Assembly (NCBI RefSeq): GCF_000196795.1
Contig: NC_014259.1
Coordinates: 4,027,178-4,059,177 of the forward strand
DNA: 32,000 nucleotides
Reading direction: 5' to 3'
DNA from: Acinetobacter oleivorans DR1
GTDB lineage: Bacteria; Pseudomonadota; Gammaproteobacteria; Pseudomonadales; Moraxellaceae
This document shows, piece after piece, positions 1 to 32,000 of the stretch. The translations under genes and the position numbers were made by a program. The notes beneath the pieces are model-generated. The model saw only the letters and a list, made by a program, of their open reading frames with translations, was not told where the DNA came from and searched no databases. How positions within the stretch are numbered: position 1 is the first letter of the stretch; each line of letters opens with the position of its first letter.

Positions 1-857
1 ATAAATAAGCTTAAAATCGTTATTTTTCTTAATGAATGGTCGATGAACATCCCTGTAATGAGAATGCCTACAATTGAAGAAATCCCGAATATAAAAAGGA
101 TAGTCTCAACGTTGTATGGCTGCCCTGTTGAGGCCAAAAATGGTGAAATATAAGTATAAAGAATGCTATGAGCCAATATCCAAAGGAAGACAACTGCTAA
201 AATAGCTCTGATGCCCGGCATTAAAAGAACTTTTAAAATGGGCAATCTTTTTTGTGCTGACTGTCCTGCAAAATCGGGAATACTAAAGCGAATCCAGAAA
301 AATAAAATTAATGCCAGTAAAGACATGATCCAAAATACGCCACGCCACTCAAACAACGTTCCCAACCACGCCCCCAAAGGAACGCCAATTGATAAGGCAA
401 TGGGTTGCCCAACTCCAGCAATTGCTAAAGCTCGTCCTTGATACGATGCTGCCACCATGCGTCTTACATAACCCGCTAAAAGCCCCCAAATAACACCCGC
501 TGCCATCCCTGCAATAAAACGAGCAATCAAAGTCAGAATATAATCATTTGATAAGGCAGTAATCGCATTAAATAAAAGTAACCCTGCAATAGCACTGAGT
601 AATAAAGGTCTCCGATTCCAACTACGGGTAAGGCTAATCAGCGGTATTGCGGCTAGAACAGAACCTAAGGCATACACTGCTATAAGCTGCCCTGCATAAG
701 CTTCTGAAATATTTAACCCTTGACTGATTTGAGGCAAAAGCCCTGCTGGCATGGTTTCTGTCATGATGGTCAGAAAGCCTGCAACTGTAAAAGCGAACAG
801 TCTCCAAATCGGTAATTGAGTAGAGAATTCTTCAGTTAACTGATGAGATGTTTCATT
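1..857 (-). CDS. MFS-family transporter, 5' portion only (gene runs off the left edge of the window)
   Basis: Manual minus-strand translation from ATG 857..855 gives MKHLIRLTEEFSTQLPIWRLFAFTVAGFLTIMTETMPAGLLPQISQGLNISEAYAGQLIAVYALG... and stays open down to base 3. It has successive hydrophobic helices and an MFS motif-A-like loop (SLTRSWNRRPLL). It is missing from the ORF track only because no stop codon lies inside the window. Confidence 0.75.
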
Positions 858-993
858 ACTCTTAATATTCATAAAGCTTTACTCTCAAATTTTTTTGCAG
901 AGTACTTACTCTGTTCTGCATCGCTATAAGCTTGTTTTATCAGGTTAGGATGGGAAGACATTTGTTCTCCATATGAACTAAAGTCATTATTAC

Positions 994-1007
994 GGAATGA
1001 TCGTTCC
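994..1007. promoter_or_regulatory. 14-bp palindrome GGAATGATCGTTCC, candidate TetR operator upstream of the MFS gene
   Basis: Imperfect inverted repeat. The same core in reverse-complement form (GGAACGATCATTCC) recurs at 1670..1683 just upstream of the TetR gene. Both copies are followed by AATT. Confidence 0.55.
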
Positions 1008-1020
1008 AATTTAAGTTAAA

Positions 1021-1059
1021 TAAAAACCTTAACTATTCAGCTCAACCATAGTTAAGGTT
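1021..1059 (-). terminator. Rho-independent terminator after the TetR gene
   Basis: A 10-bp stem, AACCTTAACT (1025..1034) paired with AGTTAAGGTT (1050..1059), followed on the minus strand by a T-rich tail. It lies directly downstream of the TetR stop at 1070. Confidence 0.6.
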
Positions 1060-1069
1060 TAAATGAGTT

Positions 1070-1654
1070 TTATAAAACGTTTAAAGCAACCTCGACCACA
1101 TCCATTAAAGATTGCTTTCTTTGTTCAAGCGGGCTGCCTTTTCCCAAAACACGTAATCCTTGAATAGTATTTACAAAAAAACTTGCTAACGCGCGTGGGT
1201 TTTGGGTAGAAGGAATTTCACCAGACTGTTGAGCTTTAATGAATAAACTCTCTAAAGCATGTTGTATTTTCTGTAGGTTACTTACAACAAATTGAGCGAC
1301 ATCTTCATCATGGCCAGCCAGTTCTAAACATGCATTTGCGACAAGACACCCTTTATGTTCTGGATCACTTAGCTCATCTTCAACAATATTAAGAAGTAAC
1401 TGTCGAATAAGTACTTTCGCAGAACCTGAACCAGACAACAACTTCACATTATTTAGTGTAGTTAAAAGTTCATAGCGCTGTAACGCTTTTTGATAAAGAC
1501 CTTGTTTGTTTTGAAAAGTGCTGTAAAGGCTACTTCTAGATAGTCCCGTACCATCAACTAAGTCTTGAACTGAAGTTGCAGCATAACCGCGACGCCAAAA
1601 AACCTGCATTGCAGCATCAGCAATTTCATCAGTTTCAAATTCTTTAGTTCGCAT
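1070..1654 (-). CDS. TetR/AcrR-family transcriptional regulator
   Basis: The ORF-track protein has an N-terminal TetR helix-turn-helix (FWRRGYAATSVQDLVDGTGLSRSSLYSTFQNKQGLY). I place the start at ATG 1654 (MRTKEF...) rather than the upstream GTG at 1663. Confidence 0.85.
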   Translation of the reverse strand: MRTKEFETDEIADAAMQVFWRRGYAATSVQDLVDGTGLSRSSLYSTFQNKQGLYQKALQRYELLTTLNNVKLLSGSGSAKVLIRQLLLNIVEDELSDPEHKGCLVANACLELAGHDEDVAQFVVSNLQKIQHALESLFIKAQQSGEIPSTQNPRALASFFVNTIQGLRVLGKGSPLEQRKQSLMDVVEVALNVL

Positions 1655-1669
1655 AAAACACACTTATTA

Positions 1670-1683
1670 GGAACGATCATTCC
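1670..1683. promoter_or_regulatory. Second copy of the candidate TetR operator (GGAACGATCATTCC)
   Basis: Reverse-complement core of the 994..1007 palindrome, located 16 bp upstream of the TetR start codon. Confidence 0.55.
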
Positions 1684-1970
1684 AATTAATTTAAGATAGA
1701 CTAATAAAGAAGTCAAACTAAAAAATTATTTCATGGGTAAACATTTCTGCAATTTGAAAATGATGACTCTATATTTTTATAAAATTAAAAATATTTAATA
1801 AAAGCTACGCCATCTGGACTATTCAAACCAAACTGATTGATGACTGTTTTTCATATTTTTGTCTTGTTCTTTCTGCATTATTTTTAGATTTAATTTTTTC
1901 GCTTGAATACATTATAAAAACATATTATAAACTATTTCTAACCAAATAATTGGTTTTTTGGAACTTTATA

Positions 1971-2672
1971 ATGAACAACAATATTATAATTTTTGGTTAT
2001 GGAACAGGTATTTCCAAAGCCGTAGCACATAAGTTTGGTAAAGAAGGCTATAAAATCGGTTTAGTGGCACGTAATGCTGAAAAACTTGAAAAAGCCATTT
2101 TAGAACTTAAAACACAAGGTATTGAAGCTTACACTTTTACATGTGATTTAGCGGTTCTTGAAGATATACCAAACCTAGTTAAACGTATTAAAGACCAATT
2201 CGGAGAGATTAAAAATATTCATTGGAATGCTTTCCATGATATTGAAGGCAATATCTTAAAAACCCCTCCACTAGAGCTTACTAAAAGCTTTCATATTCGT
2301 GTTTCGAGCTATATTGCGACGGTGCAAGCTTGCTTAGGTGATTTAGAGAAGAATCACGGTAGCATTTTATCGACAAACGGAATTTTTGCTTTCGATGCAG
2401 TGGGCATCGATTTAGTTGCCAAAGAATATTCATCATTAGCGACTACGGCTGCCGCTCAATACAAAGCCACCAACTTGCTTGCTCATAGTCTCGCTGACTC
2501 AAATGTTTACGTGAGCCAAGTGATTGTAAATGGTTTTGTAGATGGAACTCCTGAAGCGAAAGATAAAACCTACACGGTGCATCCAGAAACGATTGCAGAG
2601 CAGTTCTGGTACTTACACCAGCATAAGCAAGAAACTGTTTCCTTTTGTGGTGAAGCCATTCAAGCTGCTTAA
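1971..2672 (+). CDS. Short-chain dehydrogenase/reductase-like (Rossmann-fold) protein
   Basis: The N-terminal beta-alpha-beta segment IIIFGYGTGISKAVAHKFGKEGYKIGLVARN resembles SDR dinucleotide-binding motifs. I prefer the start at ATG 1971 over the TTG at 1950 given by the ORF track. Confidence 0.7.
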   Translation: MNNNIIIFGYGTGISKAVAHKFGKEGYKIGLVARNAEKLEKAILELKTQGIEAYTFTCDLAVLEDIPNLVKRIKDQFGEIKNIHWNAFHDIEGNILKTPPLELTKSFHIRVSSYIATVQACLGDLEKNHGSILSTNGIFAFDAVGIDLVAKEYSSLATTAAAQYKATNLLAHSLADSNVYVSQVIVNGFVDGTPEAKDKTYTVHPETIAEQFWYLHQHKQETVSFCGEAIQAA

Positions 2673-2720
2673 ACTATTTTGTATGGAAGAAGAAGCGTAA
2701 TCAATTACGCTTCTTACAGC

Positions 2721-3593
2721 TTATTGCACATAAGGCCAAATATCTGGGTCTATATAGCTCTCATCTATATGGTAACCCTCTTTTTTCATATTATTTTCTT
2801 CAGTTTTACGTGCTTTCTTATTATTGGCAACTTCAGTTTCAAATGCTTGCTTTAACTGCTCTGAATTCATCTTATCTGTATCAGATATAGCATTTCGCCC
2901 TGCATATTTAAAGTTCTCAAAGCTATACCTCACCATATACTGTTCTTTTTTATCATCTTTATAGGTCTGTCGAAGACTAATACCTAATTCCACATCCCCA
3001 TTATACAAATTAAATACCAACCTATTTGTTTTCGAAAGAACATCCTGCCATTCTTTAAAACTTAAGATATAAGTTGGATCTATAACCTCACCCATGGTTT
3101 CATTCATATGCTTTAAATTATCTTGTTTATCAATTCGAGCACTAAAAGGTAAAAAATACTGCTTCCATTGTTTGTCATTTATCTGATGCACTAATTTAGT
3201 ATAAGCAGTATAGGCTTCTTGGCTCGTGGTATATTCATTTGGATGTAAGCTGGCATTAATGTCCATGATTTGAATACCATCATTGCTTCGTCGAGCTACT
3301 TGTGTACCTAGCACACTGATCACATTTTCTATTTCTAAATTACTCTTTTCACTAAATACACGTACTCGACCTAGTTTTGGTGGAGTCCAATCTAATGATA
3401 AAAAATTCATCCCTGCAGGCTGACGATCAACTGGCGTAGTACTATTTTTAGTAAAATCCTGCATGCCTTGTTTACCAAAATGAAGGGCTATTACATCTTG
3501 ATTTTGGTTCTTTAAACTAATACTTGTTGGTTTACATGCAATTAAAAATAGGCATGTAAAGATGCAGATAAATAAAGATAAATAGTTCTTCAT
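2721..3593 (-). CDS. Lipoprotein of unknown function; last gene of the vgrG island
   Basis: Signal peptide plus lipobox (LFLIAC at the N-terminus). AT-rich like the rest of the island. K/E-rich C-terminal tail. I recognise no family. Confidence 0.6.
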   Translation of the reverse strand: MKNYLSLFICIFTCLFLIACKPTSISLKNQNQDVIALHFGKQGMQDFTKNSTTPVDRQPAGMNFLSLDWTPPKLGRVRVFSEKSNLEIENVISVLGTQVARRSNDGIQIMDINASLHPNEYTTSQEAYTAYTKLVHQINDKQWKQYFLPFSARIDKQDNLKHMNETMGEVIDPTYILSFKEWQDVLSKTNRLVFNLYNGDVELGISLRQTYKDDKKEQYMVRYSFENFKYAGRNAISDTDKMNSEQLKQAFETEVANNKKARKTEENNMKKEGYHIDESYIDPDIWPYVQ

Positions 3594-3612
3594 AATAAGT
3601 TTCCAGGCCTAT

Positions 3613-3831
3613 CTAGCAACAAGTCTTCCCCTTATTACTACTCGAATATATTTTAAAATCGGCTTTACTATTTCCCCATTTAGAAATGGTTTTCAATTGC
3701 TGATTATATACCTTTCCTACATAGGCTACTGGAAGCCTTTCAGGCTCAATTGTATATTCTCGACCCCACCCTGTCATAACTAACAATGGCACACTCAAAT
3801 TTATTAATTTAAGTTTCAGATTTTTAAATAA
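3613..3831 (-). pseudogene. Decayed or truncated fourth copy of the Ig-like lipoprotein (immunity-type) family
   Basis: REYTIEPERLPVAYVGKVYNQQLKTIS aligns with KDYNIEPNKLPIAHIGKEYNQTLKITG of the 5440..5802 gene. The lipobox Cys position reads Trp (VMTGWG; a TGG codon where the paralogs have Cys). There is no ATG at the paralogous start position. The frame ends after about 60 homologous residues, against 113-120 in the intact copies. Confidence 0.6.
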
Positions 3832-3832
3832 A

Positions 3833-4243
3833 TTATTTTTCTTCCCATACAATGGGAAATTTTTCTGATTTAGAGACATTACCAATCATTGCAGAGAAAA
3901 TGGCTTGGCATTCTAAATTGATTTTTTTAACTGAACTGATATCTATAGGCTCACAGCTTCTATTATCATTATTTGAGCAGAATTCTACAGATACATCAAT
4001 TTGGTTATTCTCAAATCTATCGATATCCGCATCTAATGTTTGCTGAGGATCAATCATATTTTCACAAATTAACTTTTTTGATGATGATTTTTTTATTTTA
4101 TTTAAAACTTCCTTACCTTCAATTTTTATAGAAAAATTTAATTTTTCATTGCTTTTCATAATATGATCTATTGTGAAATTTGAAATTCTTTCACTACATC
4201 CAGTTAAAAAAATTAGCCCTGATAGGTAAAGAATTTTTTTCAT
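3833..4243 (-). CDS. Four-Cys lipoprotein (paralog B), unknown function, possible orphan immunity protein
   Basis: Lipobox LTGC. The mature part shares a Cys framework with the 4252..4740 product (C ... C-x7-C-x14/15-C). Confidence 0.6.
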   Translation of the reverse strand: MKKILYLSGLIFLTGCSERISNFTIDHIMKSNEKLNFSIKIEGKEVLNKIKKSSSKKLICENMIDPQQTLDADIDRFENNQIDVSVEFCSNNDNRSCEPIDISSVKKINLECQAIFSAMIGNVSKSEKFPIVWEEK

Positions 4244-4251
4244 TTAAAACT

Positions 4252-4740
4252 CTATTGGAAATTGGATTTTCTTATAGCTTCTTTTGATATTAAAATATTA
4301 TCTGCTATAACTTTACTACTTTGTAATAAGCTTCCAAAAACTACTCTACAAGACATATTGCTAGTTAACAATTTTTCCAATTGATTCTTATCGATACATA
4401 CATTCATGGATTCATCTTCGCAGACTTTGAAGTACCCAGATGAAGTATATTTTCCATTTTTTAACTTCTCTCCCTCGACTGAGATAGCTCCTGTCACAAA
4501 GTAATTTTTAATATTATTGCACTTAAAATGTGAATATTTATAATTATTCTCTTGATAAATCTTATTTAAATCATCATTTGTTTCTAAATTAAATTTAAAA
4601 ATATCACCACTCATACCATCCATATAAGAATAAGTTAAATTCTTAAGGGCTATATCCTTAAAATTTTCTTTCTCATTTTTGGCTAAAGGATTACAACCTG
4701 ACAATAAAATGGATAAAATAATTAAAAAATATTTATGCAT
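4252..4740 (-). CDS. Four-Cys lipoprotein (paralog A), unknown function, possible orphan immunity protein
   Basis: Lipobox LSGC. VCEDESMNVC...SCRVVFGS aligns with FCSNNDNRSC...ECQAIFSA of the 3833..4243 product. Confidence 0.6.
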   Translation of the reverse strand: MHKYFLIILSILLSGCNPLAKNEKENFKDIALKNLTYSYMDGMSGDIFKFNLETNDDLNKIYQENNYKYSHFKCNNIKNYFVTGAISVEGEKLKNGKYTSSGYFKVCEDESMNVCIDKNQLEKLLTSNMSCRVVFGSLLQSSKVIADNILISKEAIRKSNFQ

Positions 4741-4744
4741 CTAT

Positions 4745-5086
4745 TCATTCTACAATAATTAATTTATATTTCTTATTTAGCTCATCACTACCACGGCCAT
4801 AAAACCCTGTTGAAATATTTATTGTATATTCACCTTTATGTTTGGGAATACCTTTAATTGAAAAGTCATTAAAACCGCTAGTGTCATTGTTCGGTTGAAT
4901 TTTTAATCCTAAATCATCAGGCATATCAGTATCTATTTCAAAATACTTATCCACTACTTTGCCACCACTAATTTTTATATTCTGGGAATATGCTTCATTG
5001 ACATGAGCTACAGCGAGTTCCTTTGGTTGTACATCATAGTTGCTACAACCATTAAGGGTCATTGCCAATAGAATATATCGAAACAT
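4745..5086 (-). CDS. Ig-like single-domain lipoprotein, tandem paralog 3 (candidate T6SS immunity protein)
   Basis: Lipobox LNGC. The pattern LAVAHVNEAYSQNIKISGG...IKGIPKHKGEYTINI matches the bacterial putative-Ig (He_PIG-like) signature LP.a.vG..Y.q.l...GG ... sG.P...G.y.i.v. Confidence 0.65.
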   Translation of the reverse strand: MFRYILLAMTLNGCSNYDVQPKELAVAHVNEAYSQNIKISGGKVVDKYFEIDTDMPDDLGLKIQPNNDTSGFNDFSIKGIPKHKGEYTINISTGFYGRGSDELNKKYKLIIVE

Positions 5087-5092
5087 GTCTTT

Positions 5093-5434
5093 TTATTCTT
5101 TAACTACAAATTCATAGGTTTTATTTAACTTATCATCACCTCGCCCATAAAAATGTGCATTAATTATAATTTCATATTTCCCTTTATATTTTGGAATTCC
5201 ATCAATTCTTAAATGATTGTATCCATCTATATCATCTACAGGAGTAATTTTAATCTCCTGATTCTCTGGGATATTAGAAGTTAATTCAAAATGTTGTTCA
5301 GAGACTTTTCCACCTGTAATTTTTATATTCTGGGAATATGACTTATTAACATAAGCTACAGCGAGTTCCTTTGGTTGTGCATCATAGTTGCTACAACCAC
5401 TTAGTATTAACCCTAATAAGATATATCTAAACAT
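5093..5434 (-). CDS. Ig-like single-domain lipoprotein, tandem paralog 2 (candidate T6SS immunity protein)
   Basis: Lipobox LSGC. By manual count, 35 of the first 45 residues are identical to paralog 3. The two copies are offset by 348 bp and share long identical nucleotide runs, for example GCTACAGCGAGTTCCTTTGGTTGT. Confidence 0.65.
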   Translation of the reverse strand: MFRYILLGLILSGCSNYDAQPKELAVAYVNKSYSQNIKITGGKVSEQHFELTSNIPENQEIKITPVDDIDGYNHLRIDGIPKYKGKYEIIINAHFYGRGDDKLNKTYEFVVKE

Positions 5435-5439
5435 ATATC

Positions 5440-5802
5440 TTATTCTTTAACTACAAACTCATAGGTCTTATCCAACTCCCCATCACCACCAGCATAAAAA
5501 CTGGCATATATATTAATAGTAAAAGTTCCCTTATGTTTTGGAACTCCAGAAATTTTTAAATTATTATAAGCATCCGCTTCATTTTGATCTATTGGCTCAA
5601 TAGAGATATTCATATCACTTGGAAAATTATCTTTTACTTCAAAAGACTGTGGTATCACTCTTCCACCAGTAATTTTTAATGTCTGATTATATTCTTTGCC
5701 AATATGTGCTATCGGAAGCTTATTTGGTTCAATATTATAATCCTTACTACAGCCACAAAGACTCAAACTTAAAAATATTACAGCCAATTTATTAAATTTC
5801 AT
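5440..5802 (-). CDS. Ig-like single-domain lipoprotein, tandem paralog 1 (most likely cognate immunity protein)
   Basis: Lipobox LCGC. Same Ig-like pattern as the other paralogs. Its ATG overlaps the effector stop by one base (TAATG at 5800..5804), which suggests translational coupling. Confidence 0.65.
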   Translation of the reverse strand: MKFNKLAVIFLSLSLCGCSKDYNIEPNKLPIAHIGKEYNQTLKITGGRVIPQSFEVKDNFPSDMNISIEPIDQNEADAYNNLKISGVPKHKGTFTINIYASFYAGGDGELDKTYEFVVKE

Positions 5803-7046
5803 TAGAAAGACTCCCTTTTTACTATTAATGCAAAAAAAACTGCTTTTTCAAAATCATATAGAGACAAATTCGGTTTTAATTGTTGTTTATTCTCTCCCCA
5901 AGAAAAGGCTTGTAATTGAACTTCCGTCTTATATGGATCTGTTGTATTTGTTATAGGCTGACCATTACTCTGTCTTAATTTGTCAGTCCAAACAATCCAA
6001 TGATCTGGAAAACTTTGCGTGCCTGAACTAGAACCACTACTTAATAAGCTCGCAGAAATTAAACTAACTACATAGTAACCAGTTCCAGCATACTGGTTCA
6101 GTTCATTAATTAAACTAGGGTTATAACCATTAATATAAAATGGAAAAGTTTGTATCCCAAGAAATCCACTTTTTTTAAACCAATTTATTAGCTCTCCCCA
6201 TAGTGTAATACCTGCAACTTCTTGATTAGGATCTTTTAACCGTAGTGCAATATTTTCTGATTCTCGTAAACTAGCTAAAGTTATCCAATCAATTGGTGGA
6301 ATTTTAGGAGTTCCATTTTTTCTATAATAATTTTTTACTCGACGACATCCATCTAAAGTTGCCTCTATATTTAAATCTCCAATCCTTGTCTTTCCTGTTT
6401 CCCATAATTGTTTAACTGCAAACTTATATTTAGTCGGACTTAAATTGATAAGACAGAAGAAATAAGCTGCTGGGCCACACAAAGAAGCGTCAAATTGGTC
6501 AGGTAGAGGTTCGTTCAAACGAGCTTGTAAACCAGCTTCAATTTGAAGTTTTGAAAATGGGTCTTTCGCTTCCCCAGGCTTACAGCCAGGATCTATACAT
6601 TGAAAAACTCTATCTCTGCTCAAATTGAGCTGGAATGTATTTTTAGACTTAACCTCTTTAACAACCTTAGTCATGTAAGTTGCTTCGTTATACTTTACTT
6701 TAGATATCTTAGTGTTTTGGCTAAAATTTGCTGAAGGATAAGACTCAATCTTATCTGGCAAAATATAATTACTTAATACTAAAGCTTCTTTCCCACTGAT
6801 ACTCAATCGATATAAGTCAAAAAGAATTACACAGTCTCTTATATTTTCAATACCTAACTTACTACCATCTATCTCGGCAGATCTTGTTTGATAAAGATTA
6901 TTTCCTACTTTTTTGAATTCCTTACTTGTAAAAAGTATCGAAGTTTCTGCCTTATTTTTTACGGTATTGTAAACGTACAATCTATACTTTAATAAGCTAG
7001 GTTTTACATTTGTTTCCAAAACAACATACGGATAATACTTTGCCAT
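5802..7046 (-). CDS. VgrG-linked cargo protein: putative T6SS effector with a C-terminal papain/C39-like Cys-His domain
   Basis: The gene starts 8 nt after the vgrG stop. It has no signal peptide. The motifs are Q184-x5-C190-G (QFDASLCGPAAYFFCL), H349 (PDHWIVW) and D370-P. Confidence 0.6.
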   Translation of the reverse strand: MAKYYPYVVLETNVKPSLLKYRLYVYNTVKNKAETSILFTSKEFKKVGNNLYQTRSAEIDGSKLGIENIRDCVILFDLYRLSISGKEALVLSNYILPDKIESYPSANFSQNTKISKVKYNEATYMTKVVKEVKSKNTFQLNLSRDRVFQCIDPGCKPGEAKDPFSKLQIEAGLQARLNEPLPDQFDASLCGPAAYFFCLINLSPTKYKFAVKQLWETGKTRIGDLNIEATLDGCRRVKNYYRKNGTPKIPPIDWITLASLRESENIALRLKDPNQEVAGITLWGELINWFKKSGFLGIQTFPFYINGYNPSLINELNQYAGTGYYVVSLISASLLSSGSSSGTQSFPDHWIVWTDKLRQSNGQPITNTTDPYKTEVQLQAFSWGENKQQLKPNLSLYDFEKAVFFALIVKRESF

Positions 7047-7054
7047 TATTATTT

Positions 7055-9835
7055 TTACTCTATATCAATTTTTTCATCTTTAAATAAATGAAGTGATATC
7101 TCTTCTGGTTGGTAGGATTTAAATAGATCTGTATATCCTTTATCATCCGTACAACCTTCTACAATATCCCCATTAGGTAAGAAAGCGATATATTTATGAT
7201 TTGCAAAGTTATTGCCATCTTTATCTTGCAAAAAATATCTCAAGTTATATTTATTAATTTCGCCTAATACTGGCAATGCAGGAACATTAGCATTCGTACT
7301 CCCGCCCCCCATAAACAAATGCTGCCCAGCTTTTACCTCAAACTTACCACCTGTGGTCATAAAAATGCCCGAACCAGTAATTTTGACTTGAGAGCCGCCT
7401 GCGGTGAGTACAATTTCTTTGGCTGCGGTCGCTTCGATTTTGTCTTCAGTAGAAATCACCTGAACAGCTTTACGGGCAATTAAATCTGCTCCATCGCCTT
7501 GTGCTTGTATCTCAACTTTACCTTTGCCTGCATAGAGTCTTGCCCCTTCTTGCGCTGAAAAAAGGCTAATTTTATTTTGAGCATGTGCAATCAAGTTCTT
7601 TTGTGTAGACAGATTAATGCTGTCTCCAGCAGTTTGGTTTATCTGGCCATCTGCGCTTAAGTGAATGTCTTCGTTACTGCTCAGCGCGATGCTATTTGGG
7701 CTCGCTAACAACATAATCGCCTCTTTAAAGGTTTTGGCTTTTGCGTTGTCTTGCTGCTCAAGTTTTTCAATAAAGGATTTTAGGTTTTCTAAATTTTCTA
7801 AAGGGTCAGTTTGCTGATTTTTAGCAACTTCACTGAGTGCTTTGGCATTGTTAAGGCCACCGTCGATTTGTTGTTTGGCCTCATTTGCATCAAGGTGTAC
7901 ACCTTGAGCTTGATCCTGCTTGTGAGTACTAACAAGTAGCCCACTGCCCGCACGTACCGCGCCCCACTGGTCTGTTCTAAGTTCGAAGCCTTCACCACGA
8001 CCATCGCTTTCCGCCTTGTCTTTTGGATGGCTTAAGTTACCCAAGTTTAGTTGGCTTGCCGCATGACTGCTTTGTAGCTGGGCACTGATTTGCCCTGTGG
8101 TGTCATCAAAGCGTAGCTGGTTAAAGCCTTTACCGTCGACTTCTTCTGAGCGAATGCCGCTGAGCTTTTTGGTGTCGGGTAGCTGGCCTTTCTGGTCGAA
8201 CTGGGTTGGGTGACGTTCGGCTTCGTGAATGCGGCCGACCACAAACGGGCGGTCAATATTGCCGTCAAAGAAGTCGATCACCACAATCTCCCCCACACGT
8301 GGCAAGAAGCGCGCGCCATAACCCGCGCCTGCCCACGGGGTCAGCACATCTACCCAAGCCGAGTCAGTGTCATTGTCGTTACTGCCCGCTCCACCGTCAT
8401 GATTATGGTCGTCAGTTCGGGTAAACAAGAAGCGGACTTTAATGCGGCCCCACTGGTCAACGTGGATGCTTTCGCCTTCTAGCCCCACCACTCTAGCACG
8501 CTGCGGGTAAGCGGCCGGTCGGTGTTCTAGTGGGCTATATTCAGGCACAGCTTTAATGTTGCGTCGAACCACATTGAGTTCAGCAAAGTGGCGTTGTTCT
8601 GGGTTTTGGCTATCGAGTTGAGCTGCTTTGAGCTTGTCTTTTGGCAACAGACGCTCAAGTTGCTGTTGTAATTCTTTCGGTAAATTATTCTGGTTATAGT
8701 AGTGCTTGCTTAAGATTAAGAATTCTTTATCGGCACTGTCGTGTTGGTCGAGTTCTGGATGGTCATTGAGCTCAAACCAGTAACCTACTTGTGCATCACG
8801 GACGTTACCTGAAACCGTAAACTGTTTCGAACTTAGGTGATGATAAGCATTGATGTGCTGGTTAAGCTGTTCAATCTGGCTATTACCTGAAGCTGTGGCT
8901 TGGTCTTCGCCGTTTAAGTCTTGCATCCAAGCGGGGCTGACATGCCATGCATCTTCAAGGTTTAGGCTGGCATTGTCATAGTGTTCGCTGTGTTGCTGCT
9001 TACCTTGTACGCTGCCACTGCCTTCTTCTTGTTGTAGGGCATCGGCTTGCCAGCGTTGCACATGAACCGAGGTTGGCTGTAAACGGCGCTCTGCCTTGAC
9101 TTGGATAATGGTGTCGAACTGTTCTGTCGCACTGCTGCGCTGGTAACGTAGGCTATGGCGTTCAAGGGCTTGATAATTTTGGTTATCGTCAATTAAACGT
9201 AGCACTTGTGGTTGAATGGAAGCATTCGGGTCAGCGACCAAAAGTTGCGATTCATCGACCAGCCAGTTGATGCCCTCGCTACGCCACAAACGGGTTAAAA
9301 AGTCATAATCGCTTTCGTTTGACTGCATCACAAATGGGCGCACATCGTAGTCTTTAGTTAAGCCTGCTGTGTCGAGCGTCAGACTTGAGGCAAATAACGG
9401 GCTTTTGCCTTGCCATTCTTTAAACAGAATTTCGCTAATATCACGCACGCTTTTGTTCATAAACACGCGGCTATTACGACGTTTATGCCAAAGTGCAGTT
9501 GGATCTTTTAAGGTTAAGTTATAAATGGTGAGTGAGCCGTCGCTTTGGCCTTGGCTCGCTTCGGTAATAATACCTGTTGTTCTAAAAAACTGGCCTGCAT
9601 CCGTCACCTGATCGACAGCAACCTGACAGCCAATAAATTGTTTTAATGCAATATGCGCGTTTGTCGACAGACACAGTAACTCAGCAACGCTACCTTGGTT
9701 GAGGGTATGTTCACCCTCAATGCGTTGCAAGAAAACTTGCTGATTTAAAGACTGATTTGAGAATTGGATATGAACAGCGCGATTTTGTGAAACAAGGCCT
9801 AAACGCTCCAATATACTCGACACACTCATCTGCAT
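7055..9835 (-). CDS. vgrG: Type VI secretion spike protein VgrG
   Basis: A product of about 926-930 aa with a gp27/gp5-like core (WAGAGYGARFLPRVGEIVVIDFFDGNIDRPFVVGRIH) and a repetitive beta-helix C-terminal half. The start is ambiguous among TTG 9847, ATG 9835 and ATG 9829. Confidence 0.9.
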   Translation of the reverse strand: MQMSVSSILERLGLVSQNRAVHIQFSNQSLNQQVFLQRIEGEHTLNQGSVAELLCLSTNAHIALKQFIGCQVAVDQVTDAGQFFRTTGIITEASQGQSDGSLTIYNLTLKDPTALWHKRRNSRVFMNKSVRDISEILFKEWQGKSPLFASSLTLDTAGLTKDYDVRPFVMQSNESDYDFLTRLWRSEGINWLVDESQLLVADPNASIQPQVLRLIDDNQNYQALERHSLRYQRSSATEQFDTIIQVKAERRLQPTSVHVQRWQADALQQEEGSGSVQGKQQHSEHYDNASLNLEDAWHVSPAWMQDLNGEDQATASGNSQIEQLNQHINAYHHLSSKQFTVSGNVRDAQVGYWFELNDHPELDQHDSADKEFLILSKHYYNQNNLPKELQQQLERLLPKDKLKAAQLDSQNPEQRHFAELNVVRRNIKAVPEYSPLEHRPAAYPQRARVVGLEGESIHVDQWGRIKVRFLFTRTDDHNHDGGAGSNDNDTDSAWVDVLTPWAGAGYGARFLPRVGEIVVIDFFDGNIDRPFVVGRIHEAERHPTQFDQKGQLPDTKKLSGIRSEEVDGKGFNQLRFDDTTGQISAQLQSSHAASQLNLGNLSHPKDKAESDGRGEGFELRTDQWGAVRAGSGLLVSTHKQDQAQGVHLDANEAKQQIDGGLNNAKALSEVAKNQQTDPLENLENLKSFIEKLEQQDNAKAKTFKEAIMLLASPNSIALSSNEDIHLSADGQINQTAGDSINLSTQKNLIAHAQNKISLFSAQEGARLYAGKGKVEIQAQGDGADLIARKAVQVISTEDKIEATAAKEIVLTAGGSQVKITGSGIFMTTGGKFEVKAGQHLFMGGGSTNANVPALPVLGEINKYNLRYFLQDKDGNNFANHKYIAFLPNGDIVEGCTDDKGYTDLFKSYQPEEISLHLFKDEKIDIE

Positions 9836-10096
9836 TTTTATTATCAATCAAACTTATATTTAGGCCGCATTTTAATTAAAAAAAGACTAATCTGTCTATC
9901 TATACTCATTTTCAAAATGTAACTAGTCTAAATATGCAGTTTTAGGTTAATTTCTTATTAGATAGGTATTTAATCCGTAAAATTTACTCATTTTAAAGTG
10001 CTATAAACCACCCAAAAATATTTAATATTTTTCTTTTATATTCAAATAGATATTAAATAAATCAACTACTCAAATTAATAAAATTCAGGATGAGAT

Positions 10097-10789
10097 ATGA
10101 AAATAAAAAAGTCTGCTTTTTATATATTTACGGTGATTTTTTCACTTCATTCTCCTGCATTTGCTGAACCGAGTGTGGCCGATATTCAATATCGTGCAGA
10201 ACAAGGGCAAGCTGTTGCTCAATATCATTTAGGGATGATGCTTTTAAGCGGCGAACAAGGTGTGGTTAAAAATTATGAACAAGCGTTTAAATGGTTAACC
10301 GCGGCTGACCAAAATGGAAGCGTGGGGGCAAAATATAGTTTAGGAATGCTGTATTACACAGGTACGGGCGTCGAAAAAGATCCCAAGCGCGCTTTTGATT
10401 ATTTCACCAAAGCTGCGGCCAAGGGCCATGCTAAAGCCCAATATAACTTAGGGGTTTTATACGACAGAGGCGAAGGAACTGCACAAAATTATGTGCAAGC
10501 GTTTGAGTGGTTCAGTCGTGCTGCCAACCAAGGCTACCCACCCGCAGAATATAATTTAGCTCATCTATATAAAAAAGGTCACGGCGTTTCACAAAGTGAT
10601 GAGCAAGCCCTTAAGTGGTACACAAAAGCGGCCGAGCACAATGAAAGCGATGCTCAGTACAACTTGGCCCAGATGTATTTAAATGGTGAAGGCACGCCGA
10701 AAAACCTACAACTGGCAAAGAAATGGTTTCAGCAAGCTGCCGATGCAGGCGATGTAGATGCGAAAGAAATGCTTAAAAGTTTAGAATAA
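10097..10789 (+). CDS. Secreted Sel1-like (SLR/TPR-like) repeat protein
   Basis: Signal peptide (IFSLHSPAFA-EP) followed by at least five repeats of the form AQYxLGxxYxxGxGxxxNxxxAxxWxxKAA. Confidence 0.85.
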   Translation: MKIKKSAFYIFTVIFSLHSPAFAEPSVADIQYRAEQGQAVAQYHLGMMLLSGEQGVVKNYEQAFKWLTAADQNGSVGAKYSLGMLYYTGTGVEKDPKRAFDYFTKAAAKGHAKAQYNLGVLYDRGEGTAQNYVQAFEWFSRAANQGYPPAEYNLAHLYKKGHGVSQSDEQALKWYTKAAEHNESDAQYNLAQMYLNGEGTPKNLQLAKKWFQQAADAGDVDAKEMLKSLE

Positions 10790-10964
10790 GGCAGCCATCT
10801 CTATAATATTTTATTTATAAGATGATAAATCTCTATTATTAACAACATTACACTTACAACTTATTTTATTATTTATTTTTTCTAATTAAATATAAATATT
10901 AATCCTATTATTTTAAAAATAAATTTAGTTTTATTATTAAATCAAAAATATTCTAAATATTAAA

Positions 10965-10993
10965 TTGACGTAATTAAAATCACCGATTATTAT
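10965..10993 (+). promoter_or_regulatory. Near-consensus sigma70 promoter TTGACG-17 nt-TATTAT
   Basis: -35 at 10965..10970 and -10 at 10988..10993, preceded by an extremely AT-rich UP-like tract. Predicted start near 11000. Confidence 0.55.
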
Positions 10994-10999
10994 CTCGTT

Positions 11000-11227
11000 G
11001 CTGGCCTACATTGCCAGTCGGTTATGACAGACCGCGAATAACAAAGACGATGTGCAAAATTCTTATTTTGTGTGTCGGGAACTCGTTCGCCCCCTTTTTC
11101 TCTATGGTAGGGCGGAAGGGGGACACCTTTGTGTGTGCTGGTTCCTTTGTTTCCAGTCTGTCAACCCTCTTTCGTTCTACCACCATAAATTAATTCGCGG
11201 TAATCTGGTGGTAGGACTCCATTTTTT
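11000..11227 (+). ncRNA. Candidate structured non-coding RNA of about 230 nt; family unknown
   Basis: A GC-normal island between very AT-rich flanks. It has a 5' hairpin (CTGGC-ctacatt-GCCAG). Long-range pairing joins GACAGAC...AACAAAG (about 11026-11046) with CTTTGTT...GTCTGTC (about 11145-11162). Internal hairpins include CAAAAT/ATTTTG and CCCCCTT/AAGGGGG. A 3' hairpin pairs CTACCACCA (11177..11185) with TGGTGGTAG (11206..11214), followed by T6 at 11222..11227. The overlapping track ORFs lack ribosome-binding sites. Confidence 0.4.
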
Positions 11228-11320
11228 AAGGAGTTGGCCATGACACTTTTCAAACTTATTTCCTCTCTTATTTAACTATTTTATTTATTTAAAGTTTAGG
11301 TTTTCTATTTCCTAGTTTTT

Positions 11321-11365
11321 AAGTTTATAAGTTTATAAGTTTATAAGTTTATAAGTTTATAAGTT
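11321..11365. repeat. Octamer microsatellite (AAGTTTAT) x5 plus a partial unit
   Basis: Five perfect head-to-tail 8-bp units from 11321, followed by AAGTT. A degenerate unit, TAGTTTTT, sits immediately upstream. Confidence 0.9.
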
Positions 11366-11501
11366 AATTTATTTTAAAAATTTAATTAGTTTATTTTCCT
11401 ATATCTATGGGAGGATTAAATATTACCTGAAATTTATTTAAAACCTTAAAACCAATTATATTTTCATTCTACTCATAGATATAAATCATTATGAGAATAA
11501 T

Positions 11502-11786
11502 ATGACAATTTATAAACCTATTTTGGCTTTAAGTTTAATTCTAGGTAGCTTGGGTATTTCGGGCTGTAACTTACACACCCAACAGGATTTTGAAAAAATT
11601 TGCCTGTCAGGTGGACACACCCAAGCCAGTTGCGACTGTATTTACCAGCGACTTGAACAAGCTTACTCCCCTAAGCTCATGCAACGCCTAGAACATTTCA
11701 GTTTGCAAAGCCCTGTTCTCCCACAGGACTTTGCCCCTACTTTTTTCAGCGTCATGCAGCGGTCTAACAAAAATAGTCTGGGCTAA
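11502..11786 (+). CDS. Small lipoprotein, unknown function
   Basis: Signal peptide with lipobox (LGISGC). 94 aa. Confidence 0.55.
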   Translation: MTIYKPILALSLILGSLGISGCNLHTQQDFEKICLSGGHTQASCDCIYQRLEQAYSPKLMQRLEHFSLQSPVLPQDFAPTFFSVMQRSNKNSLG

Positions 11787-12007
11787 GCGGTTGGCTTATT
11801 TCCTCTATCTCTGTGTTGCAATGGTTTATTACTTTAAATCAGCGCAAAAAATTAAAGTCTGTTGTGGCACAGAGGCCTAAAGAAGAATATTTTTAAGAAA
11901 TTTGAACTCTTATAGTTTAGATATTTCTATACTCAGCTCGTTTTTAACGATAAAGTCATGTTTAATAAGTAGTATTTTTTAACATTAATATCATAGAGCT
12001 AATAAAA

Positions 12008-12358
12008 ATGAGTTTTTATACAGAACTACAAGTCCGTTATACAGATTTTGACACGATTGATTTATCTACTGAAAAGCAAAAAATTCTAGAAATATTAACT
12101 ATGTTAGCTGAAGGTGCAACTCATGAGGATCTCTATAATGACTTAGTGAGTGCCTTTGCTAATGGACAGGCTGACCTTAATATTGACCCTATTTATTGCG
12201 AAATAATAATAGAAAAAATTACCGCCCTATTTCCACATGCAAATTTTGAATGTCGAGGGTTAGGAGAAGAGTATTTTTATACATGGATTCTTTGTGTTGA
12301 AAATGGGCAGATTATTTTTAGCAGCAAGCCTTGGGAAACTGAAAATCCTTTTATATAA
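12008..12358 (+). CDS. Acidic cytoplasmic protein of unknown function (116 aa)
   Basis: Intact ORF from the track. It has no signal peptide and I recognise no motif. Confidence 0.45.
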   Translation: MSFYTELQVRYTDFDTIDLSTEKQKILEILTMLAEGATHEDLYNDLVSAFANGQADLNIDPIYCEIIIEKITALFPHANFECRGLGEEYFYTWILCVENGQIIFSSKPWETENPFI

Positions 12359-12383
12359 GAATAATCATACGTTCATATTGTTT

Positions 12384-12451
12384 TGTACGTTTTAACCTAC
12401 AAACTTTTAGGGATTTTGCGGATTGGCGATACCCTGCTTTTTTCCTATGAT
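12384..12451 (+). promoter_or_regulatory. GacA-box-like palindrome plus sigma70 promoter of Rsm-like sRNA copy 1
   Basis: TGTACG-TTTTAA-CCTACA at 12384..12401, to be compared with the GacA/UvrY box TGTAAG-N6-CTTACA. The -35 TTGGCG is at 12423..12428, followed by a 17-nt spacer and the -10 TATGAT at 12446..12451. Confidence 0.55.
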
Positions 12452-12457
12452 GAGTTC

Positions 12458-12587
12458 ATACAGGAACAGGATGTTCCGGAACACAAAACAACAATAATAG
12501 GTTCATGCACTAGGAGCGTGAGATACGACAGGAGTCATATCTAGCAACCAAATACGAAAAAGCCCAACAGGATGTTGGGCTTTTTTT
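12458..12587 (+). ncRNA. CsrA/RsmA-sponge-like sRNA, copy 1 (about 130 nt)
   Basis: There are six GGA motifs. Hairpin loops display AGGAU (stem GGAAC/GTTCC, 12463..12477) and AGGA (stem AGATA-c-GAC / GTC-a-TATCT, 12521..12542). The terminator loop also displays AGGAU (stem GCCCAAC/GTTGGGC, 12562..12580), followed by T7. Confidence 0.6.
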
Positions 12588-12620
12588 ATTGCTATTTAAA
12601 AATAATCTGAAAGAAAATTC

Positions 12621-13130
12621 TTATAGTGTTTTATTCACAACATACCTTTGAACTACTTGATCGGCATCAATTTCGGAATGAAGACGGCCATTGTTTGCTT
12701 GAATTACTTTTGCGGACGCTAAATTAGATTTATAACAATGTATATGTAATTCCGTTAGGCCTAACTTCCATGCCTCCTGAATCGTAAGCTCTAATAATTT
12801 TGAACCAAAATCATTTCTACGTTTAGAGGGGCGAATACCTAGACCAATATGCCCACCACAATATTGAATCTGTTTATTAAGTTTAGGTCGTAAGTTAGAT
12901 ACACCAATAATTTCACTGCCTTCTACTAACCAATATGTAATATTGGCAACATGTTCTTCCTGTAAAGATTCCCCATTTTCATACTCTCTTAGTTTATTCA
13001 AAAACGAATCAAAATTTGTATGATCAAAATCCATTGTCAAAGGGTAACGTTCTTCATCTGCTAATTCATTAATATAGTTGTTATAGCTCTCTTTAAACCT
13101 CAAATGAGGTTTTACCAACATAACGGTCAT
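12621..13130 (-). CDS. GNAT-family N-acetyltransferase
   Basis: Acetyl-CoA-binding-like core IGLGIRPSKRRNDFGSKLLELTIQEAWKLGL and a typical GNAT length (169 aa). Confidence 0.75.
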   Translation of the reverse strand: MTVMLVKPHLRFKESYNNYINELADEERYPLTMDFDHTNFDSFLNKLREYENGESLQEEHVANITYWLVEGSEIIGVSNLRPKLNKQIQYCGGHIGLGIRPSKRRNDFGSKLLELTIQEAWKLGLTELHIHCYKSNLASAKVIQANNGRLHSEIDADQVVQRYVVNKTL

Positions 13131-13302
13131 TTATTGATTACTCCCGATAAAATTGTTCTTTTTACAACCAAACTTAAACATAACATATTGTTATCAATAG
13201 CAACTCTTATTCTTCTCAACATCTTAAATGATCAGGTATAAAAGTAAGCCCCCCTCTATTCACACCCGTTGTAACTACAAAATGTCTCACACCATGTTTC
13301 AA

Positions 13303-13370
13303 TGTACGTTTTAACCTACAAACTTTTAGGGATTTTGCGGATTGGCGACACTCTGCTTGTTTACTATTAT
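13303..13370 (+). promoter_or_regulatory. GacA-box-like palindrome plus sigma70 promoter of Rsm-like sRNA copy 2
   Basis: TGTACG-TTTTAA-CCTACA at 13303..13320. TTGGCG at 13342..13347, a 17-nt spacer, then TATTAT at 13365..13370. Confidence 0.55.
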
Positions 13371-13376
13371 GAGCTC

Positions 13377-13506
13377 ATACAGGAACAGGATGTTCCAGAA
13401 CATAAAACAACAATAATAGGTTCAAGCACCAGGAGCGTGAGATACGACAGGAGTCATATCTAGTACCCAAATACGAAAAAGCCCAACAGGATGTTGGGCT
13501 TTTTTT
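13377..13506 (+). ncRNA. CsrA/RsmA-sponge-like sRNA, copy 2 (about 130 nt)
   Basis: Same architecture as copy 1, with five GGA motifs (CCGGA has become CCAGA). Terminator stem at 13481..13499, followed by T7. Confidence 0.6.
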
Positions 13507-13537
13507 ATGGTCATTTAAAAATGATATTAAAGCTAAC

Positions 13538-14113
13538 CTATAGCGGACTATGTGCCTGTTCTTGCTTTTTATGACGTATCCAACGTATTGCCAAAATAAC
13601 AGCAATAACCACCACAATCGCAACAAGCGCAGGAACTAACAAAGCTGAAACCGAAAGTAAGATTGCCCCAATCCACTCCCCTGTAGCAACAACAAAATTT
13701 CCTAAACCGCCTGTGGTTGCAGTTGAAACACCACGTGCAGCGACTGTACTCATTTGCACCACACCTGCCGTACCACCGCCCACAATAATCGCTGCCGCCC
13801 AACCTGCGAACTGTGACATTTCACCACTACTCACGGCCATGGTCGTTAACGTACCTGCGATCATGGCCGCAGGAGTCGCGACTGTGTCTAAGGCATTATC
13901 GACCCAAGGAATATAATAAGCGGCAACTTCACAGACTGTTGCCACAGCTAAAGCCAAGCAAACCGATGGCAGAGCTAACCATTCAAAACCCTTCGATGGC
14001 TCAAACCATCCCATCATTGTTGCAATGCTCATGACCAACAATGGCACAAACACCCGAAAACCGCAGGCAGCGCTCAGCCCCACGCCAATACATAAACCTA
14101 ATATAGTTTCCAT
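13538..14113 (-). CDS. DUF4126-like integral membrane protein
   Basis: Gly/Ala-rich polytopic membrane protein with GFRVFVPLL near the N-terminus. I prefer the start at ATG 14113 (METILGL), which has AAGGAA 6 nt upstream, over the track start at 14137. Confidence 0.65.
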   Translation of the reverse strand: METILGLCIGVGLSAACGFRVFVPLLVMSIATMMGWFEPSKGFEWLALPSVCLALAVATVCEVAAYYIPWVDNALDTVATPAAMIAGTLTTMAVSSGEMSQFAGWAAAIIVGGGTAGVVQMSTVAARGVSTATTGGLGNFVVATGEWIGAILLSVSALLVPALVAIVVVIAVILAIRWIRHKKQEQAHSPL

Positions 14114-14174
14114 AACGGTTTCCTTTTTCATGCCCATCGCGGGTCTTGTTATGTAAGTCTTATTTTAAACTAAC

Positions 14175-14204
14175 AAAAAGCCCCATCGGGTGACAGGGCT
14201 TTTT
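14175..14204 (-). terminator. Probable bidirectional terminator between the zinc-ribbon gene and the DUF4126 gene
   Basis: AAAAAGCCCC-atcgggtgac-AGGGCTTTTT: a short GC stem flanked by an A-run and a T-run. The stem is weak. Confidence 0.4.
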
Positions 14205-14235
14205 GTTAAATGCGAACGCAAATATTATTTTATTC

Positions 14236-14370
14236 TTAACGTTTAAACTCAGTGCAATAGCATTTAGTGCATGGTGGTAAACGATCTGTATTAATTTCTA
14301 AAAACACTCTCTGGCCACATTGAGCGCAGAAATAGAAGCCTGTTCCGGGTTTTTCGCCAGCTGTTACCAT
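14236..14370 (-). CDS. Small zinc-ribbon protein (44 aa), not in the ORF track
   Basis: Manual translation gives MVTAGEKPGTGFYFCAQCGQRVFLEINTDRLPPCTKCYCTEFKR. It has two CxxC knuckles, and AGGAA lies 8 nt upstream of the ATG. Confidence 0.55.
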   Translation of the reverse strand: MVTAGEKPGTGFYFCAQCGQRVFLEINTDRLPPCTKCYCTEFKR

Positions 14371-14406
14371 GATTGCATTCCTATAATCGTATAGATATTA
14401 AACAGG

Positions 14407-14434
14407 AATATAACCCACTTAAAGTGAATGTCAA
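14407..14434 (-). promoter_or_regulatory. Candidate sigma70 promoter for the zinc-ribbon gene (TTGACA-16 nt-TATATT on the minus strand)
   Basis: The reverse complement of 14429..14434 is TTGACA, and the reverse complement of 14407..14412 is TATATT. Confidence 0.4.
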
Positions 14435-14482
14435 TTGTCCATTTCGCCCGATGATGATGGCATAAATGCAAAAAATGTTATT

Positions 14483-14550
14483 TGTACGATTTATCTTACA
14501 AACTTTTAGGGATTTTGCGGATTGGCGACACCTTTCTTTTTTCCTAAGAT
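14483..14550 (+). promoter_or_regulatory. GacA-box-like palindrome plus sigma70 promoter of Rsm-like sRNA copy 3
   Basis: TGTACG-ATTTAT-CTTACA at 14483..14500; the right half matches the canonical CTTACA exactly. TTGGCG at 14522..14527, a 17-nt spacer, then TAAGAT at 14545..14550. Confidence 0.55.
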
Positions 14551-14556
14551 GAGTTC

Positions 14557-14685
14557 ATACAGGAACAGGATGTTCCGGAACACAAAACAACAATAATAGG
14601 TTCATGCATCAGGACGTGAGATACGACAGGAGTCATATCTAGCAACCAAATACGAAAAAGCCCGACAGGATGTCGGGCTTTTTTT
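14557..14685 (+). ncRNA. CsrA/RsmA-sponge-like sRNA, copy 3 (about 129 nt)
   Basis: Six GGA motifs. The terminator stem GCCCGAC/GTCGGGC (14660..14678) carries a compensatory A>G / T>C pair relative to copies 1 and 2. It is followed by T7. Confidence 0.6.
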
Positions 14686-14691
14686 ATATTC

Positions 14692-15207
14692 TTATTTTTC
14701 TGCTAAATAACTTCTTACACGTGCATCATTGAGTAAAGTCATTACCCCTTCTGCAATACATCCATTTAAATCTTGTACTAACACACCACTCGTATGAGGA
14801 ACGGTAAATGGAATAGTTTGTCCATTTCCTAAAGTCGCTTCGAATTTAATTTTACTGCGCCAGAAAAGCAGATTGGTGTAGGTACTACGTAATGAATTTA
14901 CTTTAATCGCAATCGATTTCGATCCATTACCATCAACAGGTTGACCATTTTTCAATAGTTCCTTTTGAGTCTGTTGTACCATCGTTTCTGTAATAGACTT
15001 AATACTAGAGTCCAGTTTTGTGCCCATATAAGAATATACAATCACTCGTTCATCTGAAGTTTGAGCATTGGTCACATCTGCCTTACCAATAACCTTCACA
15101 GGTTGAATTAAACCTGCACGTAGAGGGTACTCTGTACTTACGTAAGGCATTGTCCCACAAGCAGTTAATATAAGAGAGCAAATTGAAATAATGAATAAGT
15201 TACGCAT
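14692..15207 (-). CDS. Lipoprotein of unknown function (171 aa)
   Basis: Signal peptide with lipobox (LILTAC). Confidence 0.6.
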   Translation of the reverse strand: MRNLFIISICSLILTACGTMPYVSTEYPLRAGLIQPVKVIGKADVTNAQTSDERVIVYSYMGTKLDSSIKSITETMVQQTQKELLKNGQPVDGNGSKSIAIKVNSLRSTYTNLLFWRSKIKFEATLGNGQTIPFTVPHTSGVLVQDLNGCIAEGVMTLLNDARVRSYLAEK

Positions 15208-15363
15208 TGATATTTTCCAAGAAATCTATTGTGATTTATATTTAAGTCTAAGCGCCGCGTATCTTAATGTAAGTTAAAGAGAATTTGATGACAAAAACAA
15301 AATAATTTTAAAAAAATATAATATATACAGTCATTTTTTATAATTAATTAGATATGTATAAAC

Positions 15364-15390
15364 AAATAAAAACCCCACTCTAAAGTGGGG
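15364..15390 (-). terminator. Rho-independent terminator of the prp operon
   Basis: Stem CCCCACT/AGTGGGG (15373..15390), followed on the minus strand by TTTTTATTT. It lies about 35 nt after the acnD stop. Confidence 0.75.
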
Positions 15391-15425
15391 CTCTTAAAAC
15401 CGTATCAATTATTTTTAACTCAATG

Positions 15426-18032
15426 TCAAGCCACTTGGCTTTCTAAAAAGTCTTGTGCAAAACGCTGTAATACACCGCCCGCTTCATATACAGAAACTTC
15501 TTCTTCTGTATCTAAACGGCAAGTCACTGGCACTTCAAGAATCTCTTCTTTACCATCCGCTGTGGCACGTTCAATCACTAAGGTTAAAGTCGAACGTGGC
15601 GCAATATTACCAATCACACTATAAAGCTCAGTACCATCTAGTTTTAAAGTCTTGCGGTTTACACCCGGTTTAAACTCAAGCGGTAACACACCCATACCTA
15701 CTAAGTTGGTACGGTGAATACGCTCAAAACCTTCTGCCACAATCGCTTCAACACCTGCAAGGCGCACACCTTTTGCAGCCCAGTCACGGCTTGAACCCTG
15801 ACCGTAGTCAGCACCCGCAACAATAATTAATGGCTGTTTACGGTTCATGTAGGTTTCAATCGCTTCCCACATACGCATCACTTCGCCTTCTGGCTCTACA
15901 CGCGCTTTTGAACCTTGCTTAATGGTACCGTCTGAGCGCACTACCATTTCGTTATACAGTTTCGGGTTGGCAAATGTTGCACGTTGTGCAGTCAAATGGT
16001 CGCCACGGTGCGTTGCATATGAGTTGAAGTCTTCTTCTGGTAAGCCCATTTTGTGAAGGTATTCACCCGCAGCCGAGTCCATCAAAATCGCGTTTGAAGG
16101 CGACAAGTGGTCGGTGGTGATGTTGTCACCCAAAATCGCAAGTGGACGCATGTTCGCCAAAGTACGTGGTGCAGCCAACGCCCCTTCCCAATATGGTGGA
16201 CGGCGGATGTAAGTACTTTGTGGACGCCAGTCGTAAAGTGGACTTTCAGCTTCTTCCGTTACACCTAAGTCAAACATTGGAATGTAGACTTTACGGAACT
16301 GTTCAGGCTTCACAGCTTCTTTAACTAACGCATCAATTTCAGCATCAGATGGCCAAATGTCTTTGAGGTAAATCGGTTTACCGTCTTTGTCATGACCTAA
16401 AGCATCTTTTTCAATATCAAAACGAATCGTACCCGCAATTGCATACGCCACGACAAGCGGTGGAGATGCCAAGAATGCTTGTTTTGCATATGGATGGATA
16501 CGGCCATCGAAGTTACGGTTACCAGAGAGTACTGCTGTTGCGTACAAGTCACGGTCAATAATTTCTTGTTGAATAACTGGATCTAACGCGCCTGACATAC
16601 CATTACAGGTCGTACAAGCGTAAGCCACAATACCAAAACCAAGTTGCTCTAAGTCTTTTAGAACACCTGCTTCTTCAAGGTAAAGTGCAGCCGCTTTTGA
16701 ACCCGGTGCAAATGATGATTTCACCCAAGGTTTACGAACCAAACCAAGTTCATTTGCCTTACGTGCCAACAAACCTGCCGCCACGGTGTTACGTGGGTTA
16801 GAAGTGTTAGTACATGAAGTGATTGCAGCAATAATGATTGCGCCATCTGGCATTAAGCCGTCAGAACGGTTTTCGACAACACCCGCAATACCTTTTTCTT
16901 TTAGGTCCGCAGTTGAAACACGTGCATGTGGGTTTGATGGACCAGCGATGTTACGTGTCACTTTTGATAGGTCAAAACGAAGTACACGTGGGTACTCTGC
17001 TTTGGTCATGTCAGATGCCCAAAGACCGATTTCTTTTGCGTACTGTTCAACCAATGCCACTTGAGCATCTTCACGGCCTGTTAGGCGTAAGTAATCGATT
17101 GTGTTTTGGTCGATGTAGAACATCGCAGCAGTAGCACCATACTCTGGTGTCATGTTCGAAATGGTTGCACGGTCGCCCACAGACATGCTGTCTGCACCTT
17201 CACCAAAGAACTCAAGGTAAGCACCAACCACACGCTCTTTACGCAAGAACTCGGTTAAAGCAAGTACGATATCTGTTGCAGTAATGCCTGCCTGACGCTG
17301 ACCTACAAACTCAACGCCAATAATGTCTGGCAAACGCATCCAAGATGCACGGCCTAACATTACGTTTTCAGCTTCTAAACCACCTACACCCACAGAAATT
17401 ACGCCCAAAGCGTCTGTATGTGGTGTGTGTGAGTCTGTACCGACACATGTGTCTGGGAATGCTACGCCATCACGCGCCTGAATCACCGGAGACATTTTCT
17501 CTAGGTTAATCTGGTGCATAATGCCGTTCCCCGCAGGGATCACATCGACATTTTTAAATGCTGTTTTAGTCCACTCAATAAAGTGAAAACGGTCTTCGTT
17601 ACGGCGGTCTTCAACAGCACGGTTTTTTGCAAAAGCGTCTGGGTCAGCACCACCGTATTCCACCGCTAAAGAGTGGTCGACAATGAGCTGTGTCGGTACA
17701 ACTGGGTTAACTTTAGATGGGTCGCCGCCTTTGTCAGCAATCGCATCACGTAAGCCTGCAAGGTCAACCAATGCAGTTTGACCCAAAATGTCATGACACA
17801 CCACACGCGCTGGGTACCAAGGAAAGTCCAAGTCCTGACGGCGTTCAATCAACTGCGTTAAATAGGCAGTTAAGTTCTCGGCATCGGCACGGCGTACCAA
17901 TTGCTCTGCGAGTACTTTAGACGTGTAAGGCAGTTTTTCGTATGCGCCTGGCTGAATATCTTCAACGGCTTGACGCACGTCGTAATATTCAAGCTGGGTA
18001 CCTGCCAGCGGTTTACGGTATTTTGTGTTCAT
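15426..18032 (-). CDS. acnD: Fe/S-dependent 2-methylcitrate dehydratase, aconitase family (AcnD type)
   Basis: 868 aa. The N-terminus [48 protein letters not shown] is AcnD-like as I recall it. Aconitase cluster-ligand regions are present (TDSHT, CTTCNG). Its ATG overlaps the prpC stop (TAATG). Confidence 0.85.
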   Translation of the reverse strand: MNTKYRKPLAGTQLEYYDVRQAVEDIQPGAYEKLPYTSKVLAEQLVRRADAENLTAYLTQLIERRQDLDFPWYPARVVCHDILGQTALVDLAGLRDAIADKGGDPSKVNPVVPTQLIVDHSLAVEYGGADPDAFAKNRAVEDRRNEDRFHFIEWTKTAFKNVDVIPAGNGIMHQINLEKMSPVIQARDGVAFPDTCVGTDSHTPHTDALGVISVGVGGLEAENVMLGRASWMRLPDIIGVEFVGQRQAGITATDIVLALTEFLRKERVVGAYLEFFGEGADSMSVGDRATISNMTPEYGATAAMFYIDQNTIDYLRLTGREDAQVALVEQYAKEIGLWASDMTKAEYPRVLRFDLSKVTRNIAGPSNPHARVSTADLKEKGIAGVVENRSDGLMPDGAIIIAAITSCTNTSNPRNTVAAGLLARKANELGLVRKPWVKSSFAPGSKAAALYLEEAGVLKDLEQLGFGIVAYACTTCNGMSGALDPVIQQEIIDRDLYATAVLSGNRNFDGRIHPYAKQAFLASPPLVVAYAIAGTIRFDIEKDALGHDKDGKPIYLKDIWPSDAEIDALVKEAVKPEQFRKVYIPMFDLGVTEEAESPLYDWRPQSTYIRRPPYWEGALAAPRTLANMRPLAILGDNITTDHLSPSNAILMDSAAGEYLHKMGLPEEDFNSYATHRGDHLTAQRATFANPKLYNEMVVRSDGTIKQGSKARVEPEGEVMRMWEAIETYMNRKQPLIIVAGADYGQGSSRDWAAKGVRLAGVEAIVAEGFERIHRTNLVGMGVLPLEFKPGVNRKTLKLDGTELYSVIGNIAPRSTLTLVIERATADGKEEILEVPVTCRLDTEEEVSVYEAGGVLQRFAQDFLESQVA

Positions 18033-19189
18033 TAACCACGCTCCGCCAATGGTTTAAATTCGAGGTTTTCAGGGCCTGTGTAGTTCGCGCTTGGACGAAT
18101 AATTTTGCCGTCTTGGCGTTGTTCAATCACGTGCGCTGACCAGCCTGCTGTACGTGCAATCACGAACAATGGTGTGAACATTGCAGTTGGAACACCCATT
18201 AAGTGATAGCTCACTGCACTGAACCAATCGAGGTTCGGGAACATGTTTTTCACTTCTTTCATCACTGCTTCTAAACGTTCAGCGATGAGGTACATTTTGG
18301 TATTCTCTTGTGCTTGTGCTAAGTCATGCGCCACTTTCTTAATTACTTCGTTACGTGGGTCAGAAACTGTATATACAGGATGACCAAAACCAATTACGAC
18401 TTCTTTATTTTCAACACGCTTACGAATGTCAGCTTCTGCTTCATCTGCGTTGTCATAACGTTGTTGAATTACGAATGCAACTTCGTTTGCACCTCCATGC
18501 TTAGGTCCGCGAAGCGCACCAATACCACCTGTAATTGCCGAGTACATGTCAGAACCTGTACCTGCAACCACACGTGAGGTAAATGTAGACGCGTTGAACT
18601 CGTGCTCAGCATACAAAATAAGAGATGTATGCATTGCTTGAATCCATTCTTCAGATGGTTTTTCGCCATGAAGTAAATGTAAGAAATGTGCTGCAATTGA
18701 GTCGTCATCAGTTTCAACTTCAATACGACGACCGTTATTGCTGAAGTGGTACCAATAAAGCAGCATTGAGCCTAGGCTTGCCATTAATTTATCAGCAATG
18801 TCTTTTGCGCCAGCTTCGTTATGGTCTTCGTGTTCTGGCGTTAAGCAACCTAACACTGATACACCTGTACGCATCACATCCATTGGGTGTGCAGACGGTG
18901 GTAATTGCTCAAGTGCAGTTTTAAGTGCTGCTGGTAAGCCACGAAGTGCTTTTAATTTTGCTTTATACGCTTTGAGTTCAGCTTTGTTTGGTAATTTGCC
19001 ATGTACAAGCAAGTGAGCAACTTCTTCAAACTGGCTACCCGCCGCAAGGTCAAGAATGTCATAGCCACGATAGTGCAAGTCGTTACCACTACGTCCTACG
19101 GTACACAGTGCTGTGTTGCCTGCAACTTGTCCGCTAAGTGCAACTGATTTTTTTGGTTTGAAGCCTGTTGTTGTTTCATTTGAGCTCAT
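18032..19189 (-). CDS. prpC: 2-methylcitrate synthase
   Basis: Citrate-synthase family ([16 protein letters not shown] motifs), positioned between prpB and acnD. Confidence 0.9.
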
Positions 19190-19255
19190 AAGAATGTCCT
19201 TTCCTATCTATTTAAATTATTTGGGGAACACGGCATATGTACCGTGTTTTACTTC

Positions 19256-20140
19256 TTATTTCTTTTTAGCAAATGCGTTGTCTAAGTAGTCTTCAAACGC
19301 ATAGTAGTTAATGCGTTCATATAACTCTTTACGCGTTTGCATAATATCAACCACGTTCTTTTGCGTGCCTTCTTTACGCAAGGTTTCATACACAGTTTCG
19401 GCTGCTTTGTTCATGGCACGGAAAGCAGAAAGCGGATAAAGCGCAAGGCTTACATCGGCAGATGCTAACTCTTCAGTCGTAAATAGTGGTGTAGAACCAA
19501 ACTCGGTAATGTTTGCCAAAATTGGTGCGCCTGTCTTCTGAGCAAATTGCTTGTACATATCAAGCTCGGTAATTGCTTCAGGGAACAACATGTCTGCGCC
19601 CGCTTCGATGTAGGCACCCGCACGGTCAATTGCAGCTTGTAAGCCATCTACGGCCAATGCATCAGTACGTGCCATAATCACGAAGCTGTCATCACCACGT
19701 GCATCGACCGCAGCTTTAATACGGTCAACCATTTCTTCTTGAGTCACAATGGCTTTGTTCGGACGGTGTCCACAACGTTTTGCGCCCACTTGGTCTTCAA
19801 TGTGCATTGCCGCAGCACCAAACTTGATAAGTGCTTTTGTAGTACGAGCAATGTTAAATGCAGAAGCGCCAAAACCTGTGTCCGCATCGACTAATAATGG
19901 AAGATCACATACATCGGTAATACGGCGTACGTCTGTCAACACATCATCAAGGTTACTGATTCCTAAATCAGGTAAGCCTAAAGAACCAGCGGCTACACCA
20001 CCACCTGATAAGTAAATCGCTTTATAACCTGCACGTTTTGCCAAAAGTGCATGATTGGCGTTAATGGTTCCAACCACTTGTAATGGCTTTTCTTGGGCTA
20101 CTGCATCGCGAAATAGCTGACCTGCGGATTGTTTAGCCAT
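19256..20140 (-). CDS. prpB: 2-methylisocitrate lyase
   Basis: PEP-mutase/isocitrate-lyase superfamily (KRCGH motif). I place the start at ATG 20140 ([10 protein letters not shown]), which has AAGGAG 9 nt upstream. The track ORF extends spuriously to 20254 inside the regulator gene. Confidence 0.9.
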
Positions 20141-20843
20141 TGTTATGTTCTCCTTGTGCTTGTAGCAGTGTTTGCTCAATAATTTTGTAAGAAGCATTGA
20201 TATGTCGATGCATGAGCAGCTCGGCAAGTTCACCATCACCTTCTGCAATTGCATCTAAAATACGGATGTGTTCGTCCCAAGCTTTGCTCGGACGATCGGG
20301 TGTGTTTGAAAACTGAATTCGGTACATACGGATGAGGTGATAAAGCTCATCGCATAGCATTTTTTCTAGGGTTTTATTGCCACTACTTTTGATAATGCAG
20401 TAGTGAAAATCGTCCTGCCCTTCTTGCAAGTAATATCCTTTACCTGCTTTAAAGTTTTCATCTTCGGCATGCATACGCAAAACATCACGTAATGCCAAGA
20501 TTTGCTTTTTATCAATATGCTGTGCCGCAAGTTTGCAAGCCAAACCCTCTAAAGACGCACGAATCTGATAAAGCTCTTTAAACTGTTGCAAGGATAATGA
20601 AACCACGCGCGCGCCCACATGTGCAGTACGCTCAACCAAACGCTGCCCTTCAAGGCGATGAATCGCTTCACGTAAAGGCCCACGACTAATGCCATAAGTA
20701 CGTGCTAGCTCAGGCTCAGAAATCTTGCTACCTGCCGGAATTTGACCCAAAACAATCGCCGTCTGTATTTGTTTAAATACATTCTCGGTCAGTGTTCTTC
20801 CCTGACTTTGTAATGGCTCTGGTGCGAAGGTCAAATCTTGCAT
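20133..20843 (-). CDS. GntR/FadR-family transcriptional regulator of the prp operon
   Basis: N-terminal winged HTH ([29 protein letters not shown]) and an all-helical FCD-like C-terminal domain. The stop overlaps the prpB start by 8 nt. Confidence 0.85.
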
Positions 20844-20855
20844 ATTGTCGACAAT
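20844..20855. promoter_or_regulatory. Perfect 12-bp palindrome ATTGTCGACAAT, candidate GntR operator
   Basis: It abuts the regulator start codon and fits the FadR-subfamily t.GT..AC.a half-site logic. Related sites are TTGTTGACAC (20908..20917), TAGTCTACAA (21095..21104) and TTGTAGACAA (21124..21133). Confidence 0.5.
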
Positions 20856-21123
20856 TTTTAATCAATTATGGCTTTTATAGCGGTATGAATGAAAAAAATC
20901 AAGGTGATTGTTGACACTTTACAGAACGCATCAGGTCAATTTTTATCGTTTGACCTGTTATTTCACCTTATATTTAAACCATTAAACCAATTACCAATTA
21001 GTACTTGTAAAACAGTTATTTAATATTGTTTTACCTATAGATTTATGGCACTTTTTTAGCTGCTTTTCGACCGCTAATCTTTTGTTTCAAACTTTAGTCT
21101 ACAACCAATGTATTACAGCAAGA

Positions 21124-21133
21124 TTGTAGACAA
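21124..21133. promoter_or_regulatory. TTGTAGACAA, second strong TTGT-N2-ACAA site (within the GATTGTAGACAATC near-palindrome)
   Basis: Same motif as 20844..20855, located in the divergent prp/tyrB intergenic region. Confidence 0.45.
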
Positions 21134-21358
21134 TCTGCTTGAATGAAAGCATGAGTTATAAATTAGTATCTATTTACCGTAATTTCTTTTAAATCTTTTT
21201 ATCATTTTCATCCAGAAAATATCGATATTAGTGAAATTATCAGGTGCTTCACGGTAGCTTTATTGATACATTATTGAACATCGACATAGTTGTGGCGTAT
21301 TTTTCGAGACAGAAAAAACCCAGCACTATGCATATTGTTGAATGAAAGGACTTTTTTG

Positions 21359-22573
21359 ATGTTTCAACATATCCCCCCATACGCAGGCGACCCAATTTTA
21401 TCTTTAATGGAACAGTTCAATGCTGATACTCGTTCTGGAAAAGTGAACTTGAGTATTGGTCTTTATTATAACGAAGACAGTATTGTTCCTCAGTTAGAGA
21501 CCATTATTGAAGCGCAAAAGCGTATCGAGCCTAAAAACGGTAAAACCAAACTTTATTTGCCAATGGAAGGCTTCAAACCTTACCGTGAAGCAATTCAAGC
21601 ACTTTTATTTGGTGCAAACAGCCCAGCAGTTAAAGCTGGCCGTGCTGTAACCATCCAAACGCTTGGTGGTTCAGGTGCATTGAAAGTTGGTGCAGATTTC
21701 TTAAAAACTTATTTCCCAAATTCTGACGTTTGGGTAAGCCAACCAACTTGGGACAACCACGTTGCGATTTTCAATGGCGCTGGCATCAAAACTCATTTCT
21801 ACCCATATTTCGATAACGAAACGCGTGGTGTAGATTTTGACGGTATGCTTTCAACACTTAAAACTTTGCCTGAGCAAAGCATTGTGTTATTGCACCCATG
21901 CTGCCACAACCCAACGGGTGCTGACTTAAACCCAGCGCAGTGGGATCAAGTGATTGCAGTATTAAAAGATCGTAACCTTATTCCATTCCTAGACATCGCT
22001 TACCAAGGTTTTGGTGACGGTATGGAAGAAGATGCGTATGCAATCCGTGCTTTAGACCAAGCGGGTCTAAACTTCATTGTGAGCAACTCGTTCTCTAAAA
22101 TCTTCTCTTTATATGGCGAGCGCGTTGGCGGCTTAACTTTCGTATGTGATGATGCAGAAGCTGCTCAGTGCACATTCGGTCAGTTAAAAGCGACTGTACG
22201 CCGTATTTACTCTAGCCCTCCTACAACAGGTGCTTGGTTAGTTGATGAAGTGTTAAATGACGCTGAACTTAACCAGCAATGGCAAGGTGAAGTAAAAGAG
22301 ATGCGTGAGCGTATTATTAAAATGCGTAGCATCTTGAAAGATGAACTTACTAAAGCATTACCAGACCGTGACTTTAGCTACCTTGTAAACCAAAAAGGTA
22401 TGTTCAGTTACACAGGTTTAACTGCTGAGCAAGTTGATATCTTGCGTGAAGAATATGCAATCTACTTAGTACGTAGTGGCCGTATTTGTGTAGCAGGTTT
22501 AAACATGAATAATGTTTACACTGTTGCTAAAGCAGTTGCAGAAGTGCTTGCTAAATCAACAGAAGCAGCATAA
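21359..22573 (+). CDS. tyrB: Aromatic-amino-acid aminotransferase (class I, TyrB/AspC type)
   Basis: [46 protein letters not shown] closely parallels the E. coli TyrB N-terminus as I recall it. It has the [19 protein letters not shown]-lysine motif. The start is at ATG 21359, not the track start at 21290. Confidence 0.9.
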
Positions 22574-22583
22574 TACATCTATT

Positions 22584-22609
22584 AAAAAAGGCGCTTCGGC
22601 GCCTTTTTT
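22584..22609. terminator. Bidirectional Rho-independent terminator between tyrB and dld
   Basis: AAAAAA-GGCGC-ttcg-GCGCC-TTTTTT. Confidence 0.85.
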
Positions 22610-22620
22610 ATGTCTCGGTA

Positions 22621-24327
22621 TTAAGATTTAGCCTTGCCCCAATATTTCAGTTTTGAGGTATGTCCAATACCTACGTTAAAGCTATTGGTTGGGTCAAGTT
22701 TTTGATAAAAGTTAGCTAAGGCAGGCTTGGCAATGTAAAGATGCCCAACATTATGCTCTGCCGGATATTCAGCACGGCGCGCATCGAGTAACTTCCACAT
22801 TTGATGTTCCATTTCTAAAGGGTCATGGCCCTTTTTAAGAATATAGTCTTGATGGAACACATGACAAAAGAAATGCCCATAATAGAGTTTATGGATGATT
22901 TTATTTTCCATTTCGGCAGGCAGTTGCTCTACCCACTCACGGTCATTACGACGTAACGCAATATCAAGCGCCACAATATCTTCAACTTCACTACGGTGCG
23001 TATCACGATAACGAATTGCAGCTCCTGCAATCGCAAAACGGTGTAAGAACGCTTTTCGGCCTTCCCCTTCGCTACATACGAAATAGCTACCTGACTGATG
23101 CACTGCAAAATATTCTTTTAAAAACTGCTCGGTCTGAGCTTTTGAATTATTTTCGACACGTAGCACTAAATGGTGCTCATAACGATCTCGATATTCGGTC
23201 ATACGCTTAGGCAAATGACTCGGTAAAAAGAAGGTAATCGCCTGTAAAATCTGATCCGTTAAACCTTTAATTTTAAATCTTTCTAAGAAACCATCGACTT
23301 TATCTTTCATCGCAAAAGCTTTGGGAACATTGGCTGTGCCAAATTTTTCAATAAATAAGAACGTGTCTTTTCCGTACTTTTCACCAATCAAGTAAGCATC
23401 TCGGTGAATATATTCACCAGCGATTGGTAGGCTTGGCAGTGAGGTTAGTAAGTAACGGCGAATAGCGGTTAAATCATCGGCATCATTAGTACCAATATAA
23501 AAGACATTACTTTCTACTTTTTCATAAGTATCAAGACGTACCGCAAACACACAGACTTTACCTGCCGAACCCGATGCTTCAAACAATCGTGACGGGTCTG
23601 CATTAAAACGCGCGGGTGTATCTTCATCAACTTGCGTCACATCGTGCGCATAACGATAGTCCGATGCCTGCTTTTCGCCATCATCTAAAATATCTATGGC
23701 TTGATATTTCTGCTTCTCTAAACGCATCAAAATTTCTTCAGGAGTCGAGCCTAAATTCACCCCTAAATGGTTCACCAGCTCTAATTGACCAGCAGTATTC
23801 ACCTGAGCATATAACGCCAGCTCAGTATACGCAGGACCACGGCGTACCAACGCACCACCAGAGTTATTACACACACCGCCAAGTACCGATGCCCCAATAC
23901 AAGATGAACCAATTACTGAATGCGGTTCACGATCATAGCCTTTTAAAATTTGCTCTAAATTATCTAAGGTCGCACCCGGTAAACAAATCACTTGCTTACC
24001 ATCATGAATGACTTGTATGCCTTTTAAACGACGCGTACTCATCACTAAAACAGGACGATCATAATCATCACCATACGGGGTTGAACCGCCAGTGAGTCCT
24101 GTATTCGCCGCCTGCATAATCACAATACAGTCTGCATCAATTGCAGCTTGGAGTACCTGCCATTGCTCTAACAAGGTTCCTGGCACCACCACAGCAAGTA
24201 CTTTCCCCTCACCAAAACGACGACCTTGGCGATACTGACGCGTGCTTTGATCATCAGTCAAAACATGCGAACGCCCTACAATATTCTGTAAACGTTCGAT
24301 CACTACTTGAGGAGAAAATGTTTGCAT
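22621..24327 (-). CDS. dld: FAD-dependent respiratory D-lactate dehydrogenase
   Basis: About 570 aa with an FAD-binding N-terminal region. The N-terminus IVGRSHVLTDDQSTRQYRQGRRFGEG parallels E. coli Dld. The likely start is ATG 24327, with AAGGAA upstream; the track ORF starts at 24351. Confidence 0.85.
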   Translation of the reverse strand: MQTFSPQVVIERLQNIVGRSHVLTDDQSTRQYRQGRRFGEGKVLAVVVPGTLLEQWQVLQAAIDADCIVIMQAANTGLTGGSTPYGDDYDRPVLVMSTRRLKGIQVIHDGKQVICLPGATLDNLEQILKGYDREPHSVIGSSCIGASVLGGVCNNSGGALVRRGPAYTELALYAQVNTAGQLELVNHLGVNLGSTPEEILMRLEKQKYQAIDILDDGEKQASDYRYAHDVTQVDEDTPARFNADPSRLFEASGSAGKVCVFAVRLDTYEKVESNVFYIGTNDADDLTAIRRYLLTSLPSLPIAGEYIHRDAYLIGEKYGKDTFLFIEKFGTANVPKAFAMKDKVDGFLERFKIKGLTDQILQAITFFLPSHLPKRMTEYRDRYEHHLVLRVENNSKAQTEQFLKEYFAVHQSGSYFVCSEGEGRKAFLHRFAIAGAAIRYRDTHRSEVEDIVALDIALRRNDREWVEQLPAEMENKIIHKLYYGHFFCHVFHQDYILKKGHDPLEMEHQMWKLLDARRAEYPAEHNVGHLYIAKPALANFYQKLDPTNSFNVGIGHTSKLKYWGKAKS

Positions 24328-24452
24328 GATGGTTTCCTTTTGGTCATCCATTTATCAAATTAGACCAACACGATGGAGTCTTACCGTTTGTAATTTATAT
24401 TTAACTAGCTCATTCTCTAATTAGAATCAGCCCTATATTTACTATCGTGATT

Positions 24453-24542
24453 GGCGGCAGGGATGCCGCCGTTTCGATGCGGTAGCAAGGAAGTACCGTC
24501 ATCGAAACGAAGGTTTTTGGTTACTTTTGACCTTTCAAAAGT
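24453..24542. other. Three consecutive stable hairpins in the lldD-dld intercistronic spacer
   Basis: Hairpin 1: GGCGGCA-ggga-TGCCGCC (24453..24470). Hairpin 2: GTTTCGATG-CGGTA-gcaaggaag-TACCG-t-CATCGAAAC (24471..24508). Hairpin 3: ACTTTTGA-cctt-TCAAAAGT (24523..24542). Confidence 0.6.
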
Positions 24543-24622
24543 GACAAATGCCTACACTCAGAACTTTAGCAAATCACCAAATTTTGAGGCTGTGCTTATT
24601 GCCTCACTTAAAAACTTATTTC

Positions 24623-25774
24623 TTAAAAACCTTGCTTCATCGCCTGTACTAAACAATCCGCATTAATATCCGAAATCGACTTAGCACCCGTAAGCGTCAT
24701 CGCAACACGCATTTCTTTATCAATTAAATCAAGCAAGTTCGAGACCCCTTGCCCACCTGCTGCTGCCAAGGCATAAACAAATGCACGGCCAAGTAAAACC
24801 GTATCGGCACCGAGCGCCAACATACGCACCACATCTAAACCATTGCGGATGCCTGAGTCAGCCAAAATCGCCAAATCACCTTTCACTGCATCAGCAATTG
24901 CAGGCAATGCACGAGCAGATGACATCACACCATCTAACTGACGACCACCGTGATTCGAGACCACAATACCATCTGCACCAAAACGCACGGCATCTTTGGC
25001 ATCTTCAGGGTCTAAAATACCCTTAATTACCATTGGGCCATCCCAAAATTCACGAATCCACTCAAGGTCTTTCCATGAAATTGATGGGTCAAAGTTCGAG
25101 CCTAACCAACCAATATAGTCTTCAAGCCCAGTAGGCTTACCTAAATATTTAGAAATATTGCCCAAGTCGTGCGGACGGCCCATTAGGCCAACATTCCACG
25201 ACCAATGCGGATGGAACATTGACTGCATATAGCGGCGCATCGCAGCATTTGGCCCACTCATACCCGAATGGGCATCACGGTAACGTGCACCCGGCACAGG
25301 CATATCTACGGTAAATACCAATGTTGAACAACCTGCCGCTTTTGCACGTTCCAAAGCATTCCGCATAAAACCACGGTCACGTAATACATAAAGCTGGAAC
25401 CACATAGGGCGGTTAATTGCAGGTGCAACTTCTTCAATTGGACATACCGAAACCGTTGAAAGAGTAAATGGAATGCCCTTTTTGTCGGCTGCCATCGCTG
25501 CCTGCACTTCACCACGGCGCGCATACATACCTGTTAAGCCTACAGGTGCCAAAGCAACTGGCATAGACAAGGTTTCGTTAAACAGTTTGGTTTCAAGGCT
25601 TAACGCCGACATGTCATTGAGCACACGTTGACGCAATGCAATTTCTGACAAATCTTGTACGTTACGCTTTAAGGTATATTCCGAATACGCTCCACCATCA
25701 ATGTAATGAAATAAAAATGGAGGTAAGCGACGCTGTGCCGCAGCACGATAATCATTGCCAGAAGAAATAATCAT
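24623..25774 (-). CDS. lldD: FMN-dependent L-lactate dehydrogenase
   Basis: The whole length is nearly collinear with E. coli LldD as I recall it ([35 protein letters not shown]...). Confidence 0.95.
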
Positions 25775-26523
25775 TTTGAATCAACTCTACTTAAACGATT
25801 TGCACGTTTCTGGCGAGCTTCGTCTTCATCCAGAGAACGCACATGATTAATCACAAATTCAATATGACCGCAGACAGCTTGGCGTGCGGCCTCGGGATCT
25901 TTACGATCAATAGCATCCATCACCTGAAAATGCTGCTCGCTCAGCAAGTCACCATTTACGGGGTCGTTATAAACTTTTTTACGCCCTAACAAGACGTTGT
26001 ATTGCAGCAAATCAAACAAGCTGCGCATCATTTGAATCAGCACCACATTGTGAGATGCTTCAGCAATCGCTAAGTGGAATTCAGCATCGGCTACTGCAGC
26101 CTGCGCCGAGTCACCTGCATTTTGATGGCGACTAATTTCATTAAAATAATGATGAATTTTGGCGCGATCTTCAGGCGTTGAGCGTAATGCGGCATACCAT
26201 GCCGTGCCACCTTCAAGTAATAACCGTGCCTCTTGCACATCAAAACGGTAGAGTGGATCTTCTTCAATCAGGTTGCTAATCGGGTTCACAATCAGTTGCT
26301 GTGGCCACTGTTCAGGCAACTGCTGAATATAAGTCCCATCGCCACGGCGGCTACTGAGCACACCTTGACTATTAAGCTGCTGAATCGCTTCACGCAAAGA
26401 TGGACGAGAAACCCCTAAACTTGTTGCAAGCTGGCGTTCGGCAGGCAAACGGTCACCTTTTTTCATGTGACGTTCTTCAATTAATGCCTGCAATTTCATG
26501 ACCACTTGATCGGAGATTCTCAT
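25771..26523 (-). CDS. lldR: GntR/FadR-family lactate-responsive regulator
   Basis: Winged HTH ([28 protein letters not shown]), located between lldP and lldD. There is an ATGA overlap with lldD. Confidence 0.85.
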
Positions 26524-26542
26524 CGCGTTTCCTTCACTGGAG

Positions 26543-28204
26543 TTATGGAATCATCCACGGAACCAGATAAGCCTGAACCGTAATAATGATGCCAACAAAG
26601 ACAGTGAATATGATGCTATGTTTTACCGTGAAACGGAACAAGTCAGATTCTTTTCCAACTAAACCTACTGCGGCACACGCAATCGCAATCGACTGCGGAG
26701 AAATCATCTTACCTGTCACGCCACCACTGGTATTAGCAGCCACCAATAACACTTCTGGAATACCAATTTGCTGAGCCGTAGTCGCCTGTAGAGCCGAGAA
26801 CAAAGCATTTGAAGAGGTATCTGAACCTGTAAGGAATACACCAAGCCAGCCCAAAAATGGCGAGAAGAAAGTAAACGCATGACCCGTATGCGATAGAGCT
26901 AAAGCTAAAGTTGCAGATAAACCTGAATAGTTCGCAATAAAAGCAAACGCCAACACCATACCAATCGAGTAAATCGGTGTTTTCAACTCATTGAGTGTTT
27001 CACCAAAAGTCGTTACTGCCTCACTTGCTTTCATTTTCAAGAAAATAGCAGTGATAATTGCAGCAATAAAAATTGCCGTACCTGTTGCAGAGAACCAGTC
27101 AAACTTATAAATCGCTTCATATGGCTTCATCTCTGCCACAATTGGCGGCATTTTTTCGACCAATTTATGCAAATACGGAACTTCAAGTTTGAAAATCCAG
27201 TGTTCAAGAGCACCATCTTTTGCAAATAATGCTTTAAACGGCTTAACACTCCAGATGGTCACCATGACTGTTAAGATGGCAAATGGAGACCATGCCTTAG
27301 CAATTTTCCCAATACTGTAACGTTGAACCGTTGTAGGTTGCTGAATTAGAGTTTGGCCAGCTTCAGGTTCAAAGCGGAAAATATGTTTTGGTTTCCAGAA
27401 ACGGAACAACACAGTCAGGCTGACCAATGAAGCAATTGCAGCGGTAATATCTGGTAATTCAGGGCCAATAAAGTTAGATGTAAGATATTGGGCAATCGCA
27501 AAAGCGCCACCACCCACTAATACAGCAGGCCAAGTTTCTTTAACACCACGCCAGCCATCCATAATCGCCATGATCCAGAACAACACGATCAGCGTTAAAA
27601 ATGGCAACTGACGACCCACCATCTGGCTAATTTCCATGGTGTCTACGCCTGACACCTGCCCCGCCACAATAATTGGAATACCCATCGCACCAAATGCCAC
27701 TGGCGCGGTATTTACAATCAAGCATAAACCAGCAGCATAAAGTGGCTTAAAGCCTAAACCTACAAGGAGTGCAGCCGTAATTGCGACAGGAGCACCAAAA
27801 CCCGCTGCTCCTTCAAGGAAAGTACCAAATGCAAAACCAACGAGTAACATTTGCAGACGTTGGTCTTCGGTAATTGACAAAATGCTTGAGCGAATAACTT
27901 CAAACTGACCTGTTTTTACCGAAATCTTGTATAGAAAAACTGCCCCAATAATGATCCATGAAATTGGCCATAGACCATAGAAGAAACCGTAAATAATAGA
28001 CGCAAAGGCCATTTGACCCGGCATTTGATAGAAAAAGAGAGCAATCAATAATGCAATAATGACTGTGCCCGTACCCGCGATACTGCCTTTTAAACGAAAA
28101 ACTGCTAATGCCAAAAAGAAGAAAATAATCGGGATTAATGCAACCGCACTGGACAGCCAAATATTATTTAAAGGGTCATAAAGTTGTTGCCACATATTGA
28201 GCAT
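26543..28204 (-). CDS. lldP: L-lactate permease
   Basis: Polytopic LctP-family protein. [16 protein letters not shown] parallels the E. coli LldP N-terminus. I prefer the start at ATG 28204, which has AAGGAG 6 nt upstream; the track ORF extends to 28258. Confidence 0.9.
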
Positions 28205-28265
28205 TGTCATCTCCTTGAAATGCCGGGGCGAATTTTTGTACCTTAAATTCTTAAACATCTAACAC

Positions 28266-28282
28266 AATTGGTATTACCAATT
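28266..28282. promoter_or_regulatory. LldR-type operator AATTGGTATTACCAATT
   Basis: Perfect 7-bp inverted half-sites AATTGGT/ACCAATT around 3 nt, in the lldP upstream region. This is the FadR-subfamily TGGT-N3-ACCA core. Confidence 0.65.
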
Positions 28283-28370
28283 AAAAATTAAGTGCAAATG
28301 TTGTTCCTTAAACCACAGGAAGCATCATAAACACAGACATTAGCAAGATCAATCATTAAATAACCATTAA

Positions 28371-28387
28371 AATTGGTATGACCAATA
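28371..28387. promoter_or_regulatory. Second LldR-type operator AATTGGTATGACCAATA
   Basis: Same motif, with 6 of 7 positions matching in the right half. Its centre lies 105 bp from the first operator. Confidence 0.6.
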
Positions 28388-28583
28388 TGGTTGAATAAAA
28401 TCAAGCTATTTCTAATTTATAAATTTATTTATTAGACTAAAGTCGTAAAAATCTTTCTTATAAATTTAGATATGAACTACCGAAATGAAGTGAAAAATTT
28501 GAATATAAAAACTATAAACATACCTGTTTCATGATCTATGTATAATGTGCACACAACTCAAACCACATGTATTGAATTGAATA

Positions 28584-29954
28584 ATGACTACTTTAACGTG
28601 TTTTAAAGCTTATGATATCCGAGGCAAACTCGGCACCGAATTGAATGAAGAAATTGCCTATAAAATTGGCCGCGCTTACGGACAAATCTATAAACCAAAG
28701 ACTGTGGTTGTAGGTTGTGATATTCGTCTAAGCAGTGAGGCTTTAAAACAAGCGACCATCCGTGGATTAAATGATGCGAGTGTCAATGTTCTTGATTTAG
28801 GCATGACGGGTACTGAAGAAGTTTACTTCGCCGCTTTCCATTTAGATGTGCAAGGTGGTATCGAAGTTACTGCGAGCCATAACCCAATGGACTATAACGG
28901 CATGAAATTGGTTCGAGAAAATGCTCGTCCAATTAGTGCAGATACTGGTTTAAAAGAAATTCAGGCTTTAGCAGAAACCAATAACTTTGAAGAAGTTAGT
29001 CAAAAAGGTACAACTCAAAGCTATAACATTTTGTCTGAGTTCGTTGATCACTTATTAACTTATATTGAACCAGCAAAAATCCGCCCACTTAAGTTAGTGG
29101 TAAACGCGGGTAATGGTGCAGCTGGTCACGTGATTGATGCAATCGAAGAAAAATTTAAAACGCTTAACGTACCTATTGAATTTATTAAAATTCACCATGA
29201 AGCAGATGGCACTTTCCCAAATGGGATTCCTAACCCAATTTTAATTGAAAACCGTGACAGTACTCGAAATGCTGTAATTGAGCATAAAGCAGATATGGGA
29301 ATTGCATGGGACGGCGACTTTGACCGCTGTTTCTTATTTGATGAAAAGGGACAGTTCATTGAAGGCTACTATATTGTTGGTCTATTGGCTCAAGCTTTCT
29401 TGATTAAACAGTCAGGCGAAAAAATTGTGCATGACCCGCGTTTAGTGTGGAACACATTTGATATCGTGGATGAGTACGAAGGTATTGCCGTCCAGTCAAA
29501 ATCTGGTCATGCATTCATTAAAGACGTGATGCGTGAACACAATGCCGTATATGGCGGAGAAATGAGTGCACACCACTATTTCCGTGACTTTGCTTACTGC
29601 GACAGCGGGATGATTCCATGGTTACTCACCGTTGCCCTACTTTCTGAAACAGGACAATCACTTTCAACACTCGTTGAAAATATGATTACCAAGTTTCCTT
29701 GTAGTGGTGAAATCAACTTTAAAGTGGTTGATACACAAATCACTATTCAAAAGATTTTCGATTTCTATGCTGATCAAAATCCACAAATTGACCGTACTGA
29801 TGGTGTAAGTCTAGACTTTGGTGCATGGCGCTTTAATGTCCGTGCTTCAAACACAGAGCCTTTACTACGCCTCAATATTGAAAGCCGTGCAGATCGTCAA
29901 GCTCAGCCAATGCAGCATTATGTAGATGAATTAACTGGATTAATTCAGTCTTAA
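28584..29954 (+). CDS. pgm: Phosphoglucomutase/phosphomannomutase (alpha-D-phosphohexomutase family)
   Basis: Active-site loop TASHNP, metal loop DGDFDR and sugar loop GGEMSAH. It is divergent from lldP, as at the end of Acinetobacter K loci. Confidence 0.9.
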
Positions 29955-29967
29955 TAGAGTTCATCTC

Positions 29968-29999
29968 AAAGAGATGGAACATTATTGTTCCATCTCTTT
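29968..29999. terminator. Bidirectional terminator between pgm and pgt1
   Basis: A 14-bp stem, AAAGAGATGGAACA (29968..29981) paired with TGTTCCATCTCTTT (29986..29999), with loop TTAT and T/A runs on both sides. Confidence 0.8.
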
Positions 30000-31823
30000 T
30001 TGGTTATTCTGCATAATTTTATAAGTATGATTATGTCCGTCTAATACATCCTTATTTAGATTTTCATAACCTTTTAACAATACTTTCTTATCAAAATTAC
30101 ACGTTGGATTTTCATTGATAAATTTTTGGTGAATGGCACTATAACAACTCGAGACATCATCAACAAATTGATAGTAATCTGATAAAGGTAACCCTGCTAA
30201 CTTTAATAGTTTTGGAGCGACGAAACTTGCAGCAATATAAGGTTGCTTCAAAGGCTTCTTATCTAATTTATAATTGCTCCACACTACAAACGGTGTCTGA
30301 TAATTTTTTAAATTAGTTCGCTCAGGATCATCTTTAAAAAATCCATAACTCTCATAAACTTCTTGTAGATTTGGCAAATGATCGCCAAAAGCCACTAAAA
30401 TTGTTGGTCTATCTACTGTCTTTAAATATTCAGCGAGCTCTTTTAACTTTTGGTTAGCACGTGCAGTTCCAGCAGTATAAGTACTTAATTTTTGCTTTTC
30501 AGTTTCAGACAGTTCTTTGTTAAGTTTATAATTTTGTTTACCAAATCGATTATCATTATACATTGGGTGATTTTCAACAGTAATCGCATAAATAAACTTT
30601 GGCTGTAACTCATTCTCTTTTAAAGTAGACTTAATTGAATCAAAAATGAGATCATCTGTGACCCAACCGCCCAAATTAATAACTTTCCCTAGATCTTTAT
30701 GGGCAATCATGTTTTCAAGCGATATAAATTTCTCAAACCCTAAATCTGGATATACCTTATTACGATTATAGTAGTAACTATAATTATTATGCATTACAAC
30801 CGTTTGATAACCGATTGAATTTAAATAATAAGGTAGAGCATAAATTGGTTTCTTTAGCTTAGAAACATATAACAACTCATTTGGGAAAAAAGTTGTATTG
30901 AGACTCGTTAGAACTTCAAACTCGACATTCGCAGTACCTCCCCCAAAAGAAGGAGACAATAAATTAGAAATCTGATTTTGATGAACAAAAGATAATAAAT
31001 CTTTTGAAAAACCATTATCTAAATGATGAGAATCCCAAAAAGATTCTTCCATCACAATAACAATGTTCGAATATTCCTTCTCATTATCTTCTAAAGGTTG
31101 AACCAAATGATGTTGCTGCAATATCTGCAATATGTCTTGCTCAGATACTTTACGGTTAGGTAATAATACACTCGTTACATTATCCAATACTTTAGAAATA
31201 TAAAAAGTCACAAAACCATAATCTTGAATTTTCCGATAATCACCGATCCAATCATTTCTAGTATTTGGAAATTCCTGTAGGCTTGCACAAATCATAGGCT
31301 TATTTTCAGAAAAACAAGCACCTGTAGGATTTCTAATGAAATTTAAATAAATTAAGCTACTACTAAGTAATCCAAAAATAATAATATTTGGTACATAGGA
31401 ATGAAATGTCACCTTACTTTCTTTTCTTATTGCAATTAGCAGAGTAATAAGAAAGAAAATAATTGAAGTAAAGAAAATGAGTTGTAAATGCCATGGTGTT
31501 GCCTTCATTGCCTCAGGCACAAGAAAAATATCTTCAGGACTTAGATTACTAAATAAATATTGTTGTTTCTTTTTATTAATAAAATTTAAAAATATAACAA
31601 ATAATTGGCTCAGCAATAAAGCAGTATATTTCCGGCCCGTCACTATAAAAAATAGCTGAATGACTGCATAATTGAATAAGATTGAAAACAAAGCCCTATC
31701 TGAACTCAAATATGTATAAAACTTAATTAGAGTCAATTGCATATCCCATGCAATATACAATCCCAAACAAGTTGAAAAAAAAGCAATGAAAACAAAGAGA
31801 AGCTGTTGACGCAGAAAGGCCAT
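29982..31823 (-). CDS. pgt1: Membrane-anchored sulfatase/LTA-synthase-family phosphoglycerol transferase
   Basis: An N-terminal polytopic region followed by an extracytoplasmic alkaline-phosphatase-superfamily domain. Its position next to pgm matches pgt1 of several A. baumannii K loci as I recall them. Confidence 0.7.
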   Translation of the reverse strand: MAFLRQQLLFVFIAFFSTCLGLYIAWDMQLTLIKFYTYLSSDRALFSILFNYAVIQLFFIVTGRKYTALLLSQLFVIFLNFINKKKQQYLFSNLSPEDIFLVPEAMKATPWHLQLIFFTSIIFFLITLLIAIRKESKVTFHSYVPNIIIFGLLSSSLIYLNFIRNPTGACFSENKPMICASLQEFPNTRNDWIGDYRKIQDYGFVTFYISKVLDNVTSVLLPNRKVSEQDILQILQQHHLVQPLEDNEKEYSNIVIVMEESFWDSHHLDNGFSKDLLSFVHQNQISNLLSPSFGGGTANVEFEVLTSLNTTFFPNELLYVSKLKKPIYALPYYLNSIGYQTVVMHNNYSYYYNRNKVYPDLGFEKFISLENMIAHKDLGKVINLGGWVTDDLIFDSIKSTLKENELQPKFIYAITVENHPMYNDNRFGKQNYKLNKELSETEKQKLSTYTAGTARANQKLKELAEYLKTVDRPTILVAFGDHLPNLQEVYESYGFFKDDPERTNLKNYQTPFVVWSNYKLDKKPLKQPYIAASFVAPKLLKLAGLPLSDYYQFVDDVSSCYSAIHQKFINENPTCNFDKKVLLKGYENLNKDVLDGHNHTYKIMQNNQKEMEQ

Positions 31824-32000
31824 AACTTAAGCAGAAGGACAAAAGGCAATGGCGAATATTACCATAAAAATTAGTTGTTCACTTAGTAGGTTTATGAGTT
31901 TTCAGGAACATCAAAATACATAAACATATGAATTATAAAGAAATAAATATAAAATTTTAACTAAAAAATAAGCCTATAGCTACTAAGTAGCTATAGGTAG

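Follow-up and report, generated by a model that had tools for sequence, protein, structure and literature searches.

The question that this locus raises is what the gene lying directly behind vgrG encodes, and how its product might act. The window (the whole stretch of 32,000 nucleotides from Acinetobacter oleivorans DR1 that we analysed) contains this gene at 5802..7046. It is a real gene: its open reading frame begins with ATG, and its 414-aa product is identical to A. oleivorans DR1 protein ADI92672.1, which is annotated as hypothetical. An earlier, sequence-only reading had already arrived at these coordinates and this length, both of which are correct; we add that the gene lies on the minus strand. 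Our answer is an explanation in six steps, in which the gene represents a new, unannotated family of antibacterial T6SS cargo effectors; as a whole, it seems to us moderately probable.

Upstream of the effector gene is an open reading frame (7055..9847, minus strand) of 930 aa if read from a TTG codon, and probably of 926 aa from the ATG at 9835; its homologues align from residue 5. It encodes a true VgrG, with matches to Phage_GPD (2e-59), Phage_base_V, T6SS_Vgr and DUF2345 in Pfam and to TIGR03361 in NCBIfam; furthermore, it matches EAEC VgrG1 (PDB: 6sjl) over residues 494-916. The vgrG stop codon (TAA) is followed by 8 nt (AAATAATA) and then by the effector's ATG, while the effector's own stop overlaps the ATG of a lipoprotein gene, imm1, as TAATG, with a GGGAG Shine-Dalgarno sequence 8 nt upstream. 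Both the short gap and the translational coupling had been pointed out before, and both can be read directly from the DNA. The vgrG-effector interval holds no open reading frame, hence no DUF4123, DUF2169 or DUF1795 adaptor gene, and the effector protein shows neither a PAAR match in Pfam nor a hydrophobic N-terminus, which agrees with the earlier statement that signal peptide, PAAR and adaptor are all missing. The first two steps of our explanation start from this arrangement: an effector without a signal peptide would be loaded non-covalently on the VgrG tail, most likely through its N-terminal domain, and T6SS firing would then deliver it to the periplasm of a neighbouring Gram-negative cell.

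The setting of the gene is a familiar one. A. oleivorans is placed in the T6SS-1A group of its genus (PMC6838775), and the window has exactly the layout (an SDR oxidoreductase anchor gene, VgrG and a Sel1-repeat neighbour) of VGN6, a known SDR-anchored vgrG hotspot with a 920-948-aa VgrG and a Sel1 neighbour (Repizo et al. 2019, PMC6838775). The cargo is different: the 27 VGN6 loci surveyed, mostly from A. baumannii, carry DUF3396 or ‘undetermined, putative lipase’ cargo (PMC6838775), whereas the window carries a papain-like effector and a lipoprotein array. GC content falls from 47% to 30% at VgrG codon ~850-863, and the VgrG tail, the effector and the immunity array together make up a cassette of low GC that has been grafted onto the core of vgrG.

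The tail itself (VgrG residues ~850-930; 7055..7300, minus strand) contains a portable, low-GC module of ~65 aa that jackhmmer detected in 44 of 70 loci, each time immediately before the effector homologue. Its carriers are VgrG, Hcp (in Xenorhabdus) and PAAR (in Psychrobacter, Moraxella, Neisseriaceae and Yersinia/Serratia plasmids). The tail is probably TTR-like; searched alone, it gave a weak match (E 0.015) to the region that precedes the VgrG2b effector domain in 6h56. We regard it as a candidate loading site for the effector. There are precedents in EAEC VgrG1-Tle1 (6sjl) and VgrG17-Tae17, in which cargo encoded beside vgrG is loaded, with no adaptor, by touching a C-terminal extension of VgrG directly; in A. 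baumannii, the N-terminus of Tae17 binds the C-terminus of VgrG17 (PMC11796386). What distinguishes the present tail is that it is also found at the C-terminus of PAAR and Hcp, always beside the effector family, and in the literature searched we found no description of a ~65-aa tail that VgrG, PAAR and Hcp share in this way.

The putative partner of this tail is a beta-sandwich domain at the effector's N-terminus (residues 1-~130; 6657..7046, minus strand), which precedes a low-confidence linker (130-143) in the full-length AF2 model (pLDDT 86) and has weak C2-like/pilotin fold matches in the PDB. It had been suggested that the N-terminal part of the protein is distinct and may serve for docking on VgrG; the model indeed sets apart a separate domain of ~125 residues, and a docking use is plausible. 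The N-domain and the tail module occur together in 37 of the 70 loci, and 17 loci, including those of PAAR-fused Pseudomonas-type relatives, have neither. In another nine the N-domain is present without the tail, and these are orphan modules of effector and immunity gene, with no spike gene close by. The remaining pattern complicates the pairing: in seven Psychrobacter/Moraxella loci the tail is retained on PAAR although the effectors beside it lack an N-domain, and hence the N-domain may not be what the tail binds, or may be only one of its binding partners. When we looked for fusions of the N-domain with other toxin domains, as in MIX/FIX/PIX-type delivery, only fragments came up.

The gene is far from being peculiar to this strain. 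We collected 67 homologues by word search and 1408 clusters (at 50% identity) by profile search. In the gene context of 79 loci from many genera, VgrG, PAAR or Hcp comes before the effector homologue or is fused with it, and a putatively He_PIG-type lipoprotein almost always follows. In 31 of 81 loci, tblastn with the window VgrG gives a match directly in front of the homologue; these loci come from Acinetobacter, Leclercia, Klebsiella, Serratia, Erwinia, Pantoea, Neisseria and Gilliamella. A separate PAAR gene takes this place in Psychrobacter, Neisseriaceae, Pantoea and Yersinia/Serratia plasmids, and Hcp does so in Xenorhabdus; Pseudomonas-type relatives, and also P0215 and P0116, carry PAAR and the catalytic domain in one fused protein. 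The claim that this is VgrG-linked cargo with lipoprotein immunity is therefore upheld by dozens of loci, and the sixth step of our explanation is that the tail-effector-immunity unit recurs behind VgrG, PAAR or Hcp in other genera. A 2.7-kb ‘plasmid’ of K. pneumoniae was considered as a colicin-like plasmid and set aside: it has no replicon typing, the gene is split, and it is probably an assembly fragment. We are aware of no earlier account of the effector family: none of the 32 effector families that Lewis et al. list for A. baumannii is a 414-aa one, nor is it described in a 2026 review of the Acinetobacter T6SS, in the papers on Pantoea Pse or in what keyword searches returned, with the caveat that image-only tables could hide an un-named listing.

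The lipoprotein genes are our main guide to where the effector acts. The cognate immunity candidate, imm1 (5440..5802, minus strand), encodes a 120-aa lipoprotein with one putative He_PIG-type Ig-like domain; behind it, on the same strand, are imm2 (5093..5434) and imm3 (4745..5086), each encoding a 113-aa paralogous lipoprotein (50% and 40% identical to imm1, respectively; 40-50% among the three). The closest copies of imm2 are in other Acinetobacter loci, and imm3 shares 90% identity with the second of the immunity genes in locus L007. In Acinetobacter, Xenorhabdus, Psychrobacter, Gilliamella, Serratia, Erwinia and Yersinia plasmids, the gene that directly follows the effector homologue is a homologue of imm1. 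More generally, an open reading frame of 117-148 aa with a lipobox stands immediately downstream in nearly every locus (~70 loci, at least 12 genera), often overlapping the effector gene or separated from it by a few nucleotides. These downstream lipoproteins belong to a single family (A5), in which the lipobox Cys is invariant; He_PIG (PF05345) was matched in 3 of 38 members (best E 9.9e-9), the window's imm1 itself being unmatched. Such a lipoprotein, adjacent to the effector in nearly all of the ~70 loci and co-diversifying with it, bears the signature of a cognate periplasmic immunity protein. We therefore share the view, put forward from the sequence alone, that the target is periplasmic: the effector probably acts there. 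As the fifth step, imm1 would bind the effector as an outer-membrane-anchored periplasmic lipoprotein and so protect the producer and its kin; imm2 and imm3 would probably guard against divergent alleles of competitors.

A target outside the periplasm, either in the prey cytoplasm or in eukaryotic cells, would turn the lipoproteins into unrelated island genes or give them an indirect role. Several distant relatives might be read in this way: distant members of the catalytic superfamily have neither a lipoprotein neighbour nor a T6SS context, one of them has Anthrax_toxA-like and IcsB-like genes for neighbours, and no immunity gene follows one of the PAAR fusions. These distant members do imply that the catalytic domain is not intrinsically a periplasmic toxin. 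Within the effector's own clade, however, the constant and co-diversifying lipoprotein gene makes a non-periplasmic target very improbable.

Conservation was counted in 98 divergent relatives (the distant ones being ~23-32% identical) and in a close set (n=36). The predicted oxyanion Gln and nucleophile Cys form the motif Q184-x5-C190 (6477..6497, minus strand; codons verified). C190 and the adjacent G191 are both conserved in 98/98 relatives and Q184 in 95/98, and in both AF2 models C190 sits at the N-terminus of a helix (190-202). The predicted general base, H349 (6000..6002, minus strand), is likewise found in 98/98 and starts a strand (349-353). The papain-like Cys/His site with Q-x5-C that had been proposed from the sequence is thus supported: it is conserved, with its Cys at a helix N-terminus and its His at a strand start. 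The same proposal had placed Q184, C190, G191, H349, D370 and P371 correctly; its Q, C and H are conserved, and its D370-P is not. D370 is Asp in 11/36 close and 16/98 distant relatives, and P371 is present in 14/36 and 12/98, so that we reject this pair as the third catalytic residue and take its occurrence to be coincidental. The Cys-His spacing of 159 residues had also been thought to imply an inserted subdomain. It is ~150-160 residues in every member of the family and about equal to that of calpain cores, the best structural matches (157 residues in m-calpain, as against 134 in papain), and we do not take it as a sign of an insertion.

Two further motifs are of interest. Between Cys and His, in the helical lobe, lies D253-W254 (6285..6290, minus strand; motif IDWITLASLRxSEN), with D253 in 96/98 relatives (Glu in the other two) and W254 in 98/98; this conservation makes D253 a candidate substitute third residue or, alternatively, a candidate substrate-binding residue. 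Beyond His is an x-S/T-W-G strand, F381-S-W383-G384 (5895..5906, minus strand), in which position 381 is Phe, Tyr or Trp in 91/98 relatives, W383 is kept in 97/98 and G384 in 96/98. It resembles the N-x-W-G strand of papain and calpain, and we presume that the aromatic residue occupies the position of the catalytic Asn. In the third step of our explanation, C190 would act as nucleophile and H349 as base, Q184 would contribute the oxyanion hole, and D253 might stand in as the third residue. The lack of a canonical third residue could also suggest that the protein is no toxin at all, but rather an enzyme in decay, or a protein that serves this VgrG as a chaperone or structural accessory. We give almost no credence to this idea: Q, C and H are invariant across the divergence of ~1400 clusters, an immunity-like partner gene is present, the nine orphan modules stand away from spike genes, and there are fusions in the style of PAAR toxins.

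The catalytic domain (residues 145-414; 5805..6614, minus strand), ~270 aa in length, eluded sequence comparison. As a single protein it has no Pfam, NCBIfam or PDB sequence match; with 82 relatives, or with their profile, there was again no match in these databases, apart from spurious ones to Pumilio. A full-length fold search of the PDB was swamped by weak matches to the beta-sandwich of the N-domain, and the catalytic domain was then modelled alone (AF2; pLDDT 95.2, pTM 0.93). Foldseek against the PDB returned clan-CA enzymes for seven of the best eight matches: at the top were calpain cores (1zcm, E 9e-3; 2p0r, TM 0.43), Josephin (9f5t), a papain-fold protein (2b1m) and AvrPphB (1ukf), and 1kfu and 3bow are further structural matches of calpain/papain type. 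All of these matches are weak (best E 9e-3, none below 1e-3; TM 0.35-0.43), and the BFVD fold search likewise gave weak papain-fold matches only. The AlphaFold/Foldseek check that had been recommended for the C-terminal part thus yields the expected clan-CA enzymes at the top, but as remote and weak matches (E ≥ 9e-3). On the strength of this model, the domain may be described as a remote papain/calpain-like cysteine hydrolase. We reject the suggested analogy to C39: there is no Pfam C39 match at E ≤ 0.1 for the protein or at E ≤ 0.01 for the 82 relatives, and no C39-type structure (ComA, LahT or Cpe1) is among the top 50 PDB fold matches.

The likeness to the calpain core (MEROPS C2) and papain (C1) would comprise, in the model, a two-lobe alpha+beta domain, a Cys at a helix N-terminus with Gln at -6, a His at a strand start ~150-160 residues later and then the x-S/T-W-G strand. 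On the other hand, sequence similarity is undetectable even by profile and TM values stay at 0.35-0.43; an aromatic residue replaces the third-residue Asn/Asp, and an invariant Asp-Trp is added in the helical lobe. Moreover, the effector is bacterial, and by our interpretation it would be T6SS-delivered and paired with a lipoprotein inhibitor, with no Ca2+-binding context.

The absence of the canonical third residue (F381) leaves room for non-hydrolytic chemistry. Papain-like folds support deamidase, transglutaminase and acyl-transfer chemistries, and the effector might be a non-peptidase Cys-His enzyme of the prey envelope (a deamidase, a transglutaminase, or an acyl-transferase or lipid-directed enzyme), with the aromatic residue found at the Asn/Asp position in 91/98 relatives adapting the site to an acyl-enzyme or transfer reaction. 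The fold search against viral proteins lists a ‘papain fold toxin 1, glutamine deamidase’ among its equally weak matches. We nevertheless consider such an enzyme distinctly unlikely: the oxyanion Gln is kept at papain/calpain spacing, sequence searches found no deamidase, transglutaminase or LRAT-type family, and fold matches of this kind all have E > 0.2.

Returning to a hydrolase, our best guess is that the effector's substrate is cell-wall amide bonds. This assignment to peptidoglycan is based on the location of the immunity protein and on one fusion: in relative P0194, the C-terminal part is an OmpA peptidoglycan-binding domain (E 5e-23), a single case on a 1.6-kb metagenomic contig. The fourth step, the least certain of the six, would be the cutting of amide bonds in the cell-wall layer (in peptidoglycan stem peptides or cross-links, or in peptidoglycan-tethered proteins), leading to lysis or growth arrest. 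A parallel is offered by the Tae1-4/Tse1 amidases (NlpC/P60-CHAP-like), which resemble the proposed effector in being Cys-His enzymes sent to the prey periplasm, with an immunity gene directly downstream. The differences are considerable: Tae proteins are single domains of ~150 aa that Pfam recognises, whereas the effector has an unmatched ~270-aa catalytic domain with Q, C and H in papain order, a putative extra N-terminal loading domain and, in place of the periplasmic Tai protein, a putative He_PIG lipoprotein as its immunity candidate.

These differences lend some substance to another reading, which keeps the same delivery and immunity but makes the effector a true endoprotease, in the manner of calpain or papain, that would cleave one or a few proteins in the prey's periplasm or outer membrane and not peptidoglycan itself; envelope tethers, the Bam/Lpt/Lol machinery or cell-wall synthases would be candidate targets. 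The closest folds are those of protein-cleaving enzymes (calpain, papain-fold, Josephin and AvrPphB) and not of NlpC/P60; a CHAP lysin (5d74) comes no higher than rank 21 (E 0.54), and neither Pfam nor NCBIfam gave an NlpC_P60, CHAP or Tae-family (Tae4) match. Yet these fold matches are too weak to carry information on the substrate, and the OmpA fusion, which fits a peptidoglycan-proximal substrate, is equally compatible with both readings. Nor does the literature searched include a periplasm-acting, papain-like protein protease among T6SS effectors. The known papain-like toxins of T6SS and CDI, Cpe1, EvpQ and TsaP, share with the effector an association with secreted carriers, in their case VgrG, PAAR, Rhs or CdiA; they are C39-like, and Cpe1 cleaves GyrB and ParE, which are cytoplasmic (PMC12136450). 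Weighing these points, we judge endoproteolysis unlikely, though worth keeping in view, and continue to prefer cell-wall amide bonds. Equally doubtful to us is a more far-reaching version, in which the protein would count as the founding T6SS representative of a large, un-named papain/calpain-like superfamily (~1400 clusters), with a Cys-His dyad assisted by the helical-lobe Asp, acting as a periplasmic endoprotease on envelope proteins, and with the tail as a universal plug for VgrG, PAAR or Hcp. If endoproteolysis were to prove true, envelope proteins would be a class of targets for which no T6SS toxin has yet been described.

If our preferred explanation is correct, a new enzyme family joins the T6SS toxin repertoire of the Acinetobacter calcoaceticus-baumannii complex, and also that of many Enterobacterales, Neisseria, Psychrobacter, Xenorhabdus and Pseudomonas; it would also supply the first functional handle on a widespread domain for which there is no Pfam or NCBIfam model. 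Because the tail-effector-immunity cassette sits on VgrG, PAAR and Hcp alike, it offers a clean test system for how cargo specificity is encoded. Should the substrate be an envelope component, the enzyme and its lipoprotein inhibitor could reveal a new vulnerable bond in the Gram-negative envelope.

The low-GC island extends past imm3. Three further lipoprotein genes on the minus strand, each with a lipobox and all unrelated to imm1-3, span 2721..4740 at 26-33% GC; they encode proteins of 162 aa (4252-4740), 136 aa (3833-4243) and 290 aa (2721-3593), and are probably orphan immunity genes of the same island. The first two are also present in loci L004 and L007, and the 136-aa protein has a weak, below-cut-off match (E 0.01) to the NCBIfam entry ‘putative T6SS immunity periplasmic lipoprotein’. 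Finally, a remnant of a fourth immunity paralogue (3613..3885, minus strand) aligns with the N-terminal half of imm1-3; its lipobox is lost and its C-terminal half is missing.

The gene for the putative effector (414 codons from an ATG start; 5802-7046 (-)) lies directly downstream of a vgrG gene (7055-9847 (-), 930 aa as called), whose product matches Phage_GPD (2e-59), Phage_base_V, T6SS_Vgr, DUF2345 and TIGR03361 in Pfam and NCBIfam. Just 8 nt separate the vgrG TAA from the effector ATG; at the other end, the effector's TAA stop codon overlaps the ATG of imm1, the first of three lipoprotein genes, as TAATG, with a GGGAG placed 8 nt upstream. These junctions bear out the spike-effector-immunity layout proposed by the sequence-only reading, which was also correct in that the effector lacks a PAAR domain, an adaptor and a signal peptide. 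The effector and first lipoprotein are exact matches to ADI92672.1 ('hypothetical') and ADI92671.1 ('lipoprotein') of Acinetobacter oleivorans DR1. The products of imm1, imm2 and imm3 (5440-5802, 5093-5434 and 4745-5086, all (-)) are 113-120 aa long and 40-50% identical to one another. A truncated fourth immunity paralogue (3613-3885 (-)) and three further lipoprotein genes that are unrelated to imm1-3 (162, 136 and 290 aa; within 2721-4740 (-)) probably constitute an orphan-immunity array: two loci of relatives (L004 and L007) also contain the 162- and 136-aa genes, and the 136-aa lipoprotein has a sub-threshold NCBIfam match to 'putative T6SS immunity periplasmic lipoprotein'. The vgrG call begins at a TTG (9847). 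The same frame has an ATG at 9835 (MQMSVSS...), and this codon, with homologue alignments that begin at residue 5, suggests that translation really starts at 9835.

We scanned the genomic context of relatives in one genome per species (79 loci). Where the effector ORF is complete, the next ORF downstream nearly always encodes a 117-148-aa protein with a lipobox, and it usually overlaps the effector gene or begins within a few nt of it. Many of these ORFs are imm1-3 homologues, also in Xenorhabdus, Psychrobacter, Gilliamella, Serratia and Erwinia and on the Yersinia and Serratia plasmids; the lipobox Cys is invariant among 38 aligned downstream lipoproteins, three of which match Pfam He_PIG (putative Ig domain; best E 9.9e-9). 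The upstream partner is not always the same. It is VgrG in Acinetobacter, Leclercia, Klebsiella, Serratia, Erwinia, Pantoea, Neisseria and Gilliamella; a stand-alone PAAR protein of 160-180 aa in Psychrobacter, one Neisseriaceae genome, Pantoea agglomerans and both plasmids examined; and an Hcp of 247-254 aa in Xenorhabdus. Pseudomonas/Stutzerimonas-type relatives and two other relatives (P0215 and P0116) are themselves fusions of PAAR with the catalytic domain. In nine loci the effector-immunity pair is an orphan, and the genes before it are unrelated.

The island around vgrG matches VGN6, an SDR-anchored vgrG hotspot next to a Sel1 gene that has been described in Acinetobacter (PMC6838775); A. 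oleivorans itself has a T6SS-1A cluster. Since the flanking genes are housekeeping, we regard it as an orphan island distant from the main T6SS cluster. The case for a T6SS antibacterial cargo effector with cognate periplasmic lipoprotein immunity is strong, though entirely comparative. It is built on a neighbouring VgrG, PAAR or Hcp gene in many genera, the fusions to PAAR, the lack of a signal peptide, a lipoprotein gene that is closely linked to the effector gene and co-diversifies with it, the extra immunity paralogues, and the hotspot in a T6SS-1A species. The lipoprotein nature of the immunity protein makes periplasmic action probable, as had been proposed.

A further observation concerns the VgrG C-terminus (residues ~850-930; 7055-7300), a candidate loading site that we call the tail. 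Iterative searches from these residues returned the same ~65-aa module (consensus ...Y.lRY...D.dG.p..n..Y.a.l.dG....G.TD..GYT......e.i.ihl.). Of the 70 loci whose upstream sequence was usable, 44 have it immediately before the effector, always as the C-terminus of the upstream protein, be it VgrG, PAAR or Hcp. Three Xenorhabdus loci encode an Hcp with the tail as its C-terminal extension directly upstream of the effector homologue (L017 5253-5996, L029 5232-5996 and L047 5243-5995); an Hcp whose extension is adaptor-like rather than toxic seems unusual. Three Acinetobacter loci (L006, L011 and L012) have vgrG reduced to a tail-bearing 3' remnant. PAAR-plus-tail ORFs precede the effector-immunity pair on Y. 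pseudotuberculosis IP31758 plasmid p_153kb (L001 7462-7998), whose record leaves this ORF unannotated and calls only a 44-aa CDS there, and on a Serratia IncI1 plasmid (L002 7597-7998); a self-contained module of spike tip, toxin and immunity therefore seems to reside on conjugative plasmids. In the window, GC content is 47.4% in the vgrG core (7301-9847), 29.7% in the tail, 32.8% in the effector gene and 26-33% in the lipoprotein genes. The step is sharp and falls inside vgrG at nt ~7260-7300 (codon ~850-863), at the end of DUF2345, which suggests a recombination junction; tail, effector and immunity array thus behave as a single cassette that was grafted onto vgrG.

The VgrG aligns through residue 916 to 6sjl, presumably the EAEC VgrG1 of the VgrG1-Tle1 complex (the PDB record's own name is only putative type VI secretion protein), and the tail alone weakly matches (E 0.015) the region before the VgrG2b effector domain in 6h56; a TTR-like fold of the tail is plausible. 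The effector's N-domain (residues 1-~125) and the tail occur together in 37 loci, and 17 loci have neither, among them those from Helicobacter and those of the Pseudomonas-type relatives with a fused PAAR. In A. baumannii, the VgrG17 C-terminus is bound by the Tae17 N-terminus (PMC11796386), and both this precedent and the co-occurrence fit docking of the N-domain to the tail. On the other hand, seven Psychrobacter/Moraxella loci (L035, L042, L053, L071 and L033 among them) place a PAAR-tail protein beside a 277-288-aa effector that lacks the N-domain and begins at the equivalent of residue ~143, which conflicts with a simple model in which the tail binds the N-domain. A profile search found no N-domain fusions to other toxin domains.

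A word-indexed search returned 67 effector homologues, all 'hypothetical' and none with a Pfam domain, at 55-91% identity in Acinetobacter species and 32-35% in Xenorhabdus, Proteus, Providencia and Entomomonas; tblastn added plasmid-borne copies in Yersinia pseudotuberculosis, Serratia, Edwardsiella, Moellerella and Pantoea. In an exhaustive profile search, 1408 clusters (representatives at 50% identity) scored E <= 1e-3, and 905 scored <= 1e-10; most matches cover just the C-terminal domain (profile positions ~160-400), in 250-320-aa proteins. The catalytic domain (residues 145-414) had no sequence match in Pfam, NCBIfam or the PDB, whether we searched with the protein, 82 relatives singly or their profile. 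C190, G191, W254 and H349 do not vary among 98 sequences, the distant ones of which share ~23-32% identity with the query; Q184 and R261 are each conserved in 95, W350 and W383 in 97, G384 in 96, and D253 in 96, with Glu in the others. Position 381 is aromatic in 91 of the 98.

The full-length AF2 model (pLDDT 86, pTM 0.70) starts with a beta-sandwich (1-~125), which a disordered linker (130-143) joins to a C-terminal domain of alpha+beta type; modelled alone from the 98 sequences, the latter domain reached pLDDT 95.2 and pTM 0.93. In the model, helix 190-202 starts at C190 and strand 349-353 at H349, and the F-S-W-G motif (381-384) sits on the strands that follow. Foldseek found nothing in the PDB below E 1e-3 for the catalytic domain; seven of the eight best matches, all above that value, are clan-CA proteins, namely the calpain cores 1zcm (E 9e-3), 2p0r (TM 0.43), 1kfu and 3bow, the Josephin-type BpJOS (9f5t), the papain-fold protein 2b1m and AvrPphB (1ukf). 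Papain has Q19-x5-C25, H159 and N175-S-W-G, and m-calpain Q99-x5-C105, H262 and N286-P-W-G. Judged against these motifs, the effector family retains Q-x5-C, the His and x-S/T-W-G, with an aromatic residue at the place of the Asn. A mechanism in which C190 would be the thiol nucleophile, H349 the base and Q184 the oxyanion residue, all on a scaffold remotely like that of papain and calpain, is well supported by residue conservation, by the predicted topology and by which folds are its neighbours. The canonical third catalytic residue is absent, and the invariantly acidic D253 is a candidate substitute. The sequence-only reading had placed its residues correctly, and its papain-like Gln/Cys/His and separate N-terminal domain hold up. 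Its likeness to C39 does not; D370-P, its third catalytic residue, is poorly conserved (Asp in 16 of 98, Pro in 12), and the Cys-His spacing that it thought anomalous is ~150-160 residues family-wide.

The substrate is the weakest link. The enzyme's earlier assignment as an amidase/endopeptidase remains a guess; we favour cell-wall amide bonds, given the prior of known periplasmic Cys-His T6SS toxins and a single fusion, in which the catalytic domain of one metagenomic member without a signal peptide (P0194, L083 196-1383, on a single 1.6-kb contig) is followed at the C-terminus by an OmpA-type domain that binds peptidoglycan (E 5e-23). A protease of envelope proteins is a serious rival to the cell-wall reading, as the fold neighbours of the catalytic domain are protein proteases, and the altered triad would also allow deamidase or transferase chemistry. 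Within the superfamily, the T6SS/lipoprotein-linked clade forms a single branch. The distant stand-alone members that we examined showed no toxin-immunity context, so we view the catalytic domain as a general-purpose Cys-His enzyme module: one follows mutL, another is alone after a TacA-like gene, and P0152 has a Sel1-repeat gene 24 nt upstream (L090-L092). One PAAR fusion has no immunity gene downstream. P0136 (L089 239-3677) has on one side a gene like Anthrax_toxA (adenylate-cyclase toxin) and on the other a weakly IcsB-like gene, and some branches may thus be host-directed effectors.

We found no paper that describes this family: it is not among 32 A. baumannii effector families (PMC6833914), is not mentioned in a 2026 Acinetobacter T6SS review and could not be recognised in the Pantoea effector papers. 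It also stands apart from the known papain-like T6SS toxins Cpe1, EvpQ and TsaP, which are C39-like, Cpe1 targeting cytoplasmic topoisomerases (PMC12136450). T6SS cargo effector-immunity pairs are already well known as a kind of system; two features go somewhat further, namely a large clan-CA-like domain family that has no sequence model and whose active site is non-canonical, and a loading tail common to VgrG, PAAR and Hcp carriers.

A 2724-bp K. pneumoniae record (L082, NZ_CP138705.1) contains a split (frameshifted) effector homologue and a lipoprotein gene; lacking replicon typing and with its homologue split, it is probably an assembly fragment, and we rejected it as a toxin plasmid. Divergent from vgrG in the window is a Sel1-repeat protein gene (10097-10789 (+)), a recurring partner of Acinetobacter vgrG islands (PMC6838775). 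Further along lie a GntR regulator gene with prpB, prpC and acnD of the methylcitrate cycle (15426-20843), lldP-lldR-lldD-dld for lactate utilisation (22621-28258), and pgm with a sulfatase-family gene (28584-31823), a pair that resembles the edge of an Acinetobacter capsule locus.

Follow-up and report, generated by a model that had tools for sequence, protein, structure and literature searches.

Three old paralogous genes for an abundant small RNA of Acinetobacter, probably Gac-activated and CsrA-titrating

Three near-identical units lie close together on contig NC_014259.1 of Acinetobacter oleivorans DR1. The question that this locus raises is whether the units are RNA genes at all and, if they are, which regulator switches them on and on what the transcripts act. 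An earlier note had read them as a cluster of paralogous small RNA genes with the architecture of the Gac/Csr system. We followed this up in the window, the whole stretch of 32,000 nucleotides that contains the units, and in the related loci of the genus. The elements of the locus are the following.

12384..12587, + strand: unit 1, with box, promoter, 130-nt sRNA and terminator (repeat search, alignment, covariance-model match of 160.5 bits)
13303..13506, + strand: unit 2, with box 13303-13320, -35 element 13342-13347, -10 element 13365-13370 and RNA 13377-13506
14483..14685, + strand: unit 3, with box 14483-14500, -35 element 14522-14527, -10 element 14545-14550 and RNA 14557-14685
12384-12401 (unit 1) and 13303-13320 (unit 2), + strand: 18-bp palindrome TGTACGTTTTAACCTACA, a GacA-type box (pattern scan, genus conservation)
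14483-14500 (unit 3), + strand: palindrome TGTACGATTTATCTTACA, in agreement with TGTAAG-N6-CTTACA at 11/12 positions
12423..12451, + strand: sigma-70-like promoter of unit 1, TTGGCG-17 nt-TATGAT, with the A at 12458 as predicted start
12458..12587, + strand: predicted RNA of copy 1, 130 nt with 6 GGA (fold, motif count, covariance model)
12463..12477, + strand: hairpin 1, GGAAC-AGGAU-GUUCC, with GGA in the loop (fold)
12483..12499, + strand: unpaired A-rich tract ACAAAACAACAAUAAUA of AAN repeats, a candidate Hfq distal-face site or seed (single-stranded in every fold)
12521..12542, + strand: hairpin 2, AGAUA-c-GAC-AGGA-GUC-a-UAUCU, with an AGGA loop (fold)
12556..12587, + strand: intrinsic terminator, loop sequence CAGGAUG, followed by a U7 tail (terminator scan)

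The repeat search finds three direct repeats at 12384-12613, 13303-13532 and 14483-14712. The units measure about 204 bp each and share the same palindrome, promoter, RNA of about 130 nt and terminator. In the alignment, copies 1-3 are 88-94% identical from the first palindrome base through the last base of the T-run, with no homology outside these two borders. The family covariance model recovers exactly three copies in the window, at 158-160 bits. All three units are intergenic and lie between ORFs, and the sole overlapping ORF is a frame of 53 codons. Repeats, alignment and covariance model thus agree with the earlier description of three near-identical units built from shared elements, and every unit would be a gene in its own right, encoding an RNA of about 130 nt.

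The predicted RNAs are 129-130 nt long and contain 5 AGGA and 5-6 GGA each, compared to a window mean of 0.9 GGA per 130 nt. In the predicted folds, three GGA motifs of each RNA are located in hairpin loops and the remainder is unpaired. Folding energies range from -35 to -39 kcal/mol with z-scores of -5.1 to -5.8 for copies 1-3. A T7 tail closes all three copies. The terminator scan recovers copies 1 and 3, the terminator sequence of copy 2 is that of copy 1, and the terminator stem of copy 3 carries a compensatory change from A-U to G-C. Motif number, the three hairpins and the U7 tail are therefore as the earlier note had described them, based on counts, folds and the sequence.

With up to one mismatch allowed, the pattern TGTAMG-N6-CKYACA is absent from the rest of the 32 kb and gives 6 strand-hits in the window where 1.06 are expected; 0/100 shuffles reach 6 hits. 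The boxes of units 1-3 agree with TGTAAG-N6-CTTACA at 10-11/12 positions, and the predicted starts at 12458, 13377 and 14557 lie 65.5 bp downstream of the box centre. The promoter scan recovers TTGGCG-17 nt-TATGAT and TTGGCG-17 nt-TATTAT, and TAAGAT as the -10 hexamer of copy 3 is read directly in the sequence. Throughout the genus, the palindrome keeps its position and distance in every family member; conservation across the genus extends to the -10 hexamer and to TCATAC at the start region, but not to the -35 element. In A. baylyi (TGTACG-N6-CGTACA) and A. rudis (TGTGCGCTTAAGCGCACA) the box is a perfect palindrome, and a dispersed paralog carries the canonical GacA box TGTAAG-N6-CTTACA (TGTAAGCGATTTCTTACA). 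The commonest half-site in the family is TGTACG, one position off TGTAAG. A further conserved element, TTTGCGG, is located between box and -10 and is absent from the promoter of CsrB. Both the likeness of the palindrome to the GacA/UvrY box and a conserved promoter with its predicted start about 65 bp past the box centre, as proposed before, are borne out by these data.

By 18-mer scan and covariance model, family members are found in species of the A. calcoaceticus-baumannii (ACB) complex, in A. baylyi, lwoffii, rudis, kookii, pecorum and others. Chromosomes carry up to five or six family genes, with 3-4 of them in a vgrG-acnD cluster of variable copy number. The predicted structure is conserved in this family: 97% of the alignment cells are paired, versus 35-52% when the partners are slid. 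Hairpin 2 shows compensatory changes in 5/8 pairs, and the terminator stem contains 3 covarying pairs around an AGGAU loop that is nearly invariant. The loop GGA of hairpin 1 is invariant in 21 diverse copies, and its stem exhibits A-U to G-C covariation among plasmid copies. That AGGA loops are held while the stems, even the terminator stem, covary argues for a protein that reads the loops. Only 3-4 GGA sites are well conserved, spaced by 18-44 nt, and some species have lost the GGA of hairpin 2. Among chromosomal copies, the unpaired tract AnAAAACAACAAUAAUA hardly varies across the genus. The c3 clade is common to all ACB-complex species and joins an A. baylyi copy; unit 3 is a member of this oldest positional lineage. 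We conclude that the three units of the window are genuine and old paralogs, each a copy of the gene for an abundant sRNA of Acinetobacter.

The window species belongs to the ACB complex, near A. calcoaceticus and A. pittii, and is not A. baumannii, for which transcript data are published. sRNA75 and sRNA76 of A. baumannii may correspond to Kroger's Group III. An A. baumannii contig (L007) contains three copies in the same synteny, with 89-91% identity to window copy 1. The shared order is acnD ... c3, a DUF1451 zinc-ribbon gene, a DUF4126 gene, c2, a GNAT gene, c1 ... vgrG. Copies 1 and 2 are spaced by 919 bp in the window, and 920 bp separate the 3' ends of sRNA76 and sRNA75. As judged by synteny and by spacing with the AB5075 annotations, copy 1 is sRNA76/ABUWs050 and copy 2 is sRNA75/ABUWs049, where sRNA numbers follow Kroger 2018 (PMC6182133) and ABUWs numbers Weiss 2016. 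The third copy has no number among the AB5075 table entries listed. Published AB5075 lengths are 146, 160, 212 and 214 nt, in contrast to the 130 nt predicted for the window RNAs; the 212 nt annotated for sRNA75 equal the length of a whole unit. Weiss 2016 placed ABUWs049 and ABUWs050 in Group 6 together with ABUWs032 (sRNA40) and described a Group 6 hairpin with a compensatory pair and long U stretches, which fits the family terminator. Expression of the A. baumannii orthologs is taken from published papers. With a TPM of about 45,000, sRNA76 is among the most abundant transcripts, and RNA-seq coverage and Northern blots that include sRNAs 75-77 are presented in Figure 3 of Kroger 2018 (PMC6182133). 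The transcripts themselves are already catalogued and hence known: copies 1 and 2 stand in A. baumannii sRNA catalogues as sRNA76 and sRNA75, and these annotations, with the three syntenic copies, support the units as sRNA genes. The readable A. baumannii sRNA literature assigns no function to sRNA75 or sRNA76.

Which function do such RNAs have? RsmX, RsmY and RsmZ are about 115-130 nt in length and expose their 5-8 GGA in hairpin loops. CAGGAUG, also seen in the family, is the unit repeated in CsrB of E. coli. Csr/Rsm RNAs of Pseudomonas and enterobacteria have an upstream 18-bp GacA/UvrY box and occur as several redundant paralogs per genome. Such boxes at such spacing before GGA-rich sRNAs are a hallmark of gammaproteobacterial GacA/UvrY/VarA targets. 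Compared to RsmX/Y/Z and CsrB/CsrC, the family has no sequence or structure homology that is detectable with Rfam at E<=10, and it differs from them by a half-site that is mostly TGTACG, by 3-4 copies within 2-4 kb and by the conserved AAN tract. The Rfam models CsrB (RF00018), CsrC, RsmX, RsmY and PrrB_RsmZ give no match in the whole window at the gathering threshold and none within 12300-14800 even at E<=10, so that the model search suggested in the earlier note came out negative. This weighs little, because A. baumannii CsrB is likewise without Rfam match. Kulkarni et al. 2006 (PMC1488887) defined criteria (i)-(v) for CsrA-regulating sRNAs, and each of these features is present here: intergenic location, density of AGGA/ARGGA, a Rho-independent terminator, GGA in loops or unpaired, and a conserved 18-bp GacA/UvrY-type site. 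The genes gacS, gacA and csrA are present in Acinetobacter, where genetic data tie the loss of GacA to CsrA (PMC12455638; bioRxiv 2021.08.11.455981). The Gac/Csr architecture proposed for the cluster is thus supported by box, spacing, loop covariation and the likeness to CsrB, but not by an Rfam match.

Singh and colleagues are said to have described CsrB, CsrC and CsrD in 2025 as A. baumannii sponges. The RNA named CsrB in A. baumannii, sRNA97/ABUWs074, shows enrichment in CsrA RIP-qPCR (PMC13643297), and its gene occupies the site at which Kulkarni 2006 (PMC1488887) predicted rsmY in ADP1. Its box TGTAAGCAATAACGTACA (TGTAAG-N6-CGTACA) is centred 65.5 bp before the predicted start, as in the cluster. 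It contains 8 GGA in 174 nt, and its hairpin loops, that of the terminator (GCAGGACGC) among them, likewise present GGA. It differs in having its own locus, flanked by an Exo_endo_phos gene and a gene for a GltP-type symporter. No similarity of the RNA bodies is seen in the alignment of cluster RNA and CsrB, and only box and promoter layout are alike. Covariance model R1 has no match at the CsrB gene (L114, 4270-4443) and only weak matches of 27-31 bits elsewhere in the CsrB loci L111-L114. CsrA binding is reported for CsrB, whereas for the cluster RNAs we infer it, and the readable literature holds no report of CsrA binding or GacA dependence of the cluster RNAs. The RIL-seq data set labels sRNA97 as csrB yet leaves sRNA76 and sRNA40 numbered, which suggests that the published CsrB/CsrC/CsrD trio may not include them.

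Anatomy, conservation, covariation and a promoter architecture in common with CsrB are observed. The half-sites and the distance found at CsrB, together with the canonical box in one paralog, make it most likely that each RNA, of a size with RsmX/Y/Z, is activated by Gac and titrates CsrA. We consider this role probable, with the binding of GacA and of CsrA as its inferred parts. A NarL/FixJ-type response regulator, most likely GacA, would bind the 18-bp palindrome at -65.5 and activate a promoter whose -10 is good and whose -35 is weak or variable. The transcript would then present GGA in three hairpin loops, the terminator loop included, in the context CAGGAUG or ACAGGAG, with one or two more GGA in unpaired stretches. 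By binding CsrA dimers it would keep CsrA off its mRNA targets, as RsmX/Y/Z do in Pseudomonas and CsrB does in A. baumannii. Multiple copies, kept for long and subject to occasional gene conversion, may provide a larger or more diverse titrating capacity. Through its conserved unpaired AAN tract and its U-tail, the RNA probably binds Hfq as well, as RsmY does in Pseudomonas.

This last point leads to a different reading, which we regard as a possible but rather doubtful one, in which the RNAs act mainly by base-pairing, as regulators or sponges that depend on Hfq, and the GGA loops are incidental or structural; the upstream regulator may still be GacA. AAN tract and U-tail would load Hfq, and the unpaired segment would pair, for example, with the ABUW_RS11470 3'-end RNA or the ABUW_RS00790 5' UTR. 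Hfq RIL-seq captures sRNA76 as RNA2 with mRNA 5' UTR or CDS partners at odds ratios of 463 (the ABUW_RS00790 5' UTR chimera) and 68, and as RNA1 with ABUW_RS11470-3' in 5,418 chimeras. Enriched Hfq chimeras with defined partners are the pattern typical of base-pairing sRNAs. ABUW_RS11470-3' is also the top sRNA76 partner in independent Hi-GRIL-seq (1,633 reads), in which sRNA76 makes up 30.6% of the chimeras and is named a keystone sRNA, while CsrB has none after filtering. The near invariance of the unpaired tract in chromosomal copies and the U7 terminator tail in every copy point in the same direction. However, high abundance alone yields many chimeras, and sRNA76 has >200 listed partners that include tRNAs and 6S RNA. 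CsrB too is among the top Hfq RIL-seq chimeras, so that Hfq association is compatible with a Csr role. A primarily Hfq-dependent function leaves unexplained why AGGA loops are found in three hairpins with covarying stems, including the terminator, and why the promoter architecture is that of CsrB. It also has to account for plasmid copies in which the A-rich tract is shortened or changed and the AGGA loops are retained. The reading proposed in the earlier note is partly supported, by the architecture. The Hfq-hub behaviour of the ortholog sRNA76 speaks for a further mechanism, in addition to the sponge role or in its place, which the note had not considered.

Two further explanations concern the box and the nature of the units. 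The palindrome could be the site of a regulator other than GacA, of another LuxR/NarL type or from quorum sensing, with the Csr likeness being convergent and the regulon a different one. Another regulator is conceivable from the commonest half-site, which departs from TGTAAG at one position, and the TTTGCGG element has no counterpart in the CsrB promoter. We nevertheless judge this improbable: A. baumannii CsrB pairs TGTAAG and CGTACA half-sites at equal distance, one paralog has the exact canonical box and the copy 3 box matches it at 11/12, and Kulkarni 2006 (PMC1488887) takes a conserved upstream GacA/UvrY-type site as a criterion. It is hardly credible that the repeats encode short proteins or are left over from a mobile element and are not RNA genes, even with a 53-codon ORF overlapping copies 1 and 2 and with copies on plasmids and in a variable chromosomal region. 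The ORF begins inside the palindrome, a 1-nt deletion breaks the frame in copy 3, other family members have 1-, 7- and 11-nt indels, and conservation tracks base-pairing, not codons. Terminal inverted repeats and a transposase are not found, and homology stops precisely at box and T-run.

Beyond the chromosome, family members with intact box and AGGA loops are present on several hundred Acinetobacter plasmids, where they are unannotated and often sit just upstream of toxin-antitoxin operons. In several of these copies the A-rich tract is shortened or altered, and the AGGA loops are kept. A tentative idea, which we put forward as speculative, is that the family represents a second, mobile class of Gac-box/GGA-loop RNA beside CsrB; plasmids could tap the Gac signal of the host and titrate CsrA, perhaps Hfq, shifting host metabolism or virulence for their own benefit. 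RsmQ of the Pseudomonas plasmid pQBR103, reported to hijack the Gac-Rsm pathway (PMC9928087), is similar in that a mobile element bears a component of the Csr/Rsm circuit. RsmQ, however, is a CsrA-family protein, whereas the Acinetobacter plasmid copies are candidate sponge RNAs.

In A. baumannii, CsrA is conditionally essential; the breakdown of amino acids, tolerance to desiccation and the switch between virulent and avirulent states are under its control (PMC13643297; review PMC13516227). Should the proposed role be true, sRNA76 and its paralogs could supply a large share of the CsrA-titrating capacity of the cell, and the published picture of three sponges (CsrB, CsrC, CsrD) would be incomplete. 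The plasmid copies would be an unrecognised route for resistance plasmids, such as the OXA-72 plasmid pAB120, to affect host regulation. The proposed role of sRNA76 would also give a concrete reason for its dominance in RNA-RNA interactome maps, and would link the Hfq and CsrA networks.

The repeat search identifies one family of three direct repeats in the window, starting at 12384, 13303 and 14483. Their pairwise identity is 88–94% in the alignment, and a covariance model of the sRNA family hits the window three times and no more, so that the three repeated units described in the earlier note are real. The homology starts at the first base of the palindrome and stops just past the T7 run. 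Each unit contains the claimed series of upstream box, promoter, GGA-rich segment and terminator.

Units and their elements
12384-12587, plus strand: copy 1, predicted RNA start 12458
13303-13506, plus strand: copy 2, predicted RNA start 13377
14483-14685, plus strand: copy 3, predicted RNA start 14557
each of the three units: 18-bp palindrome (box) TGTACG-N6-C(C/T)TACA
three units: promoter TTGGCG, 17 nt, then TATGAT, TATTAT or TAAGAT
each unit: RNA segment of 129-130 nt with 5-6 GGA
end of each unit: strong intrinsic terminator

The box pattern is confined to the three units in 32 kb, with 6 strand-hits against 1.06 expected, and none of 100 shuffles matches this number. For GGA, the window mean is 0.9 per 130 nt. 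The predicted RNAs have folding energies of −35 to −39 kcal/mol (z = −5.1 to −5.8), and their predicted fold is the one drawn before, with hairpin 1, hairpin 2 and the terminator. Across 37 distinct RNAs, this three-hairpin structure is paired in 97.3% of cells, compared to 35–52% with partners slid by 1–3 columns. Compensatory changes are found at 5 of 8 pairs in hairpin 2 and at 3 of 12 pairs in the terminator, and RNAalifold recovers unaided hairpin 1, the outer stem of hairpin 2 and the terminator. Hairpin 1 is invariant in the 37-RNA set only because it was used as search pattern; in plasmid copies found independently by BLAST, it shows A-U to G-C covariation. In the loops, the bases AGGA(U) vary little or not at all, and this holds for the terminator loop as well. 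Conserved loops within covarying stems are what one would expect if the loops are read by a protein. A reading of the segment as a coding gene (a 53-aa ORF) is ruled out by frame-breaking indels of 1, 7 and 11 nt; the 53-codon frame is broken in copy 3. A further hairpin at 14168-14204, AAAAAGCCCCATCGGGTGACAGGGCTTTTT, in the gap between the genes for the DUF4126 and zinc-ribbon proteins, is ~68–70% identical to the sRNA terminators, but lacks the GGA loop. With the zinc-ribbon gene (14236-14370, minus strand) directly upstream in transcriptional terms, it is probably merely the terminator of that gene.

The palindrome centre lies 65.5 bp upstream of the predicted start, and this position is constant throughout the genus, unlike the −35 region, which varies. 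A variable −35 region is usual in activator-dependent promoters. The box reads TGTACG-N6-CGTACA in A. baylyi and TGTGCGCTTAAGCGCACA in A. rudis, and a dispersed paralog between yggS and sbcC carries exactly the textbook GacA/UvrY box, TGTAAGCGATTTCTTACA. Between box and −10, a TTTGCGG motif is conserved (12419-12425 in copy 1, and at the equivalent position of copies 2 and 3). It is kept genus-wide even where the −35 hexamer varies and is missing from the promoter of CsrB; possible roles are a second regulator site or a piece of the activator-dependent promoter.

An exact 18-mer of hairpin 1, searched in a collection of species-representative genomes, places the family in ~35 Acinetobacter or Moraxellaceae loci, and the covariance model added copies without this 18-mer. 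Species of the A. calcoaceticus-baumannii (ACB) complex carry two to four copies clustered at a locus of the window type, and A. baylyi has three copies adjoining acnD. Single copies at other sites are found in lwoffii, rudis, kookii, pecorum and several unnamed species. The syntenic loci of two non-ACB Acinetobacter lineages (DUF4126 protein 79–81% identical) contain neither a copy nor the box, so that the cluster does not hold this position across the genus, even though the A. baylyi copies adjoin acnD. In the neighbour-joining tree, copies are grouped by position and not by species, with an A. baylyi copy included in the copy 3 lineage, while local homogenisation is seen, for example, in A. 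calcoaceticus DSM 30006 and, within A. baumannii, between copies 1 and 2. This pattern argues for old paralogs that are maintained and occasionally gene-converted. Two dispersed chromosomal members (L125 2471-2667 and L126 2444-2646) come from contigs deposited as 'Acinetobacter phage MD-2021a', records that resemble bacterial genome contigs under a phage name. One of them is the copy between yggS and sbcC, the other adjoins a tRNA-Thr gene.

Proteins named A. oleivorans, pittii or calcoaceticus share 99–100% identity with the DUF4126 protein of the window, against 94% for the A. baumannii protein, and the flanking proteins thus assign the window to the ACB complex. The units sit in a variable stretch between the T6SS gene vgrG (7055-9847) and acnD (15426-18032), where they alternate with small cargo genes for a GNAT acetyltransferase, a DUF4126 membrane protein, a DUF1451 zinc-ribbon protein and a lipoprotein. 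All three copies recur in unchanged order on an A. baumannii contig. The copy number in other ACB genomes ranges from 2 to 4 (L017, L051, L071 and L081), and degenerate relic copies lie beside acnD fragments (L081 4373-4485, L071 2891-3003). One metagenomic contig (L003 1845-2044, corresponding to window 12384-13506) lacks the GNAT gene together with one sRNA copy, a loss consistent with what recombination between copies 1 and 2 would produce. Its remaining copy has a 7-nt deletion within the A-rich tract. The cargo of the vgrG–acnD interval also differs by species, with AbiJ-like, MazE-PIN or AAA_21/DUF4435 genes, and for this reason the interval has the look of a hot spot for defence or accessory genes.

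vgrG–acnD interval in related loci
L067 5265-6101
L009 2959-3608
L014 1994-3595

The window also encodes a C4 antisense RNA (Rfam RF01695, 72 bits) at 11100-11187 on the plus strand, which is ~1.2 kb upstream of copy 1. This RNA is one of the C4-like sRNAs known from A. baumannii in multiple copies as Group 1/Group I.

The family extends to plasmids. BLAST of one unit against PLSDB matched 416 records, 396 of them from Acinetobacter. A few are A. baumannii chromosomes filed as plasmids, each matching at five places; the others are true plasmids, ~6 to 220 kb in size, from A. baumannii, pittii, junii, johnsonii, towneri, lwoffii, indicus, radioresistens and haemolyticus. Beneath the listed plasmid matches there is no annotation, except for one 'hypothetical protein'.

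Plasmid copies retrieved
L115 6075-6192
L116 4060-4184
L117 1578-1696
L118 1577-1697
L119 1573-1696
L120 1573-1702
L121 1576-1699
L122 1578-1708
L123 324-446
L124 1519-1643

These ten copies score 83–126 bits with the family model. All of them have the box TGTACG-N6 followed by CGTACA, CGCACA or CTCACA at approximately the same distance from the RNA start, and all retain the −10 hexamer and the hairpin 1 AGGA loop. The hairpin 2 AGGA loop is present in eight and gone from the A. haemolyticus p3 and pAB120 copies; the CAGGAUG terminator loop is present in nine, with CAAGAUG in the p3 copy. Many of the ten precede, at a short distance and in the same orientation, a type II toxin-antitoxin operon: ~65–80 nt upstream of RelE/ParE-HTH in pAB120, p2UC24371, pM164-3.2 and pIC001A (L117, L118, L119, L122), and ~90–145 nt upstream of VapBC in pALWED3.2 and pARA4 (L123, L124). 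In L115, NadS/RelE is on the strand opposite to the sRNA gene; pAB120 also carries OXA-72. The usual position upstream of the operon suggests that sRNA gene and toxin-antitoxin operon travel as one module.

The Rfam models for Csr and Rsm RNAs, against which the earlier note had wished to see the three units compared, gave no match at the gathering threshold or at E ≤ 10; only the C4 antisense RNA matched. A. baumannii has three CsrA sponges, CsrB, CsrC and CsrD (PMC13516227; PMC13643297, reporting Singh et al. 2025), with CsrB enriched in CsrA RIP-qPCR (PMC13516227, PMC13643297). Our first assumption, that the three copies are CsrB, CsrC and CsrD, was rejected for CsrB: the supplement of the Hfq RIL-seq study names sRNA97 (AB5075 3,495,826-3,495,969) csrB, a different RNA at 3.496 Mb. 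sRNA97 is ABUWs074 of Weiss 2016, where the sequence of its Northern probe is printed, and a 20-mer derived from this probe retrieved the CsrB locus from metagenome contigs.

L114 4196-4443: CsrB (sRNA97/ABUWs074), with an Exo_endo_phos gene on one side and a GltP-type symporter gene on the other

This context is that of the rsmY prediction site in ADP1 (Kulkarni 2006). CsrB differs from the window RNAs in sequence and in locus. Its box, TGTAAGCAATAACGTACA, combines both half-site variants of the family, and the box centre is 65.5 bp upstream of the predicted start, as in the window units. It has 8 GGA in 174 nt and, like the window RNAs, presents GGA in hairpin loops, including the terminator loop. 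CsrB is likewise without Rfam match, so that the Acinetobacter Csr sRNAs fall outside the current Rfam families. The design of CsrB is the strongest argument that the window RNAs may belong to its regulon and share its mode of action.

The question whether these loci are already catalogued can be answered: they are in the A. baumannii sRNA lists, as numbered sRNAs only. The AB5075 annotation places sRNA76 at 2,687,479-2,687,624 and sRNA75 at 2,686,559-2,686,770, both on the minus strand, and ABUWs050 and ABUWs049 are at the same places. The 3′ ends of sRNA76 and sRNA75 are spaced by 920 bp, compared to 919 bp between copies 1 and 2, and the annotated 212 nt of sRNA75 correspond to a complete unit; the published length of 146 nt for sRNA76 exceeds the 130 nt predicted for copy 1. 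For Group 6, Weiss describes a common hairpin that has a compensatory pair and long stretches of U, which agrees with the family terminator. From these points we treat copy 1 as sRNA76 and copy 2 as sRNA75, by synteny and not from the AB5075 sequence itself. The family 18-mer has no match in the paper texts or the Hamrock supplements, and no function for sRNA76 was found in the accessible papers.

The interactome data for sRNA76 make a base-pairing function, alternative or additional to a Csr role, a serious rival. sRNA76 is among the most abundant transcripts (TPM ~45,000) and accounts for 30.6% of all Hi-GRIL-seq chimeras. In Hfq RIL-seq, its chimeras are enriched with ABUW_RS11470-3′ (5,418 chimeras), the ABUW_RS00790 5′ UTR (odds ratio 463) and ABUW_RS11475, and ABUW_RS11470-3′ is its top partner in Hi-GRIL-seq too. 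CsrB, unlike sRNA76, has zero Hi-GRIL-seq chimeras after filtering. All chromosomal copies of the family contain the unpaired AAN tract AAAACAACAAUAAUA and the U7 tail, both Hfq-type features. Pseudomonas RsmY reportedly binds both Hfq and RsmA. As CsrB itself is a top Hfq chimera partner in RIL-seq, Hfq association is compatible with a Csr role and does not contradict it. The RIL-seq authors renamed sRNA97 csrB and left numbered both sRNA76 and sRNA40 (AB5075 1,763,969-1,764,059), the latter being counted in the family through the grouping with ABUWs050 by Weiss. Their choice is a hint that CsrC and CsrD are separate genes.

Taken together, we regard a Gac-activated, CsrA-titrating RNA as the most likely function, and a somewhat probable one, judged from architecture, conservation and the comparison with CsrB. 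With the Csr and Rsm models unmatched and the Hfq interactome data at hand, the earlier proposal of a Gac/Csr sponge is the best available reading but a partly supported one: architecture, conservation and CsrB comparison speak for it. The Hfq data point to a further or different role for the family. The genes themselves are already known as catalogued sRNAs, and the features that most deserve attention are the multi-copy, copy-number-variable cluster and its unannotated plasmid-borne relatives.
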